Part shown: positions 1 through 64,000 of the stretch, piece after piece
Layout: each line of letters begins with the position of its first letter
How positions within the stretch are numbered: the first letter of the stretch is position 1
DNA from: Dictyostelium discoideum
Lineage: Eukaryota
Direction: 5' to 3'
NCBI GenBank assembly: GCA_000004695.1
Contig: CM000155.2
Coordinates: 800,001 to 864,000 of the forward strand
DNA: 64,000 nt
Notes under the pieces: generated by a model
Seen by the model: the letters and a program-made list of their open reading frames with translations, nothing else
Database searches by the model: none
Told to the model about the DNA's origin: nothing
Position numbers and translations under genes: made by a program

Positions 1-3000
1 ATAATGGTACCTCTTATGATCCAGTTCAAGTGGTAAGTTCATTATGTTCCTTTGAATCCATTCAAATCGATAAACCTGATAAATTTGGTAGATCACCTTT
101 ATTCTATGCTTGTCAACATGGTAGTACCGTTTCTGCTCTCCTCTTAATTCAAAGAAAAGCTGATATTAATCGTGTTGATGAAGATGGTAATACACCTTTG
201 GCTATCACTCTCTTATTTAAACACCCAGATTGTGCTATCAATGTAATTCAAAAAGGTGCAAATGTTAAAGGTACTTTAACTAAATTCAATTATAAAATTA
301 CTAAAACTGAAACTCCATGGAAAACTGAAACAACAACAACAACAACAACTCCAAATGGTGCCACCACCACCACCACTACTACTACCACTACCACTACCAC
401 TGCTAGTACTTCAACAACAGCATCAGCAAATATACTTCCTCAAGTTGCAGCTCCATTAAATAGAGGTAGAATTAGTAGAGCTCAACATTCAAATGCTGCC
501 ATTCAAGAACCTAAAATTCCACATTATAAACAACCAATGAAAGTCGAATATAAAGTTGAAAAGATTAATGTTTGTAAGGTTGGTTTATTCTATCATGTTG
601 TATCAAATAATTGGCAAGGTGTTGCCTATATTATGTTGGACTCTGGTTTAGATAATTTCAGTGCACTTCATGATGCATTCAAAGCTGATAAATATCAATT
701 GGCTCTAACTTTATTATCAAAATGTCGTTCAGCTGCTGAATTATCACCATTATCACCAGAATCAAAACAAAACCTTTTCCATTTCATTGGTATGTACCCA
801 TCATCTGTTGCCAATTGGAGTGCTCGTGTTCAACAAAAATTATTATCATCTGGTGTTTCACCAAATCTCACTGATTCCACTGGTAGAACTCCACTTCACT
901 ATGCAGCTGTCTCTGAAAATGTTCCATTCACTCAATTCTTATTGACTCAAAAATTAAACATTAATCAACAAGATAAGGAAGGTAATACACCATTATCATT
1001 GGCATTGATAAAGATTAAAACTCCAACTCCAATAACTAGTGATACTCAACAACAACAAAGCACTGAAGATATTATCAAGAATTTCGTTTTACCAGCAGAG
1101 TTCAAATTATTATTAACCAATTTACCAAATTTAGAATTGAAATTCAAATATGAAGAGAATGAAATCACTCCATTAATTTATGCTATCAATATTAAAAACA
1201 TTGGTTTAATTGGTACTTTATTGAATTCAAAAGCAAACATCAATACAGTCGATGCACTTGGTCAACCACCACTTTTCCATGCAGTTAAAACAAATAAAAT
1301 GGATATTGTCAACTTGATACTCTCAAAGAAACCAAATATGAATATTCAAGATACCGATAAGAAATCTGTTATTCATTATGTAGTTAATCCAACTGAATAT
1401 GGTTCATTTGAAAATGTTACCCTTTTGAATCTATTGGCTAAACAAGGTTCTAAAATCGATTTAGCAGATATCGCTGGTAAAACACCATTATACTATGCAT
1501 CATTACAAGATTCTGGTAAGATGAAAGACGCTTTAATTAAATTGGGTGCAAAGAAGATTCCTCAAGAAACTTTACCAACTAGAGAAGTTTCAACCATTTC
1601 CAATTGGTCAGAGCTTAATACAGTCAATTATGAACAAGATTATAATAAATACATTGAAACCAAGAAAGAATTAATGGCTGCAAGCAATAAACAATTGAAA
1701 CCACTCGTTGATCCAATCTCAAGAATGCAAGAGAATTCTGAAGTATATGTCGATTCAAATGGTTTAATCTTTGACATTCTTATGACTAAAGTCGATGCTA
1801 AACGTGGTAATTGGGGTGAGAATAATTTCTACAAAATGCAAATCATTTACAATCCTGGCTTGGATAGATATTTCTTATGGAATCGTTGGGGTAGAATTGG
1901 TGATGTTGGTCAATATCAAAAGACACCATTCAGTAAGGATGAAGCAGTCACTGAATTTTGTAAAGTTTTCAAAACCAAGAGTGGCAATGCTTTCAATCTC
2001 GATTCAATGTCCAATTTCCAAAAGATTGAAGGGCGTTATCATTTGGTACACATCGATAGAACTGATAAGACAAAGAAAGAGATCCTCCACCCATTCGTTC
2101 TCTCTCAATATCCAAAATCACAATTACCAAAAGAACTCTATGATGTTATGGCTCAATTCTGTAATGTTGAATCAATCTCTCATCAATTGAAAAATCTTAA
2201 AATCGATACTGATATTATGCCATTGGGTCGTATTAGTAAAGATCTCATTCAAAAAGCCATTACAGTATTGGGTAAACTTAGTGAAGCAGTTGAACAAATT
2301 CGTTTGATCGAAGAGCACGAAGCCAATAAAAGAGCATCCTCTTTTACTAATGCTACAACTGTTGGTAGTGGTGTTAGTGGTAGTGGTGGTGATTCAACTT
2401 CTACCACTGATAAACCAGAGGAACCAAATTTCCCACCACTCAATGATGTCAAAGAATCCTTAATTAAACTTAGTAATGAATTCTATGAATTAATTCCTCA
2501 TTCAAACTTTTCCACCGAAAGAATGGTCATTTTGAAGAGTGCCAAAGAGATAACCGCCAAAACAACCCTCTTACAAAACTTGGATGAACTTGAGACCGTT
2601 TCAAAGATTTTGATTGCCGCTCACCAAAATACCACAATGCATCCATACGATTATTGTTTCAAAGCTCTTGGTGCCTCTTTGGAGAAATTGGATGCCAACT
2701 CTCCAGAATTTGGTATCCTTAAAAAGTACTCCGAGAATACCGGTTGCACAAAGAAGATTGTAAATATTTTCAAACTCCAAAGAAAAGGAGAGGTTGAAAG
2801 ATTCCAAGCTCATAAAAATCTCAAGAATCATTTCCTACTATGGCATGGTAGTTTAACAACAAACTATCTCTCCATTTTATCTCAAGGCTTAAAGATTGCT
2901 CCACCAGAGGCTCCAGTCACTGGTTATATGTTTGGTAAAGGTATTTATTTCTCTGATATGTTTAGAAAATCTATAAACTATTGCGGTAGTTGGGATAGTT

Positions 3001-3296
3001 CTTCAGCAAATAGTTTCCTCTTACTCTCAGAGGTAGCTTTGGGTACAATGAAAGAATTTAAAAGCGCTCACTATATGGAATCCCCTGAAACTGGTACAAA
3101 TAGTACTAAAGGTGTAGGTAAAACTGGTCCAAACTTTGACGATAGTATCATTTTAAATAATGGTGTTGCAATTCCTCTCTCTCCTCCAGAACAAGTTAAA
3201 GGTGATACTTCCGATTATCACTTGGAAATGAATGAATATATTGTTTATGACGTTTCTCAAATTAGAATGAGATATTTAGTTGAAGTTTCAAATTAA
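1..3296 (+). CDS. Poly(ADP-ribose) polymerase with N-terminal ankyrin repeats, WGR, PARP regulatory (helical) and catalytic domains. The 5' end is outside the window; the frame is open from base 1.
   Basis: The 1088-aa ORF is open to the window edge. It has ankyrin repeats (GRSPLFYACQHGSTVSALLLIQRKADIN; GRTPLHYAAVSENV; GKTPLYYAS). It has a WGR motif (WNRWGRIGDVGQ). The PARP H-Y-E catalytic triad context is present (LLWHGSLTTNYLSILSQGLKIAP ... GKGIYFSDMFRKS ... YHLEMNEYIVYD). Stop TAA at 3294-3296. Confidence 0.85.
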   Translation, partial: NGTSYDPVQVVSSLCSFESIQIDKPDKFGRSPLFYACQHGSTVSALLLIQRKADINRVDEDGNTPLAITLLFKHPDCAINVIQKGANVKGTLTKFNYKITKTETPWKTETTTTTTTPNGATTTTTTTTTTTTTASTSTTASANILPQVAAPLNRGRISRAQHSNAAIQEPKIPHYKQPMKVEYKVEKINVCKVGLFYHVVSNNWQGVAYIMLDSGLDNFSALHDAFKADKYQLALTLLSKCRSAAELSPLSPESKQNLFHFIGMYPSSVANWSARVQQKLLSSGVSPNLTDSTGRTPLHYAAVSENVPFTQFLLTQKLNINQQDKEGNTPLSLALIKIKTPTPITSDTQQQQSTEDIIKNFVLPAEFKLLLTNLPNLELKFKYEENEITPLIYAINIKNIGLIGTLLNSKANINTVDALGQPPLFHAVKTNKMDIVNLILSKKPNMNIQDTDKKSVIHYVVNPTEYGSFENVTLLNLLAKQGSKIDLADIAGKTPLYYASLQDSGKMKDALIKLGAKKIPQETLPTREVSTISNWSELNTVNYEQDYNKYIETKKELMAASNKQLKPLVDPISRMQENSEVYVDSNGLIFDILMTKVDAKRGNWGENNFYKMQIIYNPGLDRYFLWNRWGRIGDVGQYQKTPFSKDEAVTEFCKVFKTKSGNAFNLDSMSNFQKIEGRYHLVHIDRTDKTKKEILHPFVLSQYPKSQLPKELYDVMAQFCNVESISHQLKNLKIDTDIMPLGRISKDLIQKAITVLGKLSEAVEQIRLIEEHEANKRASSFTNATTVGSGVSGSGGDSTSTTDKPEEPNFPPLNDVKESLIKLSNEFYELIPHSNFSTERMVILKSAKEITAKTTLLQNLDELETVSKILIAAHQNTTMHPYDYCFKALGASLEKLDANSPEFGILKKYSENTGCTKKIVNIFKLQRKGEVERFQAHKNLKNHFLLWHGSLTTNYLSILSQGLKIAPPEAPVTGYMFGKGIYFSDMFRKSINYCGSWDSSSANSFLLLSEVALGTMKEFKSAHYMESPETGTNSTKGVGKTGPNFDDSIILNNGVAIPLSPPEQVKGDTSDYHLEMNEYIVYDVSQIRMRYLVEVSN

Positions 3297-4509
3297 AAAA
3301 ATAATTAAATAATTAAAAAATTTAAAAAAAAAAAAATAAAAAAAATAAAAAATAAAAAAAAAAAAAAGTAATAAATAATTTTAAAATAAAATAAAGATTT
3401 AAAGTTGATATAAACAAATTTTTTTCTTTATTACTTACAACATCATTTATTTTTTAAAAAAAAAAGAAATTAAAAATTAATCTTTTAATTAATTCCCACA
3501 CAAATTATTTATTATCAGTTAATATCTTATGATTAAATATCTTCAAATATTACTGTAACGGAAGTGGTATAATCAAGAAGATTATATTTTAATTTTTTAA
3601 TTATTTATTTAATTTAAATTAAAATAATATTTCTTTATTTATAATTAATTTATATTTTATTTTATTTATTTATATTTAATACTTATTTATTTTTTATTTA
3701 AGTTATTTATTTAATTTTTTAATTTAATTTAATTATAACATATTTATTTTGGGAGTAATAAGATTATAAAACCGATTAAATTATAATTTTCATTTTATAC
3801 TATATAAAATGACTTTATATTTATAAATGATTATAATAATAAAATGAAAAATACTAAATAATAATTATTGTAACTATTGGTTTCATTATATTGCCAAAAA
3901 TTTATTGAATAAGATAAAGTTATATCTATATTGGATAATAATAAAAAATATTTTAATTTTTTTTATTTTCCAATTTTAAAATTTTATTAAACAATAATAA
4001 ATTTCTAGACAAATTAAATGTATAATCCAATTTTAAAATTTTTTTATTTTATTATCAATTTAATTTAACTATAGTTATTTTTTTCATTTTTTTTTTTTAA
4101 TTTAAAATATTTAAAAACAACAATCATAATCTAAAAATAATTATTATTTATTTATCAAATCTAAATTAACCTTTTTTTTTTTTTATTTTTAATTTTTTTT
4201 TTTTATTTTTTTTTTTATTTTTTATTTTTTTTTTTGAAAAGTTTAATTTTATTTGTTTTATATTTGTTGTGTTATTTTAATTGTTTTTTTTTTTTCAATT
4301 GGTATTCTGATTTTTCCCATCCACATTTTATTTTTTTTTTAAAATTTTATTTTTTTTATTTTAATTTTTTATTTTTTTTTTCTTTTTTATTTTTTTTTTC
4401 ATTTCATTTTTTTCATTTCCTTCGAAAATATCTTTGCAATTAGGAGATAGATAATAATAAAATTATTTTATAAAAATTTTTTTTAAAAAAAAAAAAATAA
4501 AAAAAAAAC

Positions 4510-5745
4510 ATGGAAAATCAATTTAAAAATAATAATAATAGTAGTAGTATTGAAACATCAAATCAATTTTCAAATAAAAAAACAAATAGATTAGATAGTT
4601 TTGTATCAGTATCAGAATTACATGAAGAAGCTAAAAGATTATTACCAAAGATGGCATACGATTATTATGCATCAGGATCCAATGATCAAATTACATTAGC
4701 AGAGAATGAGAATGCATTCAGTCGTATTAAATTAGTACCAAGATCATTAGTTGATGTATCAAAAGTTAATACTAAAACTAGAATATTCGGAAGAGATATC
4801 TCAACACCCATACTAATTGCACCATGGGCAATGCAAAGAATGGCATCTCAAAGAGGTGAACTCGACACAGTTGAAGCTTCAAAAGAGTTCAATACAATCA
4901 TGACACTATCCTCATTATCCACTACATCAGTCGAAGATCTCTCAAGTGCAACAAATGGTAACCCAGGGTGGTTCCAATTATACGTTTTTAAAGATAGAAA
5001 AGTCTCTGAAGAATTAGTGAAAAGGGCTGAATCAATTGGTTATTCCGCTTTAGTGTTAACTGTTGATACACCATTTCTTGGTAAGAGAACTGCTGATTTT
5101 AAAAATTCGTAAGTATAATATTTTATAAACATTTAACAGTGTTTGTGGTGTTGGTTATTTACTATGTACTACTATTTTATAGATTTAAATTACCAAATGG
5201 ATTATCATTAAAAATATTTGAGAAATTAATGTTATCAAATTTAGATGGTGGATTAAATCAATATATTGCAACAATGATTGACCCATCATTGACATGGAAT
5301 GATTTGAAATGGTTGAAATCAATTACAAAGTTACCAATTTTAGTAAAAGGTATAATGTGTCCAAAGGATGCTGAATTGGCATTACAATATGGTGCTGATG
5401 GTATTATAGTATCGAATCATGGTGGTAGACAATTGGATACATGTCCTTCGACAATCGAAGTTTTACCATACATTAGTAAAGTTGTGAGAGGTAGAGTACC
5501 TTTGATTTTAGATGGCGGTATTCGTCGTGGTACTGATGTTTTAAAAGCATTGGCATTTGGTGCAAATGCAGTTTGTATTGGTAGACCTATCATTTGGGGT
5601 TTAAGTACTGGTGGTAAAGATGGAGTTTTAAAAGTTTTAAATTTATTAAATTCTGAATTACAATTAGCAATGGCTTTAACTGGTATTACTAATATTTCTG
5701 ATATTAATAATTCAATAATTTGGGATCAAAATAAATATATTAAAT

Positions 5746-5750
<5 letters not shown>
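4510..5750 (+). CDS. FMN-dependent (S)-2-hydroxy-acid oxidase / glycolate oxidase. Two exons: join(4510..5108,5183..5750).
   Basis: Exon 1 reads MAYDYYASGSNDQITLAENENAFSRIKLVPR ... VDTPFLGKRTADFKN. Donor GTAAGT at 5109, acceptor TTTTATAG ending 5182. Exon 2 reads FKLPNGLSLKIFEKL ... SNHGGRQLD ... LDGGIRRGTDVLKALAFGANAVCIGRP and is colinear with spinach glycolate oxidase. The MFVVLVIYY part of ORF 5139..5750 is intronic. Confidence 0.85.
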
Positions 5751-5782
<32 letters not shown>

Positions 5783-5832
5783 TAAAAAATTATAAATTAT
5801 AAATTTGTTTATTTTATTTATTTTATTTTGTT

Positions 5833-6834
5833 TTAATTATTTGAACATGAAGTTGGTAATTTATTTACAGGTAAACCCCATTCTGACCAAGAACCATCAT
5901 AAATTGGTGCTAATGGATAACCTAATTTATATAAACCTAAAGATAATACAGCGGCAGTTGTACCAGAACCACAAGTTGTAGCGATTTTAGAGGAAAGATC
6001 AACACCTTTTTCTTTGAATGTTGTTAAAACCTTATCATTTGGAATGAAACCACCATGACCACCATTTGCTACTGGTTCAATTAAATCTGTCCATGGAATA
6101 TTTAAAGAGTTTGGAATATGACCTCTAAGAAGACCTGGTCTTGGTTCATCAACTCTACCCCAGAATCTATCGGCTGAACGTGCATCAATGAGTTGATATT
6201 CTTTGCTTTGCAAATTGCTTAAAATATCTTGTTTATTCTTTACTAAATCATTATTGAATGTTGATTTATATGTTTTTGATTCATCGTTGTTTGAATTTTC
6301 GATTGGACCTGATTGAACTGGATAACCTTCTCTTTCCCATGCTGGTAGACCACCTTCCAATAAACTAACTTTTGATGCAGAATGACCAAATATTAAAAAT
6401 GTCCACCAAACACGTGCTGATGCAACATATTGAGCACGCGTATCATAGATGATAATATGATCATCGTTGGTGATTCCTAAACGTTTCATCTCTTTTTCAA
6501 ATACTTGTTCACTTGGTAAATTGTGTGGTAATGATACAGTTTTGTCACAAATTTCATCGATATCGAATAATTTGGCTGATTTTATATGTTTATCTACAAA
6601 TTCTTTTCTTGGATCTCTCTTTTCATGTGCCATAAACCAACTTGCATCTACAATCTTTACATTGTTTTGGTTCTCTTTTAACCATTTTGGTGAAACAAAT
6701 AATTTTGATCTATCACCAACATTTGTCATTTTACTACTGAAATATCTATTGATTTGATTAACTTTTGAAAATTTTGAAATATTATTTGATGTTACTGAAG
6801 ATTTATTAATATTAATAATTAAACTCTTTAACAT
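5833..6834 (-). CDS. Thiosulfate/3-mercaptopyruvate sulfurtransferase (tandem rhodanese domains) with an N-terminal presequence-like extension.
   Basis: 333-aa ORF with two rhodanese-like halves. Active-site Cys loop TCGSGTTAAV resembles the MST CG(S/T)GVTA motif. N-terminus MLKSLIININKSSVTSNNISKF is basic and hydroxylated, like a mitochondrial presequence. Confidence 0.8.
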   Translation of the reverse strand: MLKSLIININKSSVTSNNISKFSKVNQINRYFSSKMTNVGDRSKLFVSPKWLKENQNNVKIVDASWFMAHEKRDPRKEFVDKHIKSAKLFDIDEICDKTVSLPHNLPSEQVFEKEMKRLGITNDDHIIIYDTRAQYVASARVWWTFLIFGHSASKVSLLEGGLPAWEREGYPVQSGPIENSNNDESKTYKSTFNNDLVKNKQDILSNLQSKEYQLIDARSADRFWGRVDEPRPGLLRGHIPNSLNIPWTDLIEPVANGGHGGFIPNDKVLTTFKEKGVDLSSKIATTCGSGTTAAVLSLGLYKLGYPLAPIYDGSWSEWGLPVNKLPTSCSNN

Positions 6835-7117
6835 TGTGTGATGGATTATAGAAAAAAAAAAAAATAAAAAATAAAAATTAAAAAAAAATAAAAAAATAAA
6901 AAAATAAAAAAATTAATTAAAAAAAGTGATTTTCAGCGATTTTTTATTTTTTTTATATTTTAAATTTAAATAAACCAATTTAATTCCAAAACATTTTTAT
7001 ATTTTTATTAAGTTATTTTATTTTCCAAATATGTGGATTTAAATTTATTTCCTATAGCAATTTTTTATTTCAAACATTTTTTTTTATTAGTTTGAAAAAA
7101 AAAAAAGTATAAAAACG

Positions 7118-7163
<46 letters not shown>

Positions 7164-8064
7164 TATTATTTTTTTTTGCTTTTCAAATTTTTAAAAGTCG
7201 ATTTATCAGCTGTTCGATTCAATCCAACCAAGTTTCAAATTCACATCCATTCCTAAATGAGATATTTATCTCAATAATGAATGAATTATGTAAAATGACC
7301 AACTTTACAATCTTCAAATAATAAATAATCAATTTTTAAAAAATAACTTCTAATAATTAGAAGATTTTTTATTATCAAAGAATTATTTTCTTCAATTTTT
7401 AAATTAAAAAACTTTTTAAAATAATAAATATAAATAGATGAAATTAGTATTATTATACTTTTTTTTTTTTTTTGGATATTCTGCTCAATTTTTTAGCTCT
7501 TTATATCATATCAAATTCAAAAATTAATTATAATAATAAAAAAAAAAAAAAATTAAATAAAAATGGAAAGTTAATTAGAAAGAATATTTGTAATACCATT
7601 ACCACTCCAAAATATTATAACTTATTTTATTTTTATTTTTATTTTTAATTTTTATTTTTTATTTTTTTTTTTGGATAGTAAAAATATTTATTGCTACGAG
7701 TGGGTGAGACTATGGTGGGTGTTTTTATTCATATCAATTTTATTTTTTATTTATAGTGTCGCGGTACCACCTTTTTTAATAACTACCCCCTATTAAGTTT
7801 TTTATTTTTTAAAAAAAAAAAATTGTATTCTCAAAGAATATTATTCAATTAAAAAAAAAAAATATTTAATACATTTTTTAATTCATTTTTGGTGATCGTT
7901 TACCCCAACATCATACCAATATTGTAAAAATACAATTAATAATTTAATTTATTATTTTTTTAATTTAAAAATATTTTTTTTATTTTTTTTATTTAATATT
8001 GATTGTAAAAAAAAAAAAATTTTTTAATTTGGCTATTTTATTAAAATTTACTAATCATATAAAT

Positions 8065-8329
8065 ATGAAAACTAGAATATTATTATTGTTTTTATTGCTT
8101 TCCATTTTATTAAATGTATCATTTTCTTTGGTAAATATTGAATTTAATTTTTTTTCTGAAAAAAAAAAAAAAAAAAAAAATATTCACAATTATTATATTT
8201 ATAAATTTAGGATGAAACCAAGAATATAGAAAATAATCTTGCTGCTGAATTAATACCAGATATTGTAAATTTTAATTAGATTTGATAAATTGGTTTTTAA
8301 ATAAAAAAAAAACTAATATCTAATAATTT

Positions 8330-8367
<38 letters not shown>

Positions 8368-10230
8368 TATTAGGGAGAAAAAAATAATAATAATAATTTA
8401 GAATTAGTAGGGTTAAATGAAAATGAAAAACAAAAAACTGAAAATGTTGAAGAAATTTCAAATGTTGTCAGAGAGAAACAAGTTGAAAATAAACCAGATG
8501 TTGAATATGAATTCCATCAAATTTCATTAGAAGATAATTTAAAGAAAATTATTAATGATATTGTCTCAATTTCCAATAGAAATAGAGAACAAGATATTAC
8601 AAGCTTATTAAACTATATATTTAATGTTAAACCAAAATCTGAAGATTTTAAAGAATATAATGGAAAACAAAGTAAATTCCAACAAATGGTAAACTACTTC
8701 CAATCATTCGATGAAATTATCAAGCAACATCAATTTGAAATTGACCAAGACCAAGTACGTCTTTTAGCTCATGATTTCACCAAAGCCTACTCTAGTGTAT
8801 TTGAATTGGATAATGATGAAAATCTTCAATTTGAAGACAACCTCACCAATTTCCTTTATTTATCAGTTCAAAAATTCTTATCAAGTTTTGGTCTCCCAGA
8901 ATATAAACCACATTTTGAAAGATCAAATCTACTTGAAAGAGATGTCCATAGATATGTCTCACACCCAGATGTCTCCTACTGGTCAAATGATAATGTTGAA
9001 AAGATTGCCAAGGCTTCTACCCTAACTGAAAACAATATTCAAGATATTTCAAAAGCAATCGTTCAATTATCAGAAGGTGAATCAAAATACTTTAAAAATG
9101 TAATGGAAATATTAGATATCCAAAACGCACCAAATCGTCAAAAAGTTGCCAATATCTCTTCAATTCTTAAAACCGCTTTACGTATTATGTATTCAATGAT
9201 TTCAAAACTCCAAACCAATGTTGATAATATTGATAATAATGAAAATATTGATAATACTGATAATATTAATAATGATAATGTAGTTGCAAAATATCCAACA
9301 TGGATTAATGAAGAATATATTAAAGATGTTGATAGTGTTTCTAAAGCTAGTGAATTGTTTAATCCAAGAACCATTGTCGCATTTAATAAATTATTTATTA
9401 GAAATAATGATCCAATTTCAAAATATGATCAAGAGTCATTAACTCATCAATTTGTTGATTTGGCTTATTCAATACTCTATGGTAGACAACAAAAATATGA
9501 AGAATTTGCTGAAAAAGGTAAAACAGCTTCAGATACAAACATTGATCCAATAATACTTAATCGTATCATTTCAATGGTTGATAACGTTCAAGAAGTTTCT
9601 CAACAAGAAAATAGTCAAGGTTACTTATTACGTGCTGCTCGTGCATTCTTTAATTTATTCCATATTCGTGAAAATTATGATGCATTAATGAATGCTTTTG
9701 AACAAGAACAAGAAGAACAAATAAATAACATTAATAATAATAATAATGAAAATACCCAACAACAAGAAGAACAACAAAATGATGAAAATAATCAACAAAC
9801 AAAACAACAAAAACAAGCATCATCAAATATTCAATATATTGCTCATAGAGTAAATAAAATAATTCAAGAGAATACAAATATTGATCAAGGTGATGAAACT
9901 AAAAGAAATGAAAATGTTTTTAGAATTCTTTACAACATTTATCTTCACTATTATGGTTTGGAAGATGAAAACCAATTAGAATCAAATAGAAAAGTTTCAA
10001 ATAAAAAAATTGAAAATGAAAATCCAGAAGTTTCATTCATTAGAGAAATCGTTCCATCCTTATCTGAAAATGATGTTGTTGATATTCTTGAAGAAATTGA
10101 TAGAGTAGCTGATCAATTAGGTTACAAAAGTACAAAAATTGATGATATTGATGAAAATGATGAACTAAATAATAATGCTGGGGAAACTAGAGATTTAGGT
10201 GATTTCCAATATCAAGAAAATGAAATTTAA
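8065..10230 (+). CDS. Acidic Asn/Gln/Glu-rich hypothetical protein with a predicted N-terminal signal peptide. Three-exon model: join(8065..8130,8211..8264,8374..10230).
   Basis: The main ORF 8686..10230 is open upstream to a TAG at 8371-8373 with no in-frame ATG, implying a 5' exon. Exon 1 MKTRILLLFLLLSILLNVSFSL (signal-peptide-like) ends at donor GTAAAT (8131). Exon 2 DETKNIENNLAAELIPDI sits between acceptor TTTAG (8209-8210) and donor GTAAAT (8265). Exon 3 follows the T22 tract and acceptor TTATTAG at 8372-8373. All junctions are phase 0. No recognisable domain. Confidence 0.5.
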
Positions 10231-10430
10231 TCAATCATCTCTTCTAAAATAAAAAAATAAAACAAAATAAAATAAAATTTATAAAATATATATAAATATA
10301 TGAATGGACTGGTTATTTATAGATTTTTTTTTTTTTTTTTTATAAATTATTTTTTTTATTTTTTTTTTTTATTTGTTTTTTTTTATTTGTTTTTTTTTTA
10401 TTTTTTTTATTTTAAAATTAAATTAATTGG

Positions 10431-11244
10431 TTAATTGGCTTTTGAAGTGTTTTCATTTACTGAAACATTTTCATTACTTGAAGTTAAACTATTTGAACCA
10501 CTATTATTTAAATTATCAGATTTTGATGTTGAATTTGGTAAAGATTGTTGTTGTTGTTGTTGTTGTTGGGTTTGATTTGTATTTACATTATTACCACTAT
10601 TAGCTAAAAGGTTTAAATTATTACTTGAACTATTCGAATTTGATTTATAGAAAGGGGTGGTGGTTGCGGTGGCGGTGGTTGAATTGGTTGAACCTGCTAA
10701 AGATGATAAAGAAGTTGAAGAAGAGGATGGAGTGATGGTTGGAGTTGTGTTATGGGAAGAGAAAGTGCTGTGAGATTGGTAACGAATATTTAATTTATTT
10801 AAATCTGCACCTTGACAACCTTGAGCGATTGTATTCATAATGTTGATTTTCAATTGTTCTATATTCTTTTCGTTTGAACAATCTTTATTCCAAATTGCTA
10901 TTCTCTCTGCTTGATCACGTTTACTTAAAACAACACCACAAATATCTCTATCGATATCGATGGTTTCACCAACGACACCCAATACAATATCCTCCCAAAT
11001 TAAATCGACATTAAATATGAATCTAGTACTCTTTTGAAAATTAATTACCCATTTTCCACCTTTAATATTCTCTGGATCTTCCCATGTTGGACTAATTCCA
11101 CTCTTAAATAAATGATAGGTTGTATCTGCTTGCATTTTTGATGGTCTTTGTAATTGATGATAATATCCCCAAAAATCTTCAACCTAAAAAAAAAAAAAAA
11201 AAAATTCATTTTATTTTTAATTATTATTATTATTATTATTATTA

Positions 11245-11317
<73 letters not shown>

Positions 11318-11761
11318 AAAAAAAAAAAAAAAAAAATTGTTAATACCAAATTTTTATTATAATAAAATTTTTTGGACAATCGGTAGTTGATCTTTGATCC
11401 AGATATTTTTTTTTTTTTTTTTTTTTTTTTCAATTTTTCTGAATTTTTTTCAAATTTTTCAAATTTTTTTATTTTTATACACATGATCGTTTTTTTTTTT
11501 TTTTTTATAATAAAATGTTAAAGCCAAAAAAAAATTTTCAGCGATAATATTTTATTTTGAATTAATACATACTGATGAGAATGAACCTATATTTGTTAAA
11601 GTTGATAAATAATCTTGATGTGATGTTGCTGTATTTGATTGATATTGTTTTTTATCTGTGAAAAGTGTCCATGTTGCATCTAATTGATGAACAGGAGGAG
11701 TTTGATTACTCTTTGCTTGAATTTCCATTTGATCGGTATATGATAATCCTTGTTGATTCAT
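10431..11761 (-). CDS. eIF4E: Translation initiation factor eIF4E (cap-binding) with a ~100-aa S/T/N/Q-rich C-terminal tail. Two exons: complement(join(10431..11183,11573..11761)).
   Basis: Exon 1 reads HQLDATWTLFTDKK ... LSTLTNIGSFSS then donor GTATGT. Exon 2 reads VEDFWGYYHQLQRPSKMQADTTYHLFKSGISPTWEDPENIKGGKWV ... DICGVVLSKRDQAERIAIWNKD, colinear with human eIF4E (VEDFWALYNHIQ ... FKDGIEPMWED ... GGRW). The 389-nt intron carries an (ATT)n tract. Confidence 0.85.
11221..11318. repeat. (ATT)n microsatellite (~32 units) inside the eIF4E intron
   Basis: Direct reading of the tattattatt... run, flanked by poly(A). Confidence 0.9.
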
Positions 11762-12097
11762 TTTTGTTTTTGTTGTTTTTGTTTTTTATTTATAAGTGTA
11801 TGGGTTTGGTATGTATGTGGTATGAGAGGGAGAGGAGAAGTAGAAGAAGAGAAGAGAAAGAAAAAAAAAAGCGATTGGTTATATAATATATATATATAGT
11901 GAGTGTGAAATTTGATAAATATAAATAATTGATTATTTATTTTTCGAAATTATTTTATAATATACAAAATAATATATATAAGTTTATTTTATTATGCGCT
12001 TAATAAATTATTGTTTTTTTTTTTTTTTTATGTATAAATATATTTATATGCGAATGCGTGCTCGCTAATTTTGAAATATTTTAAAAACCAAACAGTT

Positions 12098-12134
<37 letters not shown>

Positions 12135-12337
12135 TTTTTTTTTTTTTGTTTTTTTTTTTATTTTTTTTTTTTTTTTAAATTTTTTTTTTTTTTTTTTTTT
12201 TCACTTGAACTTCTTTTTTCAAAAATTAAAAAAAAAAAAAAAAAAAAATTTAAGTGCAAGCTTCTATTTTTTTATTTTTTTATCTTGATTGCAAACACCA
12301 ACCAAAATCATAAATTCTATTATAGAACTCAATAATT

Positions 12338-15402
<3,065 letters not shown>

Positions 15403-15671
15403 ATAATAGTAGTAATAATAATAATTTATTTAATTAAAAACACCACAATTAGAAATGTTTGATTTTTTTATTTTTTATTTTTTTTTTTATTATTTTATAA
15501 TTTTTACTAAAATCATTGATCATTTTAAAATCAAGATTTAGTAAATTTTTTTTGTTATTAATATTATTCTATTAATTATTTCGATCTAAAATATAAATAT
15601 ATACATAAATATATTTTTTTTTTTTTTGTTTTGTTTTTTTTTTGTTTTTTTTTTGTTTTTTTTTGTTTTTT

Positions 15672-19063
<3,392 letters not shown>

Positions 19064-19812
19064 CTCTTTTTTTTTTTTTTATTTATTAATTTATTTATTT
19101 ATTAATTTATTTATTTATTTATTTATTTATTTGTTTATATATATATAAAAAAAAAAAAAAACGAGGGTGGATGAAGATGATAAAAAAAAAAAAAAAAAAA
19201 TAAAAAAAAATTTTGAATTTATAAAAAAAAAAATTTCATTTGTAAAATTTTTTTCTGTGGGATTGGCGCCAAATGACTATAAATAAAAATAAAAATTAAA
19301 AAAAGGAGAAAGAAGAAAAAACTAACCTAAAAAATAACAATTTTGGATAAAAAAAAAAAAATAAATAAAAAATAAAAAATATAAATAGAGATATTATTTA
19401 TTTATTTATTAATTTTTTTTTGTTTACTATTATTTTTTTTTGGTAACAATTAGATCCACATTTTCAATGGTTTTTTTTTTTTTTTTTTTTTTTTTTTTGT
19501 TTAGGGTCTAAATTTCAAGTTGTTAATTTGTATTATATTTTGAGTCCACTCTCCAATCATTTTCAAATAAAAACATTGGTGAATTTTTTTTTAATTTTTT
19601 TTTTTTTTTTTTTTTTTCTCCTAACTGAAAAAAAAAAAAAAAACACAAAATATCTTTTTATTTTTTTATTTTTTTTTTATTTTTTTTTTTGTTAAAAATA
19701 AAGTAATTTTGGTTGTATTTTTAAAAGTGACTTGTAAAATTAAAAAAATAAAATAAAATAAAATAATATAGTAATAATAATAAAATAAAGAATAAAAAAA
19801 AAAATAAAAAAA

Positions 19813-22073
<2,261 letters not shown>

Positions 22074-22399
22074 ATTAATTTTAAAATTATAATAATTTAA
22101 TTATTTTAAAAAAAAAAAAAAAATCTATATTTATATATAAACAATAAACCTCTTTTGTAAAAACATCCAAAAAAAAAAAAAAAAAAAAAAAAAAATAAAA
22201 ATAAAAATAAAATAATATAAATATATATTTTTTTTTTTAATATAAAAGAACATTTTATTTAAAGGAAATTAATTTTTAAATATTTATAATTGGAGAATGT
22301 ATAGTTATTATTAATTATTATTATTATTATTATTATTTTTTTACTTTTGAAGATAGAAAGAGAGAGAATTTACAATAATTTTAAAAAATAAAAAAAAAA

Positions 22400-22434
<35 letters not shown>

Positions 22435-22586
22435 CCAAGGAAAGGGTATTAATTACAATATGGACATTTTTTTTTTTTTTTTTCTTTGTTTTTTTTTTTT
22501 TTTAGAATAATTTTCTTTGAAGTCTATATAATGTAGATGTTGAACGCTAAATTAAATTATTAAAGTGATTAGTATAAGTAATATTT

Positions 22587-23633
22587 TTATTTTAAAAAAA
22601 AAAAAAAAAAAAAACTTACTTTTAAAGTTATAACAGATTGTAATTTATCATATTTTAAAAGTGATTGAATTGTAATTCTTTTTGTATGATCAGGATTCAT
22701 CATTAAAATGATTAAATCTTTTAGATCTTGAGAGATTGAATCATCATTTTCGGGAAAAGGTATCTTACCTTCACGTAAATTTCTCCACCATTGACCTTTT
22801 TGAGGAAGGTTATAATTGGTTGCCATTTCATAAAGTGTTATACCTAAACTAAAGATATCAGCAGATGGTGTATGAATATCATTTAATAATTCAGGAGCCA
22901 TATAGATTTGGTCACCTTCAGAATCATCACCACCCGTTGTTGTACTGCAAACGCCGAAATCACCAATTTTTAAAACTCCATCATTTGAAAAAAGTAAATT
23001 CTCAGGCTTGATATCTAAATGCATTATACCCTTTTCATGCACATGTGATAGACCATTGGCGATATCGCAAAGGTATTGCCAAATCATGTATTCGGGTAGC
23101 TTGCCAAGACCACCCTCCTCCTGAACTGCTAAATTCAGGGCATCCTTTAGGTTGCCACGCTCGCATAGCTCCATTTGTATGAAAATGTGTCCGCCCTCTT
23201 CCCATGCACACATCACCTGTGCTATATTATTGTGGTGGCCTAGTTTCATGCCGTTTTCAATCTCTTGAATGTGTTGATTTCTTTCAGAGGTTTCCCAAAT
23301 TGGTTTCTTTGATTTCTTGACTGCATACAAACGACCATCCACAAAACTACGTGCTTTATAAACTTTTGCAAAACTTCCCTCTCCAATTTGATTGATATAT
23401 TCGAAATGGGAACTACAAGATTTGGTTCTCTTCTTTTGTGTTAAAAATTGTACACCTGCTTGATTCTTTGTTGGTGTACGTAGTGGAGTTTTCGTTGGTG
23501 TCTTTGGACAAACTTTTGGTGTTCTTGGTGTTTCTGGTGATCTATTCTCATTATTTTCATCTTCATTCTTTTGTTTCTTTGATACTAATTCACTTTTATC
23601 TTCAAATGCACTTTGATCTGGTAGAGGTCTCAT
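22587..23633 (-). CDS. Wee1/Myt1-family protein kinase (Cdk-inhibitory kinase). A further short 3' exon is possible (approx. 22507..22548).
   Basis: Kinase subdomains read IGEGSFAKVYKA, AVKKSKK, HLDIKPENLLF, KIGDFGV, YMAPELL. Wee1/Myt1-like features are Pro/Thr-rich N-terminus with TP sites and GxxWxxLRxGxxP. ORF ends ...ITLK followed by GTAAGT on the minus strand, suggesting a 3' intron. Confidence 0.8.
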   Translation of the reverse strand: MRPLPDQSAFEDKSELVSKKQKNEDENNENRSPETPRTPKVCPKTPTKTPLRTPTKNQAGVQFLTQKKRTKSCSSHFEYINQIGEGSFAKVYKARSFVDGRLYAVKKSKKPIWETSERNQHIQEIENGMKLGHHNNIAQVMCAWEEGGHIFIQMELCERGNLKDALNLAVQEEGGLGKLPEYMIWQYLCDIANGLSHVHEKGIMHLDIKPENLLFSNDGVLKIGDFGVCSTTTGGDDSEGDQIYMAPELLNDIHTPSADIFSLGITLYEMATNYNLPQKGQWWRNLREGKIPFPENDDSISQDLKDLIILMMNPDHTKRITIQSLLKYDKLQSVITLKVSFFFFFFLK

Positions 23634-23660
23634 TTTATTTATTTTGATTTATTTATATAT

Positions 23661-23715
<55 letters not shown>

Positions 23716-23856
23716 TTATTATTTACCCTAAATTTAAAATAACTATTTTTAGAAAAAAAAAAATAAAAAATAAAAAAGATTGGTATTGATATTAATATTA
23801 ATTTATTTGGAAAAATAAAATAAAATTAAAAAATTGTTGATTAGAGGAGAAAAGAG

Positions 23857-23911
<55 letters not shown>
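23857..23911. repeat. Poly(A) homopolymer, ~55 nt, intergenic
   Basis: Direct reading. Confidence 0.95.
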
Positions 23912-23915
<4 letters not shown>

Positions 23916-25419
23916 GAAAGGTTTATTACTAACCTATTTATTTAATATAAAATTTATAATAAAAAAAAAAAATTTAAAATAAAAAAAAAAAAAATAAAAA
24001 AAAAAATTTGCAAATTAAAAATAAATTAAAATTTTTGATTGGTAAATTATGTTTATTTTTATATTTTTTCTAATTTTTTTTCTAATTTTTTTTTAATTTC
24101 CTGGAAGTGAATCTCAAATATGTGGTGGTACTTTTTTTTTTTTTTATTTATGAGAAAAAAACATTTAAGTACATACACAATATCTTTTTGGATATTTTTT
24201 AAAAGTTAATTAAAAAAAAAAGAAGGAAATAGGGAAAAAAAAAAAATAATAAATGTTTTATAGCTATTTCTTTTTTATTTGTTTTAAATTTTTATTTATT
24301 TTTATTTATTTATTTTTGTTTTTGTTTTTGTTTTTGTTTTTGTTTTTGTTTTTGTTTTTGTTTTTGTTTTTGTTTTTGATAAAAAAAAAAAAAAAAAATC
24401 TTTTTGGGTTATTGTAATGAAATTTAAAAATAAAAACCCCTTTTATTGCGATTATTTAATAATAATAAAAAAAAAAAAAAAAAAAAATTAAATTATTGAA
24501 CAATTGTTGAATTGTTTTTTTTTTTGTTTTTTTTTTTTTTAAAAAATAATTAAAAAAAAAAAAGAAAAAAAAAAAAAAAAAAAAAAAAAACACTGTTTAA
24601 TCTGGTGGCCAAAAGAAAATATAACTAAAAAAAAAAAAAAAAAGGCGGGAACTTGTGAATTGAGGAGTGATGGTGATATGATATGATATGATATGTCATG
24701 ATTTTATTTTTTGGATTGGGTGTATGTAGTTTTTGAATTTTAATTTTATTATCTTTTTTTTTATTTTTTTTTTTTTTTTTGTGTTTGCATATATGAAACT
24801 ATTATTTTTTATTATTTTACTTATTATTAATTTATTATCATTATTTTTTTTTTATTTTTTTTTTTTTTTTATTATTTTATTTATTATTAAAGAAAAAGAA
24901 AAAATAATAATAATAATAATAAAAAAAAAAAGATTTATTTATTTTTACTTTACCTAAAATGTTTAAATTATTTTTAACTTGATAGTGAATGTGTGTGTGT
25001 ATGTGTGTATGTGTGTATGAGATTAATTAAAATGAAATTTTATTGAATATATATATAAAATAAAGTAATAAAGTTGTGAATATTTATTTGATTTTTGTAA
25101 CCGTTATAATTGTTGTTGAAAAAATAAAATTAAAAAAAAAAAAAAAAAAAAAAATAAAAAAAATGTGGAAGGATTTTTTTTTTGAATTTGAAAATAAAAT
25201 ATTTTTTTAATTTTTTTAACAGCTTTTGGCGGGAATTTTCGCGAATGGGAAAATGATTTGTTTTTTTTTAATTTTTTCAAAAAAAAAAAAATTAATAAAA
25301 AAAAGGAATGAATCTATGTGCCAAAAATATTTGGAAAAATAGAATCTAGATTAAATATTATTATAAAAAATTGAAAATTTGAATGAATTTAAAACTGATT
25401 AAAGGCGATAAAAATAGTT

Positions 25420-25462
<43 letters not shown>

Positions 25463-25605
25463 AATTTGAGGAGTTTTCCTATTAATTTTAAAAACTCTTA
25501 TCAACAAACAATTAGGAATTTTTTTTCTTTTTTTCCTTTTTATTTTTTTATTTAATGACTAAATTCAAAAATTGCAGGGTCATGTTTATATTATATATTA
25601 TTTTT

Positions 25606-25636
<31 letters not shown>

Positions 25637-25935
25637 CGTTGATAAAAACATATACTTGATATATCTCACATTAAAAATAAAATATTTTTATTAAAAAAAA
25701 CACTGAATGGTTAAATTAATTTTTTTTATATTTTATATAATTTTGTGTATTTTTGAGTGTTCCATTTGTAGTATATACTAAATTCATAAAAAAATAAAAT
25801 TAAATCATTGTTAAAAAAAATAGAAAATGAATGAAAATATTTTTTTTTTTTTTTTTTTTTTGCAAAACTAAAATTTATTTTTGTGCTCAATAAATTTTTT
25901 TTTTTTTATTTTCATTTTTTTTATTTTTAGAAAAA

Positions 25936-27155
25936 ATGAGCGCACTTGGTGAATCAAATAACAAACAAAATGGCAAAGAGATATTACATAATTATGTAAC
26001 TAAGAAATTAACAAGTCAACCATACAGTTGTCAATGGATACCAACTTCATGTTCAGTGGTTACAGTTGGTAAAAAGACATCAGGTGGTATCTCAAAAGGT
26101 GATATTAAAATTCATCAATTAGAATTTGATGATACCTCTGGTGACCCAAAATTAAATTTAGTCTATGAAGTATGAGCCGTCATTATTATAATTATAAATT
26201 CAATCTTTTTAATATTCTAACATATATTATAATAAATAATTAAGAATGAATTTACAAATCCATTTAGATGTCTATCATTTTTTAAACAAGCAAATCAATT
26301 ACAACAACAAGATAATAGAAAATTTATAACAGGTGATTTTAATGGACAAATTTCAGAATGGGATTCAGATATATGTGATATACCAATATGGGGTGTTAAA
26401 GGTGCTCATCAAGGTTCAATATCAGCAATTGATGCATATGCTGATAATTTAGTAGTTTGTGGTGGTAAAGATGGTACAATTAAAGTATATGATACAAGAA
26501 TAAAGCCGAATAGTGCTAATGATAATAATGGTAATAATTCATCACCAATATCAACATTTGAACAAACCAATAAAAGTAATTGTTGGTCAATTTGTACAAA
26601 TGATAATAATATTATAGCAGGCTTTGAAAATGGTGATTTAAATATATACAATTTAAAAACCAATTCAATTCAATCAACAACTAAATTAAATGGTGGAATT
26701 TGTTCAATAGATTCAAATGATAGATCAAATATTTTAAATCAATTTTTAATTACAACAAATAAATCTTTTATTTCAATTGCTTCATTTAATAATAATAATA
26801 ATAATAATATTGAATTTAAAGATTATGATATTAATAAAGTATGTGTAAATAAAATAAAATTTTTAATTTTAATATTAATATTAACATTTTAATTTTTAAA
26901 AAATTTTAGGAACCTAATCAAACTATATGGTCAGGAATTTATTCACCATGGAATAAAAAAGATAATGAAAATATATTTACAATTGCTCAAGGTGATGGTT
27001 CAGTTTCAATGTATAGGGATGATTGTAAATTAATTGATAAAGTTTTAGTTTCAGATTTACCAATACTTTCATTGGATTATAGTAAAGATAGAAAAGGTTT
27101 ATTATGTTGTATATCTTTAAAAAAACAATTATCAATTTTAATTTCACCTTGTTAA
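25936..27155 (+). CDS. WD40-repeat protein. Three exons: join(25936..26169,26245..26838,26910..27155), ~357 aa.
   Basis: Exon 1 ends VYE then GTATGA. Exon 2 carries WD-like units (GAHQGSISAIDAYADNLVVCGGKDGTIKVYDTR; CWSICTNDNNIIAGFENGDLNIYNL) and ends DINK then GTATGT. Exon 3 follows acceptor TTTTAG. All junctions are phase 0. Confidence 0.65.
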
Positions 27156-27280
27156 TTAAATTTTAAGAAAAATAAATTTGGTTTTTTTTTTTTTTTTTTT
27201 TTTTTTTTCTTTATAATACATAAAAAAAAAAAAAAATAAAAAGAAGTAATATTTTATTATTATTGTTTTTTTTAAAAAAA

Positions 27281-29158
27281 TTAATTAATTAAAAATTTTT
27301 CATCATCATCATTATTATCATTATCATCAACATCAAATAATAATGGTACTTTTTGTTTTGCTTTAATTGAATCACTACTACAATTGATATATTTAATTTT
27401 GGCAATTTCAGTTGGTATCATAAATATTGAGACTATTAAGATGAATATTGAGAAAGAGAATGCAAATGCAAAGATTGGTAATTGGTCACCTTTCTTGTCG
27501 GAATATAGTGCGCTACAGAATAGTGGACCGACAACACGACCTAATGAACCTGCTGATGTGATGATACTAATTAGTAGACCTTGAGATGCGTTACCGATTG
27601 TATTTGATAAAACTTTGGAAAAAATTGAGACGATTACAGTTTGAGAAATTGGGAAACCAATACCATAGACGAATAGATAACTTAGCATATATCTAGTCCA
27701 TGTTAAATGATGTGCCATTGAAATGAAACAACCAATTGCAACACAAACATTACCAAAATTGTAAATCCAATAATCGTGAATGATTTCTTTTTTACTTGCC
27801 CAACTAATTAACAATAGGAAAAAGATACCAACGAATCCAAGTCCACCGAAAAAGTATCCACTTCCACTATCGATATTCATTCCATTGCTATCACTTGAAC
27901 CTGAACCTGAATTTGAAAATGAGTCGGAGGAAAGGTCAGTTACTGCTGAATTGGAATTCAAACTATCATATAATGGTGTACCCAATGTTTCATAAATACC
28001 AAGCACAGCTCTAATAAAGAAATTTAATAAAACGAATATTATTAAACTAATTAATGCCCGTTTATCTTTTAATATAATTTTATAAATATTTTCTTTTTTT
28101 TCTTTTTCTTTTTCTTTTTCTTCATTTAATGTCGACGATGCATCACAAATTGAACCACTATTACTAATACCAAAATTCATTTCCATAATTGTATTTTCAT
28201 CACCATTTGTAATTTCTTCAGCAACTCCAGTATTTCCTGAATTGTCATCTTCAAAATTATTTATTGCTTTAATTGAATTACTACTTGCTGATAGGTAGTA
28301 TTGTTCTTCAATATCTCTTGTCATGGATACTAAATTATTGGTACTATTATTATTTGCACCACCTTTATTTTCAAAACCATTATTTTTTCTAACTGTAGTT
28401 GGTTGGGTGGATTTTGGATTTTTAAAGAAATAAAGAATAGTTAAAAGTAATAGGAAATTTTGGAAACCTAAAAACCAACCTGGTGATGTTAAATAATCAA
28501 TATCAACTGTACCAATTTTAAAAGCAGGGAGAAATGAAAGGAATGATCCAACAATTGGTGATACTGCATAACCCAAGAATTGGACTGCTGCAGAGAGAGA
28601 AATTAATGCTGTACGCTCTGCAACCTCTGTAACATCAGTAATAAATGATCTACCAACACTTAGTGTACCTGCACCAAATCCTAATACTGCTCTTGATGCA
28701 ACCACTGATATCTCACCGAATTTGGCACTTCCATGATCCAAATATGCAAATGAATACCAAAATGAACCAATAATACAAAATATAATTGAAACTGAAAATA
28801 TCTTTTTATAATAACTATTTGATGATATAAATCCTAATCCAATGGTTGCAACTAATCTACCAAAACTAAAACTTGAAATTACCAAACCCAATAATGATGC
28901 ATCTCCAACTCCACCAATTAAATTTGAATATGCAGGTGCACTTGGTACAATAATTCCTCTAGCAAACTCTTGAAAAAAAAAAATTGCAAAAACAATTCCA
29001 ATTGATACTTTTCTATCTCTTTTATTTAAACCACCAATCTTTTTTTCTTCAATAATATTACCACCACCACTACCAGGGACACCACCATTTTTTTTAAAAT
29101 CAAATAAATCTTGTTTTTCAAAATTTAATTCAATTCCACTTTTAATATTTTCGCTCAT
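27281..29158 (-). CDS. Major facilitator superfamily (MFS) transporter, about 12 TM segments, with a large Ser/Asn-rich central loop.
   Basis: 625-aa ORF. Hydrophobic segments read IGIVFAIFFFQEFARGIIVPSAP, GRLVATIGLGFISS, AVLGFGAGTLSVGRS. Second 6-TM half follows after the loop. Confidence 0.75.
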   Translation of the reverse strand: MSENIKSGIELNFEKQDLFDFKKNGGVPGSGGGNIIEEKKIGGLNKRDRKVSIGIVFAIFFFQEFARGIIVPSAPAYSNLIGGVGDASLLGLVISSFSFGRLVATIGLGFISSNSYYKKIFSVSIIFCIIGSFWYSFAYLDHGSAKFGEISVVASRAVLGFGAGTLSVGRSFITDVTEVAERTALISLSAAVQFLGYAVSPIVGSFLSFLPAFKIGTVDIDYLTSPGWFLGFQNFLLLLTILYFFKNPKSTQPTTVRKNNGFENKGGANNNSTNNLVSMTRDIEEQYYLSASSNSIKAINNFEDDNSGNTGVAEEITNGDENTIMEMNFGISNSGSICDASSTLNEEKEKEKEKKENIYKIILKDKRALISLIIFVLLNFFIRAVLGIYETLGTPLYDSLNSNSAVTDLSSDSFSNSGSGSSDSNGMNIDSGSGYFFGGLGFVGIFFLLLISWASKKEIIHDYWIYNFGNVCVAIGCFISMAHHLTWTRYMLSYLFVYGIGFPISQTVIVSIFSKVLSNTIGNASQGLLISIITSAGSLGRVVGPLFCSALYSDKKGDQLPIFAFAFSFSIFILIVSIFMIPTEIAKIKYINCSSDSIKAKQKVPLLFDVDDNDNNDDDEKFLIN

Positions 29159-29435
29159 TTTATTTATTTATTTTATTTATTTATTTATTTATTTTTATTT
29201 TATTTTATTTATTTTTATTTTATTTTATTTATTTTTATTTTATTTATTTATTTTATTTATTTATTTATTTATTATTTTTTTTGTATTTTTTTTTCGAAAC
29301 TATTAATTTTTTTTTTTTTTTTTAAAAAAATTATATTTTTATAATTTATTCAAAGGTGATTTTATAATTTTTTTATTTTTTTTTTTATTCTTTTTTTTTT
29401 CTTATTAACTTCTTTTGGCTTACACACCAACTGCA

Positions 29436-29474
<39 letters not shown>

Positions 29475-29955
29475 GTTTTTTTTTTTTTATTAAAAAAAAA
29501 CAGGTCAGAAAATAAGAAGATATTAATATTTTTCAATTTTTTTTTCATTTTTTTGAACAATTGTGTAGCCCATAAAATACTTTTTTTTATTTTTTTTCCA
29601 TATCTTTTTGCCACATCAGAATTTTATTAAAAATAAATTTTTTTTCTTTTTTTTTTTTGATCAGATTTTCAGACCTTTTTTTTTTCTTCACTTTTTCTTT
29701 TTTATTTTAATTTTTTTTATTTTTTTTTTACAATTCCACTAAATGAGTTAAAAAACCAAAAATCAAACAAAATGAAATAATTGCAGAAATAAATTTTTAT
29801 TTTCTTTGTTTTTCCAATTTTTATACCATTCTTTTATTTATAAATAATTTATTTTATTAATCTATTTATCTATTTTTTTTTTAATATTTCACCGATTATT
29901 TTTAATCTCAAATTTGATTTTTCTAAATTATTTTTACAATTGCAAAAAAAAATCT

Positions 29956-29993
<38 letters not shown>

Positions 29994-30127
29994 AATTTCC
30001 ATTTTTTTTATTATTCTGATATAATCTCTTAATTGTGAAAAATGATTCTATTGAGGGCCTCTATTTTTTTTCTTTTTCTTTTTTATTTCTTTTTATTTTC
30101 TTTTTATTACATTATTTATTTTCATTG

Positions 30128-30169
<42 letters not shown>

Positions 30170-30319
30170 GGGAGAGCAGTTCGTTATTTAATTGTTTTAG
30201 AGTAATGTAAGTTGTTTTTATATCTATCCACACTCATACAATTTAAACCTACTACTATCNTTGTTTGACTGAAAAATTTTTTTAATTTTTTTTTTTAAAA
30301 TTTTTTGGGCAAACATAAA

Positions 30320-30350
<31 letters not shown>

Positions 30351-30928
30351 GAATAACTTTAAACCTTTTATTTAATAGCATAAATCAACTCAATTATTTT
30401 TCAAGAAAATCATTTTCATTGTATAATTACAAAAAATAAAATAAAATAAAATTAAATAAAATTTAATTTCAACAAAAACCATTGAAATTTCAAAAAAAAA
30501 AAATAATTTTAAAAAATATCCATCTCTATGCTTTTCTTTAAAAATTATAAAAAAAAAGATAAAAATATCATGAAACAAAAAATTAGATATTTTATTACGT
30601 GTTAAAAAAATTTTTGAAAAACTAAGTTTTATTTTTGTATCAGTCTGATACAAATTTTGATAATTTTATAAAAAAAAAAAAGGTAATGACATCATCAGCG
30701 GGCTTGCCCGTAATTTTTAAATTTCTAATAATTTTTTAAATTTAGATATTTTAATGGTAAAAACAATTTTTTATTTTTTGCTGTGAATTTTTTTAAAATT
30801 ATTAGAATTGTAAATTATTTAAGAGTTTTTTTTTTTTTTTTCATTTTTATTTTTCATTCCAAACAAACTATCTGTAATATTAATTTTTATCTTTTTTTTT
30901 AAACAACAAACAACTTTTCAAATAAAAA

Positions 30929-31277
30929 ATGTGCAAATATTCAAGTGGATGTGGAACAAGCGATTCTAAAAATTGTAAGGCATGTGGCACTGCATTATGC
31001 AAAGGTTGTTCAAGATCATTAAAGACTGGAAGTAAGTAAAACAAAACCAATTTTTAAACATTAAAAAAAAACAAAAAAAAACAAAAAAAAAAAAAAAAAA
31101 TTGAAATTTCAAAACTCCACTCAAATAAACAAATAAGAAATTATAATCAAAATTAAATTTTGAAAATTTCATGAAACTAACAACTTTAATTTCATCAAAT
31201 AACAATTTTTCATCTCAGACCCAACACCAAGTGGAAATAGCGCTGCTTGTCCAGACTGCAAGAAAAACTATAGATAA
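30929..31277 (+). CDS. Small Cys-rich protein (53 aa, 8 Cys in CxxC pairs). Two exons: join(30929..31031,31219..31277). Not in the ORF track (<60 aa).
   Basis: ATG at 30929 gives MCKYSSGCGTSDSKNCKACGTALCKGCSRSLKTG then donor GTAAGT at 31032. The 187-nt AT-rich intron ends at acceptor CATCTCAG (31217-31218), phase 1. Exon 2 reads NPTPSGNSAACPDCKKNYR then stop. Exon GC is above intergenic background. Confidence 0.35.
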
Positions 31278-31880
31278 TTCTTTTTCAAATTTGATCTACT
31301 GTCATACTATTTTTAAATAAAGAGAAAATTTTTTCATTTTCTTTAACCATAATTTTTTCTTTAATAATTATTATATTTTTTTTCTTTTAATTATAATTTT
31401 TTTAAAAAGTTATTGAAAGTAAAATGTATTTTGGATTTTGTATATTTAAAAAACTGAAAGATTATATTTTTTTTTTTTTTTTTTCAAATTTAAAATGATT
31501 TAATTTTTTTTATTTTTAATATTAGTCAAGTATAAATATATAACACACAAAAATACACCAAATGATTTAAAATTAATCTAATCATTCTGTTTTTTTTTTT
31601 TTTTCAAAAAGTTTATTTTTAAAAATTAAATTATTTATTATTAATTTTTTGGCAGGTGTTTCTTTGAAGAACAACAGATGGGGGATTTATTTTTTTTTTT
31701 AACCCTTTTTAAATGAAAAAAAAAAAATTTTGATTGGGTGGGGTTTTTTTTTTAACAAATTTTTTTTTTTTTAGGTCCAATTTTAAAGTTTTAGAAGAAA
31801 AAAAAAAAAGGAAAATTTTCCTGGGTTTTAAAAATTTTTTTTTTTATTTAAATTAAGGATTTAAATTAAAAAAGGGAATT

Positions 31881-31930
<50 letters not shown>

Positions 31931-32119
31931 ATAATGTTTCATAGGTATTTTAATTCCTTATTTTATTTATATATTTATTTTTTATTTTATTTTATTATTA
32001 TTATTATTTTTTTTTTTAAACAATTATTAATTTATAAATAAACTTTTAAAGGTTCAACATTTGATGTTTTTTTTTTTTTTTTGTTTTTTTTTTTTTTTTG
32101 AATATTAACTTTAGTATTT

Positions 32120-33064
32120 TCAAGAGAATCTATTTGGATTAGTTGAATGATTTGCATTTGATTCAAATTTGATTAATTCATTCTTGGTAGTTTGATCGAG
32201 TTGATTGAAAACTGATTCAGGAGTAAATCTGTAGATGATATCCAAAATTTCTTGAGTATTTTCATTGGCACCATCATTGGTAGAACGAATTAAAATTTTA
32301 ATAGTTTTAGCACCCAATTCCAATGGTAAATTAGTTGGATAATTTTTTAATAAACCCAAGAATTGTGGTAAACAAGAAGTTTCGGCAGCCTTTGAGAAAC
32401 TATCCATGAATTTAGTAGTGATTGGAAAACGTGAACTATTGATTGAGAATAATTGATTTGCCAATTGAATATTGTCTCCACCTAATTTAAATAATTGAAT
32501 CAACACCTTGATCAATACATTATGTTTTGGGAAAATTTGGAATTTATCACTATGAATTAACATCTCTGCAAATAATGGGATTTGTGAAGTTCTGAGGAAT
32601 GCATAATAAATGTAGAGAATGTGTGATGATCTGAGGTAGTCTGGGTTGGGGTTTTTCATATACTTGAAGAATTTCAAAATTTGGTGTAACTCTTCCAATG
32701 TTTTAACTTTTTTAAACATTGTACCAATTAAACGACTTGAAAGTGCATGTTCTTTTTCAAACTTTTCTTTAATATTTTGTAATGCATGATCAAATGTTAA
32801 AGTATCAATTGAAATCTTACTTTGTTCAATAAATAATCTTTCTTTTTCTTGTTTTATAATTTTCTCTTCATCTTCTTTTTTATCTTTAATACCACCAAAT
32901 TTCTTTTTTGATAATGTTGCAAAATTTTGTTGTTGTTGGAATTTATTATTATTATTATTGATAATGGTTGAATTTAAATTTAATTTATTCACACTATAAA
33001 TATTTAAACTTTTATTTGATTTTATAACTAAATTTGGTAATCTTTTTACTAAATTATTCATCAT
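32120..33064 (-). CDS. Hypothetical protein (314 aa), possibly mitochondrial (basic N-terminal extension). No recognised domain.
   Basis: Single ORF starting MMNNLVKRLPNLVIKSNKSLNIYSV. Non-repetitive C-terminal two-thirds suggests a real gene. Confidence 0.45.
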   Translation of the reverse strand: MMNNLVKRLPNLVIKSNKSLNIYSVNKLNLNSTIINNNNNKFQQQQNFATLSKKKFGGIKDKKEDEEKIIKQEKERLFIEQSKISIDTLTFDHALQNIKEKFEKEHALSSRLIGTMFKKVKTLEELHQILKFFKYMKNPNPDYLRSSHILYIYYAFLRTSQIPLFAEMLIHSDKFQIFPKHNVLIKVLIQLFKLGGDNIQLANQLFSINSSRFPITTKFMDSFSKAAETSCLPQFLGLLKNYPTNLPLELGAKTIKILIRSTNDGANENTQEILDIIYRFTPESVFNQLDQTTKNELIKFESNANHSTNPNRFS

Positions 33065-33385
33065 TTTTTTTTTTTTTTATCCTTCTATATATGATTTCTT
33101 TTAAAATTAAAAGAATATTTGAGGAGTGGGGTTATGATGATAAAACGAAGAAAAAAGTTATTGATTGAAAATGAAAATATTCGTGAAAAAAAAAAAAAAT
33201 AAAAAAAAAATAAAAATAAAAAAAAAAAAAAAATAAAAAAAAAATGAAAAAAAAGTTTTGCTTTATTTTTTATTTTTTATTTTTTTTTTCAATAAATATC
33301 AAACGAAATTCAACACCACAACAAAAAAAAAATTAAATTCTAAAAATATAACACATTAAAAAATTTATTTTTATATATATAAATT

Positions 33386-34358
33386 ATGGCAAATTCAAAA
33401 TATGAATATGTTAAATCATTTGAACAACCAGATATATTATTACAAAATGTTTGGATTGTAGTACGTATTGATGGTAGATCATTTCACAAATTTACAACTA
33501 AACATGATTATGCAAAACCAAATGATGATAGAGGTTTATCATTAATGAATAGAGCCGCTCTTGAAGTTTGTAAAGAATTTCCTGATATCGTTATAGCATT
33601 TGGTGAAAGTGATGAATATAGGTATGAATTAATTTTTTAAATTTTAAAATTAAAAAATGTTTAGAAAAAAAAAAAAAAAAATTAATTTTTTAAAAAAAAA
33701 AAAAAATATTTATTTTTAGTTTTGTTTTAAAAAAGAGTTGTAATTTATTTGAAAGAAGATCTAGTAAAATTTCATCATCAATTGTATCATATTTTACAAG
33801 CCAATTTGTTTATAGATGGAAGGAATATTTTGGAGAACATGAATTAAAATATCCTCCAACTTTTGATTCAAGATGTGTTCTTTATCCAACTGATGAAAAT
33901 ATAAAGTAAATTTAAAAATTTAAAAATTTAAAATTAATAATAAATAAAAAAAAAACAAACTATATATATATACTAATATTATTAATTTATTTATTTATTT
34001 ATTTTATAGAGATTATCTTAGTTGGAGACAAGCAGATACACATATAAATAATTTATATAATACATGTTATTGGGCATTAGTATTAAAAGCAGGCAAAACA
34101 CCAATTGAAGCAGAGAATGAATTAAGAGGTACTTTTTCAGATGGTAAAAATGAAATGTTATTCTCAAGATTTAATATAAATTATAATAATTTACCAGCAG
34201 AATATAGGAAGGGTTCTGTTATCTTTAAGAAACCAGTACAAGAAACTAATAAAGAAACTGGCTTAACAAAATCAAAAAAGAGATTAGTTATTGAACATGT
34301 TGACATTATTTCTGAAAAATTTTGGAAAGAATACCCTGATATTTTAGCTTCAAAATAA
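33386..34358 (+). CDS. thg1: tRNA-His guanylyltransferase Thg1. Three exons: join(33386..33621,33720..33905,34010..34358).
   Basis: Reads MANSKYEYVKSFEQPDILLQNVWIVVRIDGRSFHKFTTKHDYAKPNDDRGL ... IVIAFGESDEY | SFVLKK ... YPTDENIK | DYLSWRQADTHINNLYNTCYWALV ... MLFSRFNINYNNLPAEYRKGSVIF. This is colinear with human THG1L (MAKSKFEYVRDFE ... VVRLDGRNFHRF ... KDYLSWRQADCHINNLYNT ... ILFSEFNINYNNE). Donors are GTATGA and GTAAAT. Confidence 0.9.
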
Positions 34359-34381
34359 AATAAAAAAAAAATGGAACTCCA

Positions 34382-34426
<45 letters not shown>

Positions 34427-34928
34427 TTTTTTCATTTTTTTTTAAATTTTTTTTTTTAATCCCACAAATAATTGTTTTAAAAGTTAACCTACTAAAATAA
34501 ACAATTCACATTCAAAAATGTTTAACTTTCATTTTACGTTGAGGGTATGTGATCCGAATCATTTGTGTGGATCATGAATTTATGGCTAGAGTTTTTCGAA
34601 TCTAAAGTTCGCCTCAACACTTTAAAAAGATGAATGAGACAAATATAGGTATTTCATAGTGCATATTAATTATCCAAGCGATTTTTATGCCTCCTAATGA
34701 CCTACATCTTTTTTTTTTTTTTTAATAAATCATTAATTAACAATAACTTAAGTGGACATCTAAATTTAGATCTCGCAAACAATTAGTTAATATCCAAAAA
34801 AAATAAAAAATATAAAATAAATAAAGTTTAAATTTTTTTTAAAATTAAATTTACAATGCACAAAATTTTTTATATAACATATTAAATAAAAGAATTATTT
34901 TGAATAGTTTTTTTTTTTTTTTTTAAGA

Positions 34929-35053
34929 TTACTCCCAATCATCATCTTTATATCTATGATCATAAAAATTACTCCAACTTGTAACTCTTCCATCCCACTA
35001 TTTATATATTATAATTAAAAAAAAAAAAAAAAGGTTAGTCAAAATTTGAGGAA

Positions 35054-35144
<91 letters not shown>

Positions 35145-37238
35145 TCTTACATTTCCAGAAATTAAATTTAAAGAATTTGGAGACCAAGCTAAATCACGAA
35201 TTAAATGTAATCTTTGAGGATTATTTTGAGAATTATTTTGAGGAATATCTGTTAAAGTTTTAACCAATTTACCAGTTAAAACATCATAGATATAGATCAT
35301 ACCATTGAAAGAACCTGAATAAATATATTTTTGAGCTGTTGTTTCAATTGGAGAGAAATAACAACGAATTAAAGTTTGAACCACTTGATGACCACGGTAG
35401 CTCATTAAAGAGACATCTTTTGAATTTGAACCATTACGTAGTGGATTTGGCATAACATAATCTGATGGATAGGAATAATAACGATAATCCCAATTTACAC
35501 CACCACTTGGTGGTTTACTAGTTGGATTTGACATTTTTCTAATATCCCATAATTTTGCAGTTTGATCTTTACTATTACTTAAAACATAAGTACCATCATC
35601 TTTTGAACAAACATGAGTTAAACCTTGATAATGACCAGTGAATGTACCAACTGGTTTATTACTATCACCACTACCACTACCACTACCACTTTTATCTAAT
35701 GAACGTTTATCCCAAACTCTTATCAATGAATCATCACTTCCAGTCACAAATATATTACCAGTATGATCTAAATAACAAACACTATTTACATCCCTTCCAT
35801 GGCCTCTAAAATGGTTAACCACCTGTCTACCTTCTAAATCATATATAATTATTTCACCATTCGAACAACCACATAATATCTCTTTATTATTTGGTGAGAA
35901 TTTTAATCCAAATACACAAAATCTGTCAAAATTATTTGGGCTAAAAAGAAATTTAAAAAAAAAAAAAAAAAAAATATTAATTATTAATTTAAAAATTTAA
36001 AAATTTAATAAAATTAAACTTACTCTAAAAATAAACTTTCATTATAATCTTCAAAAGTTGGTTTAATACCACCTCTAATGGTTGTTGAGGAATTGGTTGC
36101 TTTTCTTCTTGAGAAATCAGTATCATATTGATTATTTTCATTGAAATTCACTCTACACAATTGAATGTAATGACTCCATGATGAATAAATTAACCAATTT
36201 TGATCGGGACTATAATCAGTATCAATGATTGACCAATTAATATCGATTGCCTGTATTTCTTTTATTTGTTCAAAATTGGATGTATTAAAAATTCTAATCA
36301 TTTTATCTTGACTTGCTGTCATTAATCTCTTACCATCAGATGTAATTTTACAACAAAATATTCTTGATGGCATTGAAATAACTGTTTCTGCTCTATTCAT
36401 TGGTAAATAATGTTGTGATATTCTAATATTTTCATTATTTTTATCTGATAATTCTCTCTTTTTTTTTTTTTTTTTTCAAAAAAATAAAATAAAAATTAAT
36501 AACACAATAAATAAAAATAATAATTAAAAAAAAAAAAAAAATTACATTTAATAGGAATCTATTTAATTTTGTTTTTTGATCCCTTAATCTTATTTGAAGT
36601 TGTAAATTTATTGTTTGACCTTGAATAGGGTCTTTAACTTGATTTGTATCATTGTCGTTACTGTTATTGTTATTATTATTATTATTATTTCTATTACTAT
36701 TATTATTATTATTATTATTATCCCTTGGTCTTAGAAGTACATTTTGACCTAATAGGTTCAAAAAAATTGGATTTAAAAGGTTAAATGTCCTACTATATCC
36801 ATTTACGTCATCATCTTCCTCTTCATCATCTTCCTCATCTTCTTCTTCTTCTTCTTCTTCGTCATCTTCTTCATCTTCTTCCTCTTCTTGATTATCGTAG
36901 TCTCTATTGTCTTGATCTTCATCTTCATTATCATCGTCATTTCTATGTAAGTAGTTACGTTGATGAAGTAGTTGGTTAATTATGGAACCTAAATCCCTGC
37001 TTGAAATATTTTGAAGGGGTTCTTGATTTTCATTGTCATCATCGTCACTATCATTTTCATCTTCCATATGAGTTATTGATGTATCAATAATGTCATGATA
37101 ATCATCCGAGTCACTTGTATTAACTTGTATTTCATCATCATTTATATCATCGTCATCATCATCTTCAAAATTATTATCATCGACAAGATCTTCATATTCT
37201 TCATCATCATCAATTCCACTTGTATCTGTATCCTCCAT
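34929..37238 (-). CDS. DCAF11/WDR23 homologue (DDB1-CUL4-associated WD40 substrate receptor) with a highly acidic N-terminus. Four exons: complement(join(34929..34997,35151..35949,36024..36446,36546..37238)).
   Basis: Colinear with human DCAF11. LLHQRN matches MLHQRE. MTASQDKMIRIFN matches MSACQDQTIRLYD. LIYSSWSHYIQLCRV matches FLYSSWSDYIHICNI. VLSNSKDQTAKLWDIRKM matches LISNSKDQTIKLWDIRRF. LMSYRGHQVVQTLIRCYFSPIETTAQKYIYSGS matches LMTYRGHGVLHTLIRCRFSPIHSTGQQFIYSGC. Terminal exon WDGRVTSW matches SSSWDGNLRLW. The last intron hosts (AAT)n. Confidence 0.85.
35056..35142. repeat. (AAT)n microsatellite inside the last DCAF11 intron
   Basis: Direct reading. Translated as poly-Y in ORF 34998..35822. 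Confidence 0.9.
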
Positions 37239-38073
37239 TATATAATATTATTGTTATAATTATTATTATTATTTTATTATTTTATTATTTTATTATATTA
37301 TTATTTTATTATTTTATTATTTATTATTTTATTATTTTATTATCTATTTCTATATAAATTGAATTAATTTTATTTCTATGGTGTAAATTGAATTAATTTT
37401 TTTGCTATTAACAAAAAAATAAAACAAAATAAAAAAATAATTAAAAAAAATAAAAAAAAATAAAAAAAATAAAAAAATAAATTAAATTTTTAATATAAAA
37501 AATATAAAAAATGTTCTATGGTGTTCTGGTGAAAAAAAAAAAAAAAAAAAAAAAAAATAAAAAATTAATTTTAGCTAAAAATAGATTCTTTAACAAATAA
37601 TATCAATAAAAATTTTAATAATAAAAAATAAAATCACTAAAAATAAATAAAAATAATAATAATCATAATAATAATCATAATAATAATAATAAATAATAGT
37701 AATAATAACTAAAATAATAAAATAATAGTAATAATAATAATAAAATAATAATAATAACTTGTTATTATAATAAAATTACTCACTTATTTGGGTTAATGTT
37801 TTTTTATTTTTTTCTTAAAATTTACATATATAGATAAAATTATAATAAAACTTTAAAAGAAATAAAATTATTGGAATCTAGCAAGGCTCGAAAATTCACT
37901 TCCATTTTCATTTTTTTTTTATTTTTTTTATTATTTTTTTATTTTTTTCATTTTTTTTTAATTTTTTAATTAAAAATTTTTTTTTTTTTAGTGGACTATA
38001 AAAAAATCTTTTTTTTTTTTATTTTTTTTATTTTCATATTCAAATTCAAACCACACAAATAAATTAAAATAAA

Positions 38074-38444
38074 ATGACACTCGGAGGATTAAAACCAGAA
38101 GTACACGCCGCCAATGATGAAATTAGACAAGTCGTTGCCAAAGTTGCCGATGAACTCAAATCTAAATTAAACACCACTGAAGTCGAACCAGTTTCATACA
38201 AAACTCAAGTAAGTGATTTGCAAATATAAAATAAAAAAAAATAAAAAAATAATAAAAACACTAACTTTTTTTTATTTTTTTTATTTTAAAATAGCTCGTT
38301 GCTGGTACCAACTACTTTATCAAAGTTAAGACCCCAGCTGGTTTTGCTCATGCTCGTGTCTACAAAGATTTACAACAAAACCATTCAGTCCACTCCGTCA
38401 AAGCTGATGGTATCACCGAAGAATCAGAAATTGTTTATTTCTAA
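38074..38444 (+). CDS. Cystatin A / stefin-type cysteine protease inhibitor (94 aa). Two exons: join(38074..38208,38295..38444). Missed by the ORF track.
   Basis: Reads MTLGGLKPEVHAANDEIRQVVAKVADELKSKLNTTEVEPVSYKTQ | LVAGTNYFIKVKTPAGFAHARVYKDL ... ITEESEIVYF. The QxVxG cystatin motif spans the exon junction (Q|LVAG). Colinear with human stefin A (FKAVSFKSQVVAGTNYFIKV). Donor GTAAGT at 38209, acceptor at 38293-38294. Confidence 0.85.
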
Positions 38445-38618
38445 ACTTTCAAGTGTATAATATATAAAACAATTGTTACTTTTATACTAAAATAAATAAA
38501 ACACCTAAAAACAAAACATTACTTTATTTTTTTATTTATTTATTTATTTATTTTAAACTTTATTATTTATTACAAATACAATAAGTATACAAATATATTT
38601 TTTTTTTTTTCATTTTTT

Positions 38619-38653
<35 letters not shown>

Positions 38654-38750
38654 CTTTGTTATTTACAATTTATTAGATAAACTATTATCTTATTGAAGAG
38701 AGAAACAAAAGGGGGGAACTATATATATATATTTTTTTTTTTTTTTTTTT

Positions 38751-39607
38751 TTAACAAAGTGTTGTTGATTTACTTCTTTTCCATTGTTTAATATAAGATG
38801 ATAAAACAGAAGATAAAACGATTTGTTTTGTTTGAGCATCTCTTAACCAAAGGTGTAAGGCTAAACTATTATTATTGTGATGTTTTGAACAACACATGAT
38901 TTTGATTTGAAACGGGAAACTACCATTTTGCACATGACAAGTAACATTTGATTTTACAAGTACTAATTTCTCTTTACATTGTGGATTAGTTGCAAAATAA
39001 AATCTTGACTGGAAATAATCTTTACAACAAGTACATTGTGGTAATGGATTAAAGTCAACATCCAAAACTTGTCCTTCCAAAATTAATGCAACCTCTTCGA
39101 ATGATTGAGGTGAGTTTATGAATTTCTTGGCATTTCCACTATACCCAATGGAATCTGCAATATAGATTCTACAACCTTGATACTTTTTTTGTGTGGCCAA
39201 ATCTGGAATATAAAATTCAATTTGATGATAAAAGTTTCTAAATAATGGTGTTGAAAATGATGAAAAAACTTTTGGTAATGGATATCCACCCGATGTTGGT
39301 GATTGTTCATTAACATTACAAAATAATGGTATATCTTGATTTCTAAAAATAAAATAAATAAAAAAATAATAATAATAAAATTCTTAGTTTAGATTTCAAA
39401 TTAAATAATTAAATAAAAAAAAAAAGGTTTCCACTTACTTTATTCCTCCATATTGAGAATTTATCAAATCATGGTTAATTACATTATTATAACTAAAGCT
39501 ATTAAAGCTATTATTATTTAAACTTATATTATTAAGATGATTCATATTATTAAAATTATTATTATGGTTATTATTATGGTTATTATTATTATTGATATTA
39601 TTTTTGA

Positions 39608-39695
<88 letters not shown>

Positions 39696-40086
39696 GATAT
39701 TGTTATTATTACTATTATTATTATTGTTATTATTTACAGAATTTATAAAATTTGGTGAGTTTGGTACAGTTATATTTGGAGAAGTTTGAATCGGACTTGA
39801 GTTTATGGTTGGTGATGAGTCATAGGTGCTCGATGTTATGTTTGTGTTTGGGCTTGTTATACTTATATTGGTATTATTAATGTTATTACTATTTATATTA
39901 TTATTATTTATATTTAATGTTGAAAATGAGGTTGAAGCAGATACAATCGATGGGGTAGTTGGTATTGAATTATTACTATTACTTGGAGTTGGTGGTGTCA
40001 TAATTAACGGGTTATTATTATTATTATAGTTTGTATTATTGTTATTATTATTATTACTATTATTATTATTGTCATCACATGAGTTT

Positions 40087-40124
<38 letters not shown>

Positions 40125-40156
40125 GTTATTATTACTATTGTTATTGTTATATAAGC

Positions 40157-40223
<67 letters not shown>

Positions 40224-40694
40224 GTTATTGTTATTATTATAATTTAAATAATTACCGTATCCATTTAAATAATTAAAATTACTATAATTTGGTATATTGA
40301 TATTTGATAATGGGTTTTGATTAAAGTTAATATTATTTATTGGAAGAGGTGTTAGTTGTGGTGATGTTGATAGATATGGATGTGAAACGTTTACTAATGG
40401 AATGTGAATATTTGGATTATTACTATGATTTAGTAATGGTGTATTTGTTATACTATTAGTACTATCATTTAAATTAATATTTTGATTATTATTGGTGCTA
40501 TTGTTATTATTATTACTATTAAAAATATTATTATTATTATTATTTACCCTATTTATTGTTGAGACCTGGTAATTATTATTCGAATTATTTCTTCTAGTCC
40601 TATTATATGATGTATTATAATTAAAATTATTTGAATTGTTTAAAAAAAAATTGGTTTTATTATTTAGTATTGAATTATTATTATTATTATTAAT

Positions 40695-40736
<42 letters not shown>

Positions 40737-40802
40737 TATATTATTATTTAAACTGAAATTATCAATATATGGTTGATTGTTATCAGTATATTTTGGAATC
40801 AT
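38751..40802 (-). CDS. Asn-rich (prion-like) low-complexity protein with a conserved-looking Cys/His-rich C-terminal domain. Two exons: complement(join(38751..39342,39439..40802)).
   Basis: Exon 1 is about 450 aa of poly-N/NNNS/T composition, ending YGGIK then GTAAGT. The 96-nt intron ends TTTTTAG. Exon 2 reads NQDIPLFCNVNEQSPTSGGYPLPKVF ... YQGCRIYIADSIGYSGNAKKF ... PQCTCCKDYFQSRFYFATNPQCKEKLVLVKSNVTCHVQNGSFPFQIKIMCCSKHH. This is a globular, Cys-rich domain of unknown family. Confidence 0.6.
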
Positions 40803-41016
40803 ATTGAAATTTGGTTTATTGTCTTGGCATGAAAAAGTATCCCTCGGAAATTAAAATTTATTTAAATTGTTAAAGGAAAGAAAAAAAAAAAAAAAAAAAA
40901 TTGTTTTATAATAATAACTTCCCAATATAAAAAAATAATTGGAGGATGTGTGAGATGATTAATGAGGTTTTGTTTATATCTTTTTTTTTTATAAAAAACA
41001 AAAAAATTATTCGCTA

Positions 41017-41138
<122 letters not shown>

Positions 41139-41466
41139 TTTTTTATTTTTAAATATTTTTTGTTGGTTTATTTGTATTGTATTTTTTTTAAAAAAAATTA
41201 ATTAATATATGTTTAATTTAATTATTTAAAATTTTTATTAGTTCTTGAAAAATTTAAATAATTTAGATTTATAAAATTTGACTGAGGGAAAAAAATTTTA
41301 AAAATAAATAAAATGGATTTTGAAAAAAGAAATTTAAAATTTAAATGAAAAAAAAAGAAAAACTAAAATAAATGGTACCAACACAAGATAAACGAAAATA
41401 ATAAGTTAAATAACAAATAATTGGAAAGTTAATCTAATGTTTTAAACGAAATGAAAATAATAATAA

Positions 41467-41576
41467 TAATGATAATNNNNNNNNNNNNNNNNNNNNNNNN
41501 NNNNNNNNNNNNNNNNNNNNNNNNNNNNNNNNNNNNNNNNNNNNNNNNNNNNNNNNNNNNNNNNNNNNNNNNNNNN
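41467..41576. other. Assembly gap (110 N)
   Basis: Run of n characters. Confidence 1.
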
Positions 41577-41884
41577 TTTTTTCATTAATTTCCCAAAGGG
41601 GGTGGGGTGTTTGAAATTACTATATACTTTTTTAACAATGAGTTTTATTTCACTTATATATCGAAAAAAACAAGTTACAGATTTGATTATTATAATAATT
41701 TCTATTAATTGAAATTACCTTTTTATTTTTTTTTTTTTTGTTTTTTTATTATAATTTATTTTATTTTATTTTAAAAATAATTTTTTTGGAAAAAAAAAAA
41801 AAACCATGAATTTGCACTTTATAAATTAAATTTTTTATTATTATTATATTTCCATAATTCAAAAAGCGAACATATAAAAAAAAA

Positions 41885-42034
41885 ATGACAGAAATTAATT
41901 CAGGTGCTCCAGTTTCTCATATGGCCCATCATATTCCAAAATTTGCAAAATATACAAAAGTTTGTTTATTATTTTTATAATTATAATAATTATTAAAATA
42001 AAATAAAATTTTTACCCTTTTTTTTTTTTTTTTT

Positions 42035-42065
<31 letters not shown>

Positions 42066-42646
42066 TTATTTTTTTATTTTTTAATAAAAAATAATAGGAC
42101 ATTGGTTTGGCTGATCCAAAGAAAGAAATTCAATATTCAATCGTTTTAAAAATTAGAAACCAAGAATGGATTGAAAAACAAGTATGTTTTTTTTTTTTTT
42201 TTTTTTTTTTTAATATTACTATTATTTTATTAATTCTTTATAATTATCTAATATCTATTAAATTTTTAAATTTTTTCTATTAATTATTTCCAAAAAATAA
42301 AAAAAATAAAATAAAAAACTGCTTTAAAGATGTTCAAAATCCAACTTGTGAAAACTTTGGTAAACTTTTGGGAAGGGGTGAAATAAATTCATTGACAAAA
42401 CCTTCCCAGGCTCATTTTGATAAAGTTTCCAACTTTTTACAATCCAAAGGTATTCAATCAACTAGAGATGGTGATAATTTAAAGGTATTATCATCAATTG
42501 AAAAAACTCAAGACTTATTTAAAACTCAAATCCATAAATTTACCCAACCATCTGGTAGTCAAGATGACACAATTTATAAAAGAGTTGGTGGTTTCCAAGT
42601 TCCTCCAGAAATCTCTGATTGTGTTGATTTAGTTGTTGGTTTTTAA
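41885..42646 (+). CDS. Sedolisin/TPP1 pro-domain-only gene (Pro-kumamolisin activation domain) with no catalytic domain. Three putative exons (41885..41962, 42104..42181, ~42330..42646). The exon 2/3 junction is out of frame under canonical splicing, so this is a possible pseudogene or a sequence error.
   Basis: Exon 2 [28 protein letters not shown] matches TPP1 [27 protein letters not shown]. Exon 3 [21 protein letters not shown] ... [23 protein letters not shown] matches TPP1 [24 protein letters not shown] ... HVDFVGGL. A stop follows immediately where the S53 catalytic domain should start. Donors GTTTGT (41963) and GTATGT (42182) both leave phase 0. The only upstream AG (42328-42329) puts VQNP... 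in frame +2. Confidence 0.5.
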
Positions 42647-42774
42647 AAAATAAATTAAAAATAAACTTTTTTTTTTTTTTGTAATTAAAAATAAAAAAAT
42701 AAATAAAAAAAATATATAAAGATTACCAAATAAAATTACAAATAAAATAATTTTATTATTATTTTATTATTTTA

Positions 42775-43868
42775 TTATTTATTTGAACAAACAATCCATT
42801 TTACTTGAGTATCAGTTTTAAAACCTAAACTTCTCATTAAAGATTGAGATGGTACATTATCAGTTTTAATGAATAAGTAAGGTAATTGATTTGGTTGTGA
42901 TTGTAATTTCTTTAATATGATAAGAGATGAAACCTTTCTTGCAAATCCTTTTCCTCTATACTTTGTATCAGAAAATAATGAACCAATTGATGCATCTGGA
43001 TACATTAATATCCAACTAACCAATTCATTTTCACCAGTTTCTTCATTTTTAATTCTATATGATGCTGAAACTTCTTGACTACATGCCCATTTAATAAAAT
43101 GAATTGATTCATCACTTCTATATGGCCAATTATTATCTTTTATTTTGATTTTTAAATATTTAAAAAAAACAAATAAATAAAATTAGTTTAATTTTTTTTT
43201 TTTTTTTTTTTTTTTTTAGAAATAATATTAATAATAATAATAAATACTTACTAACATATTCTGAATCTTCGACTGTTAAACTTTTAACATTTTCATCAAT
43301 ATTTTCATTTAATTTTTTAATAATCTCTTCTTTATTGTCAATTGGTAAATAAAATGAATCAAAAATACCAAAGTTGTTTCTTAAAGTGGTATAATATTTT
43401 TTTAAATGTTTTAAAATAATCTCTTCAATATTCAATGGTACAGCTTTAAATGTTAATGTTTCACTGTATATTTTAATATTAATATATATATATATTTAAA
43501 TAAAAAATAAAATAAAATAATAAAAAAAGTTACCTATGTTTAAAGTATGTATCAAATGATGGTGTTCTATATTTTATATTTTGGTAATCAATTTGATCTT
43601 TATATGGTGTTAAAAATCCAATACTGAAATCTATTCCATCTAATATTTCATCAAGAATTTCTAAATTAATGGTAAATATTGAAATATCACAAGATACAGT
43701 GTCGAATAAAAATAAAACATTTGGTTCTTTAATGGAGTCTGTGAATGATAAAACATTACCCAATTCCAATGGATTTTCAATTCTAAAAATTTGTTTAAAT
43801 CCTCTTGATTCAAGTAATGTATTGAATGACTCGTCTTGTTTAAAAAGTTGAAGTTTAATAGAGTTCAT
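42775..43868 (-). CDS. GNAT-fold N-acyltransferase-like protein (glycine N-acyltransferase-like architecture). Three exons: complement(join(42775..43136,43252..43463,43534..43868)).
   Basis: C-terminal exon reads WILMYPDASIGSLFSDTKYRGKGFARKVSSLII ... LMRSLGFK, typical of the GNAT motif A region (R/Q-x-x-G-x-G/A). Donors GTAACT and GTAAGT. Junction phases are consistent (2, 1). Confidence 0.55.
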
Positions 43869-43974
43869 TCTTTTTTTTTTTTTTTTTTCCACTGTTAATC
43901 TTTTGTTTTTTTTAAAAATAAAAATAAAAAATGATAATAATAATTCCAAAGTTTACAATCTAAATAAATATGTG

Positions 43975-44023
<49 letters not shown>

Positions 44024-44627
44024 GATTTTTGTGAAAACGAGTGTCGTTTGTTTATAAAAAATGTCGTTTTTGATTTAAATCATTTTTTTTTTTTTTTTTT
44101 TTTCACAAATAACTTCCCCATTTTTTATAACCTTTAAAAACAATGATAATAATTAAAAAAAAGAAATAAAAAAATAAGCAAAATCAAAAAATAATGATAA
44201 TAATGCCAATAATAAAAAAAAATAAAAAACTAAAATCAAAAAATAATTAAAAATAAAAAAAAAAAATAGAAATGACCAAATATCGTTTTTTTTATTTTTT
44301 TATTTAATTTTTTTATTTTTTTTATTTGTTTTTATTTTATTTTTTTAATTTTATTATTTTTTTATTATTTAATTTTATTTTTTTTTTTTTATTAATTATC
44401 AAAAATGGAATAAATAACAATATTTTGAGAAAAAAAAAATTAAACGCTGAAAATGAAATCTTTTTTTTTGCCAACCCAATAAATTTTTACTCAACGTTAT
44501 TGTTTTGCCACTCAAAAAAAAAAAATTTAAAAAAAAAAAACTCAAAAAAAAAAAAAATCGAACAAAGAGAAAATTAAAATTTTTTAGTTCGGCCTTTCGA
44601 ATATTTTTCAACACACAGACACACAAA

Positions 44628-45631
44628 ATGGGTATGACATTCTATTTGTTGATTTTACATGACGCTCATATTAATAAAAAAATAAATAAATAAATAAAAC
44701 TAAATTTAATAATAATAATTATTATCTCTATCAATCTTTAATGAGGAATAAAGATTGAAAAAAGATATTGATAATGGATTGATAAAATAATAATATGTAT
44801 TAACTTATGATTTTCATTTTAATAGGTATTTCTCGTGACGCTCTCCACAAACATAGACTTACAGGTAAGTTACACTTTAAAATATATAAACATTCACATA
44901 GAACCATTTCTAATAATAATTTAATTTAATTTATAGGTGCTGCGTATGTATTTTAATTTTAGGTTTTAGGATTTTAGTATAATATTGTGGATTTTAGGAT
45001 GTGTTGAAGATTGGATATTAATTTAAACTTTTTTTATAAATTTAGCCGTAAATGTAACTACAAAAAGAGAAAGTATGAGTTAGGTAGACAAGCTGCCAAA
45101 ACAAAGATTTGCTCTCAAGGTGAAGAAAAGCGTGTTAGATCAATCAGAGTTCGTGGTGGTCACCAAAAATTCAGAGCCTTAAGACTCGATACTGGTAATT
45201 TCTCATGGGCCACCGAAAAGATCACCCGTAAATGTCGTATCCTTAACGTCGTTTACAATGCCACCTCTAACGATTTAGTCCGTACCAATACCCTCGTTAA
45301 AGGTTCAATCGTCCAAATTGATGCCACCCCATACAAACAATGGTATGAAACTCACTACGGTGTTGTTGTTGGTAAAAAGAAATCCGCCAAAAAGGACGGT
45401 GAAGCTGAACAAGTTGTCAAGAAATCCGCTTCTCTCCTTGCCAAACTTGCCTCAAGAGCTAAGGGTAGAGTTTTAGATTCAGCCATCGAATCACAAATCG
45501 GTGAAGGTCGTTTCTTTGCTCGTATCACCTCAAGACCAGGTCAAGTCGGTAAATGTGATGGTTACATCTTAGAAGCTAAGGAATTAGAATTCTACCAAAG
45601 AAGACTCCAAAAGAAGAAATCTGCCAAATAA
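44628..45631 (+). CDS. rps8: 40S ribosomal protein S8 (eS8). Four exons including a 7-nt micro-exon: join(44628..44631,44826..44864,44937..44943,45046..45631), 211 aa.
   Basis: ATG+G then GTATGA. Exon 2 [14 protein letters not shown] then GTAAGT. Micro-exon GTGCTGC (AA) then GTATGT. Exon 4 [21 protein letters not shown] ... [15 protein letters not shown] ... [22 protein letters not shown]. Colinear with human RPS8 ([31 protein letters not shown] ... RALRLDVGNFSWGSE ... [22 protein letters not shown]). Confidence 0.85.
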
Positions 45632-46676
45632 ACATACAGATTATTTTATTCATAAATTTATAAAAAAAAAAAAAACAATTTATATTTATTTGAGAATTAT
45701 TATTTTAAATTTATCACTTTTCTAATCGATTTTATTCTTTTTTTTTTTAAAAATTTTTTTTTTTTTAATTATTATTTAAATTAATTTCTATTCAAAATAA
45801 AATAATAATAAATCTAATAATAATAATAGAATAATAGTAATAACTAATAATAATGATAATAGTAGTAATTTTAAAATGGTATGGGGTGGTGTTTTTAACT
45901 GTAAGGAAAAGGACAAATTACCAAATTATAAATTCCAAAAAAGGTGTTATTTTTTTTTTTTTATTAAATACCAATAATAAGATATTTGAAAAAATCATAA
46001 CAAAATCAAATAAAAAATTATAAAATAATTATCAAAATCCCCCTAATTTAATGTTATTAATCAAAAATTAAGAATTGGATAAAATGAAAAATTAACAAAT
46101 TGATTGAAAATTGGATTGATTCCAAAAGGTCTATTTGAATTTTAATTTGTTTATTTTTGAAAACTATATTCAATTGGACTTGGGATTTTTCAAAATAAAA
46201 TAAGAAATTAGAATTATTAGGGTAGTGATAAATTTCAGGTTCATGAATATAATTTTTTGGTAAACTTTTTCCCCAAAATCATTAACAATTTTTAAAATAT
46301 CAAATAATGGTTTGTGGCAATATTCTGTAAAATGAATTTTTACCAAAATAATTTAAAACATCTTTAATTCACCATTTTCACCAAATTTAAAACTACCACC
46401 ATCCTCACATTTTCAAAATTCAAAATTTAATATAATATCTCACAATCAATACAATTTGAAACAAATAAAACCAACCCCAATAATTAATTTAATTTAATTT
46501 AAACACTCTTTCAAATAAAAAATTATTTAATATTAAACCAATTTAAAAAGAAATTATCAAAGATATTAATTGAGTTTCATTTTTTAATAAAACTAAATAA
46601 ATAAATAAATAAAAAAAAAAAAATTATTATTATTAAATAATTAAAACCATCCCAGTCTCTCTCTCTTTTAATTTTA

Positions 46677-48604
46677 TTAAAATAATAATTTTACTAATTT
46701 ATATTTTTTAACAGGTTTTCTATCAGCAAATGTAAGTTTAGATTTATATCTCGGTATTAAACCAATAACTTTTGAAACTTCTAATGGACTATTTGATGAT
46801 AAATCGATTGAAATTTCAGTTAAATTATTTTCATTATTTATATTATCATTTTGATTCGTATCATTACTACTACTATTAATAACTTGTTCAACTTCTTCTT
46901 CTAATAAATTCTTTCCATTACTATTATTAATTGTTCTTATAATTGGTATTGTATCATGATAGTTTTTAATAATTTTAACAAAATTATTATTATTATTATT
47001 AAAACTTAAATTTTTAATTTTTGATTTATTTTCATTTTCATTTTTATTATTATTATTATCATCATTATTATTATAAATTATATGAGTTTTTGAATATTTT
47101 GATAAATCATTAATTAATTTTTTAAGACCACCAATACCAATTTTATTACCAGATAAATTTAAATATTTAAATGGTGAAAATAATTGACGAGAGGAATTAA
47201 ATAATTGTGATAATGTTATAGCTGATGTATTATCGATTTGATTCGATTGTAATGAAATCGAATGAATTGAATGATTAATTAATAATGATGAAACCAAATG
47301 ATCTAAACCAAAATTTGAATTAATTTTATTAAATGATAAATCTACAAATTTTAAAGTTTGATTAACAGCAAATGATTTCGATAATGATTTTATAGCTTCA
47401 TTTGAACCAATATGATTAAAACTTAAATTTAATGATGTTATAGATTCATTGAATTTCAAATATTGTGATAAACCTTTAATCGATTGTTTAGAACCAACCA
47501 TTGAATCATGTAAATCCAACGAGGTTATTGATTTACCAAAATCGACTGAATCGGTATTACCCAACCGATTCTTTGAGAATATGAATTCCTTTAACGATTT
47601 ATTCCTACCGAAACCATCTTTCATCATTATTAAACCTTGTTCATCGATTCTATTCGATGATAAATTCAATGTCTCCAATTGTAATTGTTCACAACTTAAT
47701 ACCTTATTTAAATAATATGCCGATTGATTTGTAAATTGATTCTTTTGTAACTCTAATCTCTTTAATACTTTTAATAGATTCTTTATCAATATCACCGATA
47801 ATAATTGCATACCTTCATCACCTATATTATCACAAATTATCAATGTTTCCAATGTATTATTAACACTTGATGATAATGAACTAAAAAAATCAAATTTATC
47901 TCTACTATCTAATCCAATATTTTTTAAATTTATCTTTTTTAATTTAAAATTATTTGTTAAATAATAATTTAATCCTTTTGGTATATTATTATTATTATTA
48001 TTATTATTTAATGTTTGACCTGTTGCTGTTGTTGTTGTTGATGATACCGCTATTGCTGTTGTTGATGTTGGTGCTGTAATTGTAGGTTGTTGAATTTGTG
48101 GTGGTGGTGGTGGTGGTGGTGGAGGTGGTGAAGAAGGTACTGAAGTTGAATGATATAATTTATAAGATGGTAGTAATTGTTGACTTGATTTATTATTGAT
48201 ACGAGTTATTGGGAAACCTTTGATAGTGAAATTTTCAATTGTTTGATTATATCTGACAACATTTTCAATGAATGGTAGAATGACATTATTGAAATAAAAT
48301 TCACTATAGGATATTGAATTCTTTGCACCATTTATGAATGAAACTGATTGTAAATGAAAGTAATCACTATTTAATGATTTTACAAATACTTCCGAAACAT
48401 GTTTAACTGATGCTGATAAATGAATATCGGTGAAATAAATATTCAAATTCTCTACACATCCATTACAAACTTTTTTCCAATATTTGCATACTTTTCTTGC
48501 ATTTAAAAAACTACCCAATTCAACTAATAAGAATATAATCTCTTTTTGAATTATTAATGGTAGAAAATGATTTATTGTTGATGTTGTTGTATTTTGTATT
48601 TGTT

Positions 48605-48651
<47 letters not shown>

Positions 48652-48758
48652 AGTGTAGGTGTGATGGTGGTAGTTTCTGTTTCTGTTGTTGGTAAATTTT
48701 GTTTTTCATTTTGTTTTTCAATATATAAATTATAATTATAATATTTTGATAGATTTGG

Positions 48759-48795
<37 letters not shown>

Positions 48796-49082
48796 ATCGG
48801 TGTGGTTGTTGTTGTTGTTGAAGTTGTTGATTCATTTGATTTTAATAGTTTTTGTTGTTTATTTGGTCTAGTAGATGAATTTGTATCATTGTCATTATTT
48901 GGTTCATTGAAAAGACTATACTTTGGTATTAAATTACTGATTGTTGTTGATTTTGAGGATTTTTCTGCATTTGCCATATTATAATATTTATTGGTTGTTG
49001 TTGTTGTTATTGTTGTCGAAGATGATAATTTGGCTGTTGCTTCCTCATTTCTATTTGATGTCCTTTTCATTTGAACACACAA
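46677..49082 (-). CDS. RNI-like leucine-rich-repeat protein (~800 aa) with poly-Thr/poly-Asn/poly-Pro low-complexity N-terminal half.
   Basis: C-terminal half has regular about 28-aa LRRs (LETLIICDNIGDEGMQLLSVIL ... LKRLELQKNQFTN ... LETLNLSSNRIDEQG ... LDLHDSMVGSK ... LSFNHIGSNEAIKSL ... VDLSFNKINS ... ISLQSNQIDNTSA ... LNLSGNKIGIGG), resembling ribonuclease-inhibitor/NLR-type LRRs. Confidence 0.7.
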
Positions 49083-49524
49083 TAAATATATTATCTTTTT
49101 TTATAAAAAAGAAAAAAAAAAAATTATTATTATTATTATTAATTAATTAAACTATCTATGGAAAATGTATACGGTGCGTATGTGTGTTTTAAAAATTTTA
49201 TTTTGAATATTTTAAAAAAAAAAAAAAAAATAAAAAATGTTTTTTTTTTTTTTGTATTTATATTTATTTTTATTTTATTTTATTTTTTTTTTTTTTATCT
49301 ATTTTTAAAAATTAAAAAAAATAAAAAATAATAAAATAAAAATAAAAAAAAAACAAAACAAAAAATAATTAAATTTTTTTGAAAAAATTCCAAAAATGGA
49401 TTATGTTAAATAGGATGAATAAATCTTTATGTGGGGGGTATTAATACCATTATTTTGTCCAGTAAAAGTAGGTAAAAAAAAAAAAAAACTTTGTTGGTTT
49501 GTAAGTTAATTACTTTTTTGTATT

Positions 49525-49557
<33 letters not shown>

Positions 49558-49823
49558 ATTAATTAATTTATTTTTTTTTTCTTTTTTCTTTTTAATATTT
49601 AACCAATAAAAAAAAAAAAAAAAAAAATCTTTTTAATTATTTTTTTTTAACAAATTTCATACGTATTCGCTTTTAAAAAATTTTTTTTTTAATTTTTAAT
49701 TTTTAATTTTTTTTTAATTTTCAAAAAAAAAAAAAAAAAAAAAATTTTTGAAAAAATTTTTTTTCCTCATTTTGTTCTATTTTTTTTTCACGTTTTCATT
49801 AGTACATTCATATAAAATTCAAA

Positions 49824-50186
49824 ATGATTAGAAATACCTTCAAATTAGTTTCAAATATTGCTGTTCGTCCAGCTTTTTCAAGCACTTTTGTTAGACAACC
49901 AATTGTCGCTTCATCAATGATGGTTAGAAACTATGGTTCAATTTCAGAAAAAGAAATCACTGATCGTGTTATTGGTGTTGTCTCACAATACGACAAAGTC
50001 AGTGGTAAAACTGTTACACCAACCACCACTTTCAAAGAACTCGGTCTTGACAGTTTAGATTCTGCCGATATTTTAGTTGCCGTCGAAGAAGAGTTTGGTA
50101 TTGAAATTCCAGATGAAGAAGCCGATAAAATTACTTCATGTGCTGAAACTATCTCATACCTCAGAAAAACACCAACTGCCAAATAA
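49824..50186 (+). CDS. Mitochondrial acyl carrier protein (ACP/NDUFAB1-type)
   Basis: Phosphopantetheine attachment motif DLGLDSLDSADILVAVEEEFGIEIPDEEADKI. N-terminal presequence-like MIRNTFKLVSNIAVRPAFSSTFVRQP. Confidence 0.9.
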   Translation: MIRNTFKLVSNIAVRPAFSSTFVRQPIVASSMMVRNYGSISEKEITDRVIGVVSQYDKVSGKTVTPTTTFKELGLDSLDSADILVAVEEEFGIEIPDEEADKITSCAETISYLRKTPTAK

Positions 50187-50605
50187 ATAAATCAAAAAAA
50201 TAAATAATCAAAATAATAATAATATAAATACAAATAATATAGGGCAAAATCAAAAAAAGTTTTTAATTAAATTTTCCTTTTTTTTTTTCCCAAAAAAAAA
50301 AAATTTTTTTTTTAATTATAATTAAACCAACCCAAAAATTAAAAGAAAAAAAAAAAAAAAAAAAAAAAAAAAACATATAATTGTAAAAAAAAAGAAAAAA
50401 ACAATAAATTTATTTTTTTAATTTATTTTTAATTTTTACTTAATTTGTCTTTAATTAACTTTTTTTTTTGTTTATTTTTTTATTTTTTTATTTTTTTTGT
50501 GTTTTATTGTGAAAGTAAAAAATTCCCGCGCTTTATTTTTTATAAAAAAAAAAAAAAAAAAATTATTTATTTTTTTTAAAAAAAAAAATTCATAAGTAAA
50601 TAGAA

Positions 50606-51622
50606 ATGACAACTACAACTACAACTACAACAAATACAAATACAACAAATTTAGATCCATTATTGCCATGGGTTGAAAAATATAGACCAATATTAATTAA
50701 AGATATAGTTGGTAATGAAGAAACAGTTAGTAGATTAGAGAGTATATCAAAGGATGGTAATTTACCAAATATTATAATTAGTGGACCACCAGGTACAGGT
50801 AAAACATCGAGTATATTATGTTTAGCAAGGGCATTGTTGGGGGCAAATTATAAAGAGGCAGTATATGAATTGAATGCATCCGATGATAGAACATTGGATG
50901 TTGTTAGAGATAAGATTAAATCATTTGCAATGAAAAAGGTGACATTGCCAGCTGGGAGACATAAAATCATTATATTGGACGAGGTGGATAGTATGACAAG
51001 CGGAGCGCAACAAGCGTTAAGAAGAATTATGGAGATATACAGTGGTACAACCCGTTTTGCATTCGCTTGTAACCAATCCACCAAAATCATTGAACCTATT
51101 CAATCAAGATGTGCTGTGCTTCGTTTCACACGTTTATCAGACTCACAAATTTTAACACGTCTTAGAGAAGTTGTACAAATTGAAAAAGTACCATATACCG
51201 ACGACGGTTTGGCTGCTATCATTTTCACAGCAGAGGGTGATATGCGTCAAGCTTTAAATAACTTACAAGCAACTCATTCTGGTTTTGGTTTAATCAATGC
51301 TGAAAATGTTACAAAAGTATGTGACCAACCACATCCACTCATCATTAAACAAATCATTGCATTATGTGCTAAATCCGATTTCAAAGAAGCTTATCCATTT
51401 TTAAAAAAACTTTGGGATGATGGTTATTCCTCAATCGATATCATCTCTGCCCTCTTTAGTATTACAAAATCTTCAAATAATATACCGGAATATCAAAAAT
51501 TAGAATTCTTAAAAGAAATTGGTTTTTGTAATTTACGTGCTACAACTGGTGTAAATACTTTAGTTCAATTAACTGGTTTACTTTCAAAACTTTGTTTAGT
51601 TTCAATTAAAATGAAAAATTAA
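50606..51622 (+). CDS. rfc2: Replication factor C small subunit (RFC2-type clamp-loader AAA+ ATPase)
   Basis: Reads PWVEKYRP ... [10 protein letters not shown] ... [28 protein letters not shown] ... [56 protein letters not shown]. Near-identical block order to human RFC2 (PWVEKYRP ... [25 protein letters not shown] ... [37 protein letters not shown] ... [14 protein letters not shown]). Confidence 0.9.
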
Positions 51623-51624
51623 AA

Positions 51625-51672
<48 letters not shown>

Positions 51673-51868
51673 AAAAGAAATGATTAATATAATAATTAAT
51701 CATTAATTTTTTTTTTTTTTTAACAAAATGAAATAAAAAATAATTGTATACAACTTAAAATTATTTTTTATTTTTTTTTTTTTATTTATTTTTAGAAAAC
51801 TTTTAATTTTATTTTTTTTTTTTTTTTTTTTTTCAATTATATATTAAAAAAACTAAATACCGGGACTC

Positions 51869-51899
<31 letters not shown>

Positions 51900-52688
51900 A
51901 TTTGGAATTATTATTATTTAATTAAAACCTAAATTTTGTAAAAAAAAAAAAAAAAAAGGGAATTTTAAAATTTAAATTGGTTTTAAAGTTTCGGTTTCAA
52001 TCCAACAATACATTAAATAAAGAATTTCAAATATTTTGGGTGTGATAAGAAAAAAAAAAAAAAAAAATTTATAATTATTTCGTTTTTTTTTTATTTTGTT
52101 TTTTTTTTAATTATATTATTGTTTATTTTATTTTTTTTAAAGTATATTATTGTTATAATTTTTTTTTTTTTTTTTTTTTTTTTTTATTATTATTATATTT
52201 TTAATTATTATTTTTTTTTTTTTCTCAAAATATTTATTTTAATTCCTTTGTTATTATTTTTATTTTATTTTTTAAATTTTTTTTTTTTTTTATGGAAAAT
52301 GAAATAATTGATTTTTTTTTTTTTCAGTCAACGTTATTTTTATATGAGGGAAATTGCAGGAAAAAAAAAACTCGAGAAAAACGAAAAAAAAAAAAAAAAA
52401 GATTTTGATGATTTTTTTTTTAATTTTTTAGTCAGTTGCCAATACACATAATCGTACGTATCTGATATCACTTATCACATAACATGACATTATATACCGT
52501 ATCTATGTTTAATTATGTATCAATCTATCAATAAACATGGATAAATTAAAGATTAAATATAAAAAAAAATAAAATAAAAAAAACAAGTTGATAGTTGATT
52601 GTTGATACATGATAAGACATAGATACATGTGGTATAGCATATAGCCAACACAACAGACATTAATATTGTTATTTATTTTTATAGCAAA

Positions 52689-53474
52689 ATGCCAATTCAC
52701 AACAAAGTCTTAAGTAACGACCATTTCCGTAAAGTAGGTTATTATATTATTATTTTATATAGGGTTACAGATTGAATCAACAAAACAGAAACGGATTAAA
52801 TAGGATTAATTATAGGATGATGAGATGTGAAGTAATTATTGATTTTGAAGATTACTAATTGAAATTTTAAATTATTATTTAATAATTAGCACTGGCAAAT
52901 GCGTGTTAGAACCTGGTTCAACCAACCAGCACGTAAGATCAGAAGAAGAAATAACAGAATCGAAAAAGCTGCTAAAGTATTCCCAAGACCAATTGCCACC
53001 TTAAAACCAGTTGTTCGTGGTTCAACCATCAGATACAACATGAAAGTTAGAGCTGGTCGTGGTTTCACCTTAGAGGAATTAAAGGCTGCTGGTTTAACTG
53101 CTCAATACGCCAGAACCATCGGTATTGCTGTTGATACTCGTCGTGTAAACAAAACCCAACAATCTTTAACCTTAAATACTCAACGTTTAAAGAACTACCA
53201 ATCTAAACTCGTTCTTTTCCCACGTAAAGTCAATGCACCAAAGAAGGGTGAAGCCACCAAGGAAGAAGTTGCTAAAGCTGTCCAAACCCTCAAACCATTC
53301 ACTGTTAAATCCGCCATCGCCGTTACTTGTGAACAAACCCCACGTAAACCAACTGAAGCTGAAAAGAAATTCTCTGCCTATGCCACCCTCAAAGCTGCTG
53401 ACTCCAAAGCCAAGACTGTTGGTATCAGAAGAAAGGCTGCTGAAATCAAAGCTGCCAAAGCTGCTGAAAAATAA
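52689..53474 (+). CDS. rpl13: 60S ribosomal protein L13 (eL13). Two exons: join(52689..52733,52890..53474).
   Basis: Exon 1 [15 protein letters not shown] then donor GTAGGT. Exon 2 [20 protein letters not shown] ... [22 protein letters not shown] ... [15 protein letters not shown]. Colinear with human RPL13 ([29 protein letters not shown] ... [17 protein letters not shown] ... LILFPRKPSAPKKGD). Confidence 0.9.
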
Positions 53475-55160
53475 ACTCTTTAATAGTTTTAAAAATGATA
53501 ATATACCTAATATATTTGTTTCTATTTTATTAAAATTAATTATTGTGATACAATTTTTTTTTTTTTTTTTTATTGGATTAAATAAAATTCTAATATAATA
53601 TAATTATAATATAATTATTATTATTTGTCTTTTTAGTTTTTTGTAAACTTTTTCAATACCAATTAGTATTGTATAAATTCACTTCTTTAATCAAAATATT
53701 TTTTTCACAAACACTTAATTTATTTGGGTAGCACCTATTTTATTTCATCAATTTAAGCTTTCTCAGTTTTGGTTCGGGTAACTTATTGGCACGTTTTTTA
53801 GATATATTTTTTTTGAGATATTCACCCAAATTCTGGAGTAATATTTTGGTGTGACTGTTATAAATGACCATTTGGTAAATCGCCTGTTTGGGCCAAGTAA
53901 TGCAAATTTGCAAAATTGTCTATGGACCAATTATACCCATATGTTTGTTGCAGAGTACAATAATCCATAAGTATCAAAACAAGATAACTATAAATAAACT
54001 ATTATTTCTTATTAAATTTTCTTGGATTGATTTTTTTTTTTTTTTTTTTTATATTTCTTATTATTTATTTTTTTTATTATTTTGATTTTTATTTTTTTCT
54101 TGGATTAGAGATTTTGATTGTTATTTTTTTTTTTTTTATCAATTTCCTTTTTTCCATACCTTAAACCAAAAAATAAGATTTACAAAAAAAAAAAAAATTA
54201 TTGACAATAATACTTATTATTTAATTTTTAATTTTAAAAATAGAAAAAGAAGATTTAATAAAATTTTTTTTTAAAAATAGTGTCTGATTTAAATGTTTTT
54301 ATAAATAAGAATAGAAGAAAATATTTTCATTTATTTTTCATTTTCAACAATTTAGTTTTGTTTATTTAATATCAAATAAAATCTCAATTTAACATATAAA
54401 AAAAAGGAAAAATGAATGTAATCGTTGTATTTTTTTTTTTTTTTTTGTGAATTCGTAACCTTAGTTTTATAAACTAAATAATTTCGATAGGTATTTGTAT
54501 GAAAAACTTTTTTTTTTTTTAATTAATTTAAAAATTATTTTATATCATTAGAAACAACATATAATCAAAATAATCAAGATTAATCAATTATTTTTTTGAT
54601 TTAATTATAAAAATAAAAATAGAAATAAAAAAATAATAAATAAAAAAAAAGTAATAACCATTTAAATTAAATTTTTAATTTTGTCCATAATTTAACTTTT
54701 TTTTTTAAAAAAAAATATAATAAAATAAGGAATTCACAAGATTTAAAAAAAAAAATAAAAAAATAAAAAAAAATATAATATAAAGTGGATATTAGCAACA
54801 AAACCCATTTTCCATGAAAATTTAAGAGCAGATTTTTTATTTATATTTTTATTTTTTTTTAATTTTTTTTTTTTTTTTTTTTTTGAATTTTTTTTATTTA
54901 TTTTTTTTTACTTTTCATACCAATTCCTTTTGTTCTGTTCAACCCTTAATTAATTTACCCTATTTTATTTTATTTTTTTCATTTTTTTAATTTTTTTTTA
55001 AACATTGACAAATAAAAAATTAAAAAAAAAACAAAATTATTTAATATAAAAAATAAAAAAAAAATAACGTAAGGAAGGAAACAAAGAAAAAAAAAAATTG
55101 TAATAACATCAACCAAAAGAAAAAAAAAAAAAAAATAATTGAAAAAAATACTTTTAATAA

Positions 55161-55362
55161 ATGTCAAATAATACTTATAGAATTGAGTATGCCTCAACTG
55201 GTAGATCATCATGTAAACAGGCTAAATGTAAAAAACAAATAGAAAAAGGAGCTGTTAGAATTGGTGCAATTTTCCCATCTGAAAGATTTGAAACTGATGG
55301 TGTTGGTACAGATTGGTTTCATCCAAATTGTTTCTTTGAGGTATTTATTAATTATGGCAATA

Positions 55363-55403
<41 letters not shown>

Positions 55404-56874
55404 TCATTATTTTATTTTATTTTATTTAATTTTTTTTTTTCTTCGGAAATAGAAACAAAAAAAAGCAAGAAAAACAACCAAAAAAGTTGACGATATTGAT
55501 GATTTAATTGGATTTGATGATTTATCAAAAAGTGACCAAAAGAATATAAAGAGTAAAGTTGAAGAACAACATGAGTTTTTCCTCTCAAAGAATTCTAAAT
55601 CAAAACCAAAATCGAAATCTAAAAAAGATACACCAGTTAGCAAACCAAAAACATCATCATGGGTCGTAAATGAAAATGGTGATATAACAAATAGTGACGA
55701 TGAAGAAGATACACAATTTATATTAAAGGATAAAAAGAAATCAAATAATAATAATAAAAACAATAACAATAATAAAAATAATAAATTTGATGATGATGAT
55801 TTATTTAATAATAATAATAATAATGATAATGACCAAGATGATGAAATTATGAAACCAATTAAAAAACCAACAAGTACTACAACTACAACTACAACCACTA
55901 AAAAAACAAATAATAATAATAATAATAATAATAATAATTCAACTTTAGTAAAGAGTAAACCATTAAAATCAATATTAATACCAAATTGGTTAACAAGTTT
56001 AGAGAAAATTATTAAAGATGAACAACAACAATTATATGATGAAATTATTGGAGATAAAAGAAATTCAAAATGTTTACCATCAGAGAGTAATCAAATTTTC
56101 ACAAGTTTAAATTCAGTTGGGTCACCAAAGAATTGTAATGTTGTGATTGTTGGTAGTTCACCAGATACCAAGAGAACGACATCAAGTGGTTTTTCATATT
56201 GTGATAATAGTTCAGAGAGATGGAAATTACAATCGATTAAAACATCTCATAGAAATTTAATTAGATTAGCATTATTGGATTTAGGGTATATTACTAAAGA
56301 GGAAACCATCGATTCAATTCAAGAGGTGTTGAGAGAGATTGATCTTCCATCTGACTCACCAAAAGATTGGTTCAAATCAACTTCAAAACAAGGTGTGCTT
56401 TGGTTAAATTCAGTCTCTTTGACATCGATTGAGGGTGATGATGATTATCAGAGTGATAACTTCAAAAAACATGAAAAATATTGGAAACCAGTCATAGAGG
56501 AAATCATTAGATCTATCTTTAATTCAAAGATTGAGGATGATTCACCATCTGGTGTTGTCTTTGTGTTACTTGGTAAACAAAGTACTCATTTCAAACAAAC
56601 CGTTCAATTAATTCATTCAGAATATATGGGTGCTATTCCAATTGAATTCATTGAAGCTGCTTCACCAGTTTTAGAAACTTTCCTTAGTTCAAATTGTTTT
56701 AAAAAAATTAATAATTCTTTAGAGAAATTATCATTATCTCCAATTGATTGGTGGAAACCAAAAGAAGATGATGATGAAGAAGAAGATGAAGAGGAAGAAG
56801 AAGAGGTAGATGAGGAACAAGAAAAACAACAACAACAAAATGTAGAAATAAAAAATAAACAAAAAAATCAAAAC

Positions 56875-56908
<34 letters not shown>

Positions 56909-56994
56909 GTGATGATAATGATGAAAAAGTTGAAGAGAAATTAAAAAGTGATAACAATCGTACTATTAAATTACCACCAGGTGAGCAATTTATA

Positions 56995-57037
<43 letters not shown>

Positions 57038-57960
57038 GTGGTGGTGGTGGTGATGATGATGATGAATCACCACCAAATGATAAAGATATTCGAAATAGTG
57101 ATGATAATAATAATAATAATAATAATAATGATGATGGAAATGTTCCACCACAATGTAATTTAATTCAAGAGAATGGAACAAAGATTCAATTGAAATTAGG
57201 TCAAGAATTTACATTGGGTAGAACGATTTTAGATATTAGGGATAAATTAGTTAGTAGAAATCAAGCAATCGTAACAATGTTAAAAGATATTTCAACTGGT
57301 TCATATTTTGTTGAATTGATACCAAAGGGTCAAAATCCTGTTCATTTAGTATTGGGTGATAATGATTTCCAACCATTATCTCAAGAATCAAAATATAAAC
57401 TTTTCAATGGTGAAACCTTTTTATTATGTTCTCAAAAATATCCATTCACTATTGAAATATCAGGTGGTAGTAAAAAAGTTAATAATACTAATAATAAACA
57501 ACCAGCAATTTCATTCTCACCAAAGAGTAAAACAACTTCAAATTTATCATCACCATCACAATCATCACAATCATCATCAAATAGTTCAAATAAAAGACCA
57601 TTAAATGATGATGATTTTGAAGGTGAAGGTAATAAAAATCATTCTTCACCTGCTAAAAAAAAGATTGCAACAACACCAAGTAAAAATAATTCAGAGAAAC
57701 CAAAACCAAAACCAAAACCAAAGCAAAAGAAAAAGGATGATTTTATCGACGAAGATGATTATCAAGAAGAGGATGAAGATTCTGATGATGATTATGTACC
57801 TTCTCAAAATGATGATGACGATGATGATGAATATGGTTCAGATTTTAAACCATTTATTAAATCAAGAAGTCAAGATAAACCAAAATGTAAATATGGTTCA
57901 TCTTGTTACAGAACTAATCCTGATCATTTAAGAGAGTTTAGTCATCCAAATAAAAAATAA
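55161..57960 (+). CDS. Composite DNA-damage-response protein: N-terminal PARP-type zinc finger, divergent UDG-superfamily-like module, FHA-like domain, C-terminal PBZ (PAR-binding) zinc finger. Two exons: join(55161..55340,55453..57960), ~895 aa.
   Basis: Exon 1 YRIEYASTGRSSCKQAKCKKQIEKGAVRIGAIFPSERFETDGVGTDWFHPNCFFE is a zf-PARP (PARP1/Lig3 nick-sensor finger). Donor GTATTT, acceptor AAATAG, phase 0. Exon 2 continues KVDDIDDLIGFDDLSKSDQKNIKSKVEE (PARP1 finger-1 tail: EVDGFSELRWDDQQKVKK). Mid-region reads NVVIVGSSPD ... GVLWLNSVSLT ... VVFVLLGKQSTHF, a UDG-fold-like motif arrangement. FHA-like block reads LGQEFTLGRTILDIRDKLVSRNQAIV ... GQNPVHL ... NGETFLL. C-terminus KPKCKYGSSCYRTNPDHLREFSHP fits the PBZ consensus C-x-[FY]-G-x2-C-x-R-x-NP-x-H-x4-H. 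Confidence 0.75.
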
Positions 57961-58094
57961 ATTAAATTAAATTATATTAAATAATTAATAATAAAAACAA
58001 AAAAAAAATAAAAAACAAAGAAATCTCTTTTTATTAAATAAATTTTGTGTTTTTGTCTTTATTTTTATTATTATTACTGTTATTATTATTACTA

Positions 58095-58430
58095 TTAAAT
58101 TTGTAATATATTTTGAAAAAAAGATAGAATTATATGAACAATTGTTAAAACTAGACTACATAAAAAACTTTGATACCATTTTAGGGTTAGATTAGCACTA
58201 ACACATACTGCAGTTAATATAATTGATGATATTACACCATAAAATAATCCAATGGCAAAACCATATATTGTGGTTATAACTGGAAAAAAAGGTGAAAATT
58301 TGGTTTTTTTAATTGAAAAACTTGCTGATAATCCAGATAAAAAGTAAGCACTACTAATTAAAAATGTTACCCAGAATGTTATTGAAATAAATATATCAAA
58401 ATATGTATTACTATGTTCAAGATTAACCAT
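58095..58430 (-). CDS. Possible small 3-TM membrane protein (111 aa), unassigned
   Basis: ORF with three hydrophobic helices (ITFWVTFLISSAYFLSGL; VITTIYGFAIGLFYGVISSIILTAV; LCSLVLTIVHIILSFF). No homology recognised. Could be spurious. Confidence 0.3.
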   Translation of the reverse strand: MVNLEHSNTYFDIFISITFWVTFLISSAYFLSGLSASFSIKKTKFSPFFPVITTIYGFAIGLFYGVISSIILTAVCVSANLTLKWYQSFLCSLVLTIVHIILSFFQNILQI

Positions 58431-58562
58431 TAATTATTATCGCCCAACTTTAACATTTACAATTAATTGTTACCACTAACCTTCAAGATTTACCAATTTA
58501 AATATCCAAACTTTTTTTATTTTTATTTTTATTTTTAATTATTAATATAATTTCACTAGAAA

Positions 58563-58614
<52 letters not shown>

Positions 58615-58673
58615 AATATCTATATTATTATTACTTTTCTTTTAAAATTGTAGGGGAATTATAAAAAGGAATC

Positions 58674-58707
<34 letters not shown>

Positions 58708-58850
58708 GTAATTTATTTCCAAAATGATTTTATAACCTCATAAATTTTTTTTTTTAACTGAATTATTTTTTTTCAATATTTTTATTTTTCATTATTGTAA
58801 TCTATAACCAGTGTTGATTAGGAATAAATAAATGATATTCTTAAAAAAAA

Positions 58851-58910
58851 GTTTATAAAAAAGTTTATAAAAAAGTTTATAAAAAAGTTTATAAAAAAGT
58901 TTATAAAATA
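58851..58910. repeat. 12-bp minisatellite (AAAAGTTTATAA)x5
   Basis: Direct reading of aaagtttataaaaaagtttataaaa..., about 250 bp upstream of the tRNA gene. Confidence 0.9.
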
Positions 58911-59157
58911 ATCCAAAATTTAAAACAATTAATTTATTGAATTGTTTAAGAAAATAAAGTTTTGATCATTAATTTTGAAATTAAAAATCCAAACAAAAAT
59001 AAAAAACATTGTTATTTTTTGATTTAAAAAATAATTATATATAAATAAATTAATTAATAAACTATTTTTAAAATTCCGATAAAATGTTTTTTTTGGGGAA
59101 AAAAAAATTTAAAAAAAAAAATTAAATTTCTGTATTTAATCAAAAAAAATATAAAAA

Positions 59158-59228
59158 GCGTATGTGGTCTAGTGGTATGATGCATCCCTGCCACGGATGC
59201 GAACTGGGTTCGATTCCCAGCATACGCA
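59158..59228 (+). tRNA. tRNA-Gly (anticodon GCC)
   Basis: Acceptor stem is 7 bp (GCGTATG/CATACGC) plus discriminator A. A-box is TGGTCTAGTGG. Anticodon stem CATCC/GGATG with loop CTGCCAC. T-arm CTGGG-TTCGATT-CCCAG contains the B-box GGTTCGATTCC. CCA is not encoded. Confidence 0.9.
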
Positions 59229-59234
59229 AAAAAA

Positions 59235-59239
59235 TTTTT
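59235..59239 (+). terminator. RNA polymerase III terminator (T5 run) 7 nt after the tRNA 3' end
   Basis: Direct reading: ttttt after the discriminator plus A-run. Confidence 0.5.
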
Positions 59240-59261
59240 AGCCTTATTTGAAAAGTATGTA

Positions 59262-59272
59262 GGTTCGATTCT
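59262..59272 (+). promoter_or_regulatory. Extragenic B box (ex-B, GGTTCGATTCT) about 34 nt downstream of the tRNA
   Basis: Near-exact copy of the internal B-box consensus downstream of the gene. Ex-B boxes are a known feature of Dictyostelium tRNA genes and lie in the TRE3 target zone. Confidence 0.5.
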
Positions 59273-59520
59273 TACAGACATGAAAAAACAAAGAAATCCT
59301 CATCTAATTAGCAAAAATTATAAAGGAATTCCAATTGGATTTAATCTTAATTTAAACCGTACCGCTATCAAGAGGATACAAGATACACGTGAAAAGTAAT
59401 TCATCCTTTTCTATCCTTAATCTCGGTCAATTTTAACCAATCTTTCGAAAAAAATCACCAATCCACCACGATCTACAGATCTAACTTACCAAATCACCGA
59501 TTCAAAGGAATCCCATCGAG

Positions 59521-60854
59521 ATGAATTCCTACGCAGACGCGGCTAAAATGGCCAACCCCTCCACCCATATGGACGAGGCATCGGAGAACTTCATTAAGGA
59601 ATTCTCCACAAAAACAGCAGAGATAAAGGAAACTTACCCCAAACTATCAATAGGCCTCAAAGACATCTCCAAATACTGCGAGACCATATTGAACATGACT
59701 GCGCTCTCAACCTACGAGAAGAACAACGGATTCTACCCAATTACACTCGAATTCCCCAAAATGGATCTCAAGGGGTTAGAAGAAATGAGAAAAACACTCT
59801 CAAACTACGATATCCCAATCGACAAGATATACATAGGCAAAGGAACTAGAAAAATGATCCACCTGATGATTAAAAAAGAACAATCTCTCCTAAATATCAT
59901 TAGAGATAGAAGCAAATTGGGAACCTTCATCACCTCCAGTAGAGACTTCCACGTTCTCACAGGAAGAGTAAGAATTCCCAGAGAAAAGGCAGGAATAGTG
60001 GACGCCCTCATCAAAACTGCCTTTGCAGAAGAAATACCCTATGCAATATACAATACTATATACTCCACCGACCACCTCATAGTATTCGGTCTAATAGAAT
60101 GCAAAATAGGCGATCAAATGAAATCTGGCCAACACATTACAGAAATCGCAAACTTTACCATCAGAACGGCCACCAAAACCTACTCCTCACAAAAGAAAAA
60201 CAAGAAAGTAGAGACAAACAACACGGAGGAACCATTACCATCAGAACGGCCACCAAAACCTACTCCTCACAAAAGAAAAATAAGAAAGTAGAGTCAAACA
60301 ACACGGAAGAACCATTAGAAGATGAGATGACAGATGATCCTCCCAACATCCAAAACAGGATAGCAATCAAATCCTCTCAACCAAAACCACAACAACAAAC
60401 AAACAACCCAGCAAACAATAAGTCTGATAAACAATCAACCCAAGAGAAAAAAGCCCAATCAAAAAAGTCCTCTCAACCTCTTCCCCCCAAAAACCAAGCA
60501 GAATCTCAATCTGTCAAACCCACCACAACCACTACCACAACATCCAACGCCATCCAAAAAGACAATGCCAACAAAACGAGCACTAACATCCATTCATCCT
60601 CGGAAAACAGAGAGAAGACACCAAACATCCCTCCATCACATAAACGCAAGAACGAGGAAATCCACTCAAACAACGAGGTCACCCAACTCTCACCAACAAT
60701 AAACAGAAGCAACCCTTACATCCCATCCACCCCTAAGACACCTGTCAAAAAAGAAAGGAAAGGAATCATTGAGAGCTTCATAGAGAGTATCTACCCTTCA
60801 CCATCCAAACCGCAGCTATACGACTCCCAAGAGGAGATCGATATCATCTCATAA
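59521..60854 (+). CDS. TRE3-like ORF1 (nucleic-acid-binding/Gag-like protein), frameshifted by an 80-bp tandem duplication (60158..60237 = 60238..60317)
   Basis: ORF 59521..60291 and ORF 60099..60854 overlap in different frames and share the duplicated peptide TIRTATKTYSSQKKNKKVE(T/S)NNTEEPL. Removing one 80-bp copy restores a single about 418-aa ORF. Confidence 0.7.
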
Positions 60855-63700
60855 TGGTAGTAATCAAAATCAACCAATGGAATGTCAGAGGTTGGGGCAC
60901 TGACACCTCCTTCAAAAACAAAACAGACTTTATCAAATCCCAATCCCCCCCAAACTCATTGGCACTAACCATAGTCAATGAACTCAACGCCGACGCAACA
61001 CAAGCACACCAGCTATTTCCTGGCTCCATCATTAGCGCAACCAACAGAGGCAACGGAATAGGAATACTAAACCACAACAACCAAAACATAAAACTCTCAC
61101 CAATATTCATAATAGAAGGTAGACTAATAATATCAGACATTCTAATAAAAGATACCACAACGAGAATCTTGGCCATATACGCCCCGGCCCAACCTGATAA
61201 AAGAAAAATACTAGCTTCAACACTAAACAAACACTTCAACAACCAATACCACAACCTAACGTCTAACCCTAAAAAAAACATCGACATCATAGCAGGCGAC
61301 TTCAATTGTTTAGACTTCAATGACAATCACACATCAAATGATGACCAAGGCAACTTGACAACACAATCCCCAGATGAGATGGCCACAGTAATCGAAGCCA
61401 TCAGAATTTCAAATAACCTAATGGATATGGACCAACTAAATAAAAGACCCACCTTCTCAAGAACGATACACAACACAAACAATAACCTCACAAGAATCTT
61501 GGAAAGGAGACTAGACAGAATATACCTTAACAATAGCTTAATCAACTACAGCCAATTATACTTAAGGAACCTAATCCCCCCAAAAATTAACGACATACCT
61601 CTATCAGATCACAACTTCCTATCAACCACTTTCACTCTACCCAACATACAGATGAACAAGCGCAGATGGAGATTAAAAAAATCCTCAATCCTCTCAAGCA
61701 TAATGCTTAAGAAAATAGACTTCCTACTTAACGATTATTCAAGGGAGCTGTCATCCAACCATAACTCTATTTCCTTCTCTCAACTCAACAGCTTACTGAA
61801 CAAAATAAAACAACTATACACCGAATTTCAAAAACAAAACGACTACAACAATAAGGCAAACATCAAAAATCTAATCTCCCTACTAGAGACAGAATTTAAA
61901 GACCAAGCCTTCGCAACCCTTTCAGCAATAAATGAATCTAAAAAAAGAGAAGAACAACTTAAACAAGAATTGAACAACTATTGCGAAGAAACCTCACTCA
62001 AGTACATCTCCGCGAGAATCAAGAAAAGACACAATGATTTCACCATCAACGCAGTAAAAGATGCACAAGGTAGAACAATTAACAAACAGGAATTGATCGA
62101 AGAAGAATACGTAAAATATTACTCAAATCTTTATGACTACAAAGAAGATGACCCACTATCTCATTACGAAATGTTGGAAAATTGGACAGTGACCAGGGAC
62201 TCAACATGGGACAACCTTGAAAATGAATTCACCTCACAAGAAATCCTAGAAGTAATAAAACAACTGAACCCACACAAATCTCCAGGTCCAGATGGAATTC
62301 CAAACTTATTCTACATAACACACAAAGAAAAACTAGCTCCAATACTGGCCTCAGCATTCAACGACACTCTAAGAAATCCTCATCTAATTAGCAAAAATTA
62401 CAAAGAAGGCCTCATTATCACGATACCTAAAAAGGGAGACCCCGAACTAATCAAAAACAGAAGACCAATTACACTGGCTAACTGTATATATAAAATCCAC
62501 TCAAAGCTAATAAACAATAGAATAATCCCAATACTAACGAAAGTGATCAACCACAATCAAAAAGGTTTCGTACCAGGCAGATTCATTATAGATAATATCA
62601 TATCAATGAACGAATTAATCAACTATTGTAATGATAAAAGAATTAACGGAATAATTACACTATATGATTTCGAAAAAGCTTTTGACTCGATCTCACACGG
62701 TTCAATACTCAGATCACTACAACACATCAACATTCCAACCAATATAATCAACCTGATAATGAATCTACTCACCAAATCTGAAGCAAGAATTGAAATTAAT
62801 GGTAGAACTACTATACCCTTTGAGATCAAAAGAGGAGTTAAACAAGGAGATCCACTATCACCCACCCTGTTCGTCCTTGTAATAGAGGCTTTAGCTAGAA
62901 AAATTTTACAAGATGACCGAATTACTGGCCTTCCTCTAAACAACAGCAACCACAGAGAGAAATTCCAAAGCTTTGCAGACGACTCGGCTTCAATGGTCCC
63001 AGACTCTCAACAACTTGAATTAGTACTACAACACTTCAATTCATTTTGCAAAGCCACCTCCTCAAAACTTAACATCGACAAATCTTCATCAATTCTTATA
63101 GGCAACCCAGACAATACCAACCAAAGAATTCCAATATCTACAAATCCAGAAAGATACTTGGGATACTTCTTCACAGGTAAAGGGATAACAAGAAAAATGC
63201 CAGAAATATTAAACACAATAAGATCATCCTTAGTACTATGGAAAACCACTGACTCAACAATCAAAACCAAAACCAACATCCTCAAAGCATTCGCACTCTC
63301 TAAATTAACCTACTATTCATATGTAGAGAACTTTAAGGAAGAGGAATTAAACCAAATCAATAAATTAGTCGAATGGTTTTTATCGGCACCAAACAACAAA
63401 AATGCTAGTGGATTTCAAGTTATTAATTTAATGAGAACCAAAAGAGCAAGATACCCACTAAAAGTAGGGGGCTGGAACATTTGGAATATAGAATTGAGAC
63501 AACTGGCGCAGAAACTTTGGATCATAAACCAGTTCATCCTAGCACTAGAAACCAAACAAACAAACTCATCTCATCACAAAAGCTGGGAATATCAGATCCA
63601 AAAAAACAAATTCACATCCAGATACCTAAAAGAAAACTTACGAATGGAACAAAATAAGAATAAAAAAAAGCAATCTTCAACAATAATCTCACATCCATAA
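60854..63700 (+). CDS. TRE3-like ORF2: apurinic/apyrimidinic endonuclease + reverse transcriptase
   Basis: 948-aa ORF. RT block reads ITLANCIYKIHSKLINNRI ... ITLYDFEKAFDSISHGSILRSL ... QGDPLSPTLFVLVIEALARKI ... QSFADDSASM. Confidence 0.8.
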   Translation: MVVIKINQWNVRGWGTDTSFKNKTDFIKSQSPPNSLALTIVNELNADATQAHQLFPGSIISATNRGNGIGILNHNNQNIKLSPIFIIEGRLIISDILIKDTTTRILAIYAPAQPDKRKILASTLNKHFNNQYHNLTSNPKKNIDIIAGDFNCLDFNDNHTSNDDQGNLTTQSPDEMATVIEAIRISNNLMDMDQLNKRPTFSRTIHNTNNNLTRILERRLDRIYLNNSLINYSQLYLRNLIPPKINDIPLSDHNFLSTTFTLPNIQMNKRRWRLKKSSILSSIMLKKIDFLLNDYSRELSSNHNSISFSQLNSLLNKIKQLYTEFQKQNDYNNKANIKNLISLLETEFKDQAFATLSAINESKKREEQLKQELNNYCEETSLKYISARIKKRHNDFTINAVKDAQGRTINKQELIEEEYVKYYSNLYDYKEDDPLSHYEMLENWTVTRDSTWDNLENEFTSQEILEVIKQLNPHKSPGPDGIPNLFYITHKEKLAPILASAFNDTLRNPHLISKNYKEGLIITIPKKGDPELIKNRRPITLANCIYKIHSKLINNRIIPILTKVINHNQKGFVPGRFIIDNIISMNELINYCNDKRINGIITLYDFEKAFDSISHGSILRSLQHINIPTNIINLIMNLLTKSEARIEINGRTTIPFEIKRGVKQGDPLSPTLFVLVIEALARKILQDDRITGLPLNNSNHREKFQSFADDSASMVPDSQQLELVLQHFNSFCKATSSKLNIDKSSSILIGNPDNTNQRIPISTNPERYLGYFFTGKGITRKMPEILNTIRSSLVLWKTTDSTIKTKTNILKAFALSKLTYYSYVENFKEEELNQINKLVEWFLSAPNNKNASGFQVINLMRTKRARYPLKVGGWNIWNIELRQLAQKLWIINQFILALETKQTNSSHHKSWEYQIQKNKFTSRYLKENLRMEQNKNKKKQSSTIISHP

Positions 63701-64000
63701 AAAACGAAAATGGACAACCACTTTCACTGGCAGAATGGTATACCACAATTCAAGACCAAAATCCAATCATCCCTAAAACGGAATTCCAATCATCTCTAAA
63801 CTTAAGAGGCTACAGCTATAATCAACTCTTCAACAACATACTGAAGATAAAAGACCCTAAAACAAGAGACACAATGTTTAGATTCCATGCCAGATGCCTT
63901 CCAATAAACTACCTTCACAACAAACAATGCCCACTCTGCAAAGAAGATATGAGCAAAGACCCATACGGTCACCTGTTCTTCTCATGCAAGAAAACAAAAC

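What the first reader, a model, noticed from the sequence alone, without database searches (positions are those of the whole stretch)
1..3296. Ankyrin-repeat PARP that retains WGR and the PARP regulatory domain (not a tankyrase architecture)
The catalytic H-Y-E domain (HGS ... GKGIYFSD ... YHLEMNEYIVYD) is preceded by a WGR motif (WNRWGRIGDVGQ) and a helical regulatory domain, as in DNA-dependent PARP1/2/3. The N-terminus has at least 8 ankyrin repeats and a Thr-rich linker, as in tankyrases. Tankyrases lack WGR and PRD and use SAM. This is therefore a hybrid layout: a likely DNA-activated PARP with an ankyrin protein-interaction platform. The 5' end is cut by the window, so more N-terminal domains may exist.
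Basis: partly seen in the sequence, partly recalled or inferred. Interest (0 to 1): 0.5.

Follow-up and report, generated by a model that had tools for sequence, protein, structure and literature searches.

The report
Known Dictyostelium ankyrin PARP, adprt3

Summary
Bases 3-3293 (+) form one open frame of 1097 codons, cut at the window's 5' edge. Pfam finds ankyrin repeats, WGR, PARP regulatory domain and PARP catalytic domain in that order, and no SAM domain. The H-Y-E triad is intact.

The catalytic domain scores 191 bits against human PARP1 and 18.7 bits against tankyrase-2. An AlphaFold model superposes on DNA-bound PARP1 WGR-HD-CAT.

The window is D. discoideum AX4 chromosome 6. The catalytic sequence is identical to UniProt Q54E42 (adprt3, DDB_G0291788, 2536 aa) as printed in a 2010 paper's supplement. 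The window holds residues 1440-2536.

This layout has been described by Otto 2005 (Dd.pARTb), Citarelli 2010 (Clade 1A, explicitly "not tankyrase") and Perina 2014 (ADPRT3).

The fusion is not a read-through artefact. D. purpureum carries it in one continuous 1850-codon ORF, and Acytostelium and a chytrid fungus encode it as single proteins.

- The window part has about 11 ankyrin repeats, not 8.
- The Thr run is not a tankyrase-like linker. It is a species-specific low-complexity tip of a conserved beta-ribbon between two ankyrin repeats.

DNA-dependent activation is inferred and untested. Verdict: correct but already known, so low interest.

The parts
1..3296 (+). 3' portion of adprt3 (Q54E42 / DDB_G0291788). 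It codes residues 1440-2536 in frame 3 (nt 3-3293), with the TAA stop at 3294-3296. There is no intron in this part.
   Evidence: The ORF is open to the window edge. It matches the published Q54E42 residues 2320-2525 exactly, and the length arithmetic gives 2536. It is colinear with the D. purpureum and Acytostelium orthologues from window residue 1.
3..272 (+). Ankyrin repeats: a half repeat cut by the window edge, plus repeats 1-2 (residues 1-90).
   Evidence: Helix pairs H32-38/H42-50 and H65-71/H75-83, with pLDDT above 90. Consensus hits at residues 26-56 and 59-88.
273..584 (+). Long two-stranded beta-ribbon (residues 91-105 and 179-194) with a disordered tip. The tip contains the Thr runs (residues 110-116 and 121-133, nt 330-401).
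   Evidence: Strands E91-105 and E179-194 have pLDDT 84-95, while the tip has pLDDT 32-55. The flanks are conserved in Acytostelium and D. purpureum, but the Thr run is absent there.
585..1118 (+). Ankyrin repeats 3-7 (residues 195-372). Repeats 3-5 are degenerate in sequence. Repeat 7 carries a small Gln-rich insert.
   Evidence: Helix pairs. The best Pfam Ank stretches are at residues 278-335. Consensus hits at 291-321 and 324-334.
1152..1556 (+). Ankyrin repeats 8-11 (residues 384-518).
   Evidence: Helix pairs H390-408, H423-440, H456-480 and H495-513. Consensus hits.
1704..2042 (+). WGR domain (residues 568-680), with W629-G630-R631 at nt 1887-1895.
   Evidence: Pfam WGR E 3.6e-17. It aligns to the human PARP1 WGR from residue 568. 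The beta-sheet plus helix fold appears in the model. W/G/R are conserved in 42/47/42 of 47 aligned sequences.
2118..2669 (+). PARP regulatory (helical, HD) domain, residues 706-889. It carries a disordered low-complexity insert at residues 785-812 (nt 2355-2438).
   Evidence: Pfam PARP_reg E 1.8e-29 over the full profile 1-135. The segment is all-helical in the model, and the insert has pLDDT below 50.
2670..3293 (+). ADP-ribosyl transferase catalytic domain (residues 890-1097). The triad is H948 (nt 2844-2846), Y982 (2946-2948) and E1078 (3234-3236).
   Evidence: Pfam PARP E 1.1e-59. PDB scores: PARP1 191 bits, PARP2 171, PARP3 103, PARP4 47, tankyrase-2 18.7. Triad columns are conserved.

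Best explanation
The region is the C-terminal 43% of the D. discoideum AX4 chromosome 6 gene adprt3 (UniProt Q54E42, DDB_G0291788, 2536 aa). It is the amoebozoan member of the ankyrin-bearing branch of the PARP1 clade, called 'Clade 1A' or 'Clade 1-ank'.

Shown here:
- One polypeptide carries a long ankyrin solenoid, followed by WGR, an autoinhibitory-type helical domain and an ART domain.
- The ART domain has an intact H-Y-E triad.
- The predicted WGR-HD-ART arrangement superposes on DNA-bound human PARP1 and PARP2.

Inferred from established knowledge of PARP1, PARP2 and PARP3:
- The enzyme makes ADP-ribose chains or oligomers from NAD+.
- The helical domain keeps it off until the WGR domain engages a nucleic-acid break or another allosteric ligand.
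- The ankyrin arm recruits partners or substrates, or tethers the enzyme.

The Thr run is a D. discoideum-specific homopolymer expansion in a surface loop. It is not a functional linker.
For: Identity:
- Window ORFs are exact matches to DDB_G0291816, DDB_G0291824, DDB_G0291828 and RFC2 of D. discoideum AX4, on a 3.6 Mb contig.
- The 206 catalytic-domain residues printed for Q54E42 (GN=adprt3, 'bases 2320,2536') in the Citarelli 2010 supplement equal window residues 881-1086. The implied length is 2536.

Domains and fold.

Clade placement:
- PARP1 scores well above tankyrase.
- A neighbour-joining tree groups the protein with ANK-bearing homologues and apart from the PARP1, PARP2, plant and trypanosome PARPs.
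- The published phylogeny places Q54E42 in Clade 1A.

The fusion is conserved.

The protein is expressed. Its peptides appear in two proteomic data sets.

The C. elegans analogue PME-5, with the same layout, is chromatin-associated and DNA-damage responsive.
Against: - No biochemical or genetic study of Adprt3 was found. The Dictyostelium DNA-repair literature covers only Adprt1a, Adprt1b and Adprt2.
- DNA-dependent activation is therefore untested.
- PARP1 K600 falls in a gap of the alignment (its role as a DNA-contact residue is recalled from memory, not checked). The position of PARP1 Y986 is Met here.
- Peptides near vault particles and possible O-fucosylation hint at non-chromatin roles.
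- The D. discoideum protein itself was not returned by the protein database searches. Identity rests on the published partial sequence, the length arithmetic and the neighbouring genes.
Confidence: 0.95

Rival explanations
1. It works like a tankyrase. The ankyrin arm captures peptide-motif substrates, and the enzyme acts on them constitutively, independent of DNA. WGR and HD would then be retained only as structural or regulatory relics.
For: The ankyrin array is very long: about 11 repeats in the window and about 1439 further residues upstream. In the Acytostelium and D. purpureum orthologues the upstream part is ANK only. Perina 2014 notes that nematodes have either the ANK-type Clade 1 PARP or a true tankyrase, which suggests overlapping roles. 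Proximity labelling detected Q54E42 peptides near cytoplasmic vaults.
Against: There is no SAM domain. The catalytic domain scores 18.7 bits against tankyrase-2 and 191 bits against PARP1. WGR and HD are conserved across Amoebozoa, fungi and other lineages, which argues for selection on them. Citarelli 2010 concludes that ankyrin repeats were acquired independently. The vault hit did not pass that paper's own filter.
Confidence: 0.2
2. The ankyrin part and the PARP part are separate genes, joined only by an accidental read-through ORF.
For: The D. purpureum annotation lists two gene models at the orthologous locus: a 224-aa ANK protein and a 449-aa WGR-PRD-PARP protein.
Against: The same D. 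purpureum DNA has one uninterrupted ORF of 1850 codons covering both models. It is 65-69% identical to the window protein across the junction. Acytostelium, a chytrid and other eukaryotes encode the fusion as single proteins. The window has no AT-rich intergenic-type segment between ANK and WGR. The curated Q54E42 length of 2536 aa includes both parts.
Confidence: 0.01
3. The gene is a decaying or catalytically dead paralogue.
For: It has low-complexity inserts in an ANK loop and in the helical domain. It carries Met at the PARP1 Y986 position.
Against: The 1097-codon frame is intact in DNA of about 33% GC. H, Y, E, the second Tyr and the Lys-Ser pair are all conserved. It is 65% identical to the D. 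purpureum orthologue with conservative changes. Peptides have been detected. Low-complexity inserts are usual in D. discoideum proteins (established knowledge).
Confidence: 0.02

Closest known systems
D. discoideum Adprt3 (Q54E42, DDB_G0291788; 'Dd.pARTb' of Otto 2005; Clade 1A of Citarelli 2010; 'Clade 1-ank' of Perina 2014)
   Same: It is this gene. The catalytic sequence is identical, the length arithmetic is exact and the chromosome 6 neighbours match.
   Different: Nothing differs. The window lacks only the first 1439 residues.
C. elegans PME-5 (TNKS-1/TANK-1)
   Same: The order ANK - WGR - PRD - PARP is the same. The catalytic domain is closer to PARP1 than to tankyrase, and the original PME-5 paper found it closest to this Dictyostelium protein.
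   Different: PME-5 did not fall cleanly into any clade in the 2010 phylogeny. It was not compared directly here.
Human PARP1, PARP2 and PARP3 (DNA-dependent Clade 1 PARPs)
   Same: The WGR-HD-ART module is shared. The protein is 32-36% identical to PARP1 in this module, with Foldseek TM 0.76 to DNA-bound PARP1 over about 540 columns. The H-Y-E triad is present.
   Different: There are no zinc fingers, BRCT or PADR1 domains in the window part, and an ankyrin solenoid stands in their place. The helical domain has a 28-residue disordered insert. The protein ends right after the last strand, so it lacks a PARP1-like C-terminal tail.
Human tankyrase 1 and 2 (Clade 4)
   Same: An N-terminal ankyrin array precedes a C-terminal H-Y-E PARP domain.
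   Different: There is no SAM domain. WGR and HD are present. The catalytic domain scores only 18.7 bits against tankyrase-2. Ankyrin repeats were acquired independently according to Citarelli 2010.
Mucoromycota and chytrid ANK-PARP1 proteins (2026 preprint; Quaeritorhiza P0008)
   Same: These are giant proteins with several ankyrin arrays upstream of WGR-PARP.
   Different: Some fungal members add chromo or Cys-rich domains. They are 29-36% identical to the window protein.

Membership tests
PARP1 clade (Clade 1: WGR-PRD-CAT PARPs) | A WGR domain lies upstream of the catalytic region | tested here: met
   Pfam PF05406 E 3.6e-17, 62.7 bits against a cut-off of 22. W629-G630-R631 are conserved.
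PARP1 clade (Clade 1: WGR-PRD-CAT PARPs) | A PARP regulatory (helical) domain directly precedes the ART fold | tested here: met
   PF02877 covers the full profile 1-135, E 1.8e-29. The segment 710-889 is all-helical in the model.
PARP1 clade (Clade 1: WGR-PRD-CAT PARPs) | H-Y-E catalytic triad, with a catalytic domain closest to PARP1 and PARP2 | tested here: met
   H948, Y982 and E1078. PARP1 191 bits, PARP2 171, PARP3 103, PARP4 47, TNKS2 18.7.
PARP1 clade (Clade 1: WGR-PRD-CAT PARPs) | Catalytic activation by DNA breaks | not testable with these tools
   This needs enzyme assays. The only support is fold similarity to DNA-bound PARP1 and PARP2.
Clade 1A / 'Clade 1-ank' PARPs | Ankyrin repeats lie N-terminal to WGR-PRD-CAT in one polypeptide | tested here: met
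   A single ORF in the window. The same holds in the D. purpureum ORF and in the Acytostelium and chytrid proteins.
Clade 1A / 'Clade 1-ank' PARPs | The WGR-CAT region groups phylogenetically with other ANK-bearing PARPs, apart from the PARP1 and PARP2 types | tested here: met
   A neighbour-joining tree on 478 columns, without bootstrap. The published ML tree places Q54E42 in Clade 1A.
Tankyrases (Clade 4) | A SAM domain lies between the ankyrin repeats and the catalytic domain | tested here: not met
   No SAM family in the Pfam scan at E<=1.
Tankyrases (Clade 4) | WGR and PRD are absent, and the catalytic domain is of tankyrase type | tested here: not met
   WGR and PRD are present. Tankyrase-2 scores 18.7 bits, E 0.01, over 82 residues only.
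Tankyrases (Clade 4) | Five-repeat ankyrin clusters (ARCs) with an RxxPDG-peptide pocket | not tested
   No tankyrase ARC sequence or structure was compared. The best PDB matches of the ANK part are designed repeat proteins and ankyrin-1.
D. discoideum adprt3 (the gene itself) | Sequence identity and genomic position | tested here: met
   Exact match of the 206 published residues and an implied length of 2536. Neighbouring genes are exact matches to AX4 chromosome 6 proteins.

The most novel reading that the evidence does not exclude
Adprt3 may not be a DNA-break sensor. Its giant ankyrin solenoid would dock it to a cytoplasmic or nuclear-pore-associated assembly, such as vaults or O-fucosylated proteins. 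The WGR-HD switch would then be triggered by RNA or a protein ligand. The conserved beta-ribbon, with its modifiable Ser/Thr-rich tip, would act as a regulatory handle.
Probability: 0.1. Interest if true: 0.45.

Novelty: already known. Interest (0 to 1): 0.1.

Why it matters
As a discovery it matters little. The gene, its domain order and the argument that it is not a tankyrase were published in 2005, 2010 and 2014.

Its remaining value is as a reminder that Adprt3 is functionally uncharacterised, in an organism where Adprt1a, Adprt1b and Adprt2 are well studied. A knockout and a DNA-stimulation assay would show whether ankyrin-type Clade 1 PARPs are true DNA-damage enzymes.

The D. purpureum annotation of the orthologue should be merged into one gene.

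Tried and rejected
1. Both protein database searches failed to return the D. discoideum protein. The best hits were Acytostelium at 50% identity and a truncated D. purpureum model at 66%. I first considered an unsequenced dictyostelid as the source. Exact look-ups of neighbouring ORFs and the sequence printed in the Citarelli supplement then showed that it is AX4 adprt3.

2. Exact look-up failed for 6 of 10 window ORFs, probably because those genes have introns.

3. A crude consensus-ankyrin phmmer search found only 7 repeats. I replaced it with a count of helix pairs in the AlphaFold model.

4. I considered linking the Thr run to O-fucosylation. However, Q54E42 was enriched only with the anti-fucose-O-Ser antibody and not with the anti-fucose-O-Thr antibody, so the link is weak. 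The relevant tract may lie upstream of the window.

5. The GTAAGT at nt 33-38 was checked as a possible splice donor. It lies inside the conserved peptide VQVVSSL shared with both orthologues, so it is coding.

6. No bootstrap or ML tree was made, and no Dictyostelium paralogues or tankyrases were in the tree. The published phylogeny covers these.
Full report
**What is in the sequence.**
Frame 3 of the + strand is open from the first complete codon (base 3) to a TAA at 3294-3296, giving 1097 codons without a stop. GC content is 25-43% throughout the frame and falls to 3-16% immediately after the stop. No intergenic-type AT-rich segment lies inside the frame.

A Pfam scan gives the following domains:
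- ankyrin families (Ank_2 E 7e-35; 4-5 multi-repeat stretches);
- WGR at residues 591-665 (E 3.6e-17);
- PARP_reg at 706-886 over the full profile (E 1.8e-29);
- PARP catalytic at 902-1096 (E 1.1e-59);
- no SAM domain, even at E<=1.

The catalytic triad is H948, Y982 and E1078. The second Tyr (Y993), the Lys-Ser pair and W629-G630-R631 are conserved across an alignment of 47 relatives.

**Which kind of PARP it is.**
The catalytic domain was searched against all PDB sequences:

| PDB target | Score (bits) |
|---|---|
| PARP1 | 191 |
| PARP2 | 171 |
| PARP3 | 103 |
| PARP4 | 47 |
| Tankyrase-2 | 18.7 (E 0.01, 82 residues only) |

The whole WGR-HD-CAT stretch aligns to human PARP1 in two blocks, separated by a low-complexity insert in the helical domain.

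An AlphaFold2 model of the 1097 residues has mean pLDDT 84 and pTM 0.65. Its best Foldseek matches in the PDB are human PARP1 WGR-HD-CAT bound to a DNA double-strand break (7s6m, 4dqy; TM 0.76 on the target, about 540 columns). Next come PARP2 on DNA or nucleosomes.

A rough neighbour-joining tree of the WGR-CAT region places the window protein with D. purpureum and Acytostelium, inside the set of ankyrin-bearing homologues. Vertebrate PARP1, plant PARP2, trypanosome and BRCT-type PARPs form a separate cluster.

**Anatomy of the ankyrin part.**
The model shows a half repeat at the window edge and then 11 complete helix-pair repeats up to residue 518.

The Thr-rich tract (residues 110-116 and 121-133, nt 330-401) is not an inter-domain linker. 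It is the disordered tip (pLDDT 32-55) of a confidently predicted two-stranded beta-ribbon (residues 91-105 and 179-194) that projects between repeats 2 and 3.

The ribbon flanks are conserved in Acytostelium and D. purpureum. The Thr run is missing from both, and the loop is about 50 residues shorter in D. purpureum. It is therefore a D. discoideum-specific homopolymer expansion, and the analogy to tankyrases on this point fails.

**Identity.**
Four other ORFs of the window are exact matches to D. discoideum AX4 proteins on a 3,602,379-bp contig:
- DDB_G0291816 / Q54E40;
- DDB_G0291824;
- DDB_G0291828;
- replication factor C subunit 2 / Q54E21.

The supplement of Citarelli et al. 2010 prints the catalytic domain of 'Q54E42, Poly(ADP-ribosyl)transferase, GN=adprt3, bases 2320,2536'. 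Those 206 residues are identical to window residues 881-1086. The offset of 1439 plus 1097 gives exactly 2536. The dictyBase id DDB_G0291788 is given. The window therefore holds residues 1440-2536 of Adprt3.

**Is the fusion real?**
At the orthologous D. purpureum locus, the public annotation has two gene models: a 224-aa ANK protein and a 449-aa WGR-PRD-PARP protein.

The DNA nevertheless contains one uninterrupted ORF of 1850 codons (L001 5888-11440). This ORF carries 12 Ank_2 stretches, WGR, PARP_reg and PARP, and is 65-69% identical to the window protein across the junction.

Acytostelium (1748 aa), the chytrid Quaeritorhiza (1808 aa) and other eukaryotic proteins have the same order in one protein. 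This rules out the read-through alternative.

**What is already known.**
- Otto et al. 2005 noted that one of the ten D. discoideum pARTs (Dd.pARTb) combines ankyrin repeats with the regulatory and WGR domains instead of SAM, like C. elegans pARTc.
- Citarelli et al. 2010 defined Clade 1A as the ankyrin + WGR + PRD + catalytic PARPs of Amoebozoa, fungi and ciliates. They placed Q54E42 there and stated that these proteins are not tankyrases and that ankyrin repeats were acquired at least twice.
- Perina et al. [quoted passage not shown]
- A 2026 preprint extends the type to Mucoromycota.

**How it most likely works.**
Shown here: the domain order, the intact NAD+-site residues and a PARP1-like three-domain fold.

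Inferred from the PARP1, PARP2 and PARP3 paradigm (established knowledge):
- The helical domain blocks productive NAD+ binding until the WGR domain engages a DNA break.
- The enzyme then modifies itself and nearby proteins.
- The ankyrin solenoid supplies partner or substrate binding in place of the zinc fingers and BRCT domain of PARP1.

Indirect support comes from PME-5, the nematode protein with the same layout. It is chromatin-associated and DNA-damage responsive as summarised.

Several points count against certainty:
- No functional study of Adprt3 was found. The Dictyostelium repair work concerns Adprt1a, Adprt1b and Adprt2.
- Q54E42 peptides were seen near vault particles, though below that paper's filter.
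- Q54E42 was 5.2-fold enriched in an anti-fucose-O-Ser pull-down.
- The position of PARP1 Y986 is Met here.

I give the tankyrase-like, DNA-independent mode of action about 0.2.

**Verdict.**
The novelty rating is 'already known', and interest is low.

Noticed in passing
L001 5888-11440 (D. purpureum GL870987.1, reversed): The D. purpureum orthologue is annotated as two genes: a 224-aa ANK protein at 8129-9550 and a 449-aa PARP at 10001-11440. One uninterrupted 1850-codon ORF spans both, so the public gene models look wrongly split. A further 524-codon ORF with no Pfam match lies just upstream (4227-5801) and may be another exon.
   Followed up: yes
window 273-584 (Thr runs at 330-401): The Thr homopolymer sits at the tip of a predicted long beta-ribbon inserted between two ankyrin repeats. 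The ribbon flanks are conserved in two other dictyostelids and the Thr run is not. Q54E42 is listed as an O-fucose candidate protein, but only with the anti-fucose-O-Ser antibody.
   Followed up: partly
window 59158-59228, 59264-59273 and about 59300-63700: A tRNA-Gly(GCC) gene is followed about 35 bp later by a second copy of its B-box-like GGTTCGATTC. An A-rich + strand element follows, with GC 36-40% and strong skew. It has overlapping ORFs at 59521-60291, 60099-60854 and 60854-63700, and the last carries a reverse transcriptase domain (E 4.6e-34). This fits a tRNA-gene-targeted non-LTR retrotransposon of the TRE3 type, an assignment made from memory and not tested.
   Followed up: partly
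window 55849-57960 (+): A 703-codon ORF ends in a PBZ (poly-ADP-ribose-binding zinc finger) domain (PF10283, E 3.9e-13). It probably continues past an intron. This is one of the few PBZ proteins of D. discoideum and lies 52 kb from adprt3. The proximity is probably coincidental.
   Followed up: no
window 4510-5112 and 5139-5750 (+): Two adjacent ORFs lie just downstream of adprt3. The first matches the N-terminal half of an FMN-dependent dehydrogenase (E 3.7e-56). This is probably one gene interrupted by a short intron.
   Followed up: no
window 3228-3230 (M1076) and 3291-3296: The position equivalent to PARP1 Y986 is Met, seen in only 3 of 36 aligned relatives, most of which have Tyr or His. 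The protein also ends directly after the last beta-strand, without a PARP1-like C-terminal tail. From memory, that tail and Y986 matter for HPF1 binding and for chain elongation or branching in PARP1. This was not checked.
   Followed up: no
window 13105-15402 (+), 15672-17075 (-), 27281-29158 (-), 50606-51622 (+): The gene context is ordinary housekeeping: a HAT-repeat + RRM protein, a CAS/CSE1 exportin fragment, an MFS transporter (DDB_G0291824) and replication factor C subunit 2. There is no sign of functional clustering with adprt3.
   Followed up: partly
(database behaviour): The D. discoideum Adprt3 protein itself was not returned by either homology search, although neighbouring AX4 proteins are in the collection. 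Either it is absent from the collection or it was withheld.
   Followed up: no

Follow-up and report, generated by a model that had tools for sequence, protein, structure and literature searches.

Is a protease pro-domain that is encoded without its protease, and whose exons do not join in frame in the reference sequence, a gene or the remains of one? This question is raised by positions 41885-42646 (plus strand) of a stretch of chromosome 6 of Dictyostelium discoideum AX4, the whole of which (64 kb, G+C content 23.5%) is referred to here as the window and provides all coordinates. A preliminary description of the locus had reported a stand-alone pro-domain gene of the S53 (sedolisin/TPP1) type with a splice-frame conflict next to an assembly gap, and had named three possible reasons: pseudogenisation that left a fragment, a junction of non-canonical type, or an error in the sequence. 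The interval corresponds to DDB_G0291952. We aligned the DNA with four loci of relatives and one SRA-derived Logan contig (L002); the comparison sources included the sister assembly GCA_054883475.1 of a near-identical D. discoideum (L003) and SRA run SRR26869267. DDB_G0291952 is a genuine three-exon gene, annotated and conserved, and its product is the core of an S53 pro-domain of 160 aa. We hold with considerable confidence the joint reading of this gene structure and of a reference artefact of AX4 at the junction.

Gene structure and encoded pro-domain

The exon coordinates given in the preliminary description (exon 1 at 41885-41959, exon 2 starting at 42098, stop codon TAA at 42644-42646) and all peptides quoted there were found in the sequence, and an in-frame stop is present 5' of the ATG. 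Exon 2 and exon 3 are listed below both in the form derived from relatives and in that of the annotated AX4 model.

Exon 1: 41885-41959, plus strand; ATG start, ends in phase 0 with donor GTTTGT; same in L003
Intron 1: 41960-42097, plus strand; GTTTGT...TAATAG, few AX4-specific differences at 42010-42040
Exon 2, form used by all relatives: 42098-42181, plus strand; ends in phase 0 with the strong donor GTATGT (42182)
Exon 2, annotated AX4 model: 4 nt longer, to 42185, plus strand; weak donor GTTTTT
Intron 2, as placed from relatives: 42182-42322, plus strand; true acceptor corresponds to 42321-42322
Exon 3, as placed from relatives: 42323-42646, plus strand; LKDVSDPSSENYGKHLGKDEIESMTKPSQ...DLVVGF, stop TAA at 42644-42646
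Exon 3, annotated AX4 model: start at 42330, plus strand; follows the AG at 42328-42329

The position of intron 1 is kept in D. purpureum and C. fasciculata. In a Pfam scan the spliced product matched the Pro-kumamolisin activation domain (PF09286) over residues 23-158, covering profile positions 2-139 of 143, with 102.7 bits against a cut-off of 23.5 (E=2.6e-29), and the homology to this domain that had been read from the exons is indeed strong. At E values up to 1 the same scan yielded only one chance hit beyond PF09286 and no match to Inhibitor_I9. The family profile aligns with residues 38-172 of human TPP1 (E=1.4e-8). The AlphaFold (AF2) model shows an alpha/beta domain with a mean pLDDT of 81 and disordered residues 1-20, and its sole significant neighbours in the PDB are the pro-domains in 3EDY, 3EE6 and 1T1E (Foldseek E=3e-10 to 5e-8, matches spanning 140-145 columns, TM about 0.7). 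The predicted fold is that of the TPP1/pro-kumamolisin pro-domain. DDB_G0291952 thus resembles the pro-segments of human TPP1 (3EDY, 3EE6) and of pro-kumamolisin (1T1E) in sequence and in predicted fold, with the VSDP..xYG motif common to all of them. Its most conserved residues (SDP..xYG, R45-N46 and W49) are likewise common to enzyme-linked pro-domains, and a conserved N-terminal motif, P-x-F-A-K-Y-T-K-D, is specific to the family.

Unlike TPP1 and pro-kumamolisin, DDB_G0291952 is a separate gene without linker, cleavage site, catalytic domain or signal peptide. The protein ends (...VVGF) at the equivalent of TPP1 residue ~173, about 22 residues before the TPP1 cleavage point (195/196), so that the linker with this site is missing. 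As the preliminary description had stated, the ORF terminates where the S53 catalytic domain would begin. The catalytic domain with its Ser-Glu-Asp triad is absent; in none of the relatives does the ORF continue beyond the pro-domain, and no coding sequence for the catalytic domain was found in the 64-kb window by tblastn with 33 full-length sedolisins (best E=0.11). Resequencing does not restore one long TPP1 ORF, an outcome that had been held possible. A heuristic screen for signal peptides revealed no hydrophobic segment in the first 40 residues of any family member; the maximum hydropathy over 9 residues ranges from -0.5 to 1.8 in the family versus 2.1 to 3.8 in full-length sedolisins. The stand-alone character of the pro-domain gene had been recognised correctly, and it extends to the relatives.

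The next gene lies on the minus strand and is unrelated, as had also been noted. It occupies 42775-43868 and encodes an FR47-like GNAT acetyltransferase (PF08445, 302 aa, with introns), which is the same in AX4 and L003 and syntenic in three other D. discoideum assemblies; the synteny is absent in D. dimigraforme and D. purpureum. An obsolete AX4 model of 207 aa (P0005, UPI00004E4483) splices the pro-domain at VDLVV to a plus-strand ORF at 42917-43078, antisense to the acetyltransferase gene, and is an annotation relic.

The exon 2/3 junction and the flanks of the assembly gap

In the AX4 sequence as given, donor CAA/GTATGT at 42182 (slashes mark exon boundaries) joined to the AG at 42328-42329 leads to a frameshift and an early stop. 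This AG is the sole AG in intron 2, in agreement with the preliminary description, and the frame conflict exists for the donor considered there. It is avoidable, as a second GT at 42186 (CAAGTAT/GTTTTT) had been overlooked: spliced to the same AG it gives an in-frame product of 159 aa, which shows 100% identity over the full length with annotated DDB_G0291952 (XP_001134499, UniProt Q1ZXB2). The annotation had already settled the conflict through this canonical but weak donor.

Donor 42182 with acceptor 42328 is ruled out as the true product, since the relatives use a different acceptor. The annotated donor at 42186 (T/GTTTTT) is conserved in no relative and gives 'QVYVQNP' versus 'QLKDVSDP' in all others; we judge it probably an annotation work-around.

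At a 90% identity level, the D. dimigraforme orthologue clusters with 160-aa proteins of other D. discoideum isolates, D. citrinum and D. firmibasis, which are identical or nearly identical to AX4 apart from one stretch that reads ...EKQLKDVSDP(K/S/N)SENYGK(H/Y)LGKDEIESMTKP... in its non-AX4 form. The DNA at the acceptor site 42321-42322 is GC in AX4 and AG in L003, L002, L004, L005 and L001, and the junction GTATGT...ATAG/CTA AAA GAT gives a 160-aa protein (...EKQLKDVSDPSSENYGKH...). The canonical junction is also found in two other strains and four further species. As a phase-0 junction it was seen in four other assemblies of the D. discoideum complex, the SRA-derived contig, D. purpureum and C. 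fasciculata, and all relatives have a phase-0 GT-AG intron 2 at one and the same codon boundary.

Intron 2, D. discoideum (non-AX4): CAA/GTATGT...ATAG/CTA AAA GAT
Intron 2, D. purpureum: GTAAGT...AAAAAG/TTA AAA GAT
Intron 2, C. fasciculata: GTATGT...TACTAG/TTA AAG AAT
L003, acceptor and start of exon 3: ATAG/CTAAAAGATGTTTCAGATCCAAGTAGT...
Corrected model: joins ...GAAAAACAA (end 42181) to CTAAAAGAT (start 42323)
Annotated model: joins ...CAAGTAT to ATGTTCAA

At the level of the aligned DNA, the real exon 2/3 junction is shown in the relatives to be the ordinary phase-0 CAA/GTATGT...ATAG/CTA-AAA-GAT. A non-canonical junction, one of the options raised before, is unnecessary. In AX4 the conserved frame extends 5' of the AG, with F-K-D at 42323-42331 (F-K-D-V at 42323-42334) matching the L-K-D of all relatives, which indicates that an acceptor at 42321-42322 has been lost.

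The differences between AX4 and its relatives at this junction belong to a short stretch close to the assembly gap. The gap had been described as 110 N lying about 300 bp upstream of the gene; the distance is right (308 bp to the ATG), while the size is 100 N.

AX4-specific patch: 42319-42409; 91 bp with 21 substitutions and no indels
Left-flank zone: 40459-41288; 15 AX4-specific substitutions, mirrors the right-flank zone 41775-42409
Assembly gap: 41477-41576; 100 N, ends 308 bp 5' of the ATG

Within the patch the acceptor AG is lost, and exon 3 has 12 of its first 24 codons changed. L002 equals L003 across its full 1,022 bp, and both differ from AX4 by exactly 21 substitutions and 0 indels, all within 42319-42409. 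To the right of the gap, 6,086 aligned bases contain 28 substitutions between AX4 and L003, all of them in 41775-42409, followed by none in 42410-47662 (5.25 kb); on the left side there are none in 39160-40458. All 43 substitutions between AX4 and L003 therefore fall into the ~1 kb that adjoins the gap on either side, with none in more than 6.5 kb beyond. In 42410-43900, a segment with 0 substitutions between AX4 and L003, ~23 substitutions per kb separate AX4 from two other D. discoideum strains (L004, L005), and by this comparison of sequences L003 is a member of the AX4 lineage.

The gap corresponds to 2,380 bp in L003 (L003 2313-4692), an intergenic stretch of homopolymer runs and AT-rich short repeats, which is plausibly why the original sequencing failed there; no tRNA and no ORF >82 aa were found in the 2.38 kb. 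A (TTTA)n microsatellite of ~20 units (41050-41140) is situated immediately to the left of the gap. Small AX4-specific clusters of A/T swaps relative to L003 occur at 41775-41780 and 42010-42040 in the 5' flank and intron 1, together with a poly-T length difference of 8 nt in this zone. An isolated single N is present at 30260. On the minus strand upstream, the neighbouring gene, which ends near 40844, encodes an Asn-rich protein in which AX4 and L003 differ only in the gap-flank zone (40459-40922), with 'YNRTRRNNSNNNYQVSTINRVNNNNNNIF' in AX4 and 'YNSTSSNNSNNNYHVSTINNVNNNNNNNF' in L003. Going by this comparison, several residues of its reference protein are probably incorrect as well.

Fourteen of the 21 changes in the patch fall where other assemblies have A, and its coding changes comprise 5 synonymous versus 13 non-synonymous ones, set against a gene-wide dN/dS of 0.08 (versus D. 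dimigraforme). They alter the family-invariant residues S58 and Y65 as well as the nearly invariant L54, D59 and S62. The 92-aa ORF of the AX4 type is on record in no other public assembly looked up, and four Logan contigs carry the corrected type. Among 5.8 billion proteins the patch peptide shares words with no other protein, which argues against a paralogue as donor in a conversion event.

At the edges of a gap, Sanger assembly depends on the tails of single reads, and differences between otherwise identical genomes that are confined to gap edges form the pattern of contig-end sequencing errors. With strong support from the distribution of these differences we infer that the AX4 reference has ~21 wrong bases at 42319-42409, in low-quality contig-end sequence beside the gap. 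These wrong bases would have erased the acceptor AG and garbled 12 codons, and the database model would then have regained the frame through the weak GT that follows four bases later, with the 159-aa protein as the result. The sequence error named in the preliminary description is hence the option backed by evidence, and its link between the frame conflict and the assembly gap was a good one, because the AX4-specific differences cluster on both gap flanks.

A rival reading is that the AX4 laboratory strain truly carries the 21 substitutions, which would represent a cluster of mutations or a short tract of conversion. AX4 would in that case have a strain-specific pseudogene (42182 joined to AG 42328, with frameshift and stop) or a gene that persists by use of the weak donor at 42186. 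In favour of this, it is what the given sequence shows, and the frame stays open across the patch. Sanger tail errors usually bring indels, and a patch with 0 indels is atypical of poor Sanger reads, which counts against the error reading; moreover, L003 and L002 are tied to the AX4 lineage by sequence alone. Real substitutions would nevertheless have to be limited to the two flanks of a gap and absent from more than 6.5 kb beyond, show a strong bias to what look like miscalled A positions, arise with no paralogue carrying the patch peptide as conversion donor, be found in no other assembly on record, and be accompanied by scattered changes of a like kind in the upstream neighbour on the opposite flank. 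We consider this very improbable and retain contig-end errors as the reading of the patch.

Conservation and distribution of the family

By the Nei-Gojobori method, dN/dS is ~0.08 in the comparison with D. dimigraforme (dS 0.43) and 0.2-0.36 with D. purpureum and C. fasciculata, and DDB_G0291952 is under purifying selection. Both intron positions and the terminal ...DLVVGF-stop are kept as far as Cavenderia, and six independent genome loci show an intact frame with canonical GT-AG introns. The distribution of the family was determined by an exhaustive profile search, with the following matches:

Cavenderia: 307 bits
Polysphondylium violaceum: 161 aa, 235 bits
Heterostelium: 196 bits; the domain starts an 886-aa model, probably mis-fused
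Acytostelium: 158 aa
'Heterolobosea sp. BB2' transcriptome: complete 172-aa ORF
Trinity transcriptome: 147-aa ORF
Metagenome contig: 146-aa protein
Metagenome protein of 1,983 aa: domain within it, 99 bits

Family members score at least 99 bits and ordinary sedolisin pro-domains at most 75 bits, a gap that speaks for an old, separate lineage. Three short pro-domain-only relatives without signal peptide (P0016, P0017 and P0018) lie outside the Dictyostelia: one each from the 'Heterolobosea sp. BB2' transcriptome, the Trinity transcriptome and the metagenome contig. To go by these matches, the family may be older than the social amoebae by far, unless the non-dictyostelid sequences are contaminants.

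Several gene models carry C-terminal extensions, namely those of D. purpureum (166 aa), C. fasciculata (224 aa) and H. album (886 aa, P0014), and these are not conserved. The DNA of C. fasciculata reads DLVVGF-TAA, whereas the 224-aa model spans 3.2 kb (L007 3001-6237), which identifies this model as over-extended; the H. album model looks over-extended as well. In D. purpureum (L006 3590-3700) an extra G before a T-run abolishes the stop.

That the locus is a decaying, functionless fragment of a duplicated tpp1 without catalytic exons, as its pro-domain-only content, the absence of the catalytic domain from the window and the broken look of the AX4 junction had suggested, is hardly credible in view of same-length orthologues with two shared intron positions and a shared stop from D. 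discoideum to Cavenderia, Polysphondylium and Acytostelium, the low dN/dS values in all three comparisons, the score gap of an old separate lineage, complete ORFs in two transcriptomes and the reported expression in late development (PMC5536908).

Possible function of the free-standing pro-domain

The stand-alone pro-domain gene is real, but it had previously been annotated and described: Stumpf et al. (2017) already designated DDB_G0291952 as "prodomain only", and in public RNA-seq data, including those of Parikh 2010, they found moderate expression restricted to late development (PMC5536908). In the D. discoideum genome they detected no S53 partner devoid of a prodomain, and they drew a comparison with a separately encoded bacterial pro-fragment (PMC5536908). 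The new points of our analysis are the corrected 160-aa sequence and junction, the purifying selection, the wider family without signal peptides and the errors on both gap flanks, those in the coding sequence of the upstream neighbour included.

In sedolisins, the S53 pro-domain serves to fold the catalytic domain to which it is attached and inhibits it transiently. On the model of the free-standing propeptide-like proteins known for subtilases, the DDB_G0291952 protein might dock onto the catalytic domain of at least one Dictyostelium Tpp1 paralogue (Tpp1A-F), where it would act as an inhibitor in trans or, less likely, as a folding chaperone. It would do so in late development, and a cytosolic location is probable because the protein has no signal peptide. 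Since the residues common with enzyme-linked pro-domains are kept (SDP..YG, RN, W), a trans binder or inhibitor of Tpp1A-F appears to be the most economical reading. Two observations speak against docking on Tpp1: the linker with the TPP1 cleavage site, which joins the pro-domain to the catalytic domain, is missing, and a cytosolic location would part the protein from the Tpp1 enzymes, which are lysosomal or secreted. Searching the literature for sedolisin pro-domains that act in trans gave nothing relevant, and no report that the protein binds and inhibits a cognate protease was found. We put the docking proposal forward tentatively and rate its chances as below even.

Free-standing inhibitors that resemble subtilisin propeptides and act in trans are represented by yeast proteinase B inhibitor 2, Pleurotus proteinase A inhibitor 1 (PoIA1), Arabidopsis SPI-1, Plasmodium SUB1-ProM and Toxoplasma MIC5 (PMC6993865). 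Each is a small, separately encoded protein that imitates the pro-domain of a protease of the subtilase clan (SB) (PMC6993865). DDB_G0291952 shares with this class the feature of an independent gene product with a propeptide-like fold only. The known inhibitors belong to the S8/I9 propeptide family, whereas DDB_G0291952 is of the S53 type and has no I9 match in Pfam; their inhibition depends on a C-terminal tail placed in the active-site groove. Yeast Pbi2 is cytosolic and its target is vacuolar, an arrangement that a signal-peptide-free protein facing lysosomal Tpp1 would parallel.

The proposal can be widened to the whole family, in which case an old group of S53-propeptide-only proteins without signal peptides, from Dictyostelia, a heterolobosean transcriptome and protists, would be trans-acting inhibitors or regulators of sedolisin/TPP1. 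In this general form we regard it as possible, though doubtful.

The fold may also have been recruited to a role that has nothing to do with proteases, for instance that of a binding module active in the cytosol late in development. Such a role would fit the missing signal peptide, the family-specific motif at the N-terminus and the ancient divergence from enzyme-linked pro-domains. It is at odds with SDP..xYG, R45-N46 and W49 being the same as in those pro-domains, as conserved residues of this kind suggest that the ancestral interaction surface has been kept, and we think it unlikely.

A further alternative is an external (intermolecular) folding chaperone, rather than an inhibitor, for a sedolisin-like enzyme without its own pro-domain. 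S53 pro-domains are intramolecular chaperones, and Stumpf et al. raised the precedent of Aeromonas sobria, in which ORF2 is the external chaperone of the serine protease ASP (Kobayashi et al. 2015, cited in PMC5536908). ORF2, like DDB_G0291952, is a separately encoded, pro-fragment-like protein (PMC5536908); it serves a protease that lacks a propeptide of its own and is encoded by the adjacent gene of a bacterial operon. DDB_G0291952, in contrast, has no adjacent catalytic partner and none without pro-domain is known in the D. discoideum genome (PMC5536908), and a protein without signal peptide would not meet an enzyme of the secretory pathway during its folding. An external chaperone therefore appears improbable, and the tentative reading as a trans inhibitor of Tpp1 is the one we prefer.

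For users of the AX4 reference, the consequences are practical. In the reference protein Q1ZXB2 (159 aa), probably 13 positions are incorrect and one residue is missing, and the DDB_G0291952 model uses a spurious donor and acceptor, errors that cloning or modelling from AX4 coordinates would inherit. More generally, the flanks of gaps in AX4 (~1 kb on each side) can carry dense base errors that mimic pseudogenisation, the upstream neighbour being affected too. Biologically, it is of modest interest that an organism serving as a model of CLN2 disease has a conserved TPP1 relative that consists of the pro-domain alone. We know of no earlier protein inhibitor family for S53 peptidases; if the members of the family were indeed trans inhibitors, they would, to our knowledge, constitute the first, and would open a way to study how TPP1 is regulated in Dictyostelium as a model of CLN2 disease.

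What the first reader, a model, noticed from the sequence alone, without database searches (positions are those of the whole stretch)
44628..45631. rps8 needs a 7-nt micro-exon (GTGCTGC); the following intron carries four tandem decoy TTTTAGG acceptors
To reproduce the conserved S8 N-terminus ([22 protein letters not shown]), the ATG+G first exon (intron begins right after ATGG, typical of Dictyostelium ribosomal protein genes) must join 44826..44864, then a 7-nt exon at 44937..44943 flanked by perfect AG|..|GTATGT signals, then 45046 onwards. Skipping the micro-exon breaks the frame. Intron 3 (44944..45045) contains the motif ttttagg four times in about 60 nt (taattttaggttttaggattttag ... ggattttaggatg) before the real acceptor (tttag|ccgt). 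These could be recursive or decoy splice sites or a splicing-enhancer array.
Basis: partly seen in the sequence, partly recalled or inferred. Interest (0 to 1): 0.5.

Follow-up and report, generated by a model that had tools for sequence, protein, structure and literature searches.

The report
Real 7-base exon in rps8
The Dictyostelium ribosomal protein S8 gene really does contain a 7-base exon, which is already part of the reference protein, and the repeated TTTTAGG motif in the next intron is a short tandem repeat that varies between strains and sits where it cannot act as a splice acceptor.

Summary
The gene model is correct. Exons 44628-44631, 44826-44864, 44937-44943 (GTGCTGC) and 45046-45631 are the only GT-AG path that gives the 211-aa product. 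That product is letter for letter the reference D. discoideum AX4 eS8 protein (XP_629872.1 / Q54E24), so the micro-exon is already annotated.

The same 4/39/7/586 structure occurs in eight further loci: D. discoideum-type assemblies (one labelled D. cf. discoideum), D. citrinum, D. firmibasis and D. dimigraforme. It is absent from D. purpureum, which has one intron 8 nt upstream of the intron 2 site. It is also absent from T. lacteum, H. album, A. subglobosum and C. fasciculata, which have no intron there.

The motif count is slightly wrong. TTTTAGG occurs three times, not four; TTTTAG occurs four times. It is a heptamer tandem repeat with 3-5 TTTAGG copies across D. discoideum-type assemblies and only one in the sister species.

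All copies lie 19-54 nt from the donor. They are upstream of a 34-nt AG-free zone that holds the branch-point-like TTAAT. Using any of them gives a premature stop.

The decoy and recursive readings are not supported. A weak role as a U/G-rich intronic enhancer cannot be excluded. The finding is of ordinary interest.

The parts
44628..44631 (+). Coding part of exon 1 (ATGG), followed by the donor gtatga
   Evidence: The ATGG|gt intron position is kept in all eight dictyostelid species examined.
44632..44825 (+). Intron 1 (194 nt). It has a branch-point-like ATTAAC at 44799-44804, 22 nt before the acceptor.
   Evidence: The first 23 nt and the AATAAAGATTGA block are conserved across species.
44826..44864 (+). 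Exon 2 (39 nt), encoding part of G2 through the first base of G15
   Evidence: It is 100% identical in all nine micro-exon-bearing loci.
44865..44936 (+). Intron 2 (72 nt). Donor gtaagt; branch-point consensus TCTAAT at 44909-44914, 23 nt before the acceptor tatag.
   Evidence: WCTAAT is the D. discoideum branch consensus in PMC2483917.
44937..44943 (+). 7-nt micro-exon GTGCTGC. It supplies codon positions G15(2-3), A16 and A17(1-2).
   Evidence: It is invariant in 8 of 9 loci; L001 has GTGCCGC, a synonymous change.
44944..45045 (+). Intron 3 (102 nt). Donor gtatgt, 19 G and 1 C, acceptor tttag.
44956..44977 (+). Heptamer tandem repeat (ATTTTAGG consensus, 2.9 copies). One more dispersed copy, GGATTTTAGG, lies at 44989-44998.
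   Evidence: TRF. There are 5.0 copies at the same place in L001, and copy number is 3-5 among D. discoideum-type assemblies.
45010..45043 (+). AG-free stretch (34 nt) before the true acceptor. It holds the branch-point-like TATTAAT (45016-45022), with the putative branch A at 45021, 24 nt from the acceptor.
   Evidence: The branch site is inferred from its position and its likeness to the consensus; it has not been mapped.
45046..45631 (+). Exon 4 (586 nt including the stop TAA at 45629-45631)
   Evidence: It is 94-99% identical across the nine loci.

Best explanation
This is the Dictyostelium discoideum gene for ribosomal protein eS8 (rps8). Its coding sequence is split 4/39/7/586 nt, and the 7-nt exon is a genuine, constitutive coding exon that is already in the reference protein.

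How it is probably spliced (inferred). The two flanking introns are short (72 and 102 nt). Each has its own good donor (gtaagt, gtatgt), a branch-point-like motif 23-24 nt from its acceptor, and a first-AG acceptor. Each intron can therefore be recognised across itself (intron definition) and the two removed one after the other, which gets round the fact that 7 nt cannot carry exon-definition signals.

When it arose (shown). The micro-exon is present in D. discoideum, D. citrinum, D. firmibasis and D. dimigraforme. It is absent from D. purpureum, which has a single intron 8 nt upstream of the intron 2 site, and from groups 1-3, which have no intron in this stretch.

The TTTTAGG copies. They are a heptamer tandem repeat in the 5' third of intron 3 that expands and contracts by slippage (shown: 3-5 copies between assemblies). 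They lie too close to the donor and upstream of the branch region, so they are not usable acceptors (inferred from position). They are most likely neutral, or at most add U/G-rich context after a donor that has no exonic match.
For: Gene model:
- It is the only GT-AG path that gives the protein.
- The product is identical to XP_629872.1 / Q54E24, D. discoideum AX4 40S ribosomal protein S8, and hits Pfam PF01201.
- TGAARK, which spans the micro-exon, is present in all nine other dictyostelid eS8 proteins aligned, with no gap relative to outgroups.
- Skipping the exon gives a frameshift and a stop.
- The best single-intron alternative uses a poor GTTACA donor and gives TGNRK.
- The same 4/39/7/586 structure is found in eight further loci. 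The exon and its tag|..|gtatgtat signals are kept, while intron interiors have diverged to 51-56% identity.
- There is one synonymous change inside the micro-exon.
- A 72-aa partial protein, [24 protein letters not shown]..., is annotated on a 230-nt 'Salmonella enterica' contig. A bacterial annotation has no introns, so this must be an uninterrupted, cDNA-like copy.

Repeat:
- TRF finds a period-7 array.
- TTTAGG copies number 3, 3, 3, 4 and 5 in D. discoideum-type assemblies but only 1 in D. citrinum, D. firmibasis and D. dimigraforme, where the count is not above shuffles.
- Internal AGs end 19-66 nt from the donor, followed by a 24-42-nt AG-free zone in every locus.
- Every use of a TTTTAG acceptor gives a premature stop.

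Background: the D. discoideum median intron is 103 nt and the branch consensus is WCTAAT (PMC2483917). The AG-exclusion-zone logic comes from a human study (PMC1431707; seen only in the listing, not read).
Against: - I saw no transcript reads. Scans for the spliced junction in metagenome and prokaryote collections found nothing, and the DNA of the 230-nt contig could not be fetched. mRNA support is therefore indirect.
- The first ~27 nt of intron 3, with two TTTAG copies, are kept in all nine loci. So is a G-rich, C-poor composition (G 14-22, C 0-2), even in D. firmibasis, whose intron interior no longer aligns above chance. This hints at some constraint and argues against pure neutrality.
- The branch point and the order of intron removal are inferred, not measured.
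Confidence: 0.65

Rival explanations
1. The TTTAG(G) copies and the U/G-rich, C-poor 5' part of intron 3 act as an intronic splicing enhancer. They would help U1 or associated proteins find the donor TGC|GTATGT, which has no exonic complementarity and follows an exon too short to carry exonic enhancers.
For: - gtatgtatt plus two TTTAG copies within the first ~27 nt are kept in all nine micro-exon loci, whereas intron 2 keeps only its splice signals.
- G 14-22 against C 0-2 in every orthologue, including D. firmibasis, whose interior similarity to D. discoideum is at chance level (z 0.12).
- Only 0.23% of 102-nt windows in the 64 kb have G>=19 and C<=1.
- TTTAG is absent from introns 1 and 2 in all six lineage-representative loci aligned.
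Against: - The TTTAGG array itself is expanded only in D. discoideum-type assemblies. The sister species splice the same micro-exon with one TTTAGG, a count not above shuffles.
- Copy number varies from 3 to 5 between strains.
- There are no G triplets like those of the classical G-rich enhancers.
- No binding factor is known in Dictyostelium.
- The species are close relatives, so shared ancestry can explain part of the similarity.
Confidence: 0.25
2. The TTTTAG copies are decoy or alternative acceptors. They would be used for regulated unproductive splicing, for example eS8 autoregulation through transcripts with premature stops that are destroyed by NMD.
For: - Each copy matches the local acceptor look (T-run followed by AG).
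- Every use of them gives a premature stop, as expected for a regulatory unproductive isoform.
- From general knowledge, ribosomal protein genes in yeast, worms and mammals are often autoregulated at the splicing step.
Against: - With the intron 3 donor, the resulting introns would be 19, 26, 34 and 54 nt. The shortest intron seen in these loci is 58 nt.
- All copies lie upstream of the AG-free zone and of the only branch-like motif of intron 3.
- With the intron 2 donor, they lie behind the first AG after that intron's branch site.
- The array is not conserved outside D. discoideum-type strains.
Confidence: 0.05
3. The copies are recursive splice sites, at which the intron is removed stepwise through AG|GT ratchet points.
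For: One copy forms AG|GT (44961-44964).
Against: - The regenerated donor would be GTTTTA, far from GTAAGT or GTATGT.
- The other copies are AG|GA or AG|TA.
- The first step would need a 19-nt intron.
- From general knowledge, recursive splicing is a feature of very long introns; this one is 102 nt.
Confidence: 0.01
4. The micro-exon is an artefact of homology-guided annotation, and the real mRNA uses another arrangement.
For: I saw no transcript directly, and the junction scans were empty.
Against: - It is the unique GT-AG solution.
- No single-intron path gives TGAARK.
- The 7 nt and both splice signals are conserved between diverged introns in nine loci.
- An intron-free 72-aa ORF across both junctions exists on a 230-nt bacterial-annotated contig.
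Confidence: 0.03

Closest known systems
Annotated D. discoideum AX4 rps8 gene (protein XP_629872.1 / EAL61462.1 / UniProt Q54E24)
   Same: The spliced product of the window is identical over all 211 residues, including the GAA residues encoded across the micro-exon.
   Different: Nothing at the protein level. I did not see the exon table of the public record; I inferred it from the unique GT-AG solution.
Constitutive coding microexons of 15 nt or less in conserved genes, as catalogued in plants (PMC8831610)
   Same: - It is a very short coding exon that is not a multiple of 3 and is needed to keep the frame.
- It is conserved together with its splice sites.
- It is flanked by introns with U-rich and G-rich content.
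- Automatic annotation around it makes errors: two strain models lose the ATGG exon.
   Different: - It lies in an amoebozoan with very short, AT-rich introns.
- It is young, being restricted to the D. discoideum clade, rather than ancient.
- It is already correctly annotated in the reference.
- No paper in the searched library describes microexons in Dictyostelium.
Simple-sequence tandem repeats that evolve by replication slippage
   Same: Head-to-tail 7-nt units, with copy number differing between strains at the same position.
   Different: The unit happens to look like an acceptor site, and the seed (two TTTAG copies right after the donor) is kept in all species that have the micro-exon.
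Decoy 3' splice sites and recursive splice sites of animals (general knowledge)
   Same: A pyrimidine run followed by AG, repeated inside an intron.
   Different: - The copies lie upstream of the branch region and within 54 nt of the donor.
- There is no regenerated donor consensus.
- The intron is only 102 nt.

Membership tests
eS8 (Ribosomal_S8e, PF01201) gene | The product matches the eS8 family over its full length. | tested here: met
   - Exact identity to D. discoideum AX4 eS8.
- PF01201 is on record for the homologues and for the locus gene.
- E 9.4e-76 to wheat eS8 in PDB entry 4v7e.
Coding micro-exon | Internal exon of 15 nt or less, flanked by a canonical AG acceptor and GT donor. 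| tested here: met
   tatag|GTGCTGC|gtatgt at 44937-44943.
Coding micro-exon | Needed to keep the reading frame and the conserved protein sequence. | tested here: met
   - Skipping it gives a stop at codon 27.
- No single-intron alternative gives TGAARK.
- It is the unique GT-AG solution.
Coding micro-exon | Exon and splice sites are conserved in orthologues while the flanking introns diverge. | tested here: met
   Nine loci from four named species share 4/39/7/586. Introns are 51-56% identical.
Coding micro-exon | Present in the mature mRNA. | tested here: inconclusive
   The support is indirect only. The reference protein contains the residues, and a 72-aa uninterrupted ORF across both junctions sits on a 230-nt contig annotated as bacterial. 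The DNA of that contig was not retrievable, and the junction scans were empty.
Decoy or competing 3' splice sites | Pyrimidine tract followed by AG. | tested here: met
   Four TTTTAG copies at 44957-44997.
Decoy or competing 3' splice sites | Placed downstream of a usable branch point, at a workable distance from a donor. | tested here: not met
   The copies end 19-54 nt from the donor. They are upstream of the 34-nt AG-free zone that holds the only branch-like motif.
Decoy or competing 3' splice sites | Transcripts that use the sites, or bound but unproductive spliceosome parts. | not testable with these tools
   No RNA-seq or binding data were available.
Recursive splice site | An acceptor joined directly to a regenerated donor consensus (AG|GTRAGT) inside a long intron. 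| tested here: not met
   There is only one AG|GT, followed by GTTTTA, and the intron is 102 nt.
Intronic splicing enhancer next to a micro-exon | U-rich or G-rich element shortly downstream of the donor, conserved among orthologues. | tested here: inconclusive
   The first ~27 nt and the G-rich, C-poor composition are kept in all nine loci. The TTTAGG array itself is not expanded outside D. discoideum-type strains.
Intronic splicing enhancer next to a micro-exon | Removing the element lowers exon inclusion. | not testable with these tools
   This needs a minigene or genome-editing experiment.
Slippage-type tandem repeat | Head-to-tail copies whose number varies between strains. | tested here: met
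   TRF finds period 7, with 2.9 copies in the window and 5.0 in L001. There are 3-5 TTTAGG copies across five D. discoideum-type assemblies.

The most novel reading that the evidence does not exclude
The G/U-rich 5' part of intron 3, with its TTTAG(G) copies, is a cis-acting enhancer that arose together with the 7-nt exon. It would be needed for the splicing machinery of an intron-definition organism to use a donor with no exonic pairing that sits only 7 nt behind an acceptor. If so, it would be the first micro-exon splicing element described in Amoebozoa, and natural strains carrying 3-5 copies would serve as a ready-made allelic series.
Probability: 0.2. Interest if true: 0.45.

Novelty: already known. 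Interest (0 to 1): 0.2.

Why it matters
- The work confirms that the reference rps8 model is right. It also shows that the 7-nt exon is a recent product of intron gain or movement within the D. discoideum clade, which makes it a small, clean example of how a micro-exon can arise.
- The acceptor-like repeat does not need a special mechanism to explain why it goes unused.
- On the practical side, automatic models in new Dictyostelium assemblies sometimes lose the 4-nt ATGG start exon.
- A Dictyostelium cDNA fragment is filed as a Salmonella protein in a public database.

Tried and rejected
- **Direct transcript evidence.** Exact scans for the spliced junction found nothing in metagenome contigs (33-nt and 23-nt patterns) or in prokaryote genome contigs. 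The 230-nt cDNA-like contig behind WP_348243454.1 could not be fetched.
- **Protein-level evidence from a solved D. discoideum ribosome.** No chain with this sequence is in the PDB copy; the best match is wheat eS8.
- **Intron 3 as a copy of intron 1, or D. purpureum intron 2 as the homologue of D. discoideum intron 2 or 3.** Local alignments are no better than dinucleotide shuffles (z from -1.2 to 1.5 for the D. purpureum pairs; z -0.1 for intron 1 against intron 3 in the window). These ideas were dropped.
- **RNA structure bringing the splice sites together.** Exon 2 to exon 4 folds no better than shuffles (z +1.30), and neither does intron 1 (z -0.15).
- **An intron-encoded snoRNA or other known RNA.** Rfam finds only a tRNA elsewhere in the window.
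- **Single-intron gene models.** There are 14 open alternatives, and none gives TGAARK.
- **Literature on Dictyostelium micro-exons or rps8 structure.** Nothing relevant was found in the searched library.

Full report
**What is in the sequence**

The region 44628-45631 on the plus strand reads as follows:
- ATGG|gtatga, then a 194-nt intron.
- tag|GTATTTCTCGTGACGCTCTCCACAAACATAGACTTACAG|gtaagt, then a 72-nt intron.
- tatag|GTGCTGC|gtatgt, then a 102-nt intron.
- tttag|CCGTAAATGT... running to TAA at 45629-45631.

Joining 44628-44631, 44826-44864, 44937-44943 and 45046-45631 gives a 636-nt CDS and a 211-aa protein. Leaving out the 7 nt shifts the frame and gives a stop at codon 27.

**Is the gene model right?**

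- I wrote an exhaustive search over all GT...AG introns of 40-900 nt that must reproduce a given protein. For the window it returns one solution only, 4/39/7/586 nt.
- The 211-aa product is present letter for letter in the protein collection as XP_629872.1 / EAL61462.1 / UniRef100_Q54E24, '40S ribosomal protein S8 [Dictyostelium discoideum AX4]'. The micro-exon is therefore already part of the reference annotation.
- In an alignment with nine other dictyostelid eS8 proteins and three outgroups, the residues TGAARK that span the micro-exon are present in every dictyostelid. They align without a gap to TGGKRK/TGGKKK in the outgroups.
- I listed every single-intron path (GT or GC donor, AG acceptor) from exon 2 into exon 4 that keeps an open frame. 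There are 14, and none gives TGAARK. The nearest uses a poor GTTACA donor and gives TGNRK.
- One cluster member is a 72-aa partial protein, [24 protein letters not shown]...FSWA. It is labelled 'hypothetical protein, partial [Salmonella enterica]' (WP_348243454.1) and sits on a 230-nt contig. Bacterial annotation does not model introns, so this ORF must be uninterrupted across both micro-exon junctions. It is thus a contaminating Dictyostelium cDNA-like fragment.
- That fragment is the only transcript-type evidence I could reach. Its DNA was not retrievable, and scans for the spliced junction in metagenome and prokaryote collections were empty.

**Comparison with relatives**

I fetched the genomic loci of the orthologues and solved their structures in the same way.
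- Eight further loci have the same 4/39/7/586 structure: four D. discoideum-type assemblies (L001, L011, L012, and L013, which is labelled D. cf. discoideum), two D. citrinum (L002, L003), D. firmibasis (L009) and D. dimigraforme (L010). The L013 model simply misses the ATGG exon.
- Exon 2 is identical in all nine loci, and so are the first 30 nt of exon 4. The micro-exon is GTGCTGC in eight and GTGCCGC in L001, a synonymous GCT-to-GCC change. tag|...|gtatgtat is kept everywhere.
- The introns themselves are only 51-62% identical. With the splice-site ends trimmed, D. discoideum against D. firmibasis intron 3 is no better than shuffled sequence (z 0.12). Seven conserved bases with their splice signals, sitting between two diverged introns, is the expected signature of a real exon.
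- D. purpureum (L004) is 4/31/601. It has one intron in this area, 8 nt upstream of the D. discoideum intron 2 site, and GGTGCTGCT is continuous with the rest of the exon.
- T. lacteum, H. album, A. subglobosum and C. fasciculata have no intron between the ATGG intron and codon 70 or later.
- The micro-exon therefore arose within the D. discoideum clade after it separated from D. purpureum. I found no sequence evidence that the new introns derive from intron 1 or from the D. purpureum intron.

**The TTTTAGG copies**

- The count is three, at 44957, 44964 and 44992. The copy at 44972 is TTTTAGT, so TTTTAG occurs four times.
- The motif is not enriched in the window as a whole (18 matches against 22.9 expected). 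The local cluster, however, is far beyond shuffles of the intron (TTTAGG 3 against 0.28, none of 1000 shuffles reaching 3).
- Tandem Repeats Finder calls a period-7 array at 44956-44977 (2.9 copies). At the same place in L001 it.0 copies.
- Across D. discoideum-type assemblies the TTTAGG count is 3, 3, 3, 4 and 5. In D. citrinum, D. firmibasis and D. dimigraforme it is 1, which is not above shuffles.
- The array is thus a slippage-type tandem repeat that expanded in the D. discoideum lineage and still varies between strains.

**Can the copies act as acceptors?**

- Measured from the intron 3 donor, the four AGs end at +19, +26, +34 and +54. The shortest intron seen in any of these loci is 58 nt.
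- In all nine loci the last 24-42 nt before the true acceptor are free of AG. In the window this zone (45010-45043) holds TATTAAT. Its second A (45021) lies 24 nt from the acceptor.
- That spacing matches intron 2 (TCTAAT, A at 44913, 23 nt) and intron 1 (ATTAAC, A at 44803, 22 nt).
- The published D. discoideum branch consensus is WCTAAT/WCTAAY, with a median intron of 103 nt and intron A+T of 89% (PMC2483917).
- The rule that the first AG after the branch point is used, which leaves an AG-exclusion zone, was established for human introns (PMC1431707; I saw it only in the listing and did not read it). I apply it here by inference.
- On that logic the TTTTAG copies are on the wrong side of the branch site for intron 3, and behind the first AG for intron 2.
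- Every hypothetical use of them gives a premature stop, with or without the micro-exon.
- Recursive splicing is also out. Only one copy forms AG|GT, the regenerated donor would be GTTTTA, and the first step would need a 19-nt intron.

**What remains open**

- Intron 3 is not featureless. In all nine loci it starts gtatgtatt and carries two TTTAG copies in the first ~27 nt. It is G-rich and almost free of C (G 14-22, C 0-2), and it ends with a conserved gattggatattaat block in most loci.
- Introns 1 and 2 contain no TTTAG at all in the six lineage-representative loci aligned.
- Only 0.23% of 102-nt windows in the 64 kb match G>=19 and C<=1.
- The micro-exon donor (TGC|GTATGT) has no exonic match to the usual AG|GT context. 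A modest enhancer role for the U/G-rich start of intron 3 is therefore plausible, and I give it about one chance in four.
- Against it, the sister species make do with a single TTTAGG, the copy number varies freely, and no G triplets or known factors are involved.
- No RNA structure signal was found, and no known RNA family lies in the gene.

**How it most likely works**

- Shown: the exon structure, its conservation, the repeat nature of the motif, and its position relative to the AG-free zone.
- Inferred: each short intron is recognised across itself, and the two are removed one after the other. A 7-nt exon cannot be bound at both ends at once (the argument is summarised in PMC8831610).
- Also inferred: the branch sites and the neutrality of the repeat.

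**Novelty and verdict**

The gene model is already public, and micro-exons of this size and smaller are well known in other eukaryotes. I found no paper on micro-exons in Dictyostelium. The new pieces are small:
- The lineage-restricted origin of the exon.
- The different intron position in D. purpureum.
- The strain-variable repeat.

Interest is low to moderate.

Noticed in passing
window 44632-44654 and 44731-44758 (intron 1): The first 23 nt of intron 1 (gtatgacattctatttgttgatt) are almost invariant across four species, far more than a donor site needs. A 10-bp hairpin, TCAATCTTTA-ATGAGGAA-TAAAGATTGA, is identical in most D. discoideum-type loci and, apart from a loop change, in D. firmibasis and D. 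dimigraforme. In L001 and D. citrinum the 5' arm is broken without compensating changes, while the 3' half AATAAAGATTGA stays invariant. It therefore looks like a conserved sequence element rather than a structure.
   Followed up: partly
L004 1501-2480 (D. purpureum rps8): D. purpureum has a single intron at CDS position 35/36, whereas D. discoideum has introns at 43/44 and 50/51. That makes three different intron positions within 16 nt in close relatives, and none in groups 1-3. Whether this reflects intron movement or independent gain is not resolved, because no sequence similarity is left.
   Followed up: partly
protein P0125 (WP_348243454.1), not in the window: A RefSeq 'Salmonella enterica' partial protein on a 230-nt contig is the exact N-terminal 72 residues of D. 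discoideum eS8. It is most likely a contaminating Dictyostelium cDNA read in a bacterial assembly.
   Followed up: partly
L013 1501-2329; proteins P0123 and P0127: Two automatic gene models in new Dictyostelium assemblies miss the 4-nt ATGG start exon. They start instead at an ATG inside intron 1 ([11 protein letters not shown]..., 216 aa), while still including the 7-nt exon.
   Followed up: yes
L006 2640-2703 and L008 2800-2839: The H. album and C. fasciculata eS8 models carry odd C-terminal tails (for example ...KKKNYIYKLIGFNLQFKQNDHFVP) made by an extra 3' intron. The tails have no counterpart in other species, so these are probably annotation errors.
   Followed up: no
L005 1505-1604 (T. 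lacteum intron 1): Intron 1 of T. lacteum rps8 contains ttataggattataggtttaggattgaatagg, a TAGG-type repeat much like the D. discoideum intron 3 array but in a different intron. The local alignment to D. discoideum intron 3 has z 2.9, with 2% of shuffles as good. This may be chance, or it may reflect a shared tendency of these introns.
   Followed up: no
window 59158-59228 and 59521-63700: A tRNA gene (Rfam, 63.6 bits) is followed about 300 nt downstream by same-strand ORFs. One is a 948-aa ORF with a reverse transcriptase domain (PF00078, E 4.6e-34), in a stretch of raised G+C (36-40%). From memory, this looks like one of the tRNA-gene-targeted non-LTR retrotransposons of D. discoideum.
   Followed up: partly
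L005-L008 flanks compared with window 44628-45631 and loci L001, L002, L003, L009-L013: In T. lacteum, H. album, A. subglobosum and C. fasciculata, rps8 lies next to an rpl24 (PF01246) gene. In D. discoideum-type assemblies, D. citrinum, D. firmibasis and D. dimigraforme the upstream neighbour is instead an FR47-like acetyltransferase gene.
   Followed up: no

What the first reader, a model, noticed from the sequence alone, without database searches (positions are those of the whole stretch)
55161..57960. Composite zf-PARP + UDG-like + FHA + PBZ protein: a nick-sensor finger fused to a PAR-reader scaffold
A single spliced gene joins four modules that are normally on separate DNA-repair proteins. 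(i) Exon 1 is a PARP-type zinc finger (CKQAKCKK ... WFHPNCF), the DNA-break sensor of PARP1 and DNA ligase III. Its tail (KVDDIDDLIGFDDLSKSDQKNIKSKVEE) continues in exon 2 after a phase-0 GTATTT..AAATAG intron. (ii) A central region shows the spacing of uracil-DNA-glycosylase-superfamily motifs (VVIVGSSPD ... VLWLNSVSLT ... VVFVLLGKQ), but with the catalytic GQDPY-type loop replaced by GSSPD. (iii) An FHA-like phosphothreonine-binding block (LGRTILDIRDKLVSRNQAIV ... NPVHL ... NGETFLL) follows. (iv) The C-terminus (KPKCKYGSSCYRTNPDHLREFSHP) is a textbook PBZ poly(ADP-ribose)-binding zinc finger. FHA+PBZ is the APLF architecture. PBZ motifs are known to be unusually widespread in Dictyostelium repair proteins. 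I do not know of an APLF-like protein that also carries a PARP-type zinc finger and a UDG-fold module. If real, it would couple direct strand-break recognition, PAR reading and phospho-dependent recruitment, possibly with a non-catalytic glycosylase-fold DNA-binding unit, in one polypeptide. An ankyrin-PARP writer lies at the other end of the same window.
Basis: partly seen in the sequence, partly recalled or inferred. Interest (0 to 1): 0.8.

Follow-up and report, generated by a model that had tools for sequence, protein, structure and literature searches.

The report
Repair scaffold carrying a dead glycosylase

Summary

- **Gene model.** Exons 55161..55340 and 55453..57960 give 895 aa. Homology runs unbroken across the splice junction.
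- **zf-PARP.** E=2e-23; closest to the DNA ligase III finger.
- **PBZ.** E=5e-13; a perfect match to the published consensus.
- **Catalytic residues.** The equivalents of human UNG D145, Y147 and H268 are Ser, Asp and Ser here. They are lost in all ten dictyostelid-type copies, while N204 and the stacking aromatic are kept. The domain is still conserved (42-58% identity, against 10-30% in the linkers).
- **FHA.** It is of the APLF/aprataxin/PNKP type (orthologue profile E=4e-9; top Foldseek hit is the APLF-XRCC4 complex). The Arg/Ser/Arg phosphate-binding residues are invariant.
- **Evolution.** A Rhizamoeba homologue has the same zf-PARP/UNG/FHA order and still has the catalytic Asp and His. 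The fusion is therefore old and the catalytic loss came later.

The best reading is a PAR- and nick-recruited repair scaffold with a non-catalytic UNG-fold reader. It is not APL and not a strict APLF orthologue. Orthologues are already annotated, and the literature mentions a PBZ-bearing "Ung". Novelty is moderate and function is untested.

The parts
55161..55340 (+). Exon 1 (codons 1-60). It holds the start codon and the zinc-binding core of the PARP-type finger (C18, C23, H54, C57).
   Evidence: The N-terminus MSNNTYRIEYA matches the orthologue N-termini.
55341..55452 (+). Intron, 112 nt, phase 0, GTATTT...AATAG, A/T-rich.
   Evidence: Homology to the Lig3 finger and to the orthologues runs unbroken across the junction. 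If the intron is left unspliced, the frame stops at 55490.
55453..57960 (+). Exon 2 (codons 61-895 plus the stop codon). It is one uninterrupted 2.5-kb reading frame in 23.5% G+C DNA.
55176..55566 (+). PARP-type zinc finger (residues 6-98; spans the intron). It is most similar to the DNA ligase III finger, including the C-terminal helix ARKTTKKVDDIDDLIGFDDL. The first two zinc ligands are spaced CX4C.
   Evidence: Pfam PF00645, E=2e-23. 1uw0 E=5.3e-18; PARP1 F1+F2 E=7e-16. R15, R33 and F43 align with PARP1 R18, R34 and F44 (alignment; residue roles from my own knowledge).
55963..56766 (+). UNG-like (family-1 uracil-DNA-glycosylase fold) domain, residues 231-498. It carries the extra helical insert typical of the Nitratifractor-type subfamily.
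56149..56166 (+). Degenerate motif A, VGSSPD, in place of LGQDPY. S296 replaces the catalytic Asp (human UNG D145) and D298 replaces Tyr147.
   Evidence: This loop varies among the orthologues (SS, LS, QA, NG, QN, QS, PA, QQ).
56392..56409 (+). GVLWLN motif. It holds the retained base-recognition Asn (N379, equivalent to human UNG N204).
   Evidence: Invariant in alignment A1. Asn at this position in 245 of 254 family members.
56656..56682 (+). Degenerate motif B, AASPVLETF, in place of (A)HPSPLS. S464 replaces the catalytic His (human UNG H268). The Leu-intercalation loop is shorter than in canonical UNG.
56767..56826 (+). Acidic run (DDDEEEDEEEEEEVDEEQEK) directly after the UNG-like domain. 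It is followed by a low-complexity linker.
   Evidence: An acidic run is present at this place in all orthologues.
57148..57468 (+). FHA domain of the APLF/aprataxin/PNKP subtype (residues 626-732). G649-R650, S661-R662 and N688 are the phosphate-binding loop residues.
   Evidence: Orthologue profile against APLF FHA E=3.9e-9, APTX 5.8e-9, PNKP 4.1e-6. FHA_2 matched by 10 of 10 orthologues. AF2 pLDDT 87.2. Foldseek top hits 5e50 APLF/XRCC4, 5w7w, 1yjm, 3kt9. G, R, S and R are invariant.
57727..57846 (+). Basic-then-acidic stretch with conserved aromatic residues (KKKDDFIDEDDYQEEDEDSDDDYVPS...DDDDDDEYGSDF). The conserved core is SD(D/E)DY(V/I)P.
   Evidence: Conserved in all orthologues. It contains a CK2-type site, SDDD. 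Its function is inferred only.
57877..57957 (+). [quoted passage not shown] Zinc ligands are C872, C878, H885 and H891. Y874, Y879 and R880 are at the ADP-ribose-contact positions.
   Evidence: Pfam PF10283, E=5.1e-13. APLF PBZ 2kuo/2kqb E=1.2e-8. It fits the published consensus [K/R]xxCx[F/Y]GxxCxbbxxxxHxxx[F/Y]xH.

Best explanation
The gene encodes a nuclear DNA-damage-response scaffold built from four reader modules and, most likely, no enzyme.

**Shown here**
- A Lig3-like PARP-type zinc finger.
- A family-1 UNG fold whose catalytic Asp, specificity Tyr and catalytic His are all replaced. Its base-recognition Asn and stacking aromatic are kept, and the domain is under purifying selection.
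- An APLF/APTX/PNKP-type FHA with an intact phosphate-binding triad.
- A consensus PBZ.

**Inferred mechanism**
1. The zinc finger binds nicks or gaps directly.
2. The PBZ binds poly(ADP-ribose) laid down at the break by the Dictyostelium ARTs.
3. The FHA docks onto CK2-phosphorylated S/T-D/E clusters of an XRCC1- or XRCC4-type partner. The protein thereby bridges a ligase complex to the lesion.
4. The dead UNG domain acts as a DNA, AP-site or flipped-base reader rather than a glycosylase.

**Evolution**
The fusion of zf-PARP, UNG and FHA predates dictyostelids, because a Rhizamoeba homologue has it with the catalytic Asp and His intact. The ancestor was probably a break- or PAR-tethered active UNG, and the dictyostelid lineage converted it into a pseudo-enzyme.
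For: Domain identities.

Catalytic residue mapping against human and E. coli UNG gives Q144D145P146Y147 -> S295 S296 P297 D298, F158 -> Y309, N204 -> N379 and H268 -> S464.

Family census:
- 143 of 199 homologues with both positions alignable keep the Asp/His pair.
- All ten dictyostelid-type copies lack both.
- Their motif-A loop is variable, as expected once catalysis is lost.
- The domain as a whole is 42-58% identical across dictyostelid groups, against 10-30% for the linkers.

FHA: G649, R650, S661 and R662 are invariant, and the I(R/K)DK.VSR signature is shared with APLF and APTX.

Partners and context:
- D. discoideum has XRCC1 and Lig3 (review PMC8529158).
- PBZ-dependent recruitment is demonstrated for Dictyostelium Ku70 and APL (PMC3153639 and PMC5087659).
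- Rhizamoeba saxonica P0254 reads zf-PARP + GGDPNP...DDHPESG + FHA.

The Y81G mutant of the closest solved relative (Nitratifractor UNG, 5x3h) was reported inactive. That rests on my memory of Li et al. 2017, FEBS J; the paper is not held.
Against: - No biochemical or genetic data exist for this protein.
- Loss of the Asp and His does not by itself prove inactivity. UDG families 2, 3 and 5 work with Asn or Ala at the Asp position, and family 2 lacks the His (established knowledge).
- An Asp two residues after the stacking aromatic (D311, in '...YCD') is nearly invariant in the subfamily. It could in principle substitute.
- DNA binding by the dead domain is not shown. The Gly-Ser loop Ser is Lys here, and the Leu-intercalation loop is shortened.
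- FHA partners are inferred from the human paralogues only.
- Transcript evidence for the intron could not be obtained with these tools.
Confidence: 0.6

Rival explanations
1. The UNG-like domain is still a working DNA glycosylase, perhaps with altered chemistry or a different substrate. The protein would then be a base-excision enzyme delivered to PAR or nick sites, as the literature label 'Ung' implies.
For: - The fold is intact and confidently modelled.
- N379 (N204) and aromatic Y309 (F158) are kept.
- D311 is nearly invariant.
- There is strong purifying selection on the domain.
- The Rhizamoeba homologue keeps the Asp and His.
- UDG families 2, 3 and 5 are active without the family-1 Asp, and family 2 without the His (established knowledge).
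- Gunn 2016 calls a Dictyostelium PBZ protein 'Ung'.
Against: - Three catalytic or specificity residues (D145, Y147, H268) are replaced at once, in every dictyostelid copy.
- The residues at the Asp position differ between orthologues (S, S, A, G, N, S, A, Q, A). That argues against a new conserved catalytic residue in that loop.
- In family-1 enzymes, single D-to-N or H-to-L/Q changes cost orders of magnitude in rate (established knowledge).
Confidence: 0.2
2. The dead UNG fold no longer touches DNA. It serves as a protein-protein interaction or autoregulatory module, for example docking a partner in the way vaccinia D4 docks A20, or masking the neighbouring domains.
For: - The DNA-contact loops are altered: the Leu loop is shortened and the Gly-Ser loop Ser is Lys.
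- The domain is flanked by long acidic runs.
Against: - The most conserved motif of the domain is the base-pocket and minor-groove element QGVLWLN(T)SLT, with the invariant Asn. There is little reason to keep it if the pocket is unused.
- D4 itself still binds DNA.
Confidence: 0.15
3. The composite is an artefact of gene modelling: two neighbouring genes, or an unspliced exon 1, wrongly joined.
For: No transcript data were available. The exact 895-aa sequence is not in the protein collection searched.
Against: - Exon 2 alone is one ORF containing the UNG-like, FHA and PBZ domains.
- The zf-PARP Pfam model and the Lig3 alignment run across the splice junction without a gap.
- Orthologues from D. 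dimigraforme, D. purpureum, Tieghemostelium, Heterostelium and Cavenderia, and more distant homologues, have the same order of domains.
Confidence: 0.02

Closest known systems
Human APLF (aprataxin and PNK-like factor)
   Same: It combines an FHA of the same subtype, PBZ zinc finger(s) and an acidic, aromatic-studded region in a non-enzymatic, PAR-recruited repair scaffold. APLF is the best PDB match for both the FHA and the PBZ.
   Different: - APLF has an N-terminal FHA, a Ku-binding motif, two tandem PBZs and a C-terminal acidic histone-chaperone domain.
- The window protein has an internal FHA, one PBZ at the extreme C-terminus, and the acidic region before the PBZ.
- It has no conserved Ku-binding motif. 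The one regex match, KSILIPNW, lies in the first helix of the UNG fold and its Pro is not conserved.
- It adds a zf-PARP and a UNG fold that APLF lacks.
Dictyostelium APL (Q54B72; Gunn et al. 2016, PMC5087659)
   Same: A Dictyostelium protein with an FHA of the APTX/APLF/PNKP type plus a PBZ. It is shown to bind PAR and to be enriched on chromatin after damage.
   Different: APL is a different gene: N-terminal FHA, central PBZ, C-terminal circularly permuted macrodomain, with a 1689-nt full-length coding construct. It has no zf-PARP and no UNG fold.
DNA ligase III / PARP1 zinc fingers (zf-PARP, PF00645)
   Same: CCHC finger. The best match is the Lig3 finger (E=5e-18). The Arg/Arg/Phe DNA-contact positions align.
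   Different: The first two ligands are spaced CX4C instead of CX2C, in all amoebozoan copies. There is a single finger, and it is not attached to a ligase or a PARP catalytic domain.
Family-1 uracil-DNA glycosylase, Nitratifractor salsuginis-type subfamily (5x3g/5x3h)
   Same: Same fold with the same extra helical insert. GVL(W/L)LN, PS.RN and the C-terminal ...IDW motifs are shared. Free-standing relatives carry GQDPYP...HPAVE(T/S)F and are annotated as uracil-DNA glycosylase.
   Different: The catalytic Asp, the Tyr and the catalytic His are all replaced (S296, D298, S464). The domain is embedded in an 895-aa multidomain protein.
Vaccinia D4 (UDG used as a polymerase processivity subunit)
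   Different: D4 keeps its catalytic residues and its activity. It is viral, and it acts in replication with A20 and E9.
XRCC1-type single-strand-break repair scaffolds
   Same: A non-enzymatic protein recruited by PAR, which assembles FHA-containing end-processing factors and a ligase at nicks.
   Different: XRCC1 reads PAR through a BRCT domain, and it is the phosphorylated target of FHA proteins rather than an FHA bearer. There is no sequence relationship.

Membership tests
zf-PARP (PF00645) | Profile score above Pfam's gathering threshold | tested here: met
   83.3 bits against 39.3, E=2e-23, profile positions 1-86 of 87.
zf-PARP (PF00645) | CCHC zinc ligands | tested here: met
   C18, C23, H54 and C57 align with the Lig3 and PARP1 ligands. 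The first-pair spacing is CX4C, not CX2C, and this is conserved in orthologues.
zf-PARP (PF00645) | Binding to DNA nicks, gaps or ends | not testable with these tools
   Only the alignment of R15, R33 and F43 with PARP1 R18, R34 and F44 (residue roles from established knowledge).
PBZ / zf-CCHH (PF10283) | Profile score above threshold, and the consensus [K/R]xxCx[F/Y]GxxCxbbxxxxHxxx[F/Y]xH | tested here: met
   49.2 bits against 22.7. KPKCKYGSSCYRTNPDHLREFSH fits every position of the consensus quoted in PMC4030884.
PBZ / zf-CCHH (PF10283) | Poly(ADP-ribose) binding | not testable with these tools
   Inferred from APLF, CHFR, Dictyostelium Ku70 and APL.
FHA, APLF/APTX/PNKP subtype (PF17913 FHA_2) | Pfam score above threshold for the window sequence on its own | tested here: not met
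   FHA_2 17.3 bits against 23.1 (E=0.0047). FHA 13.1 bits against 20.7.
FHA, APLF/APTX/PNKP subtype (PF17913 FHA_2) | Significant profile similarity to solved FHA domains of this subtype | tested here: met
   Profile of 10 orthologues: APLF 3.9e-9, APTX 5.8e-9, PNKP 4.1e-6. Other FHAs score at least 0.1. All 10 members hit FHA_2.
FHA, APLF/APTX/PNKP subtype (PF17913 FHA_2) | FHA beta-sandwich fold | tested here: met
   AF2 pLDDT 87.2 with 11 strands. Foldseek top hits are APLF, PNKP and APTX FHA, probability 1.0, TM about 0.8.
FHA, APLF/APTX/PNKP subtype (PF17913 FHA_2) | Phosphothreonine-binding residues (Gly-Arg loop, Ser-Arg loop, Asn loop) | tested here: met
   G649, R650, S661 and R662 are invariant in 10 of 10 orthologues. 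N688 is largely conserved.
UDG superfamily, family 1 (UNG) | Family-1 alpha/beta fold | tested here: met
UDG superfamily, family 1 (UNG) | Sequence-profile membership | tested here: inconclusive
   The window sequence alone is below Pfam's UDG threshold (14.5 bits against 24.3). The family profile hits UNG structures at 8.7e-30.
UDG superfamily, family 1 (UNG) | Motif A GQDPY with the catalytic Asp (human D145) and Tyr147 | tested here: not met
   GSSPD: Asp to Ser296 and Tyr to Asp298. The Asp is absent in all ten dictyostelid-type copies.
UDG superfamily, family 1 (UNG) | Motif B HPSPLS with the catalytic His (human H268) and the Leu-intercalation loop | tested here: not met
   ASPVLETF: His to Ser464, and the loop is several residues shorter.
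UDG superfamily, family 1 (UNG) | Uracil-recognition Asn (human N204) and stacking Phe158 | tested here: met
   N379 is invariant and Y309 is aromatic.
UDG superfamily, family 1 (UNG) | Uracil excision activity | not testable with these tools
   Needs an enzyme assay.
APLF orthologue | N-terminal FHA, Ku-binding motif, tandem PBZ and C-terminal acidic domain | tested here: not met
   One PBZ only. The FHA is internal. The only KBM-like match is inside the UNG fold and is not conserved.
Dictyostelium APL | FHA-PBZ-macrodomain architecture (Q54B72) | tested here: not met
   No macrodomain hit in Pfam. The length and domain order differ from the description in PMC5087659.

The most novel reading that the evidence does not exclude
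Dictyostelids turned an ancestral amoebozoan UNG into a catalytically dead lesion reader. That ancestor was already hard-wired to a nick sensor and an FHA (and, in dictyostelids, to a PAR reader). The result would be a cellular pseudo-UNG that recognises uracil, AP sites or flipped bases without cutting. It would couple them to PAR- and phospho-dependent assembly of a ligase complex. This protein would then be the functional APLF-like factor that Couto et al. 2011 said had 'yet to be identified' in D. discoideum.
Probability: 0.3. Interest if true: 0.65.

Novelty: new variant of a known kind. Interest (0 to 1): 0.45.

Why it matters
Dictyostelium is the main non-animal model for ADP-ribosylation-dependent DNA repair. 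Its PBZ- and macrodomain-bearing proteins have been used as markers to discover new PARP-dependent pathways, such as Ku70 in end joining and APL in crosslink repair.

This gene is one of the few PBZ proteins with no published function. In one polypeptide it combines direct break sensing, PAR reading, phospho-dependent docking and a glycosylase fold stripped of its catalytic residues.

If the dead UNG domain still recognises lesions, two things follow. It would be a rare cellular example of a DNA glycosylase converted into a pure damage reader. It would also physically link base-excision intermediates to PAR signalling.

The idea is directly testable, because gene knock-outs and chromatin-enrichment assays are routine in this organism.

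Tried and rejected
- **Exact look-up.** The 895-aa model is not in the collection.
- **Word-indexed search.** A search with the central domain alone found nothing. The dictyostelid proteins appear only in the exhaustive representative search.
- **Single-sequence searches.** Pfam gave only sub-threshold UDG and FHA hits, and the PDB search with the FHA region alone gave nothing useful. Orthologue profiles were needed.
- **Is it APL?** I considered that the gene is APL (Gunn 2016). I rejected this because the architecture differs and there is no macrodomain.
- **Is it a true APLF orthologue?** Rejected on architecture.
- **Ku-binding motif.** The single regex match, KSILIPNW, is part of the first UNG helix, and its Pro is not conserved.
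- **Other motifs.** No PIP box, no second PBZ and no MIU-like motif were found in the window protein.
- **Papers not held.** Ahel et al. 2008 (Nature 451:81) and Li et al. 2017 (FEBS J 284:4017) could not be read. The identification of this gene with the literature's 'Ung', and the statement that Nitratifractor UNG Y81G is inactive, rest on inference and on my memory.
- **AFDB fold library.** It was not available, so the UniProt accession of the D. discoideum entry could not be recovered.
- **Literature search.** Searches for a Dictyostelium uracil-DNA glycosylase (uglA) gave nothing relevant.
- **Linkage with the ankyrin-PARP.** No evidence was found for functional linkage with the gene 52 kb away.
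Full report
**Observation**

The window is 23.5% G+C, with poly-Asn and poly-Thr runs typical of Dictyostelium.
- Exon 1 (55161..55340) and exon 2 (55453..57960) are both in phase 0. They are joined across a 112-nt GTATTT...AATAG intron.
- Joining them gives an 895-residue protein.
- Left unspliced, exon 1 runs into a stop at 55490.
- Exon 2 alone is an uninterrupted 2.5-kb reading frame.

The junction NCFFE|KQKKARKTTKKVDD sits in the middle of a gap-free alignment to the human DNA ligase III zinc finger (1uw0: CMFEKLERARATTKKIEDL; E=5.3e-18). It also sits inside the Pfam zf-PARP match, which covers profile positions 1-86 of 87. Orthologues from other dictyostelids read straight through the same junction. 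The gene model is therefore well supported by homology. No transcript data could be consulted.

**The two zinc fingers**

On the full-length protein Pfam reports two families:
- zf-PARP at residues 9-95: 83.3 bits against a cutoff of 39.3, E=2e-23.
- PBZ (zf-CCHH) at residues 869-894: 49.2 bits against 22.7, E=5.1e-13.

The zf-PARP is closer to the Lig3 finger (67.7 bits) than to either PARP1 finger (34 and 25 bits).
- Its zinc ligands are C18, C23, H54 and C57.
- The first pair is spaced CX4C rather than CX2C. This is shared by all amoebozoan copies.
- R15, R33 and F43 align with PARP1 R18, R34 and F44. Those are the backbone-grip and base-stacking residues (residue roles from established knowledge).

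The PBZ, KPKCKYGSSCYRTNPDHLREFSH, fits every position of the consensus quoted in PMC4030884. It matches the APLF PBZ structures at E=1.2e-8.

**The central domain is a family-1 UNG fold**

The single sequence gives only a sub-threshold Pfam UDG hit (14.5 bits against 24.3), and the word-indexed protein search found nothing. The exhaustive search of 1.84 billion representatives found 148 homologues, 9 of them at E<=1e-30.

Evidence from a 31-sequence alignment of the family (A1):
- It hits UNG crystal structures at E=8.7e-30. The best hit is Nitratifractor salsuginis UNG (5x3g), followed by Bacillus, Deinococcus, E. coli and human UNG.
- With it, AlphaFold2 gives pLDDT 94.5 and pTM 0.92.
- Foldseek ranks 5x3h/5x3g first.

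The domain shares the extra helical insert of the Nitratifractor-type subfamily (alignment). Free-standing members of this subfamily carry GQDPYP...QGVLWLNTxLTF...HPAVE(T/S)F. They occur in metamonads (Kipferlia, Monocercomonoides, Blattamonas) and in many bacteria, and several are annotated as uracil-DNA glycosylase.

**The catalytic residues are gone**

I aligned the family with human and E. coli UNG and took a census over 254 sequences. Numbering follows the human UNG structural literature, and residue roles are from established knowledge.

| Human UNG | Role | Window protein |
|---|---|---|
| Q144 | motif A loop | S295 |
| D145 | catalytic Asp | S296 |
| P146 | motif A loop | P297 |
| Y147 | thymine exclusion | D298 |
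| F158 | base stacking | Y309 |
| N204 | uracil recognition | N379 |
| H268 | catalytic His | S464 |

- Of 199 homologues in which both catalytic positions align, 143 have the Asp/His pair.
- All ten dictyostelid-type copies lack both.
- The residues at the Gln-Asp positions differ from species to species (SS, LS, QA, NG, QN, QS, PA, QQ, QA). That is what one expects of a loop released from catalytic constraint.
- N204 is kept in 245 of 254 family members.
- The QGVLWLN motif is invariant in dictyostelids.

The domain as a whole is 42-58% identical between dictyostelid groups. That is similar to the zf-PARP (55-74%) and well above the linkers (10-30%). The fold is therefore maintained by selection, although the classical chemistry has been lost.

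**The FHA domain**

The single sequence is below the Pfam thresholds (FHA_2 E=0.0047; FHA E=0.13).
- A profile of ten orthologues (A2) hits the FHA domains of APLF (3.9e-9), aprataxin (5.8e-9) and PNKP (4.1e-6). No other FHA scores better than 0.1.
- All ten members hit FHA_2.
- The AF2 model is an 11-strand sandwich with pLDDT 87.2.
- Its best Foldseek matches are the APLF-XRCC4 complex (5e50), APLF FHA with and without XRCC1 phosphopeptide, PNKP with XRCC4 or XRCC1 peptides, and aprataxin.
- G649-R650 and S661-R662 are invariant.
- The I(R/K)DK.VSR signature matches APLF (ITDKRVSR) and APTX (ITDKKCSR).

This is the FHA subtype that reads CK2-phosphorylated clusters in XRCC1 and XRCC4 (established knowledge). 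D. discoideum has XRCC1 and Lig3 (PMC8529158).

**Conservation and evolution**

Proteins with the same architecture exist in several species:
- Dictyostelium dimigraforme: 866 aa, 92% identity in the UNG-like domain.
- D. purpureum: F0ZGB9, 'PARP-type domain-containing protein'.
- Tieghemostelium lacteum, Heterostelium album and Cavenderia fasciculata: all 'SMAD/FHA domain-containing protein'.

A more distant environmental protein (P0148) has all four modules, also with a dead motif A. A Rhizamoeba saxonica transcript (P0254) encodes zf-PARP + UNG-like + FHA. Its motif A reads GGDPNP and its motif B reads DDHPESG, so the catalytic Asp and His are retained. The fusion therefore predates dictyostelids, and the catalytic loss is secondary.

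Outside the domains there are conserved short elements: SSW(V/F)V(D/N) and F(D/E)DDD(L/I)F in linker 1, and a basic-then-acidic stretch with the core SD(D/E)DY(V/I)P just before the PBZ.

**Mechanism**

What is shown is the domain set, the state of the residues and the conservation. The rest is inferred.

The most economical model is a recruited scaffold:
1. The finger senses nicks or gaps.
2. The PBZ reads PAR produced by the Dictyostelium ARTs. The same mechanism has been demonstrated for Ku70 and APL (PMC3153639 and PMC5087659).
3. The FHA docks a phosphorylated XRCC1- or XRCC4-type partner.
4. The dead UNG fold reads DNA lesions or flipped bases without cutting.

I give this model 0.6.

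The main rival, at 0.2, is that the domain still cuts.
- UDG families 2, 3 and 5 manage without the family-1 Asp, and family 2 also without the His.
- The nearly invariant D311 lies close to the stacking aromatic.

A purely protein-binding role, with vaccinia D4 as precedent, gets 0.15. A gene-model artefact gets 0.02.

**Comparison with what is known**

- It is not APL, which is FHA-PBZ-macro.
- It is not an APLF orthologue by architecture. APLF is nevertheless the closest solved relative of two of its modules.
- Couto et al. 2011 noted that APLF had not been found in D. discoideum.
- The review literature counts seven PBZ proteins in D. discoideum.
- Gunn et al. name 'Ku70 and Ung' among them. 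This gene is very probably that 'Ung'. This is my inference, because Ahel 2008 could not be read.
- I found no paper that describes its full architecture, the loss of the catalytic residues, or any experiment on it.

**Verdict**

- The protein is a new variant of a known kind: PAR-dependent repair scaffolds built from known modules.
- It is already catalogued in databases and has been mentioned once in the literature, but it is functionally unexplored.
- The pseudo-UNG aspect and the ancient amoebozoan fusion are the parts a specialist would find worth an experiment.
- Interest: 0.45.

Noticed in passing
window 30..3296 (+): A long ORF running in from the window edge encodes ankyrin repeats + WGR + PARP regulatory + PARP catalytic domains (PARP E=1e-59). 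It matches the 'Clade 1 PARP with ankyrin repeats' described for D. discoideum ADPRT3 in PMC4245714. It lies about 52 kb from the finding with many genes between, so there is no evidence of linkage.
   Followed up: partly
window 59158..59228 (+) and 59521..63700 (+): A tRNA-Gly(GCC) gene is followed about 300 bp downstream by overlapping ORFs. The largest (60854..63700, 948 aa) has a reverse-transcriptase domain (RVT_1, E=5e-34). This looks like a tRNA-gene-targeted non-LTR retrotransposon of the Dictyostelium TRE type.
   Followed up: partly
window 50606..51622 (+), 52899..53474 (+), 58095..58430 (-): The immediate neighbours are ordinary housekeeping genes: a replication factor C small subunit (Rep_fac_C + AAA), ribosomal protein L13e, and a TMEM170-family membrane protein on the opposite strand just 3' of the finding.
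   Followed up: partly
orthologues P0004, P0005, P0006, P0009 (between the FHA and the basic/acidic tail): Orthologues outside the D. discoideum/purpureum group carry a conserved DDEE(F/Y/L)A(K/R)(K/N)LQ(D/E)EE motif. It resembles a ubiquitin-binding MIU/UIM-type helix. It is absent from the window protein (no A..LQ.[DE][DE] match).
   Followed up: partly
homologues P0021, P0024, P0033, P0034, P0037, P0045, P0049, P0058, P0063 and others: A separate clade of the same UNG-like subfamily has a paired Asp-to-Asn and His-to-Asn change (GQNPYP ... NPAAQGD). It occurs in long multidomain proteins; P0024, for example, is 1051 aa. P0017 and P0023 are UNG-like domains fused to protein kinases. So there are several independent non-canonical or fused UNG-fold lineages in protists.
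   Followed up: no
window protein residues 128-145 and 168-178 (55654..55707 and 55774..55806): Two short linker motifs are conserved among dictyostelid orthologues despite low-complexity surroundings. SSW(V/F)V(D/N) is followed by an acidic run, and F(D/E)DDD(L/I)F. They are possible docking motifs of unknown partner.
   Followed up: no
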